This document shows, piece by piece, positions 1 through 37,857 of a stretch of DNA of 37,857 nt. The translations under genes and the position numbers were made by a program. The stretch's first letter is position 1. Each line of letters begins with the position of its first letter. The DNA lies in NCBI GenBank assembly GCA_038058815.1, contig JBBUAH010000008.1, positions 1 to 37,857 on the forward strand. The letters are read 5' to 3'. The notes under the pieces are model-generated. The model was given only the letters and a program-made list of their open reading frames with translations. It made no database searches and was not told the origin of the DNA. The stretch is from Patescibacteria group bacterium. GTDB taxonomy: Bacteria; Patescibacteriota; Minisyncoccia; Phycocordibacterales; PALSA-1337.

Positions 1-948
<948 letters not shown>

Positions 949-1294
949 TTAGGAAATCTAAAAACCACAATTATTTGTCTACAACTTACAACATACTATT
1001 CAATGTATATATTCGAAAAAACCCTTATCATACATACATATCCTAGTATTACCTTTATTTCCCCAAAAACCTCCTGATTGTTGAGATTTTTGAGGTATTC
1101 AATTGTCAATGAATCAGTCATTCGGAAAATTTTACTAAAAAAAACCGTTTTTTAACGGCTCTATCCAACACTCTTTTGAAGCGTGATTATTGCCGTTTTA
1201 AAGTGATTTTTATTAACATATTCTGTGTAATGAATATACTATATGAAGGCAGATTGGAAGTCAATAGGTTGTATGAATTTTTAGACTTTTATTA

Positions 1295-1618
1295 ATGAGT
1301 CATGTTATAATTATATTATTATTAATAATAAATCATAATTATATGAGTTCACAAGCAAAAGGATTATTAGGTGTGGTATTATCAATTATTGGCCTTTTCT
1401 CTTCAGCTCTTGTTTTAAATCTAAATTTATTATCGAATGCTTACCGTGATTTATTAACTGTAAAAGTAATTATTCCTCTTTTAATTTCAATTATTGGACT
1501 CTACCTAGGAATAATTGCAAGAAAAAATGGTGCTAAAATTTGGGGATTAATTGCAATAGTATTAGGTTTAATAGGAACACTCGGCCATATACTTCGACTT
1601 TTTGGATTTGGTAATTAA
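1295..1618 (+). CDS. small hypothetical membrane protein (about 3 hydrophobic helices)
   Basis: 107-aa ORF dominated by hydrophobic segments (LLGVVLSIIGLFSSALVL, IIPLLISIIGLYLGIIA, IWGLIAIVLGLIGTLG). No family recognised. The true start may be the internal ATG at 1343 (MSSQAKG). Confidence 0.5.
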   Translation: MSHVIIILLLIINHNYMSSQAKGLLGVVLSIIGLFSSALVLNLNLLSNAYRDLLTVKVIIPLLISIIGLYLGIIARKNGAKIWGLIAIVLGLIGTLGHILRLFGFGN

Positions 1619-2145
1619 AATTTATAGTCCTCAGATACTGGAACTCCTGTATATTTTAATGTGGACAAATCTCCATACTCTAATATCTTTTTAGACAATA
1701 ATTCAATTTCAGCAATTAGTTTTTTATCTTCTTTTTTATTGCAAACATTGCTTTTTATCATCCTAATATCAATTAAATCTGTCTTTCCATTTATTGAATC
1801 GATAAAGATACTGGTAATCAAGCCTGCACCTAATCCCTTATCCATTTGTGCAACAAGATGTTTTACATCAGGCCATGATGAATATAAGGATTTATTTCCT
1901 TTTTTATAAGTAAAATGATCACTATAAATTTCTATAGTTGCAACAGGATAAAAATACAATACGAAACCAGTAATGGTTAAGGAAATAATCACCCCCATCA
2001 AAAAAGTGGGAGTTAAAAGAGAATCTGATGTATTTATGTATTCATGATAGATTATAACCCCCAAAAAAATAACTAAGAATACAAATATCCATAGAAAAAC
2101 CTTAGTTTTACTTTCATAATATATTTTAGGGTATTTATCGTCCAT
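1615..2145 (-). CDS. hypothetical membrane protein (2 N-terminal TM helices plus a soluble C-terminal domain)
   Basis: 176-aa ORF with two clear TM segments (VFLWIFVFLVIFLGVIIY, FLMGVIISLTITGFVLYF). No recognisable catalytic motif. Its end overlaps the convergent 1295-1618 ORF by 4 nt. Confidence 0.6.
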   Translation of the reverse strand: MDDKYPKIYYESKTKVFLWIFVFLVIFLGVIIYHEYINTSDSLLTPTFLMGVIISLTITGFVLYFYPVATIEIYSDHFTYKKGNKSLYSSWPDVKHLVAQMDKGLGAGLITSIFIDSINGKTDLIDIRMIKSNVCNKKEDKKLIAEIELLSKKILEYGDLSTLKYTGVPVSEDYKF

Positions 2146-2175
2146 GTTATATTTATAGAAATGAAGTTACAATCA

Positions 2176-2415
2176 TCACTTCCCAGCCCATTTTCTCCAC
2201 TCTTTCTTTTCTATCTTTGACTGTCGTATCATGGTTTCAAGTGTTCTTGGAAAAAAGCTCTTCTGTCCATGAACATTGATTTCTACAACCGCATCAGTTA
2301 TGCGATTCCGCCAAGCTTCATGAGAACCCTTACGCTGTTCAAGAAATTCAAAATTATTTTCTTTAAGAAAAGAAACTACATCTTTATAAGACCAGTTGAA
2401 CAATCCATTTGGCAT
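2176..2415 (-). CDS. hicA: HicA-family type II toxin (mRNA interferase-like)
   Basis: 79 aa. DVVSFLKENNFEFLEQRKGSHEAWRN matches the HicA/YcfA signature (L..GF......GSH). It starts 2 nt after the stop of the upstream partner gene. Confidence 0.75.
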   Translation of the reverse strand: MPNGLFNWSYKDVVSFLKENNFEFLEQRKGSHEAWRNRITDAVVEINVHGQKSFFPRTLETMIRQSKIEKKEWRKWAGK

Positions 2416-2417
2416 AG

Positions 2418-2762
2418 TTAGGCGAACTGGGCAGTTAAAGAACTCTGATAAGGAGAAACAATTAAACTATTGGTGTGGGCTAGTGAGGGATTCTCTAATT
2501 TCTTAGCAGTTTCAAAGTATTTACTCCAGTATTCTTCAGGGGCATATCTATTAAGTAATTCATCTGATAAATTATTTTTTATCACTACTTCAAGATGAAG
2601 CTCAGCAGCTTCTCTTATGCTTTTCATAAGTTCACTAGGATTATTCCCTTCCTCAACGATATCAAATGTAAGACAAACGCCTATATAACTTTTGCCTTCT
2701 TTATACACAAGGAGTTCGATAACTCCCTTTTCTTTTGTATTTTTTGGTCTTCTAATATTCAT
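2418..2762 (-). CDS. hicB: HicB-like antitoxin (UPF0150-type fold)
   Basis: 114 aa. The pattern IELLVYKEGKSYIGVCLTFDIVEEGNNPSELMKSIREAAELHLE matches the HicB N-terminal domain pattern. It is tightly coupled to hicA. Confidence 0.65.
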   Translation of the reverse strand: MNIRRPKNTKEKGVIELLVYKEGKSYIGVCLTFDIVEEGNNPSELMKSIREAAELHLEVVIKNNLSDELLNRYAPEEYWSKYFETAKKLENPSLAHTNSLIVSPYQSSLTAQFA

Positions 2763-2772
2763 AGTTAGTTAC

Positions 2773-2799
2773 ATTATATCATAATAAATGGAATAGCAA
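2773..2799 (-). promoter_or_regulatory. candidate extended -10 promoter for hicB-hicA
   Basis: The minus strand reads TTGCTA (rc of 2794-2799), a 15-nt spacer ending in TGa, then TATAAT (rc of 2773-2778). The -10 lies only ~10 nt upstream of the ATG at 2762, implying a very short leader. Confidence 0.45.
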
Positions 2800-2805
2800 A
2801 TACAT

Positions 2806-2831
2806 AAAAGAAAGAGCACTTTCTCAAGTGC
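2806..2831 (-). terminator. intrinsic terminator after the 2858-3568 gene
   Basis: The minus strand reads GCACTTGAGAAAGTGC (6-bp stem, 4-nt loop) followed by TCTTTCTTTT. Confidence 0.6.
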
Positions 2832-2857
2832 AATTTCTTTTAAATTTTAAGAATGTA

Positions 2858-3568
2858 TTAATCCTTATCTGAAACCGTATGAACTGTCTTCTCAAGTATT
2901 CTCCCTGCAACCTCCTTGCCACCAAGGCCGAATGCAAGTCCACAAGCTAGAGCCGCTGCAACTACTATACCTGTAAACAATCTATCTATAATTACTGGAG
3001 CTATACCTAGCTGGAATAGTGCTGTGATAATAGCGAATACCCAAATAGACCATTTAGCAATACTTCCTAGAAGAACAGCAGACTTTATATGAGCTGCTCT
3101 TGCAGATGCTGTAACAACCTTATGCACCGCTTCAGCGATGACAACAGAAACCATAAGCATAAGTACAGCAATGATAACTTGAGGAAGATACGAAAGCACT
3201 ACATCACTTAGGAATGCATTTACTTGCTTCAAACCAAGAATATCAAAAGATGCAACTAGGAAAACCACAATCACAAACCACTTTACTAAAGTCCCTACGA
3301 AACGGCCAGAATTTAGTTTATGGCCCGATCTCTCTACTACATCCTCTAAACCTCCACTCTTAAGAGCTACATCTACCTTGAAAGTCTTGAAAAGACCTTC
3401 GATAAGTTTTTCTATAAGAGCTGCAAGTACCCAACCAATTGCAAAAATAACAATTGCAATAACTAAGTTTGGTACAAAGTTTGCTACACCATACCAAATC
3501 CCTTGTAGAGATTGGGTGAATACTACACCCCAGTTTTCAACAAAATTCATAATATTGTTTATTAGCAC
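2858..3568 (-). CDS. multi-pass membrane protein, 'conserved TM helix repeat' / MscS-N-terminal-like
   Basis: 236 aa with repeated units of a TM helix followed by an amphipathic segment (VPNLVIAIVIFAIGWVLAALIEKLIEGLF, LVKWFVIVVFLVASFDILGL, LPQVIIAVLMLMVSVVIAEAV, IAKWSIWVFAIITALFQLGI). Family assignment is by pattern only. Confidence 0.65.
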   Translation of the reverse strand: MLINNIMNFVENWGVVFTQSLQGIWYGVANFVPNLVIAIVIFAIGWVLAALIEKLIEGLFKTFKVDVALKSGGLEDVVERSGHKLNSGRFVGTLVKWFVIVVFLVASFDILGLKQVNAFLSDVVLSYLPQVIIAVLMLMVSVVIAEAVHKVVTASARAAHIKSAVLLGSIAKWSIWVFAIITALFQLGIAPVIIDRLFTGIVVAAALACGLAFGLGGKEVAGRILEKTVHTVSDKD

Positions 3569-3633
3569 TAATAATTAATAATGGTTTAATTATACCATGA
3601 TATTAAAAAGTGCTAGCCTATACTGTGGACAAA

Positions 3634-4266
3634 TTATATTTGTTTTTCTTCAATTTCGAGCTTATTTATCAATACTGTATGAGGAAAATCGAAAATATCT
3701 CTAATAAGACGATCATGAACACCATAGCGATATTCAAAATCACTTGTTTCAAATGCAGAATATGTGATTTCCTTCCCTACTTCTGATTCTATAGATTTGA
3801 TAACATGATCAAGCCTTGAAAGATTGAGATTGTCACCTGCAATAAGAAGGTCAACCCTTGTATCCCATTCTTGTATGAAGACACCAGATGCAATAAAAAG
3901 CTTAATCTTTCCTACACTCGCAAATTTCCTCAATAAAGCTTCATCAGCATGAAGACTGACGGTAATAAGAAGGTTTTGCAATGCCTGCAAATATGGAAAT
4001 TTCTGATCAAGAAAATAGCCCGTATCATTGACTTTCTTTATTTGTATTTTCTTTCCTCTTTTCGAATGGATTTCTCTGATAACTGGACGTTTTTTGGTAA
4101 TTCCAATTTTTATGAGTTCGGATAATTCCCTTTTGACTTCCCTTTTATTTGCCTTTGTCCTTTCTATAATTTCAGATAATGTATATGCTTTATCCTGATT
4201 AAAGAGAAATGATCGCATTAATTTGACCTTAGTTGCATTTCCAAAAAGTTTTGCCAAAATTTCCAT
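3634..4266 (-). CDS. winged-helix DNA-binding protein with a C-terminal nucleotidyltransferase-like domain
   Basis: 210 aa. The N-terminus (KVKLMRSFLFNQDKAYTLSEIIERTKANKREVKRELSELIKIGI) looks like an ArsR/MarR-type wHTH. The C-terminal half has an MNT-like stretch, RVDLLIAGD. It starts 10 nt after the rplL stop. Confidence 0.6.
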   Translation of the reverse strand: MEILAKLFGNATKVKLMRSFLFNQDKAYTLSEIIERTKANKREVKRELSELIKIGITKKRPVIREIHSKRGKKIQIKKVNDTGYFLDQKFPYLQALQNLLITVSLHADEALLRKFASVGKIKLFIASGVFIQEWDTRVDLLIAGDNLNLSRLDHVIKSIESEVGKEITYSAFETSDFEYRYGVHDRLIRDIFDFPHTVLINKLEIEEKQI

Positions 4267-4276
4267 ACTCTTTTAT

Positions 4277-4657
4277 TTACTTATATTCTACCTTGCCTCC
4301 TGCTTCTTCAATCTTCTTCTTCAATGCATCAGCATCTTCTTTCTTCATATTATCTTTTATAAGAACTGGTGCACTATCTACTAGATCCTTAGCTTCTTTT
4401 AGTCCAAGAGCTAATACTTCCTTTATAACCTTTATAACTGCAATTTTCTGCTCACCTACTGCAGAAAGATGTACATTTACTGTACTCTTCTCTTCTGTTA
4501 CTGCTGTATTTACCGTAGGAGCTGCTACAGCGACTACTGCTGATACACCGAATTTCTTTTCAAGTAACTTTACTAATTCATTGAGATCCAAAACTGACAT
4601 TTTTTCTATTGTTTCAACTATTGACTTAAATTTTGCTGGTATTTCTATATTTTCCAT
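4277..4657 (-). CDS. rplL: 50S ribosomal protein L7/L12
   Basis: 126 aa: an N-terminal dimerisation helix, an Ala/Val-rich hinge and a C-terminal domain KIAVIKVIKEVLALGLKEAKDLVDSAPVLIKDNMKKEDADALKKKIEEAGGKVEYK. Confidence 0.96.
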   Translation of the reverse strand: MENIEIPAKFKSIVETIEKMSVLDLNELVKLLEKKFGVSAVVAVAAPTVNTAVTEEKSTVNVHLSAVGEQKIAVIKVIKEVLALGLKEAKDLVDSAPVLIKDNMKKEDADALKKKIEEAGGKVEYK

Positions 4658-4698
4658 TTTAATGATTTTAATTTAATAATAATTGTCTGAAAAATTGA

Positions 4699-4776
4699 GA
4701 CTCGACGCGGTGAGGAGGTCTTTTATTTTTCGCTTGCGAACAAATAAAAGAGCCTCCGAACGCAAGCAAGCGAGTC
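4699..4776 (-). other. GC-rich structured element in the rplJ-rplL spacer
   Basis: Outer pairing is GACTCG (4699-4704) with CGAGTC (4771-4776). An inner ~16-bp stem pairs GGAGGTCTTTTATTTTT (4714-4730) with AAATAAAAGAGCCTCC (4743-4758). A competing CGCTTGC/GCAAGCG pairing also exists. Confidence 0.5.
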
Positions 4777-4785
4777 CAATTTTTC

Positions 4786-5274
4786 CTAGACTTTTTTCTT
4801 TGCAATCTGGTCGAGGGCCATGACGAAGCCTTGAATTGGCGAGTTTATAACATTTACAAACATCGCATGGAGGGTTTTCTCGGTAGGAATAAGGGCAATA
4901 CTCATCATTTCTTCCTTATTCATAAACTTTCCTTCGAATACACCACCAAGAATGGACACTATATTCTTCAATTTCTTCTGAAATTCATAGACTTCACGTG
5001 CAGGAGCCACTAGATCAGCTCCATAGGCTAATCCAAGCTCTCCTGGAAGTTCTGGTAATACACCCTCGACTTTATTCTTTTCAAAGGCCTTTCGAGTAAG
5101 TGATTTCTTCGCCACGAAGAATCCTATACCTTCAGACTTTAGCTTTCTGCGAATCTTTGTTGCATCTTCAACTTTCAAACCATGAAAGTTTACGAAAACT
5201 AAAGATTGCGCGTCTTTCACTATTTTCTCAACTTTTTCAATTATCTCCTTCTTTTCTACTTTTGTACGTGCCAT
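4786..5274 (-). CDS. rplJ: 50S ribosomal protein L10
   Basis: 162 aa with the typical L10 N-terminus (KKEIIEKVEKIVKDAQSLVFVNFHGLKVEDATKIRRKLKSEG), located immediately upstream of rplL. Confidence 0.95.
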   Translation of the reverse strand: MARTKVEKKEIIEKVEKIVKDAQSLVFVNFHGLKVEDATKIRRKLKSEGIGFFVAKKSLTRKAFEKNKVEGVLPELPGELGLAYGADLVAPAREVYEFQKKLKNIVSILGGVFEGKFMNKEEMMSIALIPTEKTLHAMFVNVINSPIQGFVMALDQIAKKKV

Positions 5275-5400
5275 TTTTTTACTTAGTTTTCAAATAAACT
5301 AATAATCGCGACCTTTATGGGGTTTTCAATAAGGATATGAGTTTGTCTCAGAAGGACTTATAATATGCCTTCTTTCTCTGACCTTATTGACAATACACTA

Positions 5401-8211
5401 TCAGAAATTATTTTTATAGTCAATCTCAATACGATTCAATAGATTTTCAAATACCTTAAGAATGGCTGTTTTTTCTGATTCATTTAGCTTTTTATTCTTG
5501 AATTTTTTACTAGATAATTTTTTTATAATCTTTTCTGCTTTCTTGAAATTCTTTTTATCAATCATTTTCATAATTCTATCTATGCGTTTCATCAGTGTTT
5601 TCTTTATATTTTCAGGAAGTTTCAATACTATTATTACCTTTTTCATTGATTCTATATATGTGGACAAATCAGCAATTCTATATGTACTTGTAGAATTTAG
5701 AAATTCTTTCGAATGATTAACAAAATCAGTAGTACCATCACCATCAACATCCATATTTATTACGGAAGATGTTGCAAATGAATCTGTGGAAGTCGATATT
5801 ATGAATTCCGCATTTAGAAGGGGTGTAACTGGCATTATACTAAATGTCGTCGATGCAATTGTCTTATCAAATTGAGTTATTTCGGCATCTGCATAAAAAA
5901 CACCGGCATCTGTACCTTTTAGAACTATTTCATAATCATCATAAGGAAGCACTATTTGCTTTTCTCCTTCATAATCGTCATATATACTGAATGGGATTTT
6001 GGTTTCATATTTATTGAGATCTTTGCCGATCACTGGATTTTCTATAATTCCTGTATGATTCCCTTCCTTATCATATATATGAATATCAACAGGAGAATGA
6101 ATCCTTATATACAAAAGCATATCCGTATCTATTGGTTTTGTTGTCGTAAAGTATTTTTTATAATCAGTATCTGATGGTATGGTATTTGTAATATCTTCTT
6201 TGACTTGGCTTAGAAGCGCAGTCGCTTCAAGAATATTAGAATGATCGATATCTTTTCTTTTATCTTCATTAAATTGTTTTAGATTTAAGAAAAGTGAAGT
6301 ATTCGCATCATTTGCATTACTTTGTGTAAGTACAGTTCCATCACCATCTCTCGTTGTCTGTTGTACTATTGATACTTGGCAAGTTCCAATAATTTTCTGA
6401 TCACAGTATTCATTTCTCATATAATTTACACCCTTTGTTGTAAGCAAACCCCATCCAAATATTGATATAAGTTTTGTAGTACTTGCGGGTTTCCATGAAT
6501 CGATTTTAGAATGAATGGATTCGGCAGATGAAAGTAAAGAAGAATTCAATAATAATGGTATTCGAGTATTTGTAGAAGAGGCCATTGAAAATGAATTATT
6601 TGTTAAAAACCCTTTCATTTCATCATAATTTGATACTAATGATATAGAATTATTTTTAAACAGATTCAATATTAATGTAAAGGGGTTTTTATTAAAATAT
6701 TCCCTAGAAGGTAGGAGTCCATAAGCTCCGAGCATATTCTGAGAAAATGTCCTGGCAGTATTTTCTGATAATAGAAGTCCTCCAGCAAGTGATTGATTAT
6801 GTCCATGAAGCATACTAAGAAGAGCTTGTGGCGTGCCTAGTTCTGGAACTGCAATAAATATTATCTTTTCAACAAGTCCTGATTCTCCTGTATTTTCTAA
6901 AGCTCTCATCAATACTTTAGTCACAAGCCCACCATTGCTATGACTAATAATAATCACCTTTCCCGTCTTAGATTTAGAAGCAAGTTTCTTTATTTCATCA
7001 ATCAAAGAAATGCCTGTATTAACATATCTAGTCTGGCCATAGACCACATCATTTACACTCATTCTCCAATCATAAGGGAAAGGTAACCATTGATTTATAG
7101 TCCCATCCGCAACCACGCCATTCATCATAGCGATAAAGCTTTTGTATATATCCTTGAAACCGAAAGCCGAACTGATAATGTCGGATGTGTATATAGATTT
7201 ATCTAAACTTTTGCCAGTTGAATCAAGAAATAACTTTTCAATATCATAGGATATATTTGGTTCCCAAAGTGTATTTGTACTGGTTCCGAATAATCCACTA
7301 CTATCCTTATATAATCGACTTGCTTCTATGCCGGGTATAAAAAGTACATTTGAGCAACATGCAGACCCTTCATTTGGGTCTTTATCCTTCCATGGAGTTA
7401 CATTTGCTAGTCCATAGATTCTATCTCCTGCATTATTCATATCTGTGCTTGGCCCATTTTTACTTCCCCACCAAATATCTGTAGCGTCTATTGGATTTAT
7501 TACTTGATTAAACAAACCATATTCTGAATTCCCTTTAATGACTGAATTGTGAATCGAAATTATATTTTGATCTGGATCAATTATCATATTAGCCATGCCC
7601 TCTAATGCATTACCAATACCACCAATTCCTCCTATATCCTCACCATTATTTTCATACATTAAGAAAGGCCCCCTGGAAAAAGGAAGAGAAGCTATGCCAT
7701 ATTTATTATCAATGATTTGGCTATTTTTTATTGAAATTACACTTCCTATGGCATAAATAGCATATTGCGTTCCTTTTATTATCGTCGATTCTATGGTACT
7801 TGTGCTTTTCAATAAATCCAATCCTGTATTTTCGAATATAGCATTCTGAATATTGACATTACTATGCGAGAAATAGAGCGAATAGAGATCTATGAATTTC
7901 ACAGGATTTTCTTTTGTACCATAAATGTCTAAATCTCCATTAAATGAAAGAGAATTAGGATCTGTGGAGGAGGCGGACATTATCACAACCCCCGGCTTTA
8001 TTAGTAAAGAGTAACCTTGTGGTATATAGACACTTTCATTGAGTATATAAGGACTTCCTGTGGAATCCCAAGTTCCACCATATCTTAAATCATCGTTAAA
8101 TACATACGTTTCCGCATGAAGATTAATTGGTGATAATAAAACTAAGTAAACAACTGCCAAAAACGCGAACAATAAAAACTTTGAAAACTTTTTTGTATAG
8201 AATATGTACAT
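5401..8211 (-). CDS. secreted protein: N-terminal right-handed beta-helix region fused to an alpha/beta-hydrolase (lipase/LCAT-like) domain
   Basis: 936 aa with a signal peptide (FSKFLLFAFLAVVYLVLLSPINLHA). Repeats of the form NIQNAIFENTG / IKNSQIIDNKYGI / IHNSVIKGNSEYG are typical of parallel beta-helix proteins. The nucleophile elbow is VIIISHSNGG (rc of 6928-6945). DGDGTV and DIDHSNIL are plausible Asp and His triad motifs. The C-terminal tail is Lys-rich. Confidence 0.8.
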   Translation of the reverse strand: MYIFYTKKFSKFLLFAFLAVVYLVLLSPINLHAETYVFNDDLRYGGTWDSTGSPYILNESVYIPQGYSLLIKPGVVIMSASSTDPNSLSFNGDLDIYGTKENPVKFIDLYSLYFSHSNVNIQNAIFENTGLDLLKSTSTIESTIIKGTQYAIYAIGSVISIKNSQIIDNKYGIASLPFSRGPFLMYENNGEDIGGIGGIGNALEGMANMIIDPDQNIISIHNSVIKGNSEYGLFNQVINPIDATDIWWGSKNGPSTDMNNAGDRIYGLANVTPWKDKDPNEGSACCSNVLFIPGIEASRLYKDSSGLFGTSTNTLWEPNISYDIEKLFLDSTGKSLDKSIYTSDIISSAFGFKDIYKSFIAMMNGVVADGTINQWLPFPYDWRMSVNDVVYGQTRYVNTGISLIDEIKKLASKSKTGKVIIISHSNGGLVTKVLMRALENTGESGLVEKIIFIAVPELGTPQALLSMLHGHNQSLAGGLLLSENTARTFSQNMLGAYGLLPSREYFNKNPFTLILNLFKNNSISLVSNYDEMKGFLTNNSFSMASSTNTRIPLLLNSSLLSSAESIHSKIDSWKPASTTKLISIFGWGLLTTKGVNYMRNEYCDQKIIGTCQVSIVQQTTRDGDGTVLTQSNANDANTSLFLNLKQFNEDKRKDIDHSNILEATALLSQVKEDITNTIPSDTDYKKYFTTTKPIDTDMLLYIRIHSPVDIHIYDKEGNHTGIIENPVIGKDLNKYETKIPFSIYDDYEGEKQIVLPYDDYEIVLKGTDAGVFYADAEITQFDKTIASTTFSIMPVTPLLNAEFIISTSTDSFATSSVINMDVDGDGTTDFVNHSKEFLNSTSTYRIADLSTYIESMKKVIIVLKLPENIKKTLMKRIDRIMKMIDKKNFKKAEKIIKKLSSKKFKNKKLNESEKTAILKVFENLLNRIEIDYKNNF

Positions 8212-8313
8212 ATATTTTGTTTAATTAATTAATAATGTAGATATCATACAAAAGCGAAATGAAGACAAAATAAAATTTTTGACACTTTTTCACCATTCCA
8301 CAATATTTCTAGT

Positions 8314-8342
8314 AAAAAGAAAAACCGTCTTTCATAAGACGG
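8314..8342 (-). terminator. intrinsic terminator downstream of the giant gene
   Basis: The minus strand reads CCGTCTTATGAAAGACGG (7-bp stem, 4-nt loop) followed by TTTTTCTTTTT. Confidence 0.7.
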
Positions 8343-8393
8343 CTTTCTTTCTAGGTTTTTTAATTAATTTTTTAGGATTTTTTATTAAAGCAA

Positions 8394-8546
8394 TTATTTT
8401 AATAATTTTTGTAATGCTGATAACTCTTCATTACTTAGATTTGAACTATATTTACTCACAAGGAACAGAATACTGAAGCTGACACTTAGAATGAGAGCAA
8501 AGCCTATAACGAATTTGAAGAAAGATTGATCAAAGGGATTTATCAT
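8394..8546 (-). CDS. candidate 50-codon membrane micro-ORF (below the ORF-track length cutoff)
   Basis: Hand translation gives MINPFDQSFFKFVIGFALILSVSFSILFLVSKYSSNLSNEELSALQKLLK*. The ATG is 3 nt after the giant gene's TAA. There is one hydrophobic helix. It lies upstream of the 8314-8342 terminator, so it would be co-transcribed. Confidence 0.25.
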   Translation of the reverse strand: MINPFDQSFFKFVIGFALILSVSFSILFLVSKYSSNLSNEELSALQKLLK

Positions 8547-8547
8547 T

Positions 8548-9020
8548 TTTTATTTAACGAATTCATTCAACTTCGCCCTAGTCTTCGGTCCTACTAGACC
8601 ATATCCCCCATCACCTTCCTTTGCTATACCATATTTTACTTGGAATTTCTGAATGGCTCTTTCTGTAAGAGAACCAAAGTAATTGGTTTCATTTCCAAGG
8701 GAACCAACTCCCGTCTCTGAGATTCGTGTTTCTGAATCTTTATTTAAGATTTTCTGAAGTGAAATAACATCGTCACCAGAAACACCTTTTGATAATAGTT
8801 TTGTAAATATTACAGAGGTTGTAGGAGTAATAACTGGAGTAGTTGGAGTAGGAATTTTTGGTTGTGCCGTTCCAGTAATCTTAGAAACTTCTTGAAGTTT
8901 TGCTCTTGTTTGTGGGCCTACCCTACCTACTTGCGATATTCCGTATTTTGCTTGGAATCTTTTTACAGCTCTTTCTGTAGCAGGACCAAAATACCCCGTC
9001 ACTAAACCTTCTGGATATAT
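8548..9020. repeat. 473-bp perfect direct repeat, copy A (3' end of the giant gene)
   Basis: Base-by-base comparison with 15790-16262 shows identity across the whole span (offset 7242 bp). Identity stops abruptly at 9021 versus 16263 and at 8547 versus 15789. Confidence 0.95.
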
Positions 9021-12000
9021 GCTTTTATCTTTCGAAAGGATAGTCTGTAAAGCCCTGATATCATCTCCATTCATTCCCTTTCCTAGATCTCTCTTTATAG
9101 AGGTCAATAATGCTTTTTCAGGAATAGTTAAAGAAGGAATGGTTGTCTGAACAGATGTGGTAACAATTGGTGTTATTACAGGAATTCTTATTCTTCCCCC
9201 AGAAGAAACAGAAGTGGCAGCTGCTACAGATGCATTAGCCACACTTGATGCCGCTGATTCCAAATCTCCCCCAGATGCATATGCACCAACTTTATAATAA
9301 TAAGTAGTTCCAGCTGTTGGTGTCGTATCAGTATAACTTGTCACATTTCCAGCATTAGCAAGAAGAGCGAAGCTTCCACTGGCACTTGTATCTCTGTAAA
9401 TATAATATCCTGTAGCTGATGTACCTCCAGAAGAAGCCGTCCATGCCATAGTAATTTGTCCACTACCAGCACTTCCACCAGTTGCAGATACACCAGTCGG
9501 TGTTCCTGGGGGTTCAACTCCCCGAGGATCTGCTAGAGCATAAGCTGAGAAGTGTGTTCCGACAGCCGAGAAACTTACTGAAGCAACATTTGAAAGACTT
9601 GTAGCAATATCAGCAGTAGCTATAGCATTACCATCAGTATCCTTATAAGTCGGTACTGTACTTAATGATTCCCATTCCTGTTTATCATCACTGTATGAAT
9701 AGACTTTTAAATTATTTATTGTAGAAGTAGATGTCATACTTTCTGCTGTAAGTTCTGCTTTTGTATAACTCAATTCAACAGTGGCAGTTTTACCTGATTG
9801 CAAATTCTTAACTTGTGAATCGCCAGAATAAGCACTTATATCCTTCGCCTTATTACCTATAATATTGACACTATCTGTTTGTGGAATATTAGTTGTTTCT
9901 TTTGCTGTCAAATATGATGTATCTCCAGCTGTTCCTAAGGTGTTACCATCTAGCTGTACACTAACTCCTACTGTACTATCACTGAATGTACTAGCACTAG
10001 TATCTGTAAATGTATTTGATGTAGCAAGTTTACTTTGTATACTTGCGGTTGTACTTAAGGTGATATTTATTCCAGTTTGTGAAGAGGAAGTCGTATCAAC
10101 AAGATCATTTATTCCAGATGACCATTTACCTTCAGCATAACCTTCAGCGGCAGCAAATATTCTCCATTTACCACTTGTAACATTTATGGTATATGCTCCG
10201 CTTGTATCAGTCTTTGCAATAGCATGTCCACCTCCAACTTTTTCAGCTCTTACAAATGAATCTTTCGCAGCAGAACCACCAGCAGTTACTGTACCAGAAA
10301 TGGTTAAGTTTGATTGTGTAAGAGTAAGATTTTGTGTGGCTGAACCACTGACTGTGATTGAAACTGGTGTCCCGACATATCCAGGCTTATTTGCCATGAC
10401 TTGATATGTACCGTTAGCCAAGGTTATATTATACCAACCAGTAGATGTGGCCTGTGTACCAACATGAACATCATTTGTTGTATCTATAAAACTAATCCAT
10501 GATTCACCCACAGCATCACCACTGGCAGTTACACGACCAATAATGGTACTCATAGCATTTGCTGTGGTATTTACAGTTACTACTATATTTTCAGTCCCGT
10601 CTACTGTAAAAGTCCCATTTGTCACCACTGTACTACCATTTAAGCCTGCTATACTAACATTTGATTGTGGGACACCTTGAATATATACACGAACATTTGG
10701 TGTAATTCCGTTTGGCACTTGTAGTATTGTAGTAGAAGCATTCGTTATTTCAGTATGAATTCCTGCGTTCTTTGCAGGATCAAATAAATCTATAAATGCC
10801 TTACTTACAGTAAGAGCGCTGCCACTTGAATCTTTTACAAATATATTGACAGTTTTTCTTGGAGGAACTTTTATATTTTTTGTTGTAGATGCAGTCGATA
10901 GATCAATAGAACCAATAGCCGTTCCATTATCACCAATAGGAGCTATACGATTGTATGTTGGATGAAATATATCACTTATATTATATGAACTCCCAATAAC
11001 TCTTATAGAGTAATTACCATCACTATCAGATACTCCCTCATTCATTTTCCCTCCAGTCCCAGAAAGACGAACAACAGCACCTGAAATAGCTGTATCACCC
11101 GTATTGTATCCATTACTTCCATCAATATCTTCATATATTTTTCCAGAAAGGATAGTCATAGTATTTCCAGTCGATGGTGCGAAATCTATTCCTGTTTGAT
11201 TTGCACTACTTACTGTAACAGTCTGTTCTGTCATAGGACCAAATCCAGGAATAAATGAATTTACTTTCCACGTACCGTTATCTACATATAATGTATAATT
11301 CCCTGTACTTAAATCAGACATAGCATTCACGCCTCCAGGACTATCTGTACGATATGCAAAAACAGAAGCACTTACAGGATTTGTACCATCTGTTATTTTA
11401 CCAGTAATTGTATAACCAGGTTTTGTCATTTTAAGAATAAATGTTGTAGCAGAAGCAGCAGTAGCAGAACCATTAACATAATACTGACCATCTGATGCCA
11501 TGACTACTGACACTTCTTTTGATTGACCCATACCAGGTGAAAATGCTCCGACAGAATATGAACCTGCAGCAACCTTTATACTAAATGATCCAGAAGCAGA
11601 TGTTTGGGAACGATTTCCAGTACCACCAGTTGGTGAATATGCATAAACTTCGGCTCCAGAAATAGCATTTCCACTAGCATCTTGCAAAATACCAGCTATT
11701 GTTTTATTTGCTTTTGATATAGTAAATGTATATGAGCTTGCACTTGCTCCATTAACTGTAGCATTACATGCTGTAGGACAACCACTAATCATAAGACTTA
11801 CTGGTTTTGGTGAAGCCCAATCTGTAGATGGTGGAGGACCCATCATACCTCCTCCACCTTTAGGCATTGCTGGACCTATTCCTATACCCCATTGACCATT
11901 TATTTTGGGAATATAAAGAGTCGCGAATGTTGAACCAGATGAAATAGTTCCTGCACCAGGTGTTACTGTTTGTACCATAAATTTTCCTGGACCACCAGCA

Positions 12001-15000
12001 AAGACATCTACTTGTTCAGTAGCTGTAAATGTACTAGAATCAGCTCCAACTTTTACTAAGAAAGTTAATGCATTAGCAGATGTTTCCAGTAGAGAGAAAT
12101 TTTTTATTATAGCATTTGTTGAAGTAGCTCTAATTGGAGTTGGCATTGGTTCACCAAAATACACATTACTAGTTGCTCCATTATTTTTCTTTGTTGGTGC
12201 TACTGAAGGATCAGTACTAATAAAGAATTCGCTTCCAGCTCCACCTCCATAAGCACCAGCTGTGGAATTCATACCTACAGCTAGATTTGTAAATGAATAT
12301 GTACCATCAGCCTCAACTGTTGTAGTATCAACCGCCCCAGTCTGAGGTGACATCAAGTGAATTGTTACACCTCCAAGAGTCTGGCCATCCGTAGAATCAG
12401 TGACTGTACCACGAATCGTTGTAGTTGCACCCCCTCCAGCATTACCTCCACCTATATAAATAGGATTTGCATTAAATGATTCTAATAAAGTACCATTGGA
12501 TGATTTTGATTTTATATCTAAAGAATATCCGGAAGAATCAGGACCTTTCGGTATTGAAGGATTTACTATATCTGCAATTGAGAATTTTAGAAAATCATGA
12601 GTATCTGTATTTCCATTAAACAATTCTGATCTTGTGGCAGTATCTAAAGTAATAGTAACAGTTTTCGTTGTTGAATCTTTTACTATTGAAGAAATCCCCA
12701 CTGTACCAGGACCAGGACCATTTATATCTCTATTTTGAGTTGCAACAAAAGTATTTCTAGAACTTGTTGTCGCTGCACAACATAGTCCGAAATCAGATGT
12801 TGAAGGGAAAGTAATAACTATCGTTCCTCCTGCTGGAATTTGCGTAGCTATTGGTAATTCAAAGGTATATGTACTTGAAGCATTTACGGCTGAACTTGAA
12901 GGTCTTATTTGTACTGGCGGCATAAATCCTATTCCTGAAGCACTAAAATCTCTCTGCTCTCCAAAGGTACTTCCAGAAAATGAACCCGGACCTACAAAAC
13001 CCATACCTCCCATACTTCCTGATCCGGCAGACATAATATTTCCTCTAAAAACACTTGATGTCATAGTGTTACCTGATAAATCTTTTATATTGGTAGTTGT
13101 AGCTGTAAATGGACCAGGAGCAAGACGAAGTCCAGTAAGTTTAGCAGTTTTTGTTGAAGAATCATAAGTAAGTGATTGACCAGATAAGGCACTTAATGTT
13201 TGGGGAGATCCTCCTGCTGTTAAAGCATAATTTGAAATATTTGTAGCATCAGTAGAATTAACAGCTTCATTAAATGTAATAGCCAATTCAAATTCATTTC
13301 CGTTTGCAAACATAATCGAGGATGGAGTAGTATCAGTATTTGAAGATTCTATAGTCCAGTCTTTAGTTATATCAGTACCTAAAAGTACACCTGCCACATT
13401 TGCGATTGTTGCTCCAATAAGAGTAAGTCTTATAGATTGTCCTACAGGTAAAACATTTGAAGGTGTAAAATGTCCTTCTTTTGAAACTGGATCATATCTT
13501 ACTGAACCTGGAAGATTTATTCCACCAGAAACTGTAGCTAATGTGACTGAACTTGTAGTTACTGTACTTGGATCTAAAGCATCATCAAAAGTAAACATAA
13601 AATCATTTGTTGGAGCAGAGATAGTAGTTCCAGGAGTTGGGAATATTCCGACTAATGCAGGAGCTGTAGTATCACCAGCTGAACTACCAGTAGTAAATCG
13701 GGAAGTATATGCAGAAGGTAAAGGTATACCACTTCCAGTTCTATTTTTTACACCCACACCAACAGTTAATGTATAAGTAGTATTTGCCGACAAGGTAGCT
13801 GGGGTAATAGATAATATATTTTTTCCAGTAGATGTGCTAAATGAGAAATTAGAAAGAGATATACTAGATCCACCAACTAAAGTTATGTTAGAAGCTGTGA
13901 ATGTGGAAGTATCCATATCCATCTGATTAAATTCGATTGAAATTTTAGCAAGATTTTTGGGAACATTTATACTTCCAGGAAATGGACTAGTACCTATAAT
14001 AGTAGGTGGAATTGTACTTGTAAATGTTTGTCCAGCAGCACCAGTTGTAGAAGTTGCATAATAATTTTGATTTCCAGCTGTAAATGAATCTTGATCAAGA
14101 GCACTGGCTCCTGCACCACCAAGATCAGTTACTCCACTTGTAACCATAAACACATAAGAGGTAGAGGGCAATAAGGATGCAGCTAAATTACATTTTGCTG
14201 GTGGTTCCATATTTCCAGCCATTTGATTATAAGTAACTGTTATACAAAGATTTGAACCAATTGCTGTACCATTCTCAACTTTTTTGAAAGTTACAGTTGA
14301 AGCAGTAACGGTTGTAGGGTCAACAGGTTTATTAAATCCAAAACCAATATATTTTAAATCTACGGGTACATTAGTCATTCCAGGACCTGGATATGAACCC
14401 ATAACCCTAAGAGCATTAGAACCCATATCTCCTCCACCCCCTCCTCCAGAAAAAGCAAATTCCTTAGTACTTAAACTATTTTGCGGATCAGGAATTGTTC
14501 TTAAATAGAAATTTGCACTATTATCTCCACTATCCCAACCATTTCCTTTCATCGAGTCCTCACCTCCAACTGCCATCTTAGTGGAATTTGAAGTAGTTGA
14601 AGCATATCGCTCTAAACTTTTACCATCACTTATCAAAGCTGTAGCACATGTACCTCCCTCACAATTTCCAGCTGGCTGACTACCCCACCCTATATAATCA
14701 ACAGAAGTAGATGTGGCAGTATTAACACCAAGAGAAGATGAGGTAGTAGCTATAGATACTCCACCATTTACCTTAATAACATCAAATGAACTTGTAGCAA
14801 ATACTGCATCAGGCTGTATACTACCCCCATTAAAACCGTTTTGAGAAGCTATAAGAAAAAAGCCTTGAGGAGGTATAACTTTCTTGAAATATGTAATTCC
14901 TACTGGTGTCGAACTTCCATTCGAATAAAATGTATGCAAACTTATAGGTGTTTGAGAAAGATCAATAGGCACTTCTCCAGAATTATAAAGCTCAACAAAT

Positions 15001-15620
15001 TCATCAGCTGAATTTGTGGCTGTGCCAACCTTTACTTCACTTATTTTTACTAATGCTGTTTTAGACAATCTTATTACTTTAGAAGAAACAAAAGATAATC
15101 CAAGTCCTCCAGCAGTAGTACTAGCATAATTTGCATCTGCTGTAATATGAAAAGCATGACCATTTGTAATTCCAGAATTTGATGTAGTAGTAGCAACTAT
15201 ATAAAACTGTGTATTATTGCCTATATCAGCACCCCCAGTCGGCGTAAGAGTGATTAAATTTCCTGCTCCCACAGAAAAACTCGTTGCGACCGCTCCACTT
15301 ACGAAGGTATCTTCATCTATTTGAAATCCTGGATTTGTACCCGATTCTTTCCAAAGAGAGACTCTTGAAATTTCAGAAGCAGTAAGACCATCTTGATCTC
15401 CAATTAGATAAAATCCAACCTTAGTAAGCTTGTCCGAACCAGAATTCTGATTAAGCATGAATTGTGCCAATGGCAAAATAGATCCTCCACCAGCAGATAC
15501 AAATGGAGCATAAACTCCATCAATGATTGGACCTTGTAACGTAATAGCTGCATTTGCAAGAGTAGAAATCGAAAACGTGCCAATAACAAAGAAGAAAGCG
15601 ATAACAATTTTCTTTTTCAT
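8550..15620 (-). CDS. giant (2356 aa) secreted, wall-anchored multidomain surface protein
   Basis: Signal peptide MKKKIVIAFFFVIGTFSISTLANA. Lamin-tail-domain signature KISEVKVGTATNSADEFVELYNSGEVPIDLS (domain ~14487-15056). At least 3 SbsA-Ig-like units (e.g. GTSPFPGSINVPKNLAKISIEFNQMDMDTSTFTASNITL). At least 6 CarboxypepD_reg-like units (e.g. IRGTVTDSTDGQTLGGVTIHLMS...DGTYSFTNL). One FN3 (ITMAWTASSGG..TGYYIYRD...TTYYYKVGAY). Two C-terminal PG_binding_1-like domains (GDDIRALQTIL....GYFGPATERAVKRFQ; GDDVISLQKIL...NYFGSLTERAIQKFQ). Confidence 0.93.
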   Translation of the reverse strand: MKKKIVIAFFFVIGTFSISTLANAAITLQGPIIDGVYAPFVSAGGGSILPLAQFMLNQNSGSDKLTKVGFYLIGDQDGLTASEISRVSLWKESGTNPGFQIDEDTFVSGAVATSFSVGAGNLITLTPTGGADIGNNTQFYIVATTTSNSGITNGHAFHITADANYASTTAGGLGLSFVSSKVIRLSKTALVKISEVKVGTATNSADEFVELYNSGEVPIDLSQTPISLHTFYSNGSSTPVGITYFKKVIPPQGFFLIASQNGFNGGSIQPDAVFATSSFDVIKVNGGVSIATTSSSLGVNTATSTSVDYIGWGSQPAGNCEGGTCATALISDGKSLERYASTTSNSTKMAVGGEDSMKGNGWDSGDNSANFYLRTIPDPQNSLSTKEFAFSGGGGGGDMGSNALRVMGSYPGPGMTNVPVDLKYIGFGFNKPVDPTTVTASTVTFKKVENGTAIGSNLCITVTYNQMAGNMEPPAKCNLAASLLPSTSYVFMVTSGVTDLGGAGASALDQDSFTAGNQNYYATSTTGAAGQTFTSTIPPTIIGTSPFPGSINVPKNLAKISIEFNQMDMDTSTFTASNITLVGGSSISLSNFSFSTSTGKNILSITPATLSANTTYTLTVGVGVKNRTGSGIPLPSAYTSRFTTGSSAGDTTAPALVGIFPTPGTTISAPTNDFMFTFDDALDPSTVTTSSVTLATVSGGINLPGSVRYDPVSKEGHFTPSNVLPVGQSIRLTLIGATIANVAGVLLGTDITKDWTIESSNTDTTPSSIMFANGNEFELAITFNEAVNSTDATNISNYALTAGGSPQTLSALSGQSLTYDSSTKTAKLTGLRLAPGPFTATTTNIKDLSGNTMTSSVFRGNIMSAGSGSMGGMGFVGPGSFSGSTFGEQRDFSASGIGFMPPVQIRPSSSAVNASSTYTFELPIATQIPAGGTIVITFPSTSDFGLCCAATTSSRNTFVATQNRDINGPGPGTVGISSIVKDSTTKTVTITLDTATRSELFNGNTDTHDFLKFSIADIVNPSIPKGPDSSGYSLDIKSKSSNGTLLESFNANPIYIGGGNAGGGATTTIRGTVTDSTDGQTLGGVTIHLMSPQTGAVDTTTVEADGTYSFTNLAVGMNSTAGAYGGGAGSEFFISTDPSVAPTKKNNGATSNVYFGEPMPTPIRATSTNAIIKNFSLLETSANALTFLVKVGADSSTFTATEQVDVFAGGPGKFMVQTVTPGAGTISSGSTFATLYIPKINGQWGIGIGPAMPKGGGGMMGPPPSTDWASPKPVSLMISGCPTACNATVNGASASSYTFTISKANKTIAGILQDASGNAISGAEVYAYSPTGGTGNRSQTSASGSFSIKVAAGSYSVGAFSPGMGQSKEVSVVMASDGQYYVNGSATAASATTFILKMTKPGYTITGKITDGTNPVSASVFAYRTDSPGGVNAMSDLSTGNYTLYVDNGTWKVNSFIPGFGPMTEQTVTVSSANQTGIDFAPSTGNTMTILSGKIYEDIDGSNGYNTGDTAISGAVVRLSGTGGKMNEGVSDSDGNYSIRVIGSSYNISDIFHPTYNRIAPIGDNGTAIGSIDLSTASTTKNIKVPPRKTVNIFVKDSSGSALTVSKAFIDLFDPAKNAGIHTEITNASTTILQVPNGITPNVRVYIQGVPQSNVSIAGLNGSTVVTNGTFTVDGTENIVVTVNTTANAMSTIIGRVTASGDAVGESWISFIDTTNDVHVGTQATSTGWYNITLANGTYQVMANKPGYVGTPVSITVSGSATQNLTLTQSNLTISGTVTAGGSAAKDSFVRAEKVGGGHAIAKTDTSGAYTINVTSGKWRIFAAAEGYAEGKWSSGINDLVDTTSSSQTGINITLSTTASIQSKLATSNTFTDTSASTFSDSTVGVSVQLDGNTLGTAGDTSYLTAKETTNIPQTDSVNIIGNKAKDISAYSGDSQVKNLQSGKTATVELSYTKAELTAESMTSTSTINNLKVYSYSDDKQEWESLSTVPTYKDTDGNAIATADIATSLSNVASVSFSAVGTHFSAYALADPRGVEPPGTPTGVSATGGSAGSGQITMAWTASSGGTSATGYYIYRDTSASGSFALLANAGNVTSYTDTTPTAGTTYYYKVGAYASGGDLESAASSVANASVAAATSVSSGGRIRIPVITPIVTTSVQTTIPSLTIPEKALLTSIKRDLGKGMNGDDIRALQTILSKDKSIYPEGLVTGYFGPATERAVKRFQAKYGISQVGRVGPQTRAKLQEVSKITGTAQPKIPTPTTPVITPTTSVIFTKLLSKGVSGDDVISLQKILNKDSETRISETGVGSLGNETNYFGSLTERAIQKFQVKYGIAKEGDGGYGLVGPKTRAKLNEFVK

Positions 15621-15658
15621 ATAATTATATTAATATTTAAATCAATGATTTAAACTCT

Positions 15659-15664
15659 ATTATA
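15659..15664 (-). promoter_or_regulatory. candidate -10 element for the giant gene
   Basis: The minus strand reads TATAAT ~38 nt upstream of the ATG at 15620, preceded by a T8 tract and the TTATCCACC motif. Confidence 0.35.
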
Positions 15665-15694
15665 TAACTACATATCAATAAAAAAAATATAATC

Positions 15695-15705
15695 GGTGGA
15701 TAACT
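15695..15705 (-). promoter_or_regulatory. AGTTATCCACC motif (DnaA-box-like, one mismatch), site 1
   Basis: The minus strand reads AAAAAGTTATCCACC, 30 nt upstream of TATAAT (15659-15664). It shares the 14-mer AAAAAGTTATCCAC with site 2. Confidence 0.5.
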
Positions 15706-15730
15706 TTTTCATTAAATTAAAATAGGACAA

Positions 15731-15756
15731 ACAAAAAACCACCCTTTGAAGAGTGG
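15731..15756 (-). terminator. intrinsic terminator after the 367-aa gene
   Basis: The minus strand reads CCACTCTTCAAAGGGTGG followed by TTTTTTG. It is near-identical in design to the hairpin at 17586-17601. Confidence 0.65.
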
Positions 15757-15789
15757 AGTTTTGTCGTCATCTTATGTTATTTTAAGTTA

Positions 15790-16262
15790 TTTTATTTAAC
15801 GAATTCATTCAACTTCGCCCTAGTCTTCGGTCCTACTAGACCATATCCCCCATCACCTTCCTTTGCTATACCATATTTTACTTGGAATTTCTGAATGGCT
15901 CTTTCTGTAAGAGAACCAAAGTAATTGGTTTCATTTCCAAGGGAACCAACTCCCGTCTCTGAGATTCGTGTTTCTGAATCTTTATTTAAGATTTTCTGAA
16001 GTGAAATAACATCGTCACCAGAAACACCTTTTGATAATAGTTTTGTAAATATTACAGAGGTTGTAGGAGTAATAACTGGAGTAGTTGGAGTAGGAATTTT
16101 TGGTTGTGCCGTTCCAGTAATCTTAGAAACTTCTTGAAGTTTTGCTCTTGTTTGTGGGCCTACCCTACCTACTTGCGATATTCCGTATTTTGCTTGGAAT
16201 CTTTTTACAGCTCTTTCTGTAGCAGGACCAAAATACCCCGTCACTAAACCTTCTGGATATAT
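15790..16262. repeat. 473-bp perfect direct repeat, copy B (3' end of the 367-aa gene)
   Basis: Identical to 8548-9020. It encodes the same 156 C-terminal residues (SIYPEGLVTGYFGPATERAVKRFQ...GPKTRAKLNEFVK). Confidence 0.95.
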
Positions 16263-16895
16263 TGAACTATCTTGAGCTAGAAATTGCTGAAGTTTCTCCA
16301 CATCAGCTCCTTGGCTACCACGGGATAGGTCATTAGTAAGGACAACATTGGAAATTGCACCTGTGACTTTGGGTGTACAAACCACTCCTGCAGGACAGCC
16401 GGGTACGACAGCTGGAGTTGGAGTTACTGGAGGGAGTAAAACAACTACCGGTGGAGGTGATCCTCCACCACCACTGCTACTTCTTCCTCCTCCAGATGTA
16501 TTTGTACTAGATGTTACAGTACATGTTGTGGCAGAAGGTATGACTTTTACTGTTCGTGTTGAACCTGATTGAATTGTGATAGTTAATGTATTACTAGCTG
16601 ATGTACATTCTTGAGAATAATCGTTACCTCCTATCCCAGACACTGCCATAACATACTTATCAGCAGACGTCACTATCATCGTTGAACTGGTAAGCATTGT
16701 GGCAACAAAATCCGTGGAATTAACTACAATCGATTCTATAAGTGCTGATGAACCACTTACTGTTAATGTTTTTCCATCAACAGTCAAAACTGTATCGGTT
16801 GTTAAAGTCACATCATTATAGGCTGCATTAGTAATGGCCAGTGGTACCAATACCGAGAGAATTATTGCGCCAATACTTAATTGGTATTTAGGCAT
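15792..16895 (-). CDS. secreted protein with tandem C-terminal peptidoglycan-binding domains
   Basis: 367 aa with signal peptide MPKYQLSIGAIILSVLVPLAITNA, a Thr/Ser-rich beta-type N-domain and a Gly/Pro linker (SSSGGGGSPPPVVVLLPPVTPTP). It ends with two PG_binding_1-like domains, the last ~156 aa being identical to the giant protein. Confidence 0.88.
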   Translation of the reverse strand: MPKYQLSIGAIILSVLVPLAITNAAYNDVTLTTDTVLTVDGKTLTVSGSSALIESIVVNSTDFVATMLTSSTMIVTSADKYVMAVSGIGGNDYSQECTSASNTLTITIQSGSTRTVKVIPSATTCTVTSSTNTSGGGRSSSGGGGSPPPVVVLLPPVTPTPAVVPGCPAGVVCTPKVTGAISNVVLTNDLSRGSQGADVEKLQQFLAQDSSIYPEGLVTGYFGPATERAVKRFQAKYGISQVGRVGPQTRAKLQEVSKITGTAQPKIPTPTTPVITPTTSVIFTKLLSKGVSGDDVISLQKILNKDSETRISETGVGSLGNETNYFGSLTERAIQKFQVKYGIAKEGDGGYGLVGPKTRAKLNEFVK

Positions 16896-16907
16896 GATTA
16901 ATTAAAA

Positions 16908-17456
16908 TTAGCGAATAATTAGATAAGCAGTACTTGAACCTATACCAGTTGACGAAGGAACAGATGTTGCTCCGCCATTCCAAAGAAGGATTGTAATGTA
17001 TCCAGCAGTCGTTGAAGCTTTTGCTCCAACTATAGCCCAGTCACCAGCTAAGTTATTTGAGCCTGCCACAAAAGGTGTTGAGGTAGAAAGTTGGGCCATA
17101 ACCATATCACCACTTACTACACCTGTTACAGCACAATCATAAGCTTCAGTAGTAGATGCTGTATGATTTCCATCCATACTATTTAGACCTGTTCCATTCC
17201 ATGAAGTACAAAACCCTTTGATTAATTGAGTTACCGTTGTACCACTAGATCCTATTGATACTCTAGTTGTTGAGGCATTCACTAAAGTTGTCACGCCTGT
17301 TACACCTACTGTACCTGTTACAGTTAGATTACCTTCTGTGACAATATTAGTACTTATAGTTGTGGCAGCAGATACAACAGTGACCACAGCTAACACACCA
17401 AAAATTACCGAAAGTGTCAGTGTTAAAAACGGATTCTTTGAATAAAGTTTATTCAT
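16908..17456 (-). CDS. small secreted/membrane-anchored hypothetical protein
   Basis: 182 aa with an N-terminal hydrophobic anchor or signal (FLTLTLSVIFGVLAVVTVVSA), Thr/Gly/Val-rich beta-type sequence and two Cys residues. It lies 12 nt upstream of the 367-aa gene, so they are probably co-transcribed. Confidence 0.7.
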   Translation of the reverse strand: MNKLYSKNPFLTLTLSVIFGVLAVVTVVSAATTISTNIVTEGNLTVTGTVGVTGVTTLVNASTTRVSIGSSGTTVTQLIKGFCTSWNGTGLNSMDGNHTASTTEAYDCAVTGVVSGDMVMAQLSTSTPFVAGSNNLAGDWAIVGAKASTTAGYITILLWNGGATSVPSSTGIGSSTAYLIIR

Positions 17457-17557
17457 ATTAAAAAATATAAAAAATTAACAATTAATAATCAAGACTCGAC
17501 TAATAACTAATATTATACACCTTTTAAGTTTTTAAAAAACAAAAGTGAATCTTAGAA

Positions 17558-17568
17558 TGTGGATAACT
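17558..17568 (-). promoter_or_regulatory. AGTTATCCACA motif (identical to the DnaA-box consensus TTATCCACA), site 2
   Basis: The minus strand reads AAAAAGTTATCCACA, 40 nt upstream of TATAAT (rc of 17512-17517), ahead of the 182-aa gene. Confidence 0.5.
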
Positions 17569-17574
17569 TTTTAC

Positions 17575-17607
17575 AAAACAAAAAACCACCCTTTCGAGTG
17601 GTTTTTT
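17575..17607 (-). terminator. bidirectional-looking intrinsic terminator after the 630-aa gene
   Basis: Hairpin CCACCC-TTTC-GAGTGG (17586-17601) flanked by an A-run on the left and T6 on the right. A second small hairpin, GTCCT-CCTTG-AGGAC, lies at 17612-17626. Confidence 0.7.
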
Positions 17608-17690
17608 GTATGTCCTCCTTGAGGACTTGCGTTCAATTTACGCTAGATAAGTTTGATTTTTAAACAAAACTTATGAAATTAATTTCTTTA

Positions 17691-19583
17691 TTAAGGGAAT
17701 GAAACGCCTGTTGTTCTCCAATCCAATTCTGAACCCATAAATGTCAGAGCATACACAGAGTTTGACTGTATACTTTCAAGTCCAATGGCATATGAACCAG
17801 AAGTGAATGCAGCTGATGCACTACGACCCATAATTGTGAATGTAACAGGAATATCAACCGTAGTACCTTCAGGTATTGTGAATGTATTGCTTGTCACAGT
17901 ATACCCGGAAGGAGCAGAGAAGTCTGTTGAAGTTGCATAAGAACTCAATGCCAAATCAACTACACTGTTTCTGTATATTTTGAAACCAGTTGATGAAGAA
18001 GCAAACATTGGTGTGTTTGAAGCTAATGTACCAAGATCAATAGCCCCACCAACTGCTTTTACTGTAACTACGAAGGTAGCAGTCAAAGTCGATGTACTAA
18101 CATTTGTTGATACACCATTATTTTGAGGTGCTCCAGCTGTTACAATACTCTTTGATTTTAGTTTAGCCTCCAATCCAACATTTCTTATTCCAAAACGATT
18201 ACCAGTAGCGGTACCACTTACAGTAACACTATCTTTAATAGAGTTTACAGCAGTAATATCAGAAATAGCAGCAATAGCAGTTGTTTCATTTGCTACTGTA
18301 CCATTTGCACTAGTGATATCAAGTTTTACAGTAAGAGTCTTAATAGTTCCCTTAGGAATAGTGATAATTCCATTAGTATCTGTAATAGCTGCTACACCAG
18401 TGGAGGTATTTACAGAAGCATTACCTATTTCTGTTGAACCATCGAAAAGGTAAGCTGTAGAAGAAGTAGCTGCTCCTGTTCCTGTCTTAGAAACAGTTAC
18501 GTTTACTGTAGTAAGTGTTACATTGTCTTTTTCAGCTTTTACATCAAAGATCAGTGTAGGTAACTTATCTAATTGATCTTCACTCGATCCATTTGCAGCG
18601 ATAACATCTTGTCTAATTGGGGTTGAAGGATTAAGAGATACAGTCAAAGTAGCTGATTCAGTAAGAGTAGGATCAATATTTTGAGCTCGTGTAATATCTG
18701 TAGCAGCAGAAGGAGTATATTGATCAATACCAGCTCCATCTACACCACGAATACCACTAGCAGCGAATCTAATAGTAAAGGTTTCAGTGTCAATTTCAGT
18801 AGTATCAATTGATGGTCTAACATCAACCTTGATAGTAAGAACTTTTGTTGCATCTTTTGGAATCACATAATTCATTCCACTAAGAGTAATATAATATCTA
18901 CTCCCATCAAGTATAGCTGTAGTTGAATTCAAATTAGAAGAAGCCAAAACTGTACCTGCCTCATCTGTTACATAAATCTTTGAATAGATTTTGTTCCAGA
19001 TAGTAGTAGCAGTTCCTAAGTCCAATTTAACTCTTTCTATTCTAACATCAGAAGACTTTGCTGTAACTTTTGCGCCAAGAACTGGGACCATAGTATCACC
19101 TTCATAAACAACAGAAGGCAAACCTGCATTTGTCTGTACTGATGTAATTGAACCTTCAACTCCTGGAGTCGTTATAACTCCTGGTGTTCCTGTTGCAACT
19201 GTCGCAGGAGTCGTTCCTGGATTAGCTGTACATGTATATCCTGTTGGACATACAAATCCAGCTGGAGCAACTGCTACTCCACCACCACCATTTACTATAG
19301 CTCTTGTAAGAGGACCGAAGTATCCGAATGATGGAAGATTCACTGTCTTCTGATAAGCTGCAACAGCTGCCTTTGTTTGTGAACCAAAGTAGCCTTTTGT
19401 TGCTACACCAGAACTAAGAGCTGGTATATCAAAACCCTTACTCATAAGCCATGTCTGTAGAGCAGTTACATCTACTCCTGTACTTCCAACTGTAAGGTTG
19501 GAATCGAATGCTGCATTTACAGAAGCTGCTCCTACGAGAGCGACTGTCAAAGCAACAACACTTGCGATTATATATTTCTTCAT
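17691..19583 (-). CDS. secreted wall-associated protein: N-terminal PG-binding domain plus Ig-like/S-layer-like beta repeats
   Basis: 630 aa with signal peptide MKKYIIASVVALTVALVGAASVNA. PG_binding_1-like region GVDVTALQTWLMSKGF....GYFGSQTKAAVAAYQ. This is followed by a Cys-containing linker and a long Thr/Val/Ser-rich repeat-like beta sequence. Confidence 0.88.
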   Translation of the reverse strand: MKKYIIASVVALTVALVGAASVNAAFDSNLTVGSTGVDVTALQTWLMSKGFDIPALSSGVATKGYFGSQTKAAVAAYQKTVNLPSFGYFGPLTRAIVNGGGGVAVAPAGFVCPTGYTCTANPGTTPATVATGTPGVITTPGVEGSITSVQTNAGLPSVVYEGDTMVPVLGAKVTAKSSDVRIERVKLDLGTATTIWNKIYSKIYVTDEAGTVLASSNLNSTTAILDGSRYYITLSGMNYVIPKDATKVLTIKVDVRPSIDTTEIDTETFTIRFAASGIRGVDGAGIDQYTPSAATDITRAQNIDPTLTESATLTVSLNPSTPIRQDVIAANGSSEDQLDKLPTLIFDVKAEKDNVTLTTVNVTVSKTGTGAATSSTAYLFDGSTEIGNASVNTSTGVAAITDTNGIITIPKGTIKTLTVKLDITSANGTVANETTAIAAISDITAVNSIKDSVTVSGTATGNRFGIRNVGLEAKLKSKSIVTAGAPQNNGVSTNVSTSTLTATFVVTVKAVGGAIDLGTLASNTPMFASSSTGFKIYRNSVVDLALSSYATSTDFSAPSGYTVTSNTFTIPEGTTVDIPVTFTIMGRSASAAFTSGSYAIGLESIQSNSVYALTFMGSELDWRTTGVSFP

Positions 19584-19884
19584 ATGATTAATAATTTTTA
19601 ATAATAAAATAATTTCACTCCTTTTAAATTAATAATTTTTTGGAGATCCATTATCTTTCGAAACTAAATTAACTAATAAACGAAAACAAAACACTTTCAC
19701 TATCCTATCCACTTATATATCGACACAAGTCAGATAGAGTAGTTTGCGAGAATTAAGTTTGAATTTCTATATTTAACTAACCGTAAAAGGAAAAAGAATT
19801 CAGTAGAATAATCACCTTAATTTAATTGTCAAAGATCGATGTAGATTATTATACCTTAATGGAAGAGAAATCTACAAAGAATGA

Positions 19885-19895
19885 TGTGGATAACT
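19885..19895 (-). promoter_or_regulatory. AGTTATCCACA motif, site 3
   Basis: The minus strand reads TAGTTATCCACA, 31 nt upstream of TATAAT (rc of 19848-19853). On the plus strand it forms GTGGAT-N-ATCCAC with 19914-19922. Confidence 0.45.
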
Positions 19896-19993
19896 AGCCA
19901 TAAGATAGCTAGAAACCATCCACTCATATTATACAAATGGCCATAAAAAGTCAATACATTATGCTAGTCCATAAAATATATTGAAAATTAAGA

Positions 19994-20650
19994 TTAAGCC
20001 AATGAATATGTACTCCATCTTCTTTCCCCTACTTTCTTCACAATACCATTTTTTACGAGACTGATAAGCTCACGCTGTATCGTCTTTTCACTACAATTCG
20101 TAATAACTTTTGCAAAATCCCTAATGGTGAGATTTGATGATTTACCAAGTAAATTAAGTATATTTTCCTGTCTATTATTCTTTTTGTCCTTTATTTGTAT
20201 ATTGTCCTTTTTTATATGTCCTTTGACATAATCCTTGTCCGATTCCCTACTTTCATATATCTTTTCAGGCATCGATACGTCTGTTGCAAAGAATTTTTCT
20301 GATAAAACGAAGCCTTCTGGATGTGCATTATGTGATGATTGTTTTTTCATAAATTCGACGAGTAATTCTAGTTCTTTTGTAATAATAGAAAAATTCATAT
20401 TAGATATAAGACCAGAATTAGAAATCACTCTCATAAGTGATAGAAGCTCCATAGAAAAAGAAAAATATGTTTGCAATAAATAATTTTTATCAGTCAATAA
20501 TGTCCCATTCATTGTAGAAGTAGTAGATATTAAAGACATACATTTTTCTCTAATCTCCCATTTTACTGGGTCACTGTCTTTTATAAAATCCGTTACTAAG
20601 TATAGTGCAGATACGATTTTTTCTGTTTTTTTAAATAAATAATTTTCCAT
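19994..20650 (-). CDS. putative transcriptional regulator (unknown helical N-domain plus C-terminal DeoR/wHTH-like domain)
   Basis: 218 aa. The C-terminus ENILNLLGKSSNLTIRDFAKVITNCSEKTIQRELISLVKNGIVKKVGERRWSTYSL fits an HTH/winged-helix pattern. The N-terminal ~120 aa are helical with no recognised family. Confidence 0.65.
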   Translation of the reverse strand: MENYLFKKTEKIVSALYLVTDFIKDSDPVKWEIREKCMSLISTTSTMNGTLLTDKNYLLQTYFSFSMELLSLMRVISNSGLISNMNFSIITKELELLVEFMKKQSSHNAHPEGFVLSEKFFATDVSMPEKIYESRESDKDYVKGHIKKDNIQIKDKKNNRQENILNLLGKSSNLTIRDFAKVITNCSEKTIQRELISLVKNGIVKKVGERRWSTYSLA

Positions 20651-20658
20651 TGTCTTTT

Positions 20659-20743
20659 TGACTTTTATAGTATGACTTATATCTGTCTTTTATAAAAATG
20701 ATGATTTTGTATGTCTATTATATAAAGGACTTATGTCTTATGT
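20659..20743. promoter_or_regulatory. cluster of TATG(A/T)CT(T)TAT-type short repeats in a divergent promoter region
   Basis: Repeat copies: TGACTTTTATA (20659), TATGACTTATAT (20671), CTGTCTTTTATA (20683), TATGTCTATTATA (20710), GGACTTATG (20728), TATGTCTTATG (20733). All lie between the regulator gene (start 20650) and ftsK (start 20831). Confidence 0.4.
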
Positions 20744-20830
20744 AAAGAGTCTTCTCTAGTCACAACACAGCATGAGCATATGCACAATGTATATGTTATT
20801 ATAGTAGTAAACAATTAGATTAAATATTAT

Positions 20831-23059
20831 ATGGCAAGTAAAAAGAAAAAGAATGAATTTGTGGATAAATCGGATTCGAAGAGTTCAATCAAGAGAGAAA
20901 CTTTACAAGCAGTATTTGCTATTCTTTTCTTTGCTTTAGCTGTTCTTGCCATTTTAGCATCGATGGGTAAAGCTGGATTTGTCGGAGCATATGCATATAA
21001 GATTCTAAAGAAACTCTTTGGCCTAGGATATTTCCTATTACCTATTTCTTTCATAATGCTTGGAATCTCTTTCATAATAGGTATAAAGAGAAAATTTCAG
21101 ATTTTTAAGATTATCGGAGTTATTATTTTTCTTGTTTCTGGACTGGGTCTAGTCGATCTTCTGGTCGCCCGTGAGGGGGGTATTCTAGGGCATTTTATTT
21201 CTTCTCCCCTGCTTTCTTTATTTGATGTTTATGCAACAGTGGCATTATTGATAGCTTTTCTTGCTATATCTATTATTGTCACTTTTGAAATGCATTTTAC
21301 TATAGAACATTTAATGTTCTGGAAATGGTTTAGGAGGAATTTGGATAATACTGTAGATGGGGATGAGACTGGAGAATATGATGAATCCGAAATAGAAAAA
21401 GCTGTTCATAATGTAGAAGAAAAGATAGAGAAGGATTCTATGCGTGATAAGCAAATCGAACAGAATAAAAATCAAACAAAGACAAATAAAGATGAGGAGG
21501 ATGATTTTCAGATCAGTTCTATGCATAGTCTTAAACCATTTATCCCTCCCCCTCTATCACTTCTTGAGAAAGATCGTGGTAAGCCAGAAACCGGTGATAT
21601 AAAAGCAAATGCTAATATTATAAAGAGAACTCTTCAGAATTTCGGTATAAATGTTGAAATGGATGAGATTTCTATAGGACCATCTGTGACTCGATATGCC
21701 CTGAAACCTGCCGAAGGTGTAAAACTTTCGAAAATTGTCGCACTTAATAATGATCTAGCACTTGCTCTCGCCGCACACCCTATACGTATAGAAGCTCCGA
21801 TTCCAGGAAAATCATTGGTTGGTATAGAAATTCCAAATACAACGAAGACTACGGTCGGTCTAGCGACACTTCTTGGCTCGGATGAATATCAACAATCAGA
21901 AAAACCCCTTTTGGTATCTTTAGGAAAAGGTATTTCGGGAAGGTCATTCTTTTCAAATCTTGGGAAGGCTCCGCATATGCTTATCGCTGGTACTACAGGA
22001 TCAGGGAAATCTGTAACTATACATGCAATCATAACTTCCCTCCTTTTTCGTAATTCTCCAGAGAATCTAAGATTTATTATGATAGATCCAAAACGTGTAG
22101 AATTAACCCTTTATAATAAAATTCCACATCTTCTTACTCCAGTCATTACAGATGCGAAAAAGGCAATTCTAGCTCTAAAATGGGCTTCGAAAGAGATGAG
22201 TAGACGCTATGATGTGCTTGAGAAAAATAGTGCAAGAGATATTGATTCATATCATAAGAATATTTTATCCCCAGCTATTGAAAAATATTCGAAAAAGCAG
22301 ACCAGGCTACTTCCAGAATCAATGCCTTATATTGTAATAGTACTAGACGAACTTGCTGATATTATGCATACATATCCTCGAGAATTAGAATCGGCCATTG
22401 TCCGTCTAGCACAAATGAGTCGTGCCGTCGGTATTCACCTTATCGTTTCCACACAGCGTCCTAGTGTAAATATCATTACTGGCCTTATAAAAGCCAATAT
22501 CCCTTCACGTATTGCCCTTCAAGTATCTTCACAGATCGATTCTAGAACTATTCTAGACACCGGCGGTGCAGAAAAGCTTCTTGGTGCAGGAGATATGCTC
22601 TATCTAGGAGGAGAAATGTCTAAGCCATTACGTCTTCAATCCGCCTTTATTTCTGAAATAGAAGTGAAAAAAGTAGTGAAGTATCTGGCTGATACTTATA
22701 AGGATGAGGTATTGGGTGAAATAAATCTTACAAATACAGAACCCGGTAAGGATTCAATATTTGAAGCAAATCTTGAAAATGATGATATTGGTGATGAAGA
22801 TGATATGTACGAACCAGCTCGAGAAATAGTCATATCTACAGGAAAAGCATCCACTTCATTCCTTCAAAGAAAGCTTGGCGTAGGATATTCTCGTGCAGCG
22901 AAGCTTATGGATATACTCGAGGAAAGAGGTGTGATAGGACCTGCAAATGGTGCTAAAGCTAGAGAAGTATATGGAAGTCAAGCTGTCGGTACCGTCGAAA
23001 CTGATCTTATAGAAAGTGCTGAAATAGAATCAGATGATATAAACAATGATCAATCGTAA
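20831..23059 (+). CDS. ftsK: DNA translocase FtsK/SpoIIIE
   Basis: 742 aa with N-terminal TM helices, an acidic linker, Walker A AGTTGSGKSV, Walker B IVIVLDELADIM, VSTQRPS, and a gamma winged-helix ASTSFLQRKLGVGYSRAAKLMDILEERGVIGP. Confidence 0.95.
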   Translation: MASKKKKNEFVDKSDSKSSIKRETLQAVFAILFFALAVLAILASMGKAGFVGAYAYKILKKLFGLGYFLLPISFIMLGISFIIGIKRKFQIFKIIGVIIFLVSGLGLVDLLVAREGGILGHFISSPLLSLFDVYATVALLIAFLAISIIVTFEMHFTIEHLMFWKWFRRNLDNTVDGDETGEYDESEIEKAVHNVEEKIEKDSMRDKQIEQNKNQTKTNKDEEDDFQISSMHSLKPFIPPPLSLLEKDRGKPETGDIKANANIIKRTLQNFGINVEMDEISIGPSVTRYALKPAEGVKLSKIVALNNDLALALAAHPIRIEAPIPGKSLVGIEIPNTTKTTVGLATLLGSDEYQQSEKPLLVSLGKGISGRSFFSNLGKAPHMLIAGTTGSGKSVTIHAIITSLLFRNSPENLRFIMIDPKRVELTLYNKIPHLLTPVITDAKKAILALKWASKEMSRRYDVLEKNSARDIDSYHKNILSPAIEKYSKKQTRLLPESMPYIVIVLDELADIMHTYPRELESAIVRLAQMSRAVGIHLIVSTQRPSVNIITGLIKANIPSRIALQVSSQIDSRTILDTGGAEKLLGAGDMLYLGGEMSKPLRLQSAFISEIEVKKVVKYLADTYKDEVLGEINLTNTEPGKDSIFEANLENDDIGDEDDMYEPAREIVISTGKASTSFLQRKLGVGYSRAAKLMDILEERGVIGPANGAKAREVYGSQAVGTVETDLIESAEIESDDINNDQS

Positions 23060-23405
23060 TGGAGTAAGAAAGATTATAAAGGCAGGAATTATTTCAATAA
23101 TTATCTTAATTGTATTGGGATATGCGTACTTTGCATCTCATAATTTTGTAAGGGGGCCAGAAATTATAGTTACGGAACCAATTTCTGGAACTTCTACAAC
23201 CACTCCAAGTATAAGACTCATAGGAAAAGCACTTCGTGTCCAAGATATAACCTTAAACGGCAGACCGATTATAATTGATGATAAAGGAAATTTTGATGAA
23301 AACATTATTCTTGCTCCGGGATATAATGTTTCATTACTCTCGGCTCATGATAAGTTTGGCAGAACTACAGAATATAAAATCGATTTAGTCTATAAAAAAG
23401 AATAG
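23046..23405 (+). CDS. small membrane-anchored hypothetical protein
   Basis: 119 aa with one N-terminal TM helix (AGIISIIILIVLGYAYFA) followed by a small beta-type domain. It overlaps the ftsK end by 14 nt. Confidence 0.6.
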   Translation: MINRNGVRKIIKAGIISIIILIVLGYAYFASHNFVRGPEIIVTEPISGTSTTTPSIRLIGKALRVQDITLNGRPIIIDDKGNFDENIILAPGYNVSLLSAHDKFGRTTEYKIDLVYKKE

Positions 23406-23413
23406 ATATATAG

Positions 23414-23450
23414 TGTACAATAGTATCTGTACCCGAAATAAATGTACCCG
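23414..23450 (+). promoter_or_regulatory. GTAC-core repeats upstream of recA (candidate operator)
   Basis: TGTACAAT (23414), TGTACCCG (23428-23435) and TGTACCCG (23443-23450) lie 24-60 nt upstream of the recA ATG. Confidence 0.3.
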
Positions 23451-23473
23451 CATTATTATTTTAATATATCTGT

Positions 23474-24517
23474 ATGGTTAAAAAAACAAAAGAGATAAAA
23501 ATTGAAGAGACAGTTAAAGAACTAAAAAAATCTGATCCGACAAACAGTATTAGCTCAACCCTCGATGCTATTCGTTCTAAGTATGGGGATGAATCCATTA
23601 TGAAACTTGGTGATAAACCGAGAGTGGGTGTAAATGCTATTCCTACAGGGTCAATAGGGCTAGATGCGGCCCTCGGTGTAGGAGGTATGCCTAGAGGAAG
23701 GATTATAGAGATATTCGGTCCAGAATCATCTGGGAAAACTACCCTTTCTCTTCATGTCATAGCTGAAGCTCAAAAGCTTGGCGGTATTTGCGCTTTTATA
23801 GATGCAGAACATGCTTTGGATCCAGAATATTCAAAAAGATTAGGAGTAAAAACAGATGAATTACTCATTTCCCAACCAGAATCGGGAGAACAGGCATTGG
23901 GGATAGTAGAAAGTCTAGTACATTCGGGAAAAATGGATGTAATAGTCATAGACTCTGTAGCCGCACTCACCCCCAAAGATGAAATAGAGGGAGATATGGG
24001 AGCATATCATGTAGGAAAACAAGCTCGTCTTATGTCTCAAGCACTTCGCAAACTCACAAGTATAGTGGCAAAGTCTAAGACAGTAGTCATATTTATAAAT
24101 CAAATCCGTATGCAAATAGGTGTAATGTTTGGAAATCCAGAAACAACCCCAGGTGGTAAAGCCTTGAAATTTTACACATCCGTACGTCTGGACATAAGAA
24201 GGATTGCACAGATAAAAAAAGGAGAAGAAGTCATGGGGGGACGTGTGAGAGTAAAGGTAGTAAAGAATAAAGTGGCAGCACCATTTCGACAGACAGAATT
24301 TGACCTTATGTATAATGAAGGGATTTCACAAGAAGGCGAAATAATAGCTCTTGGCGAAAAAATGAATATAGTCGAAAAGACTGGAAATTCATATACACAT
24401 GGAGAAATAAAACTCGGACGTGGTTATGATGCTACCAGACAATTCCTTAAGGAAAATAAAGAAATACGTGAAGAGATCTTGACCAAGATTCGCACGAAAC
24501 TTGCAGAAGATAAGTAA
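23474..24517 (+). CDS. recA: recombinase RecA
   Basis: 347 aa with Walker [32 protein letters not shown] and the L2-type stretch [15 protein letters not shown]. Confidence 0.97.
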
Positions 24518-24537
24518 ATGTGTAAGATATAAAATCT

Positions 24538-25116
24538 ATGTCAATGCTTGAATATAATGAAGTTGTCGAAAGAAAATACATTGTCCTAGATGGACAACCT
24601 TATGAAGTGCTTTCTTCTCATGTATTTAGAAAACAACAAAGAAAACCTGTAAATGCAACAAAATTGAAGAATCTCATAACCGGTAAAGTCACCGAATATT
24701 CTTTCCACGTTTCAGAGAAAGTAGAAGAAGCTGAAATAGAACAAAGAGAAGTAAAATATCTTTATGAAAATAAAGGAAAAGGTGAATTTTGGTTTTGTCT
24801 TCCTGCAGAACCAAGTAAAAGATTTAATTTCACAGAAGATCAGTTAGGTACACAAATAAAATTCATAAAACCAAATACTATTATCTCTCAATTAATGTTT
24901 GGAGAGAAGACTACAGGGTTCAAATTCCCACCAATGGTTGAATTGAAAGTGACAGAATCCCCTCCGAATATTAAAGGCGATAGTGCAACGGGTGGAAATA
25001 AAATCATTACTTTAGAGACTGGTGCCACGATCAATGCTCCCCTTTTCGTAAATGTTGGAGATATTATAAGAATAAATACTGAGACTGGTGAGTATAGAGA
25101 GCGTGTGGGTAAATAA
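24538..25116 (+). CDS. efp: elongation factor P (divergent modification loop)
   Basis: 192 aa that aligns collinearly, without gaps, to E. coli EF-P over the N-terminal domain (IVLDGQPYEVL...TKLKNLITG). The C-terminal GDSATGGNK...ETGATINAPLFVNVGDIIRINTETGEYRERV is typical of EF-P. Confidence 0.92.
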   Translation: MSMLEYNEVVERKYIVLDGQPYEVLSSHVFRKQQRKPVNATKLKNLITGKVTEYSFHVSEKVEEAEIEQREVKYLYENKGKGEFWFCLPAEPSKRFNFTEDQLGTQIKFIKPNTIISQLMFGEKTTGFKFPPMVELKVTESPPNIKGDSATGGNKIITLETGATINAPLFVNVGDIIRINTETGEYRERVGK

Positions 25117-25119
25117 ATA

Positions 25120-25235
25120 AAAAGAAAAAAGAAGTGTTAGTCTACGGGTACGAAAATTCTTTGCTAAGAATTTTCTCAAGTTCTCGGCTCGACAGCCTCG
25201 AAAGCCCCTCCGACTCAACACTTCTTTTTTCTTTT
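25120..25235. other. ~115-nt element closed by a long inverted repeat between convergent efp and rpsR
   Basis: AAAAGAAAAAAGAAGTGTTAGTC (25120-25142) is complementary to GACTCAACACTTCTTTTTTCTTTT (25212-25235). There is an inner perfect 10-bp hairpin, GAAAATTCTT/AAGAATTTTC (25152-25175), and a GC-rich inner segment. Confidence 0.5.
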
Positions 25236-25241
25236 CTATAC

Positions 25242-25445
25242 TTACCTAGCAACAAAAGGCAAAAGACCCATAAATCTAGCACGCTTCACAGCCATAGCAA
25301 GCTGACGCTGACTACGCGCAGAGACGCCTGTCTTCTTTCTACTTATCATACGACCATGAGGATTTAGAAATTTCTTTAAGATTTCTGTATCTTTATAGTC
25401 TATTTGTCTTATATTGTTTTGTGAGAAATAACATTGTTTTTGCAT
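25242..25445 (-). CDS. rpsR: 30S ribosomal protein S18
   Basis: 67 aa. IDYKDTEILKKFLNPHGRMISRKKTGVSARSQRQLAMAVKRARFMGLLPF is a classic S18 sequence. Confidence 0.95.
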   Translation of the reverse strand: MQKQCYFSQNNIRQIDYKDTEILKKFLNPHGRMISRKKTGVSARSQRQLAMAVKRARFMGLLPFVAR

Positions 25446-25463
25446 ATTTTTATATTTTATCTA

Positions 25464-25928
25464 TTAGAATGGAATATCATCTGGATTTATTTCTTCTTCT
25501 GGATATTCAATAGTATCTATTGGTGTTCCTGCTGCATCCTTAGGTGGAATTTCCTCTATTGATGCATCTTTCTGATTTCCTCCAGAAGCCCCTGTCCCCA
25601 TAGATCGTGGGCCGAATTGCACTCGATCTGCGACTATTTCAGTGCGATATTTCTTCTGACCATCTTGCCCATCCCATGTCCTAGTCTGCATTCTACCTTC
25701 GACCAAGACACTAGAACCTCTTTTCAAATATTGTGCAGAAGTTTCTGCCTGACGGCCAAAGACTACAATATTATGGAAGTCTGCTGATTCTTGCTTCACT
25801 CCATTTTTATCTTTCCATATTCTATTTGTTGCTACCCCAAAACTACAGACCTTTGTTCCCGAAGGAAGTGCCTTGATTTCTGGATCTCGAGTAAGATTTC
25901 CAATGATCATTGCTTTATTTAAATACAT
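25464..25928 (-). CDS. ssb: single-stranded DNA-binding protein
   Basis: 154 aa with an OB-fold N-terminus (MYLNKAMIIGNLTRDPE..LPSGTKV..FGVATNR), a Gly/Pro-rich linker and the acidic tail DDIPF. Confidence 0.95.
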   Translation of the reverse strand: MYLNKAMIIGNLTRDPEIKALPSGTKVCSFGVATNRIWKDKNGVKQESADFHNIVVFGRQAETSAQYLKRGSSVLVEGRMQTRTWDGQDGQKKYRTEIVADRVQFGPRSMGTGASGGNQKDASIEEIPPKDAAGTPIDTIEYPEEEINPDDIPF

Positions 25929-25955
25929 AAATTTTTTTGATGAATTAATAATAAT

Positions 25956-26471
25956 TTATGCCCCCTTCACCATTTTATCGATGCTTTTATCCATTTCTTC
26001 CACTGAGGCTGGAGTTACAGCTGGAATAATATTTGGAATATCTACTACAGTTTCTGGTTGAATCTCTGCTACGGGTACTTCTTCTTTAATAATATTTGCA
26101 ATAGCAGCTTTCTTTCCTAGATAAGTAGCTTCTCTCACCGTATTTATAATAAGTATTCTTAGAACATGAGGGTTCTTCTCAAATTCTTTTTTAATACTTT
26201 CTATTTCACTCTTAGCCAGCTCAAACTTAAACCAACCGAAATAGCCCTGATCAAACTTATGATTAGCTGGACCGATCTTCTTTACCATAGTATACGCCAA
26301 GGTTCGAAGTTCTGGGGCTTCTTCAGCTATAAACTCTGCACCTTTCTTAGAAAGGGTTTCCCTTAGAATAGAGACTTCAGAAGTCACTTTTTCTGCGGGT
26401 ATTGAAGACACGAGAAGGTATCCTATTTCATATACCTGTGTCTTTTCTTCTTTTAAAGCTTTATCTTGCAT
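25956..26471 (-). CDS. rpsF: 30S ribosomal protein S6 (with a C-terminal extension)
   Basis: YEIGYLLVSSIP...LRTLAYTMVK...GYFGWFKFEL...HVLRILIINTV matches S6. The gene order rpsF-ssb-rpsR is canonical. The start is set at ATG 26471. The ORF-track start at 26552 is a GTG adding 27 non-conserved residues. Confidence 0.85.
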   Translation of the reverse strand: MQDKALKEEKTQVYEIGYLLVSSIPAEKVTSEVSILRETLSKKGAEFIAEEAPELRTLAYTMVKKIGPANHKFDQGYFGWFKFELAKSEIESIKKEFEKNPHVLRILIINTVREATYLGKKAAIANIIKEEVPVAEIQPETVVDIPNIIPAVTPASVEEMDKSIDKMVKGA

Positions 26472-26711
26472 TTCTTTATGCCTTTTGGGCAATAGTGACA
26501 ATAATCCACCCAAATTAGTGGAGCATGACCCGTGCGAGTCAGGATTGTTCACGTATTAAGTTGATAATTTGCACGTATATGCAGACTACCATACAGCAAG
26601 ATAAAGTTCAATCATCGACGCCATGGTGAATGGCATGATGTTGATAATATCAAAGCGAGATAAAATCCTGATAAAAAAATAATGAATTTTTGATAAAGTT
26701 TTGAGTTTTTC

Positions 26712-27485
26712 TTAGATAAGAAACAACCTCCTCGCATTGTCAACTAAATGCGGAAGTACTTTCTCCAAAGGCTCTCCCCTAATTGAAGCGATAGTATGTG
26801 CTACTTCCGTTACAAAGGAAGGTTCATTTCTTTCTCCTCTATGAGGCACAGGTGTCACGAGCGGTGCATCTGTCTCTGTCATTATCATATTTAATGGTAC
26901 TTTTTTTATAATATCATCATATACTCTGGTAAATGTGATAACCCCGGTAAATGATAATCTAAATCCAAGATCAATAAATTGCCTTCCCTCTTCCCAATCT
27001 CCAGCGAAAAAATGGACATCACCATGAACCTTGGCATGTTTCTTTAAGATTTCAATAGCATCCTTATATGCATTCTGACCTGCAATTAATCCATTTCTCA
27101 AATGTAAAACGAGTGGCTTCTTCAATTCATTTGCTGTAGCAATATGCTTTTTAAAGATTTCTCTTTGCATTTCACGATTTTCATATCCTTGTCTTGAATA
27201 ATCAAAACCACATTCCCCTATTCCCACGACTTTCGGATTCTGTGCTAGCTTCTTATATAAATCAAAATTAAACTTTTCATTTGAAATTTCTGTAGGATGA
27301 AGACCTATAGTAGCCCAAATATCAGGATTCCCTTCGGCAATCTTTATTGCCTTCTCTGAAGTATTATAATCCGTACCTACTACTATCATACCGACCCCCT
27401 TTTTCCTTGCACGAGAAATAGTATCGTTTAGATCAATATCAAATTCATCAGAATTAAGATGGCAGTGAATGTCTATGTATTTCAT
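26712..27485 (-). CDS. tatD: TatD-family metal-dependent hydrolase/DNase
   Basis: 257 aa with IDIHCHLN, IGECGFDY, LVLHLRN, HFFAG and TETDAP motifs. It lies directly downstream of metG, as in many bacteria. Confidence 0.92.
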   Translation of the reverse strand: MKYIDIHCHLNSDEFDIDLNDTISRARKKGVGMIVVGTDYNTSEKAIKIAEGNPDIWATIGLHPTEISNEKFNFDLYKKLAQNPKVVGIGECGFDYSRQGYENREMQREIFKKHIATANELKKPLVLHLRNGLIAGQNAYKDAIEILKKHAKVHGDVHFFAGDWEEGRQFIDLGFRLSFTGVITFTRVYDDIIKKVPLNMIMTETDAPLVTPVPHRGERNEPSFVTEVAHTIASIRGEPLEKVLPHLVDNARRLFLI

Positions 27486-27492
27486 AAATATT

Positions 27493-28929
27493 CTATTTCC
27501 TCAAAAACAAAGGATTTTCTACTTTTCCAGCTTTTATGGCATTTAAAATCTTCATCGAAGTCTCTGGTAATATAGGTTCCAATGCTTTGGCAATATGATA
27601 AATACTAGCAAGTAAGAAAGAGATTTGCTCTTTGCCTTTTTTCTCATCTATTTTAATAGTCTTGAACGGCTGATTTTCTTGAATAAATTTATCCGTAGCT
27701 TGAATCCTATTCCAAATATCATCGCAGACTTTATTTATTTCGAATTTTGCGTAAAATTCTTCATGTTTCTTATGGTCAAGATTGGGAGCAGATTTTTCAT
27801 CAAGAGACACATTATTTACCTCTGCCATCTTCATCACTCTACTTACAAGATTACCAAGTCCATTTGCTAAATGTGCATTATATGCCTCTTTAAACATTTC
27901 CATAGTGAAAGGGCTGTCTTCGAATGGATGTATTTCGCGTAGGACATAATAGCGTAAAGCATCAGTTCCATATTCTTTTACAATATCTATTGGATTTATT
28001 ACATTACCCAGTGATTTACTCATTTTTATACCACCTTCACCAGTCACGAATCCATCGATCACTATTTGACGAGAGTTTGGTAAATCTACTGACATAAGTA
28101 TGGCTTGCCACATTGCTGATTGTTGGCGAAGATTATCTTTTCCACAATATTGAACGACATTTTCTGAATCAATCCACCATTTCTTAAATTTCTTCATATC
28201 ATGAGGCCAGCCGACCGCTGAAATATAATTTGTAAGTGCATCAAACCATACATACATGACATGCTCTGAATCATCGGGTACCTCTATTCCCCAAGACATT
28301 TTACTCTTAAGACGAGATATACTGAAATCTTGCAAGCCTCTTTCAACAAATGCCTTTATTTCATTGAATCTAAAAGAAGGGACAACAAAATCTGGATTCT
28401 TAGCATAAAGATCAAGAAGTGACTTCTGGAATTCAGAAAATTTGAAGAAATAATTTTCTTCATCGATTTCTTCTATATTCATAAGTAGATGTATTGGACA
28501 TTTGCCATCAGTAAGCTCGCCATCAGTCTTCTCCAATTCACAACCTATGCAATATTTTATTTTATAGTTTTTCTTATATATGAATCCACGTTCTTTACAG
28601 ATTTTCCATAGAGCTTGAGTCGACTTTATATGATTCTTATCTGTAGTTCTAATAAAATTAATATCAGATGAAATACCAAGGAGTGGCAATAATTTCTTAA
28701 ACTTTCCTGCATTACCATCGACATACTTTTTAACATCAATGCCCAAGGCGAGAGCATTACGCTCTATTTTTGACCCATGTTCATCTGTTCCAGTATTGAA
28801 AAACACTCCATATCCAGAAAGTCTCTTCGCCCTGGCGATCACATCTGCACGGATTATTTCCATAGCGAAACCCACATGTGGATCAGCATTTACATAGGGC
28901 AATGTTGTGGTTATATAGAAATTTTTCAT
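27493..28929 (-). CDS. metG: methionyl-tRNA synthetase (short form, no C-terminal tRNA-binding extension)
   Basis: 478 aa with LPYVNADPHVGFAME (the HIGH position reads HVGF), a knuckle CIGCE...GKCPIH, WFDALTNY and KMSKS (IKMSKSLGN). Confidence 0.93.
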   Translation of the reverse strand: MKNFYITTTLPYVNADPHVGFAMEIIRADVIARAKRLSGYGVFFNTGTDEHGSKIERNALALGIDVKKYVDGNAGKFKKLLPLLGISSDINFIRTTDKNHIKSTQALWKICKERGFIYKKNYKIKYCIGCELEKTDGELTDGKCPIHLLMNIEEIDEENYFFKFSEFQKSLLDLYAKNPDFVVPSFRFNEIKAFVERGLQDFSISRLKSKMSWGIEVPDDSEHVMYVWFDALTNYISAVGWPHDMKKFKKWWIDSENVVQYCGKDNLRQQSAMWQAILMSVDLPNSRQIVIDGFVTGEGGIKMSKSLGNVINPIDIVKEYGTDALRYYVLREIHPFEDSPFTMEMFKEAYNAHLANGLGNLVSRVMKMAEVNNVSLDEKSAPNLDHKKHEEFYAKFEINKVCDDIWNRIQATDKFIQENQPFKTIKIDEKKGKEQISFLLASIYHIAKALEPILPETSMKILNAIKAGKVENPLFLRK

Positions 28930-28932
28930 TCT

Positions 28933-30207
28933 TTAATCTTTAAATGTAAGAATTTTCTCAATTTGATCTTTATCCTTATACGGACCAATTATAGCTAAAT
29001 TCAGCCCTTCGTCCACAAAGATTTTCTTTGCAATATCTTTCACTTCCTTTACAGTGACTTTCTGTATTTTCTTTATTTCTCCTTGTGGAGAATTGATTTT
29101 ACCCTTTAATATTTGATTTATGGCAAAATATTCGGCGCGGGAGTCCGATGTCTCAAGTCCAAGCAAGAAAGAACCGCATATATAATCCTTAACCTTTTTC
29201 ATTTCATCATTATTTATTGGATCATTTATTATTTTTTTGCATTCTGATAAAAGCACTTTTATGACTTCTTCAATCCTTTTCGTATCTATACCAGCTGAAA
29301 TAGAGAAAAGTCCATGATCAGTATAAGCATCATGATTGGCACGAATATAGTATCCGACACCCATCTCTTCACGTAATTTCTGGAAAAGCCTGCTACTCAT
29401 ACCACTTCCAAGAAGTGTGGAAAGTACGGCTAGAGTATGATCATATTTACTATTAGCACTAAACGATCTCATACCCAAGACTAGATGTGCTTGATCTGTT
29501 TCTTTAAATTTAACAAGTACCTTCGGCCTTGTTTGCTCTTCTTTTACCGCTATCTTCTTCGTCTTATTCCCCACTGATATATCTTTGAAAATCTTTTCAA
29601 TCTTTTTTATTATAGTCTTTTCATTGAATGAACCAGAGATTATGACTGTAGTAGCATCCACCACATAATGCTCCTTTCTATATTTAATAAAATGATTTTG
29701 ATTAAAGCTTTTCACATTCTCTTCGCTACCAGCAATATTCCACCCCGCCGGCTGATCTCCATATACAAGATTCATAAAAAGATCATGTATATGTCTCTGT
29801 GGCATATCTTGATACATTCTTATCTCTTCCACTATCACCCCCTTTTCTTTTTCGATTTCAGAGCTATCTAATAAAGAATTTAGATAAATATCAGAGACAA
29901 CATCAAGCGCCGTATCTAAATGCTTCGGATTTACCTTGGCATAATATCCTGTATATTCTTGAGAAGTAAAAGCATTGTATTGAGCTCCAATTGAATCTAG
30001 TTCTTTGGAAATATCTATGGACTTCGGTCTTTTCTTAGTTCCCTTAAAAACCATATGCTCTAGGAAATGCGATAGACCATTTATCTCCTTTGTCTCATAT
30101 TTCGAACCAGTTTCCACCATAACAAGAACCGTGACTGCGGGATTATCAGTCATAGGTATTGTGATTACTTTTAATCCATTTTTTAGTATTGTTTTTTTGA
30201 ATTTCAT
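28933..30207 (-). CDS. M16-family (insulinase/pitrilysin-like) zinc peptidase
   Basis: 424 aa with the inverted zinc motif HFLEHMVFKGT (HxxEH) and a downstream Glu-containing region EKGVIVEEI. Confidence 0.9.
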   Translation of the reverse strand: MKFKKTILKNGLKVITIPMTDNPAVTVLVMVETGSKYETKEINGLSHFLEHMVFKGTKKRPKSIDISKELDSIGAQYNAFTSQEYTGYYAKVNPKHLDTALDVVSDIYLNSLLDSSEIEKEKGVIVEEIRMYQDMPQRHIHDLFMNLVYGDQPAGWNIAGSEENVKSFNQNHFIKYRKEHYVVDATTVIISGSFNEKTIIKKIEKIFKDISVGNKTKKIAVKEEQTRPKVLVKFKETDQAHLVLGMRSFSANSKYDHTLAVLSTLLGSGMSSRLFQKLREEMGVGYYIRANHDAYTDHGLFSISAGIDTKRIEEVIKVLLSECKKIINDPINNDEMKKVKDYICGSFLLGLETSDSRAEYFAINQILKGKINSPQGEIKKIQKVTVKEVKDIAKKIFVDEGLNLAIIGPYKDKDQIEKILTFKD

Positions 30208-31526
30208 CAGAAAACTTTCTCTTTTATGTGTTTAATCAATTCTTCTATTCCAACCCTCTCCTGCTTCCCTGTATCTCTATCACGCACCGTCACTCCTGCA
30301 TTTTTTTCTATAGTATCGAAGTCCACCGTGACACATATAGGTGTTCCGATCTCATCTTGTCTTCTATATCTTTTTCCTATATTTCCATTATCGTCAAATG
30401 CCACCCCTGAAATTTCTTTTTTCAGCATTTTATATATTTCGCGAGCTTTTTCAACCAAAGCTGGTTTATTCTTCAATAATGGAAAAACTGCCACTTTTAT
30501 CGGTGCCATTTTTGGTGAGAATTTCAGATAAACTCTTTTCTCTCCATCTATTTCATCTTCGGTATATGCATCAGAGAGTACGGCTAAGACAGTTCTCTCG
30601 ACTCCGAATGAAGGCTCTATACAATGTGGAATAAATCTTTCTTTACTCTCTTCATCATAATAAGAAAGGTCAACTTTACTTACTTCTGAATGTTGCCTAA
30701 GATCAAAGTCGGTTCTATAAGCTAATCCATAAAGCTCATCTTTACCAAAAGGAAAATCGAATTCAAAGTCAATTGTCTTTTTCGAATAATGTGCCCTTTC
30801 ACCATCAGGAACTTCCAATTCATGAATATGTTTAGGATTTATTCCAATATCTTTTATAAATCCATGAATTTCATTTTTAAAGCTTTCAAAAGTCTCTTTC
30901 CAGCTTTTAGAATCTACAAAATATTCAATCTCCATCTGCTCAAATTCTCTAGTACGAAAGATAAAGTCTCGGGGAGAGATTTCATTTCGAAAGGCCTTAC
31001 CTATCTGTGCAAGTCCAAATGGTAATTTCGGATGAAAGCTGTCAAGAACATTTTTAAAATTTACAAACATACCTTGTGCTGTTTCTGGTCTAAGATATGA
31101 AATAGAATCCTCGTTTTCTATAGGACCGACATTTGTTTTAAACATCATATTGAATTGTCTGGACTCACCGAGCCCGCCTTCACAATCTGGACATTTTGAT
31201 GGATCTTCTATCTGATCAGCACGGAAACGATGATTACACTTTTTACATTGAACGAGTGGATCGGAAAAGCCAGAAACATGCCCGCTCGCCTTCCATACAT
31301 TCTGATTCATTAAGATCGAAGCATCTACTTTATACATATCGTCACGATTTTCTACAAACCTTTTCCACCAGAGTTGTTTTATATTATCTTTCAAGACCAC
31401 GCCGAGAGAACCGAAATCCCATGTACCCGAAAGTCCACCGTATATTTCCGATCCTTGAAATATGAATCCTCGCCTTTTGCATAGCGATATGATTTTCTCC
31501 ATTTTATTTTCTTCTTTTATTGCCAT
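30207..31526 (-). CDS. glyQS: glycyl-tRNA synthetase (alpha2 homodimeric type)
   Basis: 439 aa with RRGFIFQGSEIYGGLSGTWDFGSLG, RPETAQG, GLAQIGKAFRNEISPR, FEQMEIEYF and PHCIEPSFGVERTVLAVL. The stop overlaps the start of the M16 gene by 1 nt. Confidence 0.94.
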   Translation of the reverse strand: MAIKEENKMEKIISLCKRRGFIFQGSEIYGGLSGTWDFGSLGVVLKDNIKQLWWKRFVENRDDMYKVDASILMNQNVWKASGHVSGFSDPLVQCKKCNHRFRADQIEDPSKCPDCEGGLGESRQFNMMFKTNVGPIENEDSISYLRPETAQGMFVNFKNVLDSFHPKLPFGLAQIGKAFRNEISPRDFIFRTREFEQMEIEYFVDSKSWKETFESFKNEIHGFIKDIGINPKHIHELEVPDGERAHYSKKTIDFEFDFPFGKDELYGLAYRTDFDLRQHSEVSKVDLSYYDEESKERFIPHCIEPSFGVERTVLAVLSDAYTEDEIDGEKRVYLKFSPKMAPIKVAVFPLLKNKPALVEKAREIYKMLKKEISGVAFDDNGNIGKRYRRQDEIGTPICVTVDFDTIEKNAGVTVRDRDTGKQERVGIEELIKHIKEKVF

Positions 31527-31539
31527 ATTTATTATTTGA

Positions 31540-33477
31540 TTATTGAATTACCTTTTCATCACCATCCTTAAACATCTGATCTGTACTGAAACGTGTATTC
31601 AATTGCCCTAGGGAATTATTGAGAGTCTGTAGTGTGAAATCATCTTGTGCTGTAATCGATGCTTGATTTACCAAAACAGGGATCTGACCGACTTGCGTAA
31701 TACTTGGCGTAAGTGAGACTTGAAATGCTACTTGTCTTCTATGTGAACTATTGAAGGCGTACGTATCTACATTACCAATTCTCCATACTATTTGTCCATC
31801 GACACTGTTATAAGAAATATCTTCTCCTGAAGGATTTATTTTACCTATCCATTTTACATATGGTGGTAAACTAGAATGTACTTCAGCATCTGTCACTGTA
31901 CTAGAAGTATTATCGACAGTCCAGACTATGGTATATGTAGTCGGTTGTTCGGCTTTAGGTGGTATAAAGCCAGTGTTTTCGAATGGTCCAGTCGAACGTA
32001 TGACTTGTCCGCTTAAAGAAAGATTTGATGAAATCTTTATACGCCTATTGGCACTTGATGCTATATTTTCTGGAACATTTGTTTCGGAATTTCTTTTACC
32101 CTTCATATTTACATCTATAGAGATATTTGGATTTATAATAGTCTTTTGCGAATTACTTAGATCGCGTGGAATAATATTGAAACTGACACGCCCACCTTCT
32201 CCAGCACTGATATCTGCTAGTTCTTTATTTGTGATTTGATTCCAGACTATTTCATTTGTTATGGAATTATATACACCTTGATCTGGAGATACAGAAAGCT
32301 TATCAAGAGCTGTACCAGTAAGCTTCACATGTATTTTTCCATCAATTACAGATGTCTGTAAATTGTTGAAATATAGAACCTCGACTTTAATCGGATTATT
32401 AAATTTTCCTATATATTCTTGGCTATCACTATTTCCTTCTATGGATAATCCGACACTTACAAATGGTTTCTTTATTGCAACTTCTTGAGTGCTAGAAACA
32501 TATTCTGTACCGATAACCTTCTCATTTCGTACACTTTGTGCTCCTGTGATAAATCTAAAGATTCTTGTTTCATCGTCTTGTCCATCAAGCTTTCCCTTTA
32601 TCTTTATTGTTTTCTTTCCTCCCGGAGGTATATCCCCTATTTTCCATACTGTATTATCAGAAAAAGGTTTAGTATCAGAAGATATAAAAGTAAAACCGAA
32701 AGGATATACAGCCTTCAATAAAATATTCTTTATCACTTCTTTTGAATTAGAAGTCATATTGACAGAAAGTTCGAATTCTTGGCTTGAATTCACTTCTTTA
32801 AATGAATTGGTCAATAAAGTAAGGGGTGAGGAGCTGATAAGAAGATCAAATGTTTTTTCTTTTTGGAAAATAGCATTTGATCCTTTTACTCTATATTCGA
32901 CTGTTACCTTTATCTCTTTTTTACTATTTTCTTCTCCGTATACGACAGCTTTAATCGTCTTCTGGCCAATACCACCTGGTTCTATATCGTTTAACAATTC
33001 TCTGAATGTCTTCAATTCTTTTGTTGTATCTTCAGAATCCGTAGTGCCAGAAGGAAAATCTACAGAAAGGTCAACTGTTTCAAGCTTTATATTATTTTTA
33101 TTTGAAACTTGAATATCGAAGGAAACAGGCTCACCACCAGCGACAGATACTGGCCCACCTATTGTAATATCGATATTATTTGCTGAAACAATATTTGATC
33201 CATTGAATACAAGATACAAGCCAATACCAAGAGCTATTAAGAAAAATATTATCGATCCAATAAAGAGTTTTGTAAAAAATGACATGGAATTATCTTTGTA
33301 TTGTGTATTCAATTTAACATCCTCTCTTGGCCATTCTTCCTTATGTTCCCAATCTGTATTCATATCCATTTCTTGCCGAGTAAATCTCAAGCGCCTTTTC
33401 GTACGAATATCAGGCGCACTTCGAGAATAAAGGGATTTCTTTAATTCTTCAATTCTACTTTGTTCATCAGGGGTCAT
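31540..33477 (-). CDS. membrane-anchored hypothetical protein with a large beta-sandwich-repeat ectodomain
   Basis: 645 aa with a charged N-terminal cytoplasmic segment, one TM helix (FFTKLFIGSIIFFLIALGIGLYLVF) and then repeated CARDB/DUF11-like sandwich-type segments (e.g. GEPVSFDIQVSNKNN, GDIPPGGKKTIKIKGKL, AGEGGRVSFNIIP). Confidence 0.8.
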   Translation of the reverse strand: MTPDEQSRIEELKKSLYSRSAPDIRTKRRLRFTRQEMDMNTDWEHKEEWPREDVKLNTQYKDNSMSFFTKLFIGSIIFFLIALGIGLYLVFNGSNIVSANNIDITIGGPVSVAGGEPVSFDIQVSNKNNIKLETVDLSVDFPSGTTDSEDTTKELKTFRELLNDIEPGGIGQKTIKAVVYGEENSKKEIKVTVEYRVKGSNAIFQKEKTFDLLISSSPLTLLTNSFKEVNSSQEFELSVNMTSNSKEVIKNILLKAVYPFGFTFISSDTKPFSDNTVWKIGDIPPGGKKTIKIKGKLDGQDDETRIFRFITGAQSVRNEKVIGTEYVSSTQEVAIKKPFVSVGLSIEGNSDSQEYIGKFNNPIKVEVLYFNNLQTSVIDGKIHVKLTGTALDKLSVSPDQGVYNSITNEIVWNQITNKELADISAGEGGRVSFNIIPRDLSNSQKTIINPNISIDVNMKGKRNSETNVPENIASSANRRIKISSNLSLSGQVIRSTGPFENTGFIPPKAEQPTTYTIVWTVDNTSSTVTDAEVHSSLPPYVKWIGKINPSGEDISYNSVDGQIVWRIGNVDTYAFNSSHRRQVAFQVSLTPSITQVGQIPVLVNQASITAQDDFTLQTLNNSLGQLNTRFSTDQMFKDGDEKVIQ

Positions 33478-33490
33478 GGCAAATATTATA

Positions 33491-34048
33491 TCATAGTTGG
33501 CTTTCTTTGAGAGCTGTATTTATAACCCTGATAATCTTACTCTTATTCTCATTCATATTCTTGATTATGTCCTCATTGATAGAATTATTCTCTAGGAAAA
33601 TATTTAATTTCTCTGTATTTCTTATATACCCCAGAGTGCTCAATATTCTCAAAACCGTCAAACATTCCACACTATTATAATCTTTCTCTTTTATATCAGC
33701 TTTATACAAAGTCTCTATTATTTCAAATAGCTTTTCATTTTTTTCTTCTCCATGAAGTAATCTCTTTAATAATTTGAGAATTTTAATGTGTAAAATATTT
33801 GGTTTTACTTTATTTTCAATTTCATGTGCACCTGTCAATCTCCATACCTCCTTTCCCCTGACTATGGAAATATTTGTATAGTCAAAATCTTGAATATGAT
33901 AACGAAGTTTGGATTTATTGAGTCGTATTCCCTGTGCCAAGGCCCCTATCATACCGAAATTCTCTGTAAATATAAGTAGGAATTTCCCAGATTCACCATG
34001 TGGAGTACTGGATATTATAAATGCGGAAGTTGTGTATATATGATGCAT
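33491..34048 (-). CDS. recO: DNA repair protein RecO (short form)
   Basis: 185 aa. The N-terminal OB-fold pattern (AFIISSTPHGESGKFLLIFTENFGMIGALAQGIRLNKSKLRYHIQDFDY..ISIVRGKEVWRLTGA) is typical of RecO. The C-terminal half is shorter than in E. coli RecO. Confidence 0.75.
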   Translation of the reverse strand: MHHIYTTSAFIISSTPHGESGKFLLIFTENFGMIGALAQGIRLNKSKLRYHIQDFDYTNISIVRGKEVWRLTGAHEIENKVKPNILHIKILKLLKRLLHGEEKNEKLFEIIETLYKADIKEKDYNSVECLTVLRILSTLGYIRNTEKLNIFLENNSINEDIIKNMNENKSKIIRVINTALKESQL

Positions 34049-34117
34049 TTAGGGCAATTAAAAAATGGCTTTATTTAGCCATTTAATTGTAATACATTTG
34101 AGATAATTAAAAAATAC

Positions 34118-34145
34118 TTGACAAAAAATGTGGTTATGCTAGGAT
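34118..34145 (+). promoter_or_regulatory. candidate sigma70-type promoter of the orphan RNA
   Basis: Perfect TTGACA (34118-34123), a 16-nt spacer, then TAGGAT (34140-34145). The GC-rich block starts 4 nt later at GGGG (34149). Confidence 0.55.
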
Positions 34146-34148
34146 ATA

Positions 34149-34398
34149 GGGGTCGATGGGCTCGGGCGTTTATGTGGAGAAAGTCCCCCCCTATCGGCCT
34201 CCTCCGTTTGTCTTAAGCAGACGGAGAGCTCAGCGAGATGGTTTCCTAGGCTTTGGTCCAGTGTGTCAACGAGGGACAGTATGCACCTCGCTACGACATT
34301 CCACGCCAGACCTCAATTCACCCGTTGTGGGGGATTGCCTTGAGCGAGGAAAGGGCCATCTCACCCAGTCGCACGCTTAGGCGGGGCTGGGTTTTCTT
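34149..34398 (+). ncRNA. GC-rich structured RNA of unassigned family (possible strongly reduced RNase P RNA; alternatives are 6S-like or novel)
   Basis: Hand count gives ~59% GC over 34151-34390, within AT-rich flanks. It has a promoter upstream and a terminator at its 3' end. Internal helices: CTCC..GGAG hairpin 34202-34226; GGTCCAGTGTG (34255-34265) with CACGCCAGACC (34302-34312); long-range GAGATGGTTTCC (34235-34246) with GGAAAGGGCCATCTC (34348-34362). GGAGAAAGTCC (34176-34186) resembles RNase P CR-I, with a possible P4-like pairing AAGTCCCCC/GGGGGATT (34329-34336). Confidence 0.8.
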
Positions 34399-34401
34399 TT
34401 T
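34364..34401 (+). terminator. intrinsic terminator of the orphan RNA, overlapping the ileS stop codon
   Basis: CCCAG(T)CGC...GCG(GGG)CTGGG stem followed by TTTTCTTTTT (34392-34401). The ileS TAA is the rc of 34400-34402. Confidence 0.6.
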
Positions 34402-37400
34402 ACACCAAATCCATTTTCACTGAAAAATCCCCAATCTTCATCGATTCACCTTCTATATTTTTATAAACAATTTCTTTTAATAAAGTACTACTTATAATCA
34501 TATTTTCATTTTCCTTTATTAAATTCTTCACACCCTCATCACCATCTATTGCAAGTACTGCTCTATCCTGTATTGTTAAACCTTTTGATTTCCTCAAATC
34601 TTGCACAGCGCGGACTAATTCTCGAATTATTCCCTCTTCTTTTAATTCTGGGGTAATAGAAATGTCTAAAAGTACCTCTTCAGAAAGAGTTGTATCAGAA
34701 ACTATTTCCTTTACATTTATTTCATCTCTTACAAGATTAATCAAATTATCTGAAATGATAGCTTTTATAGTGAGTTTAGAGAGTGGTTGACGGACATTTA
34801 TCTTCGCCTTCATACGAGCTTCTAGACCTAGAGATGCTATCTTTCTCACTTCTTTCATGGATTCTATTATCTTTTTATCAAATTTCTTAATCTCTGGCCA
34901 TGCTTCCATATGAACACTTTCCTTAGGACCTTTCAATCTAAGATATATATCTTCTGCAAGAAATGGCATAAAAGGTGCTAATAATTTTATTAGGGTAATA
35001 AGTACTGTATGAGTAGTAGATAATGCCATTTTTCTATCATTCTGATCTTCACCCTTAAAGCGGTCTCTAGATCGCCTTAAATACCAAGTAGAAAGATCAT
35101 CAATAAAATCAGCAAGAGGCCATGAAGCACGATCAATTTCATATTTTTCTAGACTCTCTGTTACATTTTTTATAAGTTCTGCAAGCCTGGCTAGTATCCA
35201 AATATCAAGTGGATGATTACCAGAAACATTTTCCATACCAGAAATAGCATACATTTCATAAAATGTAACAACATTATTCAAACGACCAATATGTTTCTTC
35301 ACAACTTCATCTACACCCTTTTCGGAAAAGGCGAAGTCTTGAGCGTGTACTACAGGAGATGACATTAGATAATATCGCAATGCATCAGCTCCATACTTAT
35401 CTACGATATTCATAAGATCTGGATAATTTTTCTTCGACTTAGACATTTTCTGACCATCTTCAGCAAGAAGAAGACCATTGACCACTACATTTCTAAAAGG
35501 AGATTTTCCGAAAAGTCCCACGCCCAAAACAAGCATAGAATAAAACCATCCCCTAGTCTGATCTAGTCCTTCTGCGATGAAGTCTGCAGGATAGCCTTTC
35601 GTTCTTCCAAGAATTTTACTGAAAGGACCCGGCTTTGGATTGAAATCACATTTACTGAATGGATAATGAGATTCGCCAAAAGGCATAGAACCAGATTCAA
35701 ACCAACAATCGAAAACTTCAGAAACCCTATTTAATCTATTCCCTTTTTCATCTGTAAGCTTTATATCATCGATAAAAGGATGATGCAGATCAGCTTCATA
35801 TTCATCATTGTGAGGTAATGGATGGAAATCGAGCTTGGATGGTTTAGCATTCTGATTATAATGATCAGTATTCCCACGAAGAGATATTGATTGTTCCCTA
35901 TTTAGACCTTGCGCTACAGAATTCAATAAGAAAAGTGGAGTATCATGAGAAATTATGAGAATGTTTTTACCTTCATATTTATTCTCAATATCATAAAGAA
36001 AATCCCCTACACGCTTCTTTATATCTACATAATTCTCACCTCCTTCTGATGTCTTTATAAATCTATCTGCATGATTGAATTCTTTTACAAAATCGAGGAA
36101 TGGTTTATTATTCCAGACTCCGGCACCAAGCTCGCGTAATCTAGAATCAATAATAATTTCTGATGTATTAAGATCGATAACCTTGGCGATAACTTCTGCT
36201 GTTTCTCTCGTACGAATAAATGGGGAAACGAAAATAAGGTCGATTTTCTTATCTTTCAACCATTTTCCTGCTTCTTCTGCTTGTTTTTTCCCTTTCTCCG
36301 TTAAATAGTGGGAATTTTCTGCTATGGAACTGATAATCATCAAAGTATTGTTTTCTGCTTCTCCATGACGTGTAATATAAAATGTATTTTTTGCATGGCT
36401 ATATTTTCTGAGGTCTGCAATTGAAGAAAGAACGATAGATTCGTGATTTTCTTCATTTCTCCAAACCGGAAGAGGTGCACCCCAGAAACGAGATCTAGAA
36501 ATAGCCCAATCCCGAGCTCCCGAAAGCCAATCCCCGAATCTTCCTTCACCTATTTCAGGCGGAATCCATTTTATTTTTTTATTTTCTTTTATAAGTTTAT
36601 CGCGAATAGCAGTAACTTTTACAAACCAAGAAGATGTAGCATAGTTTAGAAGTGGAGTATCACATCTCCAACAATGTGGATATGAATGGATTATTTTTTC
36701 TTTTGAAAAAAGAGTATTATGATGCGCCAAATATTTTATTATCTCTATATCGGCTCTTTGATGTACATCTTTTTCATTTTCGGTCGATTTCGGCTTTACT
36801 TGTTGCCCCGCAAAATCAGTAACTTCTGATTTGAATACACCATTCATAGTGACATGCTGCGCGAAAGGTAAATTGTATTTTAATGAAAGATCATAATCAT
36901 CAGCACCGAAAGCAGGAGCAATATGAACAATTCCGGTACCATCTTCTATAGTTACGAAATCCGCACCATAAACCCTCCAACCGTTTTCATAATTCTTTAA
37001 ATTTTTATCATTTGAATAATATGTAAAGACTGGTTCATATGGTTTTCCTATTAAACTTTTTCCATCAAATTCTTCTAAGACTTTATACTCTGTTTTAATA
37101 ACTGACAGCCTTGATTGGGCTAAAATTAACTTTATATTTTCTGTTTCAATTTTTACATATTTTATTGAAGGATTTATTGCAAGAGCTGTATTCCCCGGCA
37201 GTGTCCATGGCGTAGTCGTCCAAGCTAGAAAATATGTATTTAGCTCATCTATAAGTTTGAATTTTACTGTTACGGAAATATCTGTAATATCTTTATAGCC
37301 TTGACTGACTTCGAAGTTTGAAAGTGTCGTCTCACATCGAGGACAGAGATTCATAGACTTGAATCCTTCGTAGATAAGACCTTTCTTATGGAGTTCAGCA

Positions 37401-37857
37401 AATGCCCACCATACAGATTCTGTGTATGTGGTGTCCATTGTCCTATAATCATTATCCATATCTGCCCATCTTCCGAGTCTAGGAATAATCTTTCTCCAAA
37501 CATCCGCATATCGCATCACACTATCCTTTGCAGCGGAATTGAATTTTCCTATTCCATAATCGATTATATCTTTCTTTGAAGTCAGTTTTAATTCTTTTTC
37601 CATAAGATTTTCTACAGGCAAACCATGGCAATCCCATCCCCAACGACGTCGCACATGATATCCTTGCATGGTCTTATAACGAGGAATAATATCTTTTATA
37701 GTACCCGGTATAACATGCCCATAATGTGGCTCACCCGTAGCAAATGGTGGACCATCATAAAATACAAATTCACCCTTTGGCGAAGGCTGTTCTAATGTCT
37801 TTTTGAAAATATTATTCTTTTCCCAAAAAGCTAGTATTTTCTCTTCGGTTTCAGATA
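34400..37857 (-). CDS. ileS: isoleucyl-tRNA synthetase (type 2/eukaryote-like), N-terminus truncated by the window edge, carrying an internal histidine-phosphatase domain
   Basis: The frame stays open upstream of the first Met (37669) to the window end: ...EKILAFWEKNNIFKKTLEQPSPKGEFVFYDGPPFATGEPHYGHV (HIGH). The CP1 editing motif TTTPWTLPGNTA, plus WAISRSRFWGAPLPVW, DCWFESGSMPF and KMSKS (GQKMSKSKKN), are all present. Confidence 0.95.
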   Translation of the reverse strand, partial: SETEEKILAFWEKNNIFKKTLEQPSPKGEFVFYDGPPFATGEPHYGHVIPGTIKDIIPRYKTMQGYHVRRRWGWDCHGLPVENLMEKELKLTSKKDIIDYGIGKFNSAAKDSVMRYADVWRKIIPRLGRWADMDNDYRTMDTTYTESVWWAFAELHKKGLIYEGFKSMNLCPRCETTLSNFEVSQGYKDITDISVTVKFKLIDELNTYFLAWTTTPWTLPGNTALAINPSIKYVKIETENIKLILAQSRLSVIKTEYKVLEEFDGKSLIGKPYEPVFTYYSNDKNLKNYENGWRVYGADFVTIEDGTGIVHIAPAFGADDYDLSLKYNLPFAQHVTMNGVFKSEVTDFAGQQVKPKSTENEKDVHQRADIEIIKYLAHHNTLFSKEKIIHSYPHCWRCDTPLLNYATSSWFVKVTAIRDKLIKENKKIKWIPPEIGEGRFGDWLSGARDWAISRSRFWGAPLPVWRNEENHESIVLSSIADLRKYSHAKNTFYITRHGEAENNTLMIISSIAENSHYLTEKGKKQAEEAGKWLKDKKIDLIFVSPFIRTRETAEVIAKVIDLNTSEIIIDSRLRELGAGVWNNKPFLDFVKEFNHADRFIKTSEGGENYVDIKKRVGDFLYDIENKYEGKNILIISHDTPLFLLNSVAQGLNREQSISLRGNTDHYNQNAKPSKLDFHPLPHNDEYEADLHHPFIDDIKLTDEKGNRLNRVSEVFDCWFESGSMPFGESHYPFSKCDFNPKPGPFSKILGRTKGYPADFIAEGLDQTRGWFYSMLVLGVGLFGKSPFRNVVVNGLLLAEDGQKMSKSKKNYPDLMNIVDKYGADALRYYLMSSPVVHAQDFAFSEKGVDEVVKKHIGRLNNVVTFYEMYAISGMENVSGNHPLDIWILARLAELIKNVTESLEKYEIDRASWPLADFIDDLSTWYLRRSRDRFKGEDQNDRKMALSTTHTVLITLIKLLAPFMPFLAEDIYLRLKGPKESVHMEAWPEIKKFDKKIIESMKEVRKIASLGLEARMKAKINVRQPLSKLTIKAIISDNLINLVRDEINVKEIVSDTTLSEEVLLDISITPELKEEGIIRELVRAVQDLRKSKGLTIQDRAVLAIDGDEGVKNLIKENENMIISSTLLKEIVYKNIEGESMKIGDFSVKMDLV
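35825..36391 (-). other. histidine phosphatase (phosphoglycerate-mutase-like) domain embedded in ileS
   Basis: Residues ~427-615, counted from Met at 37669: FYITRHGEAENN, LTEKGKKQAEEAGKWL, LIFVSPFIRTRETAEVI, LRELGAGVWNN, ILIISHDTPL. These are all the signature motifs of the His_Phos_1 family. Confidence 0.8.

Follow-up and report, generated by a model that had tools for sequence, protein, structure and literature searches.

The RNA gene studied here is situated between ileS and recO in the genome of a groundwater member of the Patescibacteria. We analysed it within a stretch of 37,857 nt, which we refer to as the window. The recO gene, taken from the ORF list (33491..34048, minus strand), encodes a protein of 185 aa that contains the RecO_N domain only (Pfam PF11967, E = 2e-12), and it is divergent from the RNA gene. 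On the other side, ileS (34400..37669, minus strand) is convergent with the RNA gene and encodes a protein of 1089 aa in which a domain search found an inserted histidine-phosphatase domain. Positions 34152-34396 are 58.0% GC, and the slightly longer stretch 34146-34401 (plus strand) is also 58% GC, compared with a window mean of 35.5% (SD 6.4%, 100-nt windows). The RNA element is the GC maximum of the whole window, exceeding even the piece of 23S rRNA, and is the sole GC peak outside the ORFs and the rRNA gene. The initial annotation had described a block of about 59% GC in AT-rich DNA, on the plus strand and thus opposite to both recO and ileS. We confirmed the structured RNA gene as it was described there, in all of its descriptive elements.

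The predicted promoter (34118..34145, plus strand) came from a promoter scan. It consists of TTGACA (34118-34123), a spacer of 16 nt and TAGGAT (34140-34145), and a TG at 34137-34138, one nucleotide (c) before TAGGAT, makes it an extended -10 promoter. The site matches the consensus at 10 of 12 positions, and its -35 box is the consensus. The scan by itself was not above chance (2 sites compared with 1.6 expected), but CTTGACA and TGnTAnnnT are kept in every relative that carries an RNA. An intrinsic terminator is located at 34364..34401 on the plus strand, where a bulged 13-bp hairpin (34364-34391) is followed by UUUUCUUUUU (34392-34401) and overlaps the ileS stop codon (34400-34402, minus strand) by 2 nt. 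A simple terminator scan missed this site because the stem is bulged. The stem corresponds to helix 11 of the comparative structure described below; it is 100% paired, and one C-G pair is replaced by U-A in a compensatory change among the relatives L084 and L114, both of which keep the hairpin. Thus, the promoter and the terminator that had been read from the sequence both stand. Placing the start about 6-8 nt past the -10 box and the end at the U-tract, we predict a structured RNA of about 250 nt and 58% GC (34149..34401, plus strand), which we call type A.

The element appears to be folded on its sense strand. Compared with shuffled sequences, its fold z-score was -3.1 on the plus strand and -1.1 on the minus strand, and sense-strand z-scores ranged from -2.4 to -6.8 in seven members. 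In an alignment of the three type A sequences (the window, L084 and L114), a structure of 85 pairs had 92.5% of its cells paired, compared with 39-55% when the partners were slid. Both sides had changed in 14 pairs, compared with 6.4 ± 1.9 in shuffles (0 of 500 reached 14), although these figures are modest as covariation, since only three type A sequences could be aligned and the tested structure was derived from the same three. Part of this signal could come from swaps of whole hairpins instead of pair-by-pair compensation. The plus strand also showed a wobble asymmetry, with 25 G.U pairs compared with 3 A.C mismatches. Thus, the element has its own promoter, its own terminator and a strand-specific conserved structure with compensatory changes, the features by which independent structured small RNA genes are generally recognized.

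The fold contains a 5' hairpin, a variable hairpin and a 3' domain, all on the plus strand. The 5' hairpin (34149..34201) has a 12-bp stem, GGGGUCGAUGGG/CCUAUCGGCCUC, and an inner 4-bp stem, and its apical loop holds UUAUGU and the string AGAAAGUCC. Its 16 pairs (helix 1) are 95.7% paired, with 6 one-sided and 2 double-sided changes. The variable hairpin 2 (34202..34226) has as its counterpart in L084 and L114 a GCC-GAAA-GGC hairpin together with an additional CGGCGC hairpin. The 3' domain (34235..34362; helices 4-10) is closed by a long-range helix of 12 bp, 34235-34246 with 34348-34362, which had been proposed earlier and recurs in both the minimum-free-energy and the consensus folds. This helix (helix 4) is 97% paired over its 12 pairs and includes a compensatory swap of G-C to A-U. 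Within the domain are a variable branched arm (34248-34313), a conserved hairpin, CAAUUCACCC-GUUGU-GGGGGAUUG (34314-34337), and the hairpin CCUU-GAGC-GAGG (34338-34349). Changes in helices 6 and 7 are nearly all double-sided. Apart from the GNRA loops and UUAUGU, no loop motif was found to be conserved, and we found neither a partner protein nor a target.

In most Paceibacterota relatives, the ileS-recO junction measures 0-4 nt. One Paceibacterota subclade has a cassette of only 350-600 nt at this junction. Its recO-proximal arm and its promoter are conserved, its cargo varies, and a terminator completes it. The cargo may be a protein gene or a GC-rich structured RNA of 240-490 nt, of which there are several that look unrelated to one another. 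The arm (34049..34117, minus strand) is conserved in eight lineages, including L117, where a protein gene lies behind the same arm and -10 box, and L124, which has no cargo. It contains a hairpin and T-run just upstream of the recO ATG (34063-34084, a terminator-like match on the minus strand) and a TACAAT box (34086-34091, minus strand) that matches the ileS end plus spacer of the cargo-free L124. Promoter and arm are 92-98% identical between carriers, compared with 75-87% for the coding flanks. On a RecO tree, carriers are interleaved with cargo-free sisters, and the RNA gene is absent at this site in the sister lineages L041, L087, L118, L119, L124 and L125. Three loci (L123, L118 and L122) gave no further alleles; their locus sequence was too short or had no insert. 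The RNA cargos are 8-25 GC points above their own flanks, compared with only 4-5 points for protein cargos at the same site. Thus, the GC excess is specific to the RNAs. A search with PADLOC gave no support for a defence-gene neighbourhood.

The RNA cargos may not form one family, but instead may be several unrelated RNAs at a common hotspot. When each element type was compared with about 125 loci by nhmmer, only self-matches were obtained, plus L084 and L114 for the type in the window. A covariance model of the 5' domain (R1) found only the window, L084 and L114, which are its three training sequences, so that it demonstrates no structural core common to the other cargo types. Some modules do cross the types: GCCGAAAGGCAAUGGAGA occurs in L084, L114 and L115, and AGACAGAGU occurs in L115, L116 and L085. 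The homology of the type B pair, L116 and L085, rests on collinear 10-12-mers, as MAFFT and RNAalifold misaligned this pair and we discarded its pair counts. A direct repeat between the 5' and 3' ends was found in L085 (p = 0.04), and it was not significant in other members.

The interior of the RNA has diverged far more than its surroundings. When the window is compared with L084, the flanking genes differ at 3.5% of their four-fold degenerate sites (11/316), whereas the RNA interior differs by 22.7% and in addition has 55 gap columns. The interior is therefore at least 6.5 times more diverged than the four-fold sites. Identities between type A elements are 68, 64 and 73% where the flanks are 97, 86 and 86% identical. 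With L114 as the outgroup, 37 and 21 substitutions fall on the two short branches and 28 on the long one. The three type A alleles are roughly equidistant. The excess divergence and the equidistance of the alleles imply that old alleles have been exchanged by recombination.

We found no known RNA family that accounts for the element. It had no match in Rfam 15 at the gathering threshold in a search of the whole window, nor did any family match when the 256-nt element alone was searched at E <= 10. Searches of the element and 17 related loci at E <= 10 or E <= 1 returned only random small RNA matches far below the cut-offs. A tRNA or tmRNA-like RNA was rejected, as ARAGORN found nothing in the window, L004, L084, L085 or L088 and there was no Rfam tmRNA match. 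The label of orphan RNA given in the initial annotation is thus appropriate. That annotation had left two options, namely an RNase P RNA that is exceptionally reduced or rearranged, or some other structured RNA that might be new, and the second is supported by the promoter, the terminator and the compensatory changes, together with the negative Rfam result. However, the element is not aptly described as one conserved housekeeping-type RNA.

The RNase P option can be argued from several observations. The strings on which it was based, GGAGAAAGTCC and GGGGGATT, do exist; AGAAAGUCC is one mismatch from CR-I in the window (p < 0.01 compared with shuffles), and AGUCCCCC can pair with GGGGGAUU, with AAUCC/GGAUU as the equivalent in L084 and L114. 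Diverged RNase P RNAs of CPR bacteria have also been reported to escape the default Rfam thresholds: Lui et al. (2021; PMC8172020) found no RNase P RNA at default cut-offs in 10 of 35 complete CPR genomes, and in CPR RNase P RNAs they found helices P12-P18 or P15 to be missing. In our search of the literature on RNase P and ncRNAs in Patescibacteria and Parcubacteria, this study and a paper on TIGR-Tas were the only relevant ones. Nevertheless, the RNase P models RF00010, RF00011, RF00373, RF00009 and RF02357 gave no match, either at the gathering threshold or at E <= 10 on 501 and 256 nt, where matches were displayed down to about 10 bits (Lui et al. used about 5-10 bits); the type B cargo likewise had no match. 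CR-I (GGAAAGUCC) has one mismatch in the window but three in L084 and two in L114, and in the other cargo types its two to three mismatches are no better than shuffles. For CR-IV (AGAUGAAUG) and CR-V (ACAGAA-N-GGCUUA), the best sites in 8 of 8 members had 3-5 mismatches (p = 0.4-1.0), while E. coli M1 RNA scored 0 mismatches in the same scan; the lack of the CR-V string had already been pointed out. The CR-I-like string is also apical within the closed helix 1, and GGGGGAUU forms the 3' side of helix 9, a conserved local hairpin. This is not a P1-P2-P3-P4 topology, and the loop-to-strand pseudoknot that could form would not make it one. Finally, sister lineages lack the gene at this site, L117 has a protein gene instead, and an interior that is 23% apart, with indels, at 3.5% neutral divergence is unlike the core of an essential ribozyme. 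We therefore reject the RNase P reading as very improbable, and a CR-I-like string alone is no evidence for RNase P. It is just as hard to believe that the element is a small protein gene, such as the 74-aa ORF at 34156-34380, or a type I toxin-antitoxin pair. Gene callers did place ORFs within the element, of 74 aa in L002 and of 107 aa in L114, and AGGGG lies 4 nt 5' of the ATG. But start, frame and length vary (74 aa in the window, 52 aa in L084 and 6 aa in the equivalent frame of L114), neither strand encodes a hydrophobic peptide, and the pseudo-ORF has no Pfam match and found only itself among 5.8 billion proteins. Substitutions keep base pairs, not codons, and at 58% GC long ORFs are expected by chance. 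These results largely refute a coding function, and they serve as a warning that such islands yield spurious annotations of 74-107 aa 'proteins'.

Two further explanations are more difficult to set aside. The element could be a cis-acting transcription module, in which a back-to-back block of promoters plus terminators uncouples recO and downstream genes from ileS; it could act locally as an antisense to ileS read-through, by head-on interference, or by supercoiling-coupled activation of a promoter on the recO side. The promoter and arm block is the most conserved part, with the transcribed sequence free to vary, and a cis-encoded antisense RNA is complementary whatever its sequence. The ileS-side hairpin lacks U's in the ileS direction and the first minus-strand terminator-like site lies past the element, just upstream of recO, so that ileS read-through antisense to the element is plausible. 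Cassette-free relatives moreover have overlapping, operon-like ileS and recO. However, a cis module leaves unexplained both a cargo of 250-490 nt at 8-25 GC points above background and the plus-strand-specific pairing. Relaxed constraint alone cannot give divergence above the neutral rate, and our scan gave no convincing recO-facing sigma-70 promoter. We consider this explanation rather unlikely. Somewhat less likely still, in our opinion, is that the RNAs are relics or passengers of mobile DNA, with the 3' end of ileS serving as a hotspot of integration or recombination. The RNAs would then be leftovers that were spread by recombination and have no current host function, such as the ncRNA modules of integrative elements that have decayed. 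This would agree with the patchy distribution on the RecO tree, the mosaic alleles and the differing cargos, protein genes included, behind the same arm. In addition, a TTACAAT(A/T)AA relic in the carriers' arm matches the ileS end plus spacer of the cargo-free L124, which suggests that the 3' end of ileS was duplicated beside the insert, or that an excision left a scar. On the other hand, neither the window nor any carrier locus contains an integrase, transposase, RT, TnpB or Cas gene, and we found no clear target-site duplication or terminal inverted repeat, no further copies among the roughly 125 loci compared, and no match in phage and plasmid collections (BLAST) or in IMG/VR (scanned for conserved motifs). 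The consensus -35, extended -10 and intact terminator are retained in at least eight lineages, and GC and structure are upheld against AT mutational pressure; both argue for ongoing selection.

Based on these results, we consider it probable, if modestly so, that the gene encodes an independently transcribed, non-coding and highly structured small RNA of an undescribed, lineage-restricted family, carried as cassette cargo and probably acting in trans. The small cassette that carries it occupies the otherwise tight ileS-recO junction of one subclade of Paceibacterota (Patescibacteria/CPR). Selection would keep the high GC content and the base pairing on the sense strand, while the sequence would turn over as lineages exchange old, divergent alleles or modules. 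Such exchange would explain why near-identical strains have very different interiors. The sequences themselves show the anatomy of the gene, its strand, its conserved structure, its non-coding nature, its lack of a known family, the cassette at a hotspot and the excess divergence. We infer that the RNA is expressed, that it is abundant and nuclease-resistant, and that it acts in trans through its fold, in which GNRA-capped helices around multiway junctions might serve, for example, to bind or sequester protein. Diversifying or frequency-dependent selection could preserve its diversity. As to function, our best guess is a structured RNA that is stable and acts in trans, and on which selection may be diversifying; at the same time, the absence of sequence constraint is equally expected of a cis-acting or a non-functional element.

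More speculatively, the ileS-recO cassette could be an RNA-based polymorphic locus, at which old, highly divergent structured-RNA alleles persist in CPR populations under diversifying or frequency-dependent selection and are swapped between lineages via the conserved arms. This idea is doubtful, and we know of no RNA-based polymorphic system of this kind. If it is true, the locus would be the RNA counterpart of defence islands or of islands for variable surface antigens, and the RNAs might act as decoys or antitoxins that counter phage or other mobile elements, or they might determine the specificity of the relationship between episymbiont and host. A large share of bacterial diversity belongs to the CPR/Patescibacteria; to our knowledge, almost nothing has been described of their ncRNAs beyond rRNA, tRNA and odd forms of RNase P RNA. 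It is unusual for bacterial small RNAs that the whole transcribed sequence is exchanged for another between strains with 97% identity in neighbouring genes, while promoter, fold and GC content are kept. If this diversity is selected, the cassette would point to an RNA-level system of conflict or recognition in ultra-small symbiotic bacteria. Otherwise, the cassette would still be a clean natural case of fast turnover of structured RNA by modular recombination.

The RNA described here shares features with several known systems. Like RNase P RNA, including its diverged CPR forms (RF00010; PMC8172020), it is a GC-rich structured RNA in a CPR genome, and one copy has the CR-I-like string and a possible complement to it; unlike RNase P RNA, it is encoded by a gene that some lineages of the clade lack and that is hypervariable among strains. 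In architecture it is like the orphan ncRNAs found with the GC-IGR approach of the Breaker laboratory in GC-rich intergenic regions (PMC6429828, PMC11109978), such as raiA, ROOL, GOLLD and OLE, which also form long GC-rich islands in AT-rich genomes, with many helices, GNRA loops and an independent promoter and terminator. However, there was no Rfam match to raiA, ROOL, GOLLD or OLE. Those RNAs have cores conserved across wide phylogenetic ranges, whereas here the RNA differs drastically even between strains whose flanks are 97% identical, and its place is taken by other RNAs in other lineages.

The sponge RNAs CsrB/RsmZ and 6S are similar in that promoter and terminator are strong and conserved, the number of hairpins is modular and variable, and the primary sequence is poorly conserved between taxa. 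The present RNA does not fold into the rod with a central bubble that is expected of 6S RNA, and there was no Rfam match to 6S or Csr. A CsrB-like sponge was rejected: each RNA has 4-11 GGA motifs, as expected from dinucleotide shuffles, of which 0-3 are unpaired, and no repeated loop motif is enriched. With CRISPR and TIGR arrays, the cassettes have in common conserved ends, a strain-variable interior, a rho-independent terminator and their occurrence in CPR bacteria; the TIGR arrays of TIGR-Tas systems occur in Parcubacteria (PMC12045711). Such an array would be recognized by tandem units of about 36 nt or box C/D stem-loop units together with a gene for Tas (Nop domain) or Cas (PMC12045711). 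We rejected it, as TRF found nothing at a score of at least 30, six members had no direct-repeat families, no units flanked by box C/D were recognized, and the 37.8-kb window contains no Nop-domain Tas or Cas. Finally, the cassette can be compared with hotspots of integration or recombination that lie at the 3' end of a conserved gene and hold variable cargo, such as the att sites of tRNA, tmRNA and protein genes. It differs from these in its size of 350-600 nt, without an integrase or clear att repeats, but it resembles them in its insertion exactly at a gene 3' end, its conserved arms, its lineage-specific cargo of RNA or protein gene, its patchy distribution, and what may be a remnant copy of the ileS end on its other side.

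The GC-rich block that the initial annotation described between recO and ileS was recovered together with its promoter, terminator, plus-strand fold and long-range helix, which confirms that description. The island (34146-34401) is flanked by recO (33491-34048, minus strand) and ileS (34400-37669, minus strand). GC content is 58% at 34152-34396 and averages 35.5% over the window (sd 6.4%, 100-nt windows); no other stretch of the window is as GC-rich, the 23S rRNA fragment (1-950) included, and no other GC peak lies outside an ORF or rRNA gene. The promoter, TTGACA-16 nt-TAGGAT, is present at 34118-34145 and has a TG extended -10 besides. Its 3' end consists of a bulged hairpin (34364-34391) and then UUUUCUUUUU, with a 2-nt overlap with the ileS stop codon. 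The plus strand folded better than dinucleotide shuffles (z=-3.1; 0/200), whereas the minus strand (z=-1.1) was no better than shuffles. The 12-bp helix pairing 34235-34246 with 34348-34362 appeared in both the MFE and the consensus folds. The Rfam search proposed in that annotation returned no known family for the element, either at the gathering threshold of Rfam 15 or at E<=10 in a 501-nt query; the 256-nt element alone gave nothing, although matches down to 10 bits were listed. ARAGORN found neither tRNA nor tmRNA in the window, and the related elements likewise had no Rfam 15 family and no ARAGORN tRNA or tmRNA.

A consensus structure of 85 pairs in 11 helices was tested on three homologous copies, termed type A (the window and L084 and L114, loci from related genomes). 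Paired cells reached 92.5%, compared with 39-55% after partners were slid by 1-3 columns. We observed 14 double-sided pair changes versus 6.4+-1.9 in column shuffles (0/500) and just 1-3 in slid controls, in a test of only three sequences whose structure was derived from those same three and in which whole-hairpin replacement can mimic compensatory change. Paired columns held 25 G.U wobbles versus 3 A.C mismatches, which places the structure on the promoter-sense strand. Judged from sequence, we take the element to be a structured, non-coding RNA on the plus strand, which bears out the suggestion of a different, possibly new structured RNA.

Two other identities can be weighed here. It is very improbable that the island is a small protein gene: the three type A copies have ORFs of different frame and length, none of them with a hydrophobic product, and the longest pseudo-ORF has zero relatives among 5.8 billion proteins. 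Public gene calls do place 74-aa (L002:328-552) and 107-aa (L114:1580-1903) 'proteins' inside the GC-rich RNA of homologous loci; these are almost certainly spurious ORFs, because stop codons are scarce in GC-rich sequence. The initial annotation had also raised a reduced or rearranged RNase P RNA, and diverged CPR RNase P RNAs have been found only when RF00010 thresholds were lowered to 5 bits (Lui et al., 2021; PMC8172020). No RNase P model matched the element (Rfam 15, E<=10) or the related loci. The strings of the CR-I/P4-like arrangement exist, but the CR-I-like one lies inside a closed hairpin with good support, and GGGGGAUU forms the 3' strand of a local hairpin that is conserved. The CR-I-like string has 1 mismatch in the window, 3 in L084 and 2 in L114, and is peculiar to the window copy. 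For CR-IV and CR-V, no member was better than shuffles. All testable defining features thus fail; moreover, the gene is missing at this site from sister lineages, one of which has a protein gene instead, and its interior is hypervariable. We find an RNase P RNA hardly credible.

In ~40 Paceibacterota genomes, recO comes straight after ileS on the same strand, the two being 0-4 nt apart or overlapping (TAATG). An insert occurs at this junction only in the subclade with RecO at least ~60% identical to that of the window, which was gathered by a metagenome scan and RecO homologues. From the ileS stop, carriers have a terminator hairpin, a GC-rich non-coding cargo on the strand opposite ileS, a promoter (consensus CTTGACA...TGnTAnnnT) and a conserved arm, TACAAT(A/T)AAATGGC-loop-GCC-TTTTTAATTnCCCTAAA, that terminates at the recO ATG. 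RNA cargos are GC-rich, non-coding and 240-490 nt long, and each is much more stably folded than its shuffles (z=-2.4 to -6.8). Besides type A, there is type B (L116 and L085), with collinear 10-12-mers in common (AACUGAGUGU, ACACUAGCCC and UCAGACAGAGUU, each expected by chance <=0.2 times), type C (L004, identical to L086) and further partial types (L088 and L122). The hybrid cargo of L115 (~420 nt) has GGCCGUUUAUGU and GCCGAAAGGCAAUGGAGA in common with type A and AGACAGAGU with type B. A covariance model of the 5' domain matched type A and none of the other cargo types, so homology between types is unproven. In L117 the cargo is a protein gene (138-1856, minus strand; 572 aa, Ig-like, with a C-terminal Kre9/KNH-like Ig domain), driven from the same arm and a -10 box homologous to that of the RNA cargos; L120 carries another (1-951, minus strand; 317 aa, no Pfam or PADLOC match).

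A hairpin and T-run (AAAUGGCUAAAUAAAGCCAUUUUUU) lie on the minus strand at 34063-34091, ~15 nt ahead of where recO begins, and are preceded by TACAAT. Equivalents occur in L114-L117, L122, L124 and L085; across 8 lineages, changes preserve the structure and conservation exceeds that of the coding flanks. This hairpin could act as a leader or attenuator, terminate ileS read-through, or belong to a recO promoter; a search in the recO direction gave no good sigma-70 promoter. In L085, the type B RNA begins with ~28 nt (1605-1632, UCUUGUCAGGGUGAGUUAGUGCUUGAUU) that recur as a 75% direct repeat in the ~28 nt before the terminator (2030-2057, UCAUGUCAGACAGAGUUAGGGCCUGGUU), a marginal repeat (p~0.04) not seen in other members.

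The window's recO recurs in MAG GCA_964367125.1 and in assemblies of Hainich groundwater collected on 0.1 um filters, and the nearest IleS relatives come from Patescibacteria/Paceibacterota MAGs. The window contains housekeeping genes and large surface proteins. Its 23S rRNA 5' part (1-950, minus strand) has only ~45% GC. Compared with the bacterial consensus it carries several large insertions (e.g. blocks of ~32, ~30 and ~38 nt within model positions 1-600), a common trait of CPR bacteria; the entire 37.8-kb window has no tRNA genes. In IleS, a histidine-phosphatase domain (PF00300, E=5e-31, aa 431-595) splits the catalytic domain between its two halves; the same insertion is recorded in IleS of L114, L117 and L119, which makes it a clade-wide trait that does not depend on the RNA cassette. 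The short RecO (185 aa) comprises the N-terminal OB domain alone; after its gene there invariably comes one for a 645-aa DUF11/CLIPPER-like protein (31540-33477, minus strand) and then one for a class II aminoacyl-tRNA synthetase (30207-31526; the L116 counterpart is faintly labelled GlyRS_ins_1), an order kept throughout the subclade. At 5401-19583 (minus strand) lies a series of very large predicted surface/cell-wall proteins, including one of 2356 aa with CarboxypepD_reg, Big_5, fn3 and peptidoglycan-binding domains, a 936-aa LCAT/PGAP1-like alpha/beta hydrolase and two more PG_binding_1 proteins.

The type A interior is hypervariable. L084 comes from a different Hainich well, and its nucleotide identity to the window is 97.5% in recO, 97.0% at the ileS 3' end and 98% in the promoter/arm block. 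The two RNAs do not differ over their first ~25 nt and last ~40 nt, whereas the interior shows 59-77% identity, 55 gap columns and an extra hairpin in L084. Divergence is 3.5% (11/316) at four-fold degenerate sites of the flanking genes and 22.7% at aligned interior positions, a ratio to the neutral benchmark of 6.5 or more with indels uncounted. The three alleles are about equally far from one another (68, 64 and 73% identity), whereas the flanks pair the window with L084 (97% versus 86%); with L114 as outgroup, the two very short branches receive 37 and 21 substitutions, compared with 28 for the long branch. Such a pattern cannot arise by point mutation along the species tree; it implies recombinational exchange of old, divergent alleles or modules with breakpoints in the conserved RNA ends, and the modules common to several cargo types fit such exchange.

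We lean towards a structured sRNA that is real, expressed and stable, from a new and fast-diversifying family of narrow distribution, carried as cargo of the small ileS-recO cassette. It would act in trans in a fold-dependent manner and may be under diversifying selection. A cis-acting transcription or antisense module is possible but unlikely. Still more doubtful is the idea that mobile DNA left the RNA at an integration hotspot as a relic or passenger. In cargo-free L124, the arm is joined straight onto the ileS end (440-500: ...ATT GAC TTA CAA TAA, conserved arm immediately after), either a scar or the pre-insertion state. Carriers retain a matching TTACAAT(A/T)AA relic at the insert's recO-proximal edge, which suggests that the cassette is flanked by a duplicate of the ileS 3' end, or else that a deletion left a scar. 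The RecO tree places carriers in among cargo-free sisters (L088/L087, L116/L119 and L004/L041). The GC excess over flanks is 8-25 points in RNA cargos and only 4-5 in protein cargos, and is thus a property of the RNA, not of foreign DNA; phage, plasmid and IMG/VR collections gave no matches.

As for known systems, PADLOC defence models matched none of the neighbouring or alternative cargo proteins. A CsrB-like sponge is unsupported because GGA is not enriched. We exclude a TIGR/CRISPR-like array because neither the element nor related members showed repeat periodicity and the window has no Tas or Cas gene; such an array would account for the conserved ends and variable interior of the element, a layout shared by the TIGR arrays that occur in Parcubacteria (PMC12045711).

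Follow-up and report, generated by a model that had tools for sequence, protein, structure and literature searches.

Aminoacyl-tRNA synthetases are among the best-studied enzymes, hence the interest of a histidine phosphatase (HP) nested within one of them. The closest described relatives of the isoleucyl-tRNA synthetase (IleRS) analysed here are IleRS2 of Priestia megaterium (8c8u/8c9d) and the yeast IleRS (8wnd), with a phmmer E-value of 5.5e-220 and a model TMt of 0.76-0.82. Type-2 bacterial IleRS are eukaryote-like and mupirocin-resistant, and the Patescibacteria protein shares with them the Rossmann fold with HIGH and KMSKS, the connective-peptide (CP) core, the CP1 editing domain, CP2, CP3, the anticodon-binding domain and DUF5915. 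In place of the roughly 5 residues that IleRS2 has at the tip of CP3, it harbours a second enzyme, 192 residues long. The two also differ in the zinc-knuckle cysteines of CP3, which this lineage lacks, while many other nested forms retain them.

The nested domain resembles PhoE (1h2e/1ebb), H. thermophilus PspA (4ij6), CobC (6e4b) and the riboflavin-pathway phosphatase HFP (9mmh) in length (about 190-210 aa), in fold (TM about 0.78) and in the shared R-H...R...E...H catalytic set. It differs from all four in sequence (identity 19-25%) and in being nested in, or encoded beside, class I synthetase genes. A CobC/PhoE-like HP joined to a nucleic-acid enzyme is also found in the RNase H/acid phosphatase of the Mycobacterium tuberculosis Rv2228c type (NF005567); there, however, the phosphatase is fused terminally to RNase H, while in the present protein it is an internal insertion in a synthetase, and the insert reaches 75 bits with the phosphatase half of the model, far under the family cutoff of 326. 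An IleRS with an additional catalytic domain has a precedent in ileS_w_GNAT (NF040702), which carries an N-acetyltransferase; unlike it, the IleRS described here has no GNAT domain (333 bits vs a cutoff of 1999). The nearest parallel in architecture is the CP1 editing domain of class Ia synthetases, where a whole hydrolytic domain likewise sits in a connective peptide and provides a second active site on the same polypeptide. CP1 is an ancient, universal domain whose substrate is the mischarged product of the enzyme itself, whereas HP is lineage-specific, apparently recruited from a neighbouring gene, unrelated in fold and built for phosphoryl-transfer chemistry. To our knowledge, a second complete catalytic domain nested in the catalytic body of a synthetase is, editing domains apart, very unusual.

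The synthetase gene and its reading frame

The window, i.e. the whole stretch of DNA analysed, comprises 37,857 nt (positions 1-37,857) of contig JBBUAH010000008.1 from Patescibacteria group bacterium GCA_038058815.1, and its features around ileS are collected in Table 1. The visible ileS has 1151 codons in frame from 37855, ends with a stop codon at 34400-34402 and encodes a protein identical to NCBI MEK7213676.1. Although an earlier sequence-only reading had taken Met 37669 as the start (34400..37669, minus strand, in the first-ATG version of the frame), 62 further open codons, including the HYGH form of the HIGH motif, lie upstream of it. As the frame is open to the window edge, the window ends within the gene, and translation does not begin at Met 37669; homologue alignment suggests that about 16 more N-terminal residues are missing.

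The protein was identified as an isoleucyl-tRNA synthetase by the TIGR00392 profile (886.6 bits vs a cutoff of 621.4). In the PDB it is matched best by IleRS2 8c8u and yeast IleRS, with the type-1 enzymes 8c9e/1ffy ranking lower, and the full-length AF2 model matches IleRS2 8c9d/8c8u best (TMt 0.76-0.77). The flanks of the insert had been described as ordinary IleRS with a continuous frame between them, and both points are borne out by this profile score, by the HIGH, TTPWTLP and KMSKS motifs and by the alignment to 8c8u. Within the CP1 editing domain, the stretch W212-N222, which holds the TxxWTxP motif, is invariant across 77 homologues. The WGAPLPVW motif occupies aa 458-465 and DCWFESG aa 716-722, and the PLP...DLHRPFID stretch between the insert and the latter is native IleRS, a matching DLH(K/R)xxID being present in insert-less relatives as well. 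No second ileS was found in any of the loci retrieved, and this single copy per locus, together with the strongly conserved core, suggests that Ile-specific charging of tRNAIle is kept despite the insert.

Table 1. Features of ileS and its neighbour in the window (residue numbers follow the 1151-aa visible frame)
Feature	Residues	Window position	Strand	Basis or remark
ileS, type-2 isoleucyl-tRNA synthetase		34400..37857	-	ORF and TIGR00392; 5'-truncated at window end
HIGH signature, HYGH	44-47	37715..37726	-	motif; upstream of first ATG
CP1 editing domain	about 186-395	36671..37300	-	matches IleRS editing-domain chains 1wk8/1ue0
TTPWTLP editing motif	214-220	37196-37216	-	inside CP1 editing domain
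CP3 N-terminal flank, WGAPLPVW...SIADLRKYS	458-486	36398..36484	-	motif position
Nested branch-1 histidine phosphatase (192 aa)	487-678	35822..36397	-	Pfam, AF2 and colinear homologues
RHGE	496-499	36370-36359	-	motif
R496-H497-G498, phosphate-binding Arg and nucleophilic His	496-498	36362..36370	-	invariant in 77 + 195 homologues
R548, second phosphate-binding Arg (FIRTRET, aa 546-552)	548	36212..36214	-	invariant
E575, general acid (LRELG, aa 573-577)	575	36131..36133	-	invariant in alignment A1
H637, second active-site His (ISHDT, aa 635-639)	637	35945..35947	-	invariant
CP3 C-terminal flank and Rossmann fold re-entry, PLPHNDEYEADLHHPFIDD...DCWFESG	679-722	35690..35821	-
KMSKS signature	803-807	35435..35449	-	motif
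Anticodon_1 and type-2 C-terminal DUF5915	884-1027 and 978-1150	34406..35206	-	Pfam
recO, conserved downstream neighbour of ileS		33491..34048	-	synteny argS-[HP]-ileS-recO

Extent, fold and conservation of the nested phosphatase

The complete histidine-phosphatase domain with intact signatures that had been noticed from the letters alone was recovered by the hmmscan search against Pfam that had been proposed as its check. His_Phos_1 (PF00300) matches aa 493-657 (window 35885-36379) between two tRNA-synt_1 pieces, scoring 108.1 bits (cutoff 21.7; E 5.9e-31) over profile positions 2-167 of 194, and R496, H497, G498, R548, E575 and H637 all align to the profile. The segment first delimited, 35825-36391 (aa 489-677), gives E 2.6e-32 for the same family when searched alone; it falls inside the true insert (aa 487-678), slightly short of it at both ends. 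In the alignment to 8c8u, query residues 2-486 correspond to residues 12-478 and 686-1122 to 484-920, so that about 199 query residues stand where 8c8u has about 5, and the span from WG to WFESG measures 265 residues vs about 68 in insert-less relatives. The insertion is thus internal and not a terminal fusion, as had been proposed; its site, however, is the tip of the CP3 connective-peptide subdomain and not a loop of the Rossmann core itself. CP3 has been defined from yeast and Candida IleRS, where it begins at the YWG of the CP2-3 linker, and its topology varies among the Candida, T. thermophilus and S. aureus enzymes.

The insert is predicted with high confidence (pLDDT 91-97 in the full-length AF2 model; pLDDT 91.6 and pTM 0.89 for the domain alone). 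In Foldseek searches the domain model has an alpha/beta, PGM-like predicted fold, with TM 0.74-0.80 to PspA, PhoE, CobC and TIGAR and about 0.78 to the chains PspA 4ij6, PhoE 1h2e, HFP 9mmh and CobC 6e4b. These neighbours are small-molecule phosphomonoesterases, of which CobC and HFP act on 5'-phosphoribosyl or ribityl compounds. The R-H-G triad is retained in essentially all 394 domain copies, and the seven-residue signature R-H-G-N-R-E-H is complete in 337 of them; the remaining copies are mostly fragments or differ by conservative substitutions (G to A/S, E to D, a varied N503), Asp being the only common replacement at the E575 position across the family. That the nested architecture is real and folded is virtually certain, and the retained catalytic set makes an active phosphatase very probable.

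Conservation of the insertion in related Patescibacteria, which the sequence-only reading had put forward for checking, is extensive and reaches hundreds of genomes. PF00300 lies inside IleRS in all of the best 120 protein clusters at 90% identity, at least 80 GTDB species-representative loci cover the whole junction query, and HP is nested in IleRS at 68 of 80 independent metagenome loci. A chimeric assembly is ruled out, since the same junctions recur in well over 100 independent assemblies, a single-cell genome and long-read contigs among them. The mean pairwise identity of the insert (0.53) lies between those of the C-terminal domain (0.455) and the anticodon-binding domain (0.64), which suggests that it evolves like a normal domain.

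A full-text literature search for the nested architecture or a related fusion found no describing paper, in agreement with the earlier statement that no described synthetase with an embedded PGAM-family phosphatase was known. The architecture itself is not rare and is widespread in public Patescibacteria data, where both domains already have precomputed Pfam matches, with generic names. The annotation 'class I tRNA ligase family protein', or 'histidine phosphatase family protein' for fragments, hides the arrangement. Many database proteins of '180 aa' or '655 aa' simply begin at a Met before RHG in 5'-truncated genes. Short proteins with both Pfam families, such as P0022, were considered as evidence of a split gene, and this reading was rejected: P0022 is one of several pieces of a broken ileS on a 733-kb contig, for which frameshift errors are the simplest cause.

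Several other assignments were tried and discarded. As for known HP subfamilies, a glycolytic dPGM (dPGM_arch, NF038349, 86.8 bits vs 225; pgm_1, TIGR01258, 24 vs 81.7), the alpha-ribazole phosphatase CobC (TIGR03162, 77.6 vs 162.9), the phosphoserine phosphatase PspA (NF045917, 66.8 vs 350) and the phosphohistidine phosphatase SixA (TIGR00249, 48.1 vs 74.5) all remain under their cutoffs; in addition, two iPGM genes lie next to pgk and eno in a genome with HP nested in ValRS, which further argues against dPGM. An intein was dismissed, given that Pfam returns neither a Hint nor an intein family, the joints YS|HAKN and LDF|HPLP do not suit splicing, which calls for Cys, Ser or Thr at both junctions, and the insert is a whole HP fold. 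Nor does HP replace the zinc knuckle of CP3, for many nested IleRS retain CxxC...CxC flanking the insert, and the cysteines are lost only in some lineages, that of the window among them. Among PADLOC-DB defence models, neither the insert nor the whole IleRS found a match; the free-standing homologue P0028 gave one weak match (E 4.6e-4), probably by chance. A charge signature of RNA binding is absent from the HP domain (median pI about 7).

The free-standing counterpart and the partner enzymes

From one end to the other, the insert is colinear with a 189-aa free-standing gene of sister Patescibacteria lineages. This gene lies between argS and an insert-less ileS in 18 of 18 cases (7/7 individual look-ups and 11/11 metagenome loci), and the order argS-HP-ileS occurs beside two IleRS clades sharing only 35-51% identity with the window protein. 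In nested-type loci the gap between argS and ileS contains unrelated small ORFs, and even a relaxed HMM search found no relics of a free-standing HP there. Neighbour-joining trees of the HP domain and of IleRS are too noisy to tell a free-to-nested from a nested-to-free course; in these trees the free-standing-type IleRS of two loci (L082 and L086) group among nested-type ones, which hints at repeated transitions between both states, and no conclusion here relies on them.

Besides CP3, the same HP subfamily is nested at further IleRS sites (pre-KMSKS, post-KMSKS and in tandem), and some IleRS hold 2-4 copies; a double-insert form, P0272, has 6 members on contigs of up to 1.06 Mb. ValRS, too, has HP nested within it (P0333 and P0509, the latter full-length at 1140 aa), and HP stands at the C-terminus of ArgRS (P0372 and locus L160) and of TsaC (P0288), the ValRS and TsaC fusions being known from few sequences (one 2-member cluster and one singleton). 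The single ValRS::HP locus seen (L169, 14.3 kb) has no argS or ileS nearby. A related protein, P0322, combines both HP and GNAT domains. Partners were surveyed among the long proteins in the best 150 representatives of 12,120 matches to the HP-subfamily HMM (E<1e-3), and all recognisable fusion partners in that set are adenylate-forming tRNA enzymes; two short entries (P0275 and P0387) comprise HP only, with no identified partner. IleRS, ValRS, ArgRS and TsaC are all tRNA-linked enzymes producing an acyl-adenylate and PPi. The colinear neighbouring gene, the further IleRS sites, the multiple copies and the ValRS, ArgRS and TsaC partners are new with respect to the sequence-only reading.

Possible function and competing explanations

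We slightly favour the view that the protein is bifunctional, namely an otherwise normal IleRS of type 2 that contains another catalytic module, which folds independently and is tied to adenylate chemistry. By analogy with the chemistry of the family, H497 would attack a terminal phosphoryl group held by R496, R548 and H637, E575 would protonate the leaving group and the phospho-histidine intermediate would be hydrolysed last. The nature of the partners makes a functional coupling of HP to adenylate-forming tRNA enzymes slightly more probable than not, i.e. to enzymes that turn ATP into an acyl-adenylate and PPi and later release AMP. As the leading candidate, HP may hydrolyse a phosphate-bearing by-product or ligand common to them; the proposal that this is specifically PPi or an AMP-type nucleotide is tentative. 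Hydrolysis of PPi would drive the activation step forward. Several points weigh against the coupling and its candidate substrates. The NCBIfam subfamily models all score far below their cutoffs, and sequence gives no guide to the specificity of HP. Moreover, PPi diffuses freely and tethering brings no obvious kinetic gain, we know of no branch-1 histidine phosphatase that is a demonstrated pyrophosphatase, and the insertion sites are different surface loops, not all of them near the active site. A tRNA-directed activity is likewise still conceivable, tRNA being another substrate or pathway common to the partners.

The foremost competitor of functional coupling holds that HP is a housekeeping phosphatase (acting on a sugar-phosphate, phosphoserine or a cofactor intermediate) which was repeatedly captured in the surface loops or termini of its neighbours in streamlined genomes, the fusion serving co-expression only and having no link to aminoacylation. 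Since the free-standing gene always adjoins both argS and ileS, local rearrangement suffices as a source of the IleRS and ArgRS fusions, which may thus have arisen without functional coupling; the metabolic phosphatases among the fold neighbours, the use of variable loops such as CP3 and the lack of a basic charge bias fit this account as well. It does not readily explain why the adjacency persists beside two very divergent IleRS clades, why IleRS was entered in frame at several distinct sites and with 2-4 tandem copies, or why ValRS and TsaC are also fused, in the ValRS case at a locus with neither argS nor ileS nearby, and why the recognisable partners in the surveyed set are all adenylate-forming tRNA enzymes. 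We regard simple capture as unlikely, yet as the alternative of greatest weight. Healing of tRNA ends is improbable: here HP would strip a 3'- or 2'-terminal phosphate, or the product of a 2',3'-cyclic-phosphate or pyrophosphate lesion, from the acceptor end, so that damaged or toxin-modified tRNA could be charged again by the very enzyme bearing HP. Every partner is tRNA-linked (TsaC being a t6A enzyme), and in yeast IleRS the CCA-end pocket is partly formed by the linker immediately preceding CP3. A terminal ribose phosphate is a phosphomonoester and resembles the nucleotide substrates of PhoE-like enzymes. However, TsaC produces threonylcarbamoyl-AMP and does not itself serve as the tRNA-binding component in t6A synthesis, the HP domain is not basic, other insertion sites such as the post-KMSKS one at the start of the anticodon-binding domain are unlikely to be within reach of the acceptor end, the fold neighbours are small-molecule enzymes and no PADLOC defence match was obtained for the insert or the whole protein.

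The two remaining explanations carry far less probability. A built-in protein phosphatase that reverses inhibitory phosphorylation of the synthetase, e.g. by HipA-like kinases, is very improbable. Such kinases are known to act on the KMSKS-type loop in other synthetases of class I, the superfamily includes the protein phosphatases SixA, PGAM5 and Sts-1, and some insertion sites flank the KMSKS loop; nevertheless, the best 50 structural neighbours are all small-molecule enzymes, with no SixA, PGAM5 or Sts chain among them, the SixA model matches only the N-terminal half and falls below its cutoff, and the free-standing form and the TsaC fusion fit poorly. Hardly credible is a non-catalytic insert or artefact, whether chimera, decaying relic or purely structural spacer. 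It could appeal only to the oddity of the architecture and to fragmentary database entries such as P0022, and is opposed by the recurrence of the junctions across independent assemblies, the almost constant retention of the catalytic residues, the confidently predicted fold and junction residues unfit for protein splicing.

Returning to functional coupling, a broader extension of it, in which HP represents a previously unrecognised class of accessory enzyme for the adenylate-forming tRNA enzymes of Patescibacteria (IleRS, ValRS, ArgRS and TsaC), is speculative and rather doubtful at present. If true, HP might be a non-orthologous stand-in for inorganic pyrophosphatase or clear nucleotide by-products, or else it might provide a new kind of clean-up step for a substrate or the tRNA end; class Ia synthetases would then recruit second activities at CP3 and neighbouring loops, as they once did with editing at CP1. 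The IleRS of much of Patescibacteria conserves a phosphoryl-transfer enzyme whose history seems traceable to a neighbouring gene, and which recurs in parallel insertions at other sites and in fusion with ValRS, ArgRS and TsaC. Such a distribution points to a biochemical need, so far unrecognised, that is tied to the activation of amino acids or adenylates in these bacteria, which are reduced and depend on a host.

The ileS gene and its nested phosphatase domain

The ileS reading frame remains open for 62 codons beyond the methionine at 37669, to the window edge, and the class I HIGH signature (as HYGH) lies within these codons. The gene is therefore truncated by the window, and this methionine, which the sequence-only reading had taken as the start, is internal; ~16 more N-terminal residues are probably absent, judging from homologues. 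Counting of the 1151 visible residues starts at window base 37855. The motifs quoted by the same reading were all present in the translated frame (see table), and the protein is NCBI entry MEK7213676.1, which bears the name “class I tRNA ligase family protein, partial”.

Coordinates of ileS, its motifs and other annotated features
Feature	Position	Strand	Basis
ileS (ORF)	34400..37669	minus	ORF listing
HYGH	aa 44-47	minus	motif search of open frame beyond the listed ORF
TTPWTLP	aa 214-220	minus	motif search of ORF
WGAPLPVW	aa 458-465	minus	motif search of ORF
RHGE	aa 496-499	minus	motif search of ORF
FIRTRET	aa 546-552	minus	motif search of ORF
LRELG	aa 573-577	minus	motif search of ORF
ISHDT	aa 635-639	minus	motif search of ORF
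DCWFESG	aa 716-722	minus	motif search of ORF
KMSKS	aa 803-807	minus	motif search of ORF
23S rRNA gene, 5' part, bacterial	1-950	minus	Rfam LSU_rRNA_bacteria, 656 bits, model 1-856
2356-aa ORF	8550-15620	minus	Big_5, CarboxypepD_reg, fn3, LTD, peptidoglycan-binding domains
ORF, neighbour of 2356-aa ORF	15792-16895		PG_binding_1
ORF, neighbour of 2356-aa ORF	17691-19583		PG_binding_1
metG (478 aa), near ileS	27493-28929	minus	
class II aaRS (439 aa), near ileS	30207-31526	minus	HGTP anticodon domain

In Pfam, tRNA-synt_1 is split in two around His_Phos_1 (aa 493-657; E 5.9e-31, 108 bits vs cutoff 21.7), with Anticodon_1 and DUF5915 C-terminal to it, while the NCBIfam ileS equivalog scores 886.6 bits (cutoff 621.4); the protein belongs both to His_Phos_1 and to type-2 IleRS. 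None of the characterised phosphatase subfamily models of NCBIfam reaches its cutoff on the insert. Residues 2-486 and 686-1122 align with 12-478 and 484-920 of the solved type-2 IleRS of Priestia megaterium (8c8u), and therefore ~199 residues replace ~5. By yeast and Candida IleRS nomenclature, in which the “YWG” in the CP2-3 linker marks where CP3 starts, the site is the CP3 connective-peptide subdomain, the topology of which is not alike in Candida, T. thermophilus and S. aureus IleRS. Modelled in full with AF2 (mean pLDDT 84.8; insert 91-97), the protein fits IleRS2 and yeast IleRS at TMt 0.76-0.82; the insert modelled alone gives pLDDT 91.6 and pTM 0.89. Among solved structures, the insert comes closest to small branch-1 phosphomonoesterases (TM ~0.78, 19-25% identity), namely H. 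thermophilus phosphoserine phosphatase PspA, PhoE, the riboflavin-pathway phosphatase HFP, TIGAR, CobC and Rv2419c. One chain holds two complete catalytic modules, predicted to fold separately, with the phosphatase catalytic set full.

Conservation, locus order and fusion partners

PF00300 lies inside IleRS in all 120 of the closest 90%-identity clusters (60-100% identical, 1099-1281 aa), and a 299-aa junction query is covered entirely in at least 80 species-representative genomes (42-73% identity), one of the 80 being a single-cell genome; the titles include Taylorbacteria, Lloydbacteria, Nomurabacteria, Paceibacterota and Parcubacteria. An independent metagenome sample, queried with the phosphatase alone, has the domain nested in IleRS at 68/80 loci. 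Alignments of 77 and of 195 homologues show little or no variation at R496, H497, G498, N503, S544, R548, T549, T552, E575, E607, R615, K630 and H637. Among all fetched proteins, the insert HMM found the exact R-H-G-N-R-E-H signature in 337 of 394 domain copies, the others being mostly fragments or copies with conservative substitutions (G to A/S, E to D, various residues at N503). Mean pairwise identity is 0.53 for the insert, 0.64 for the anticodon-binding domain and 0.455 for the C-terminal domain.

The closest free-standing phosphatases (~189 aa, 36-49% identical to the insert) align with it from residue 2 or 3 through the last, and native CP3 resumes directly after the insert (PLPHN..DLHHPFIDD). 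Every copy with readable surroundings (7/7 individual look-ups, 11/11 metagenome loci) has argS on one side and an insert-less ileS on the other, mostly followed by recO, with one or two small genes interposed in two cases; spacing to ileS is tight (2-61 nt), with argS overlapped at times. The nested type shows this order too, as argS-ileS::HP-recO (HP, histidine phosphatase), in the window as elsewhere. The free-standing gene accompanies two IleRS clades whose identity to the window protein is just 51% and 35-38%. Neighbour-joining trees were too noisy to give the direction or number of nested/free transitions. At one free-standing locus (L088), the downstream insert-less IleRS (2774-4741) reads HYAT (PHYATLLP) at the HIGH signature, which may be related to the modified HIGH motifs known from some type-2 IleRS.

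Other placements occur among the best 150 of 12,120 insert matches in a 50%-identity representative library: a second CP3 position past the second cysteine pair (protein P0292), between WFESG and KMSKS (P0272, P0292), between KMSKS and the anticodon-binding domain (P0272, P0349, P0313, P0386), and as two (P0363, P0381) or four (P0264) tandem copies, the pairs in CP3. P0389, labelled Gracilibacteria, likewise has the domain between KMSKS and the anticodon-binding domain, and for the double-insert form P0272, separate assemblies supply six members, the longest contig being 1.06 Mb. In ValRS, the domain is nested directly behind the WFSSG...GWP segment (P0333 and P0509, full-length, 1140 aa); it is also joined to the C-terminal Met of ArgRS (P0372, locus L160) and to the C-terminus of L-threonylcarbamoyladenylate synthase TsaC (P0288; TIGR00057 146.8 vs cutoff 123.2). 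All recognisable partners in the long proteins examined are tRNA-linked and convert ATP to acyl-adenylate and PPi; none was identified for the short phosphatase-only entries P0275 and P0387.

At locus L169 (GCA_964396295.1, CAYNEQ010000001.1; 8001-11423), the 1140-aa ValRS with the domain nested before KMSKS has an additional ~95-aa segment in the CP3 region; two iPGM genes, pgk and eno precede it and tyrS follows. P0322, an IleRS (JGI, 1066 aa, 11.3-kb contig) and lone cluster member, has three added domains: an IS200-like Y1 transposase (aa 340-461), situated after the TPW motif of the editing domain (aa 225) and before the WGxP motif of CP3 (aa 646); the phosphatase in CP3 (aa 678-866); and, past WFxSG, a GNAT acetyltransferase (aa 935-1063). 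It could be genuine, or an assembly or gene-call oddity.

Other features of the window

The 23S rRNA gene is cut by the window start, and the 2356-aa ORF looks like a giant surface protein. Neither metG nor the class II aaRS gene carries an extra domain; the order ileS-recO-DUF11-class II aaRS recurs in related loci. Between the ileS stop (34400) and the recO start (34048), a GC-rich island (34128-34396; ~0.46 vs ~0.33 in the flanks) folds on the plus strand, antisense to ileS and recO, at -110 kcal/mol (z -2.78; 1/200 shuffles as low), with z -0.99 on the minus strand. It includes GGAGAAAGUCC, which resembles the RNase P CR-I motif. The island contains no tRNA or tmRNA, matches nothing in Rfam at E<=1 except one weak, probably chance hit, and shows no conservation across the fetched loci; one possibility is a structured RNA.

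Proposed function and its alternatives

The nested architecture is not an assembly artefact, the same architecture being found in three independent samples, and the insert, judged from its sequence, behaves as a working domain and not a relic; that it is inactive or artefactual is scarcely credible. The catalytic mechanism of the histidine phosphatase superfamily is well established, and by analogy R496, R548 and H637 would hold a terminal phosphoryl group for attack by H497, with E575 as the acid and hydrolysis of the phospho-enzyme last. Gene order, repeated fusions and the nature of the partners lead us to infer that the phosphatase is coupled to adenylate-forming tRNA enzymes. Our preferred reading, put forward tentatively, is that it may clear a shared phosphate-bearing by-product, PPi or an AMP-type nucleotide; removal of PPi would draw the activation reaction forward. 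Of the structural neighbours of the insert, CobC and HFP act on 5'-phosphoribosyl or ribityl compounds.

That neighbouring genes captured a hitch-hiking metabolic phosphatase is a doubtful but conceivable alternative. Healing of tRNA ends is improbable, and the domain is not basic in charge. A built-in protein phosphatase is very improbable. Defence models matched neither the insert nor the whole protein. A glycolytic dPGM role is unlikely: dPGM models score under cutoff, and the ValRS::HP genome has its own two iPGM genes beside pgk and eno.

Both parts of the protein are members of known families, and public databases hold hundreds of such sequences with both Pfam matches precomputed and only generic names; full-text literature searches turned up no description of an aminoacyl-tRNA synthetase with a nested histidine phosphatase. 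The nearest precedents are an RNase H/acid-phosphatase fusion (NF005567) and IleRS with a GNAT domain (NF040702), the CP1 editing domain being a precedent in concept. The architecture is solid and its evolutionary pattern unusual, and the function of the nested phosphatase is open to experimental test.
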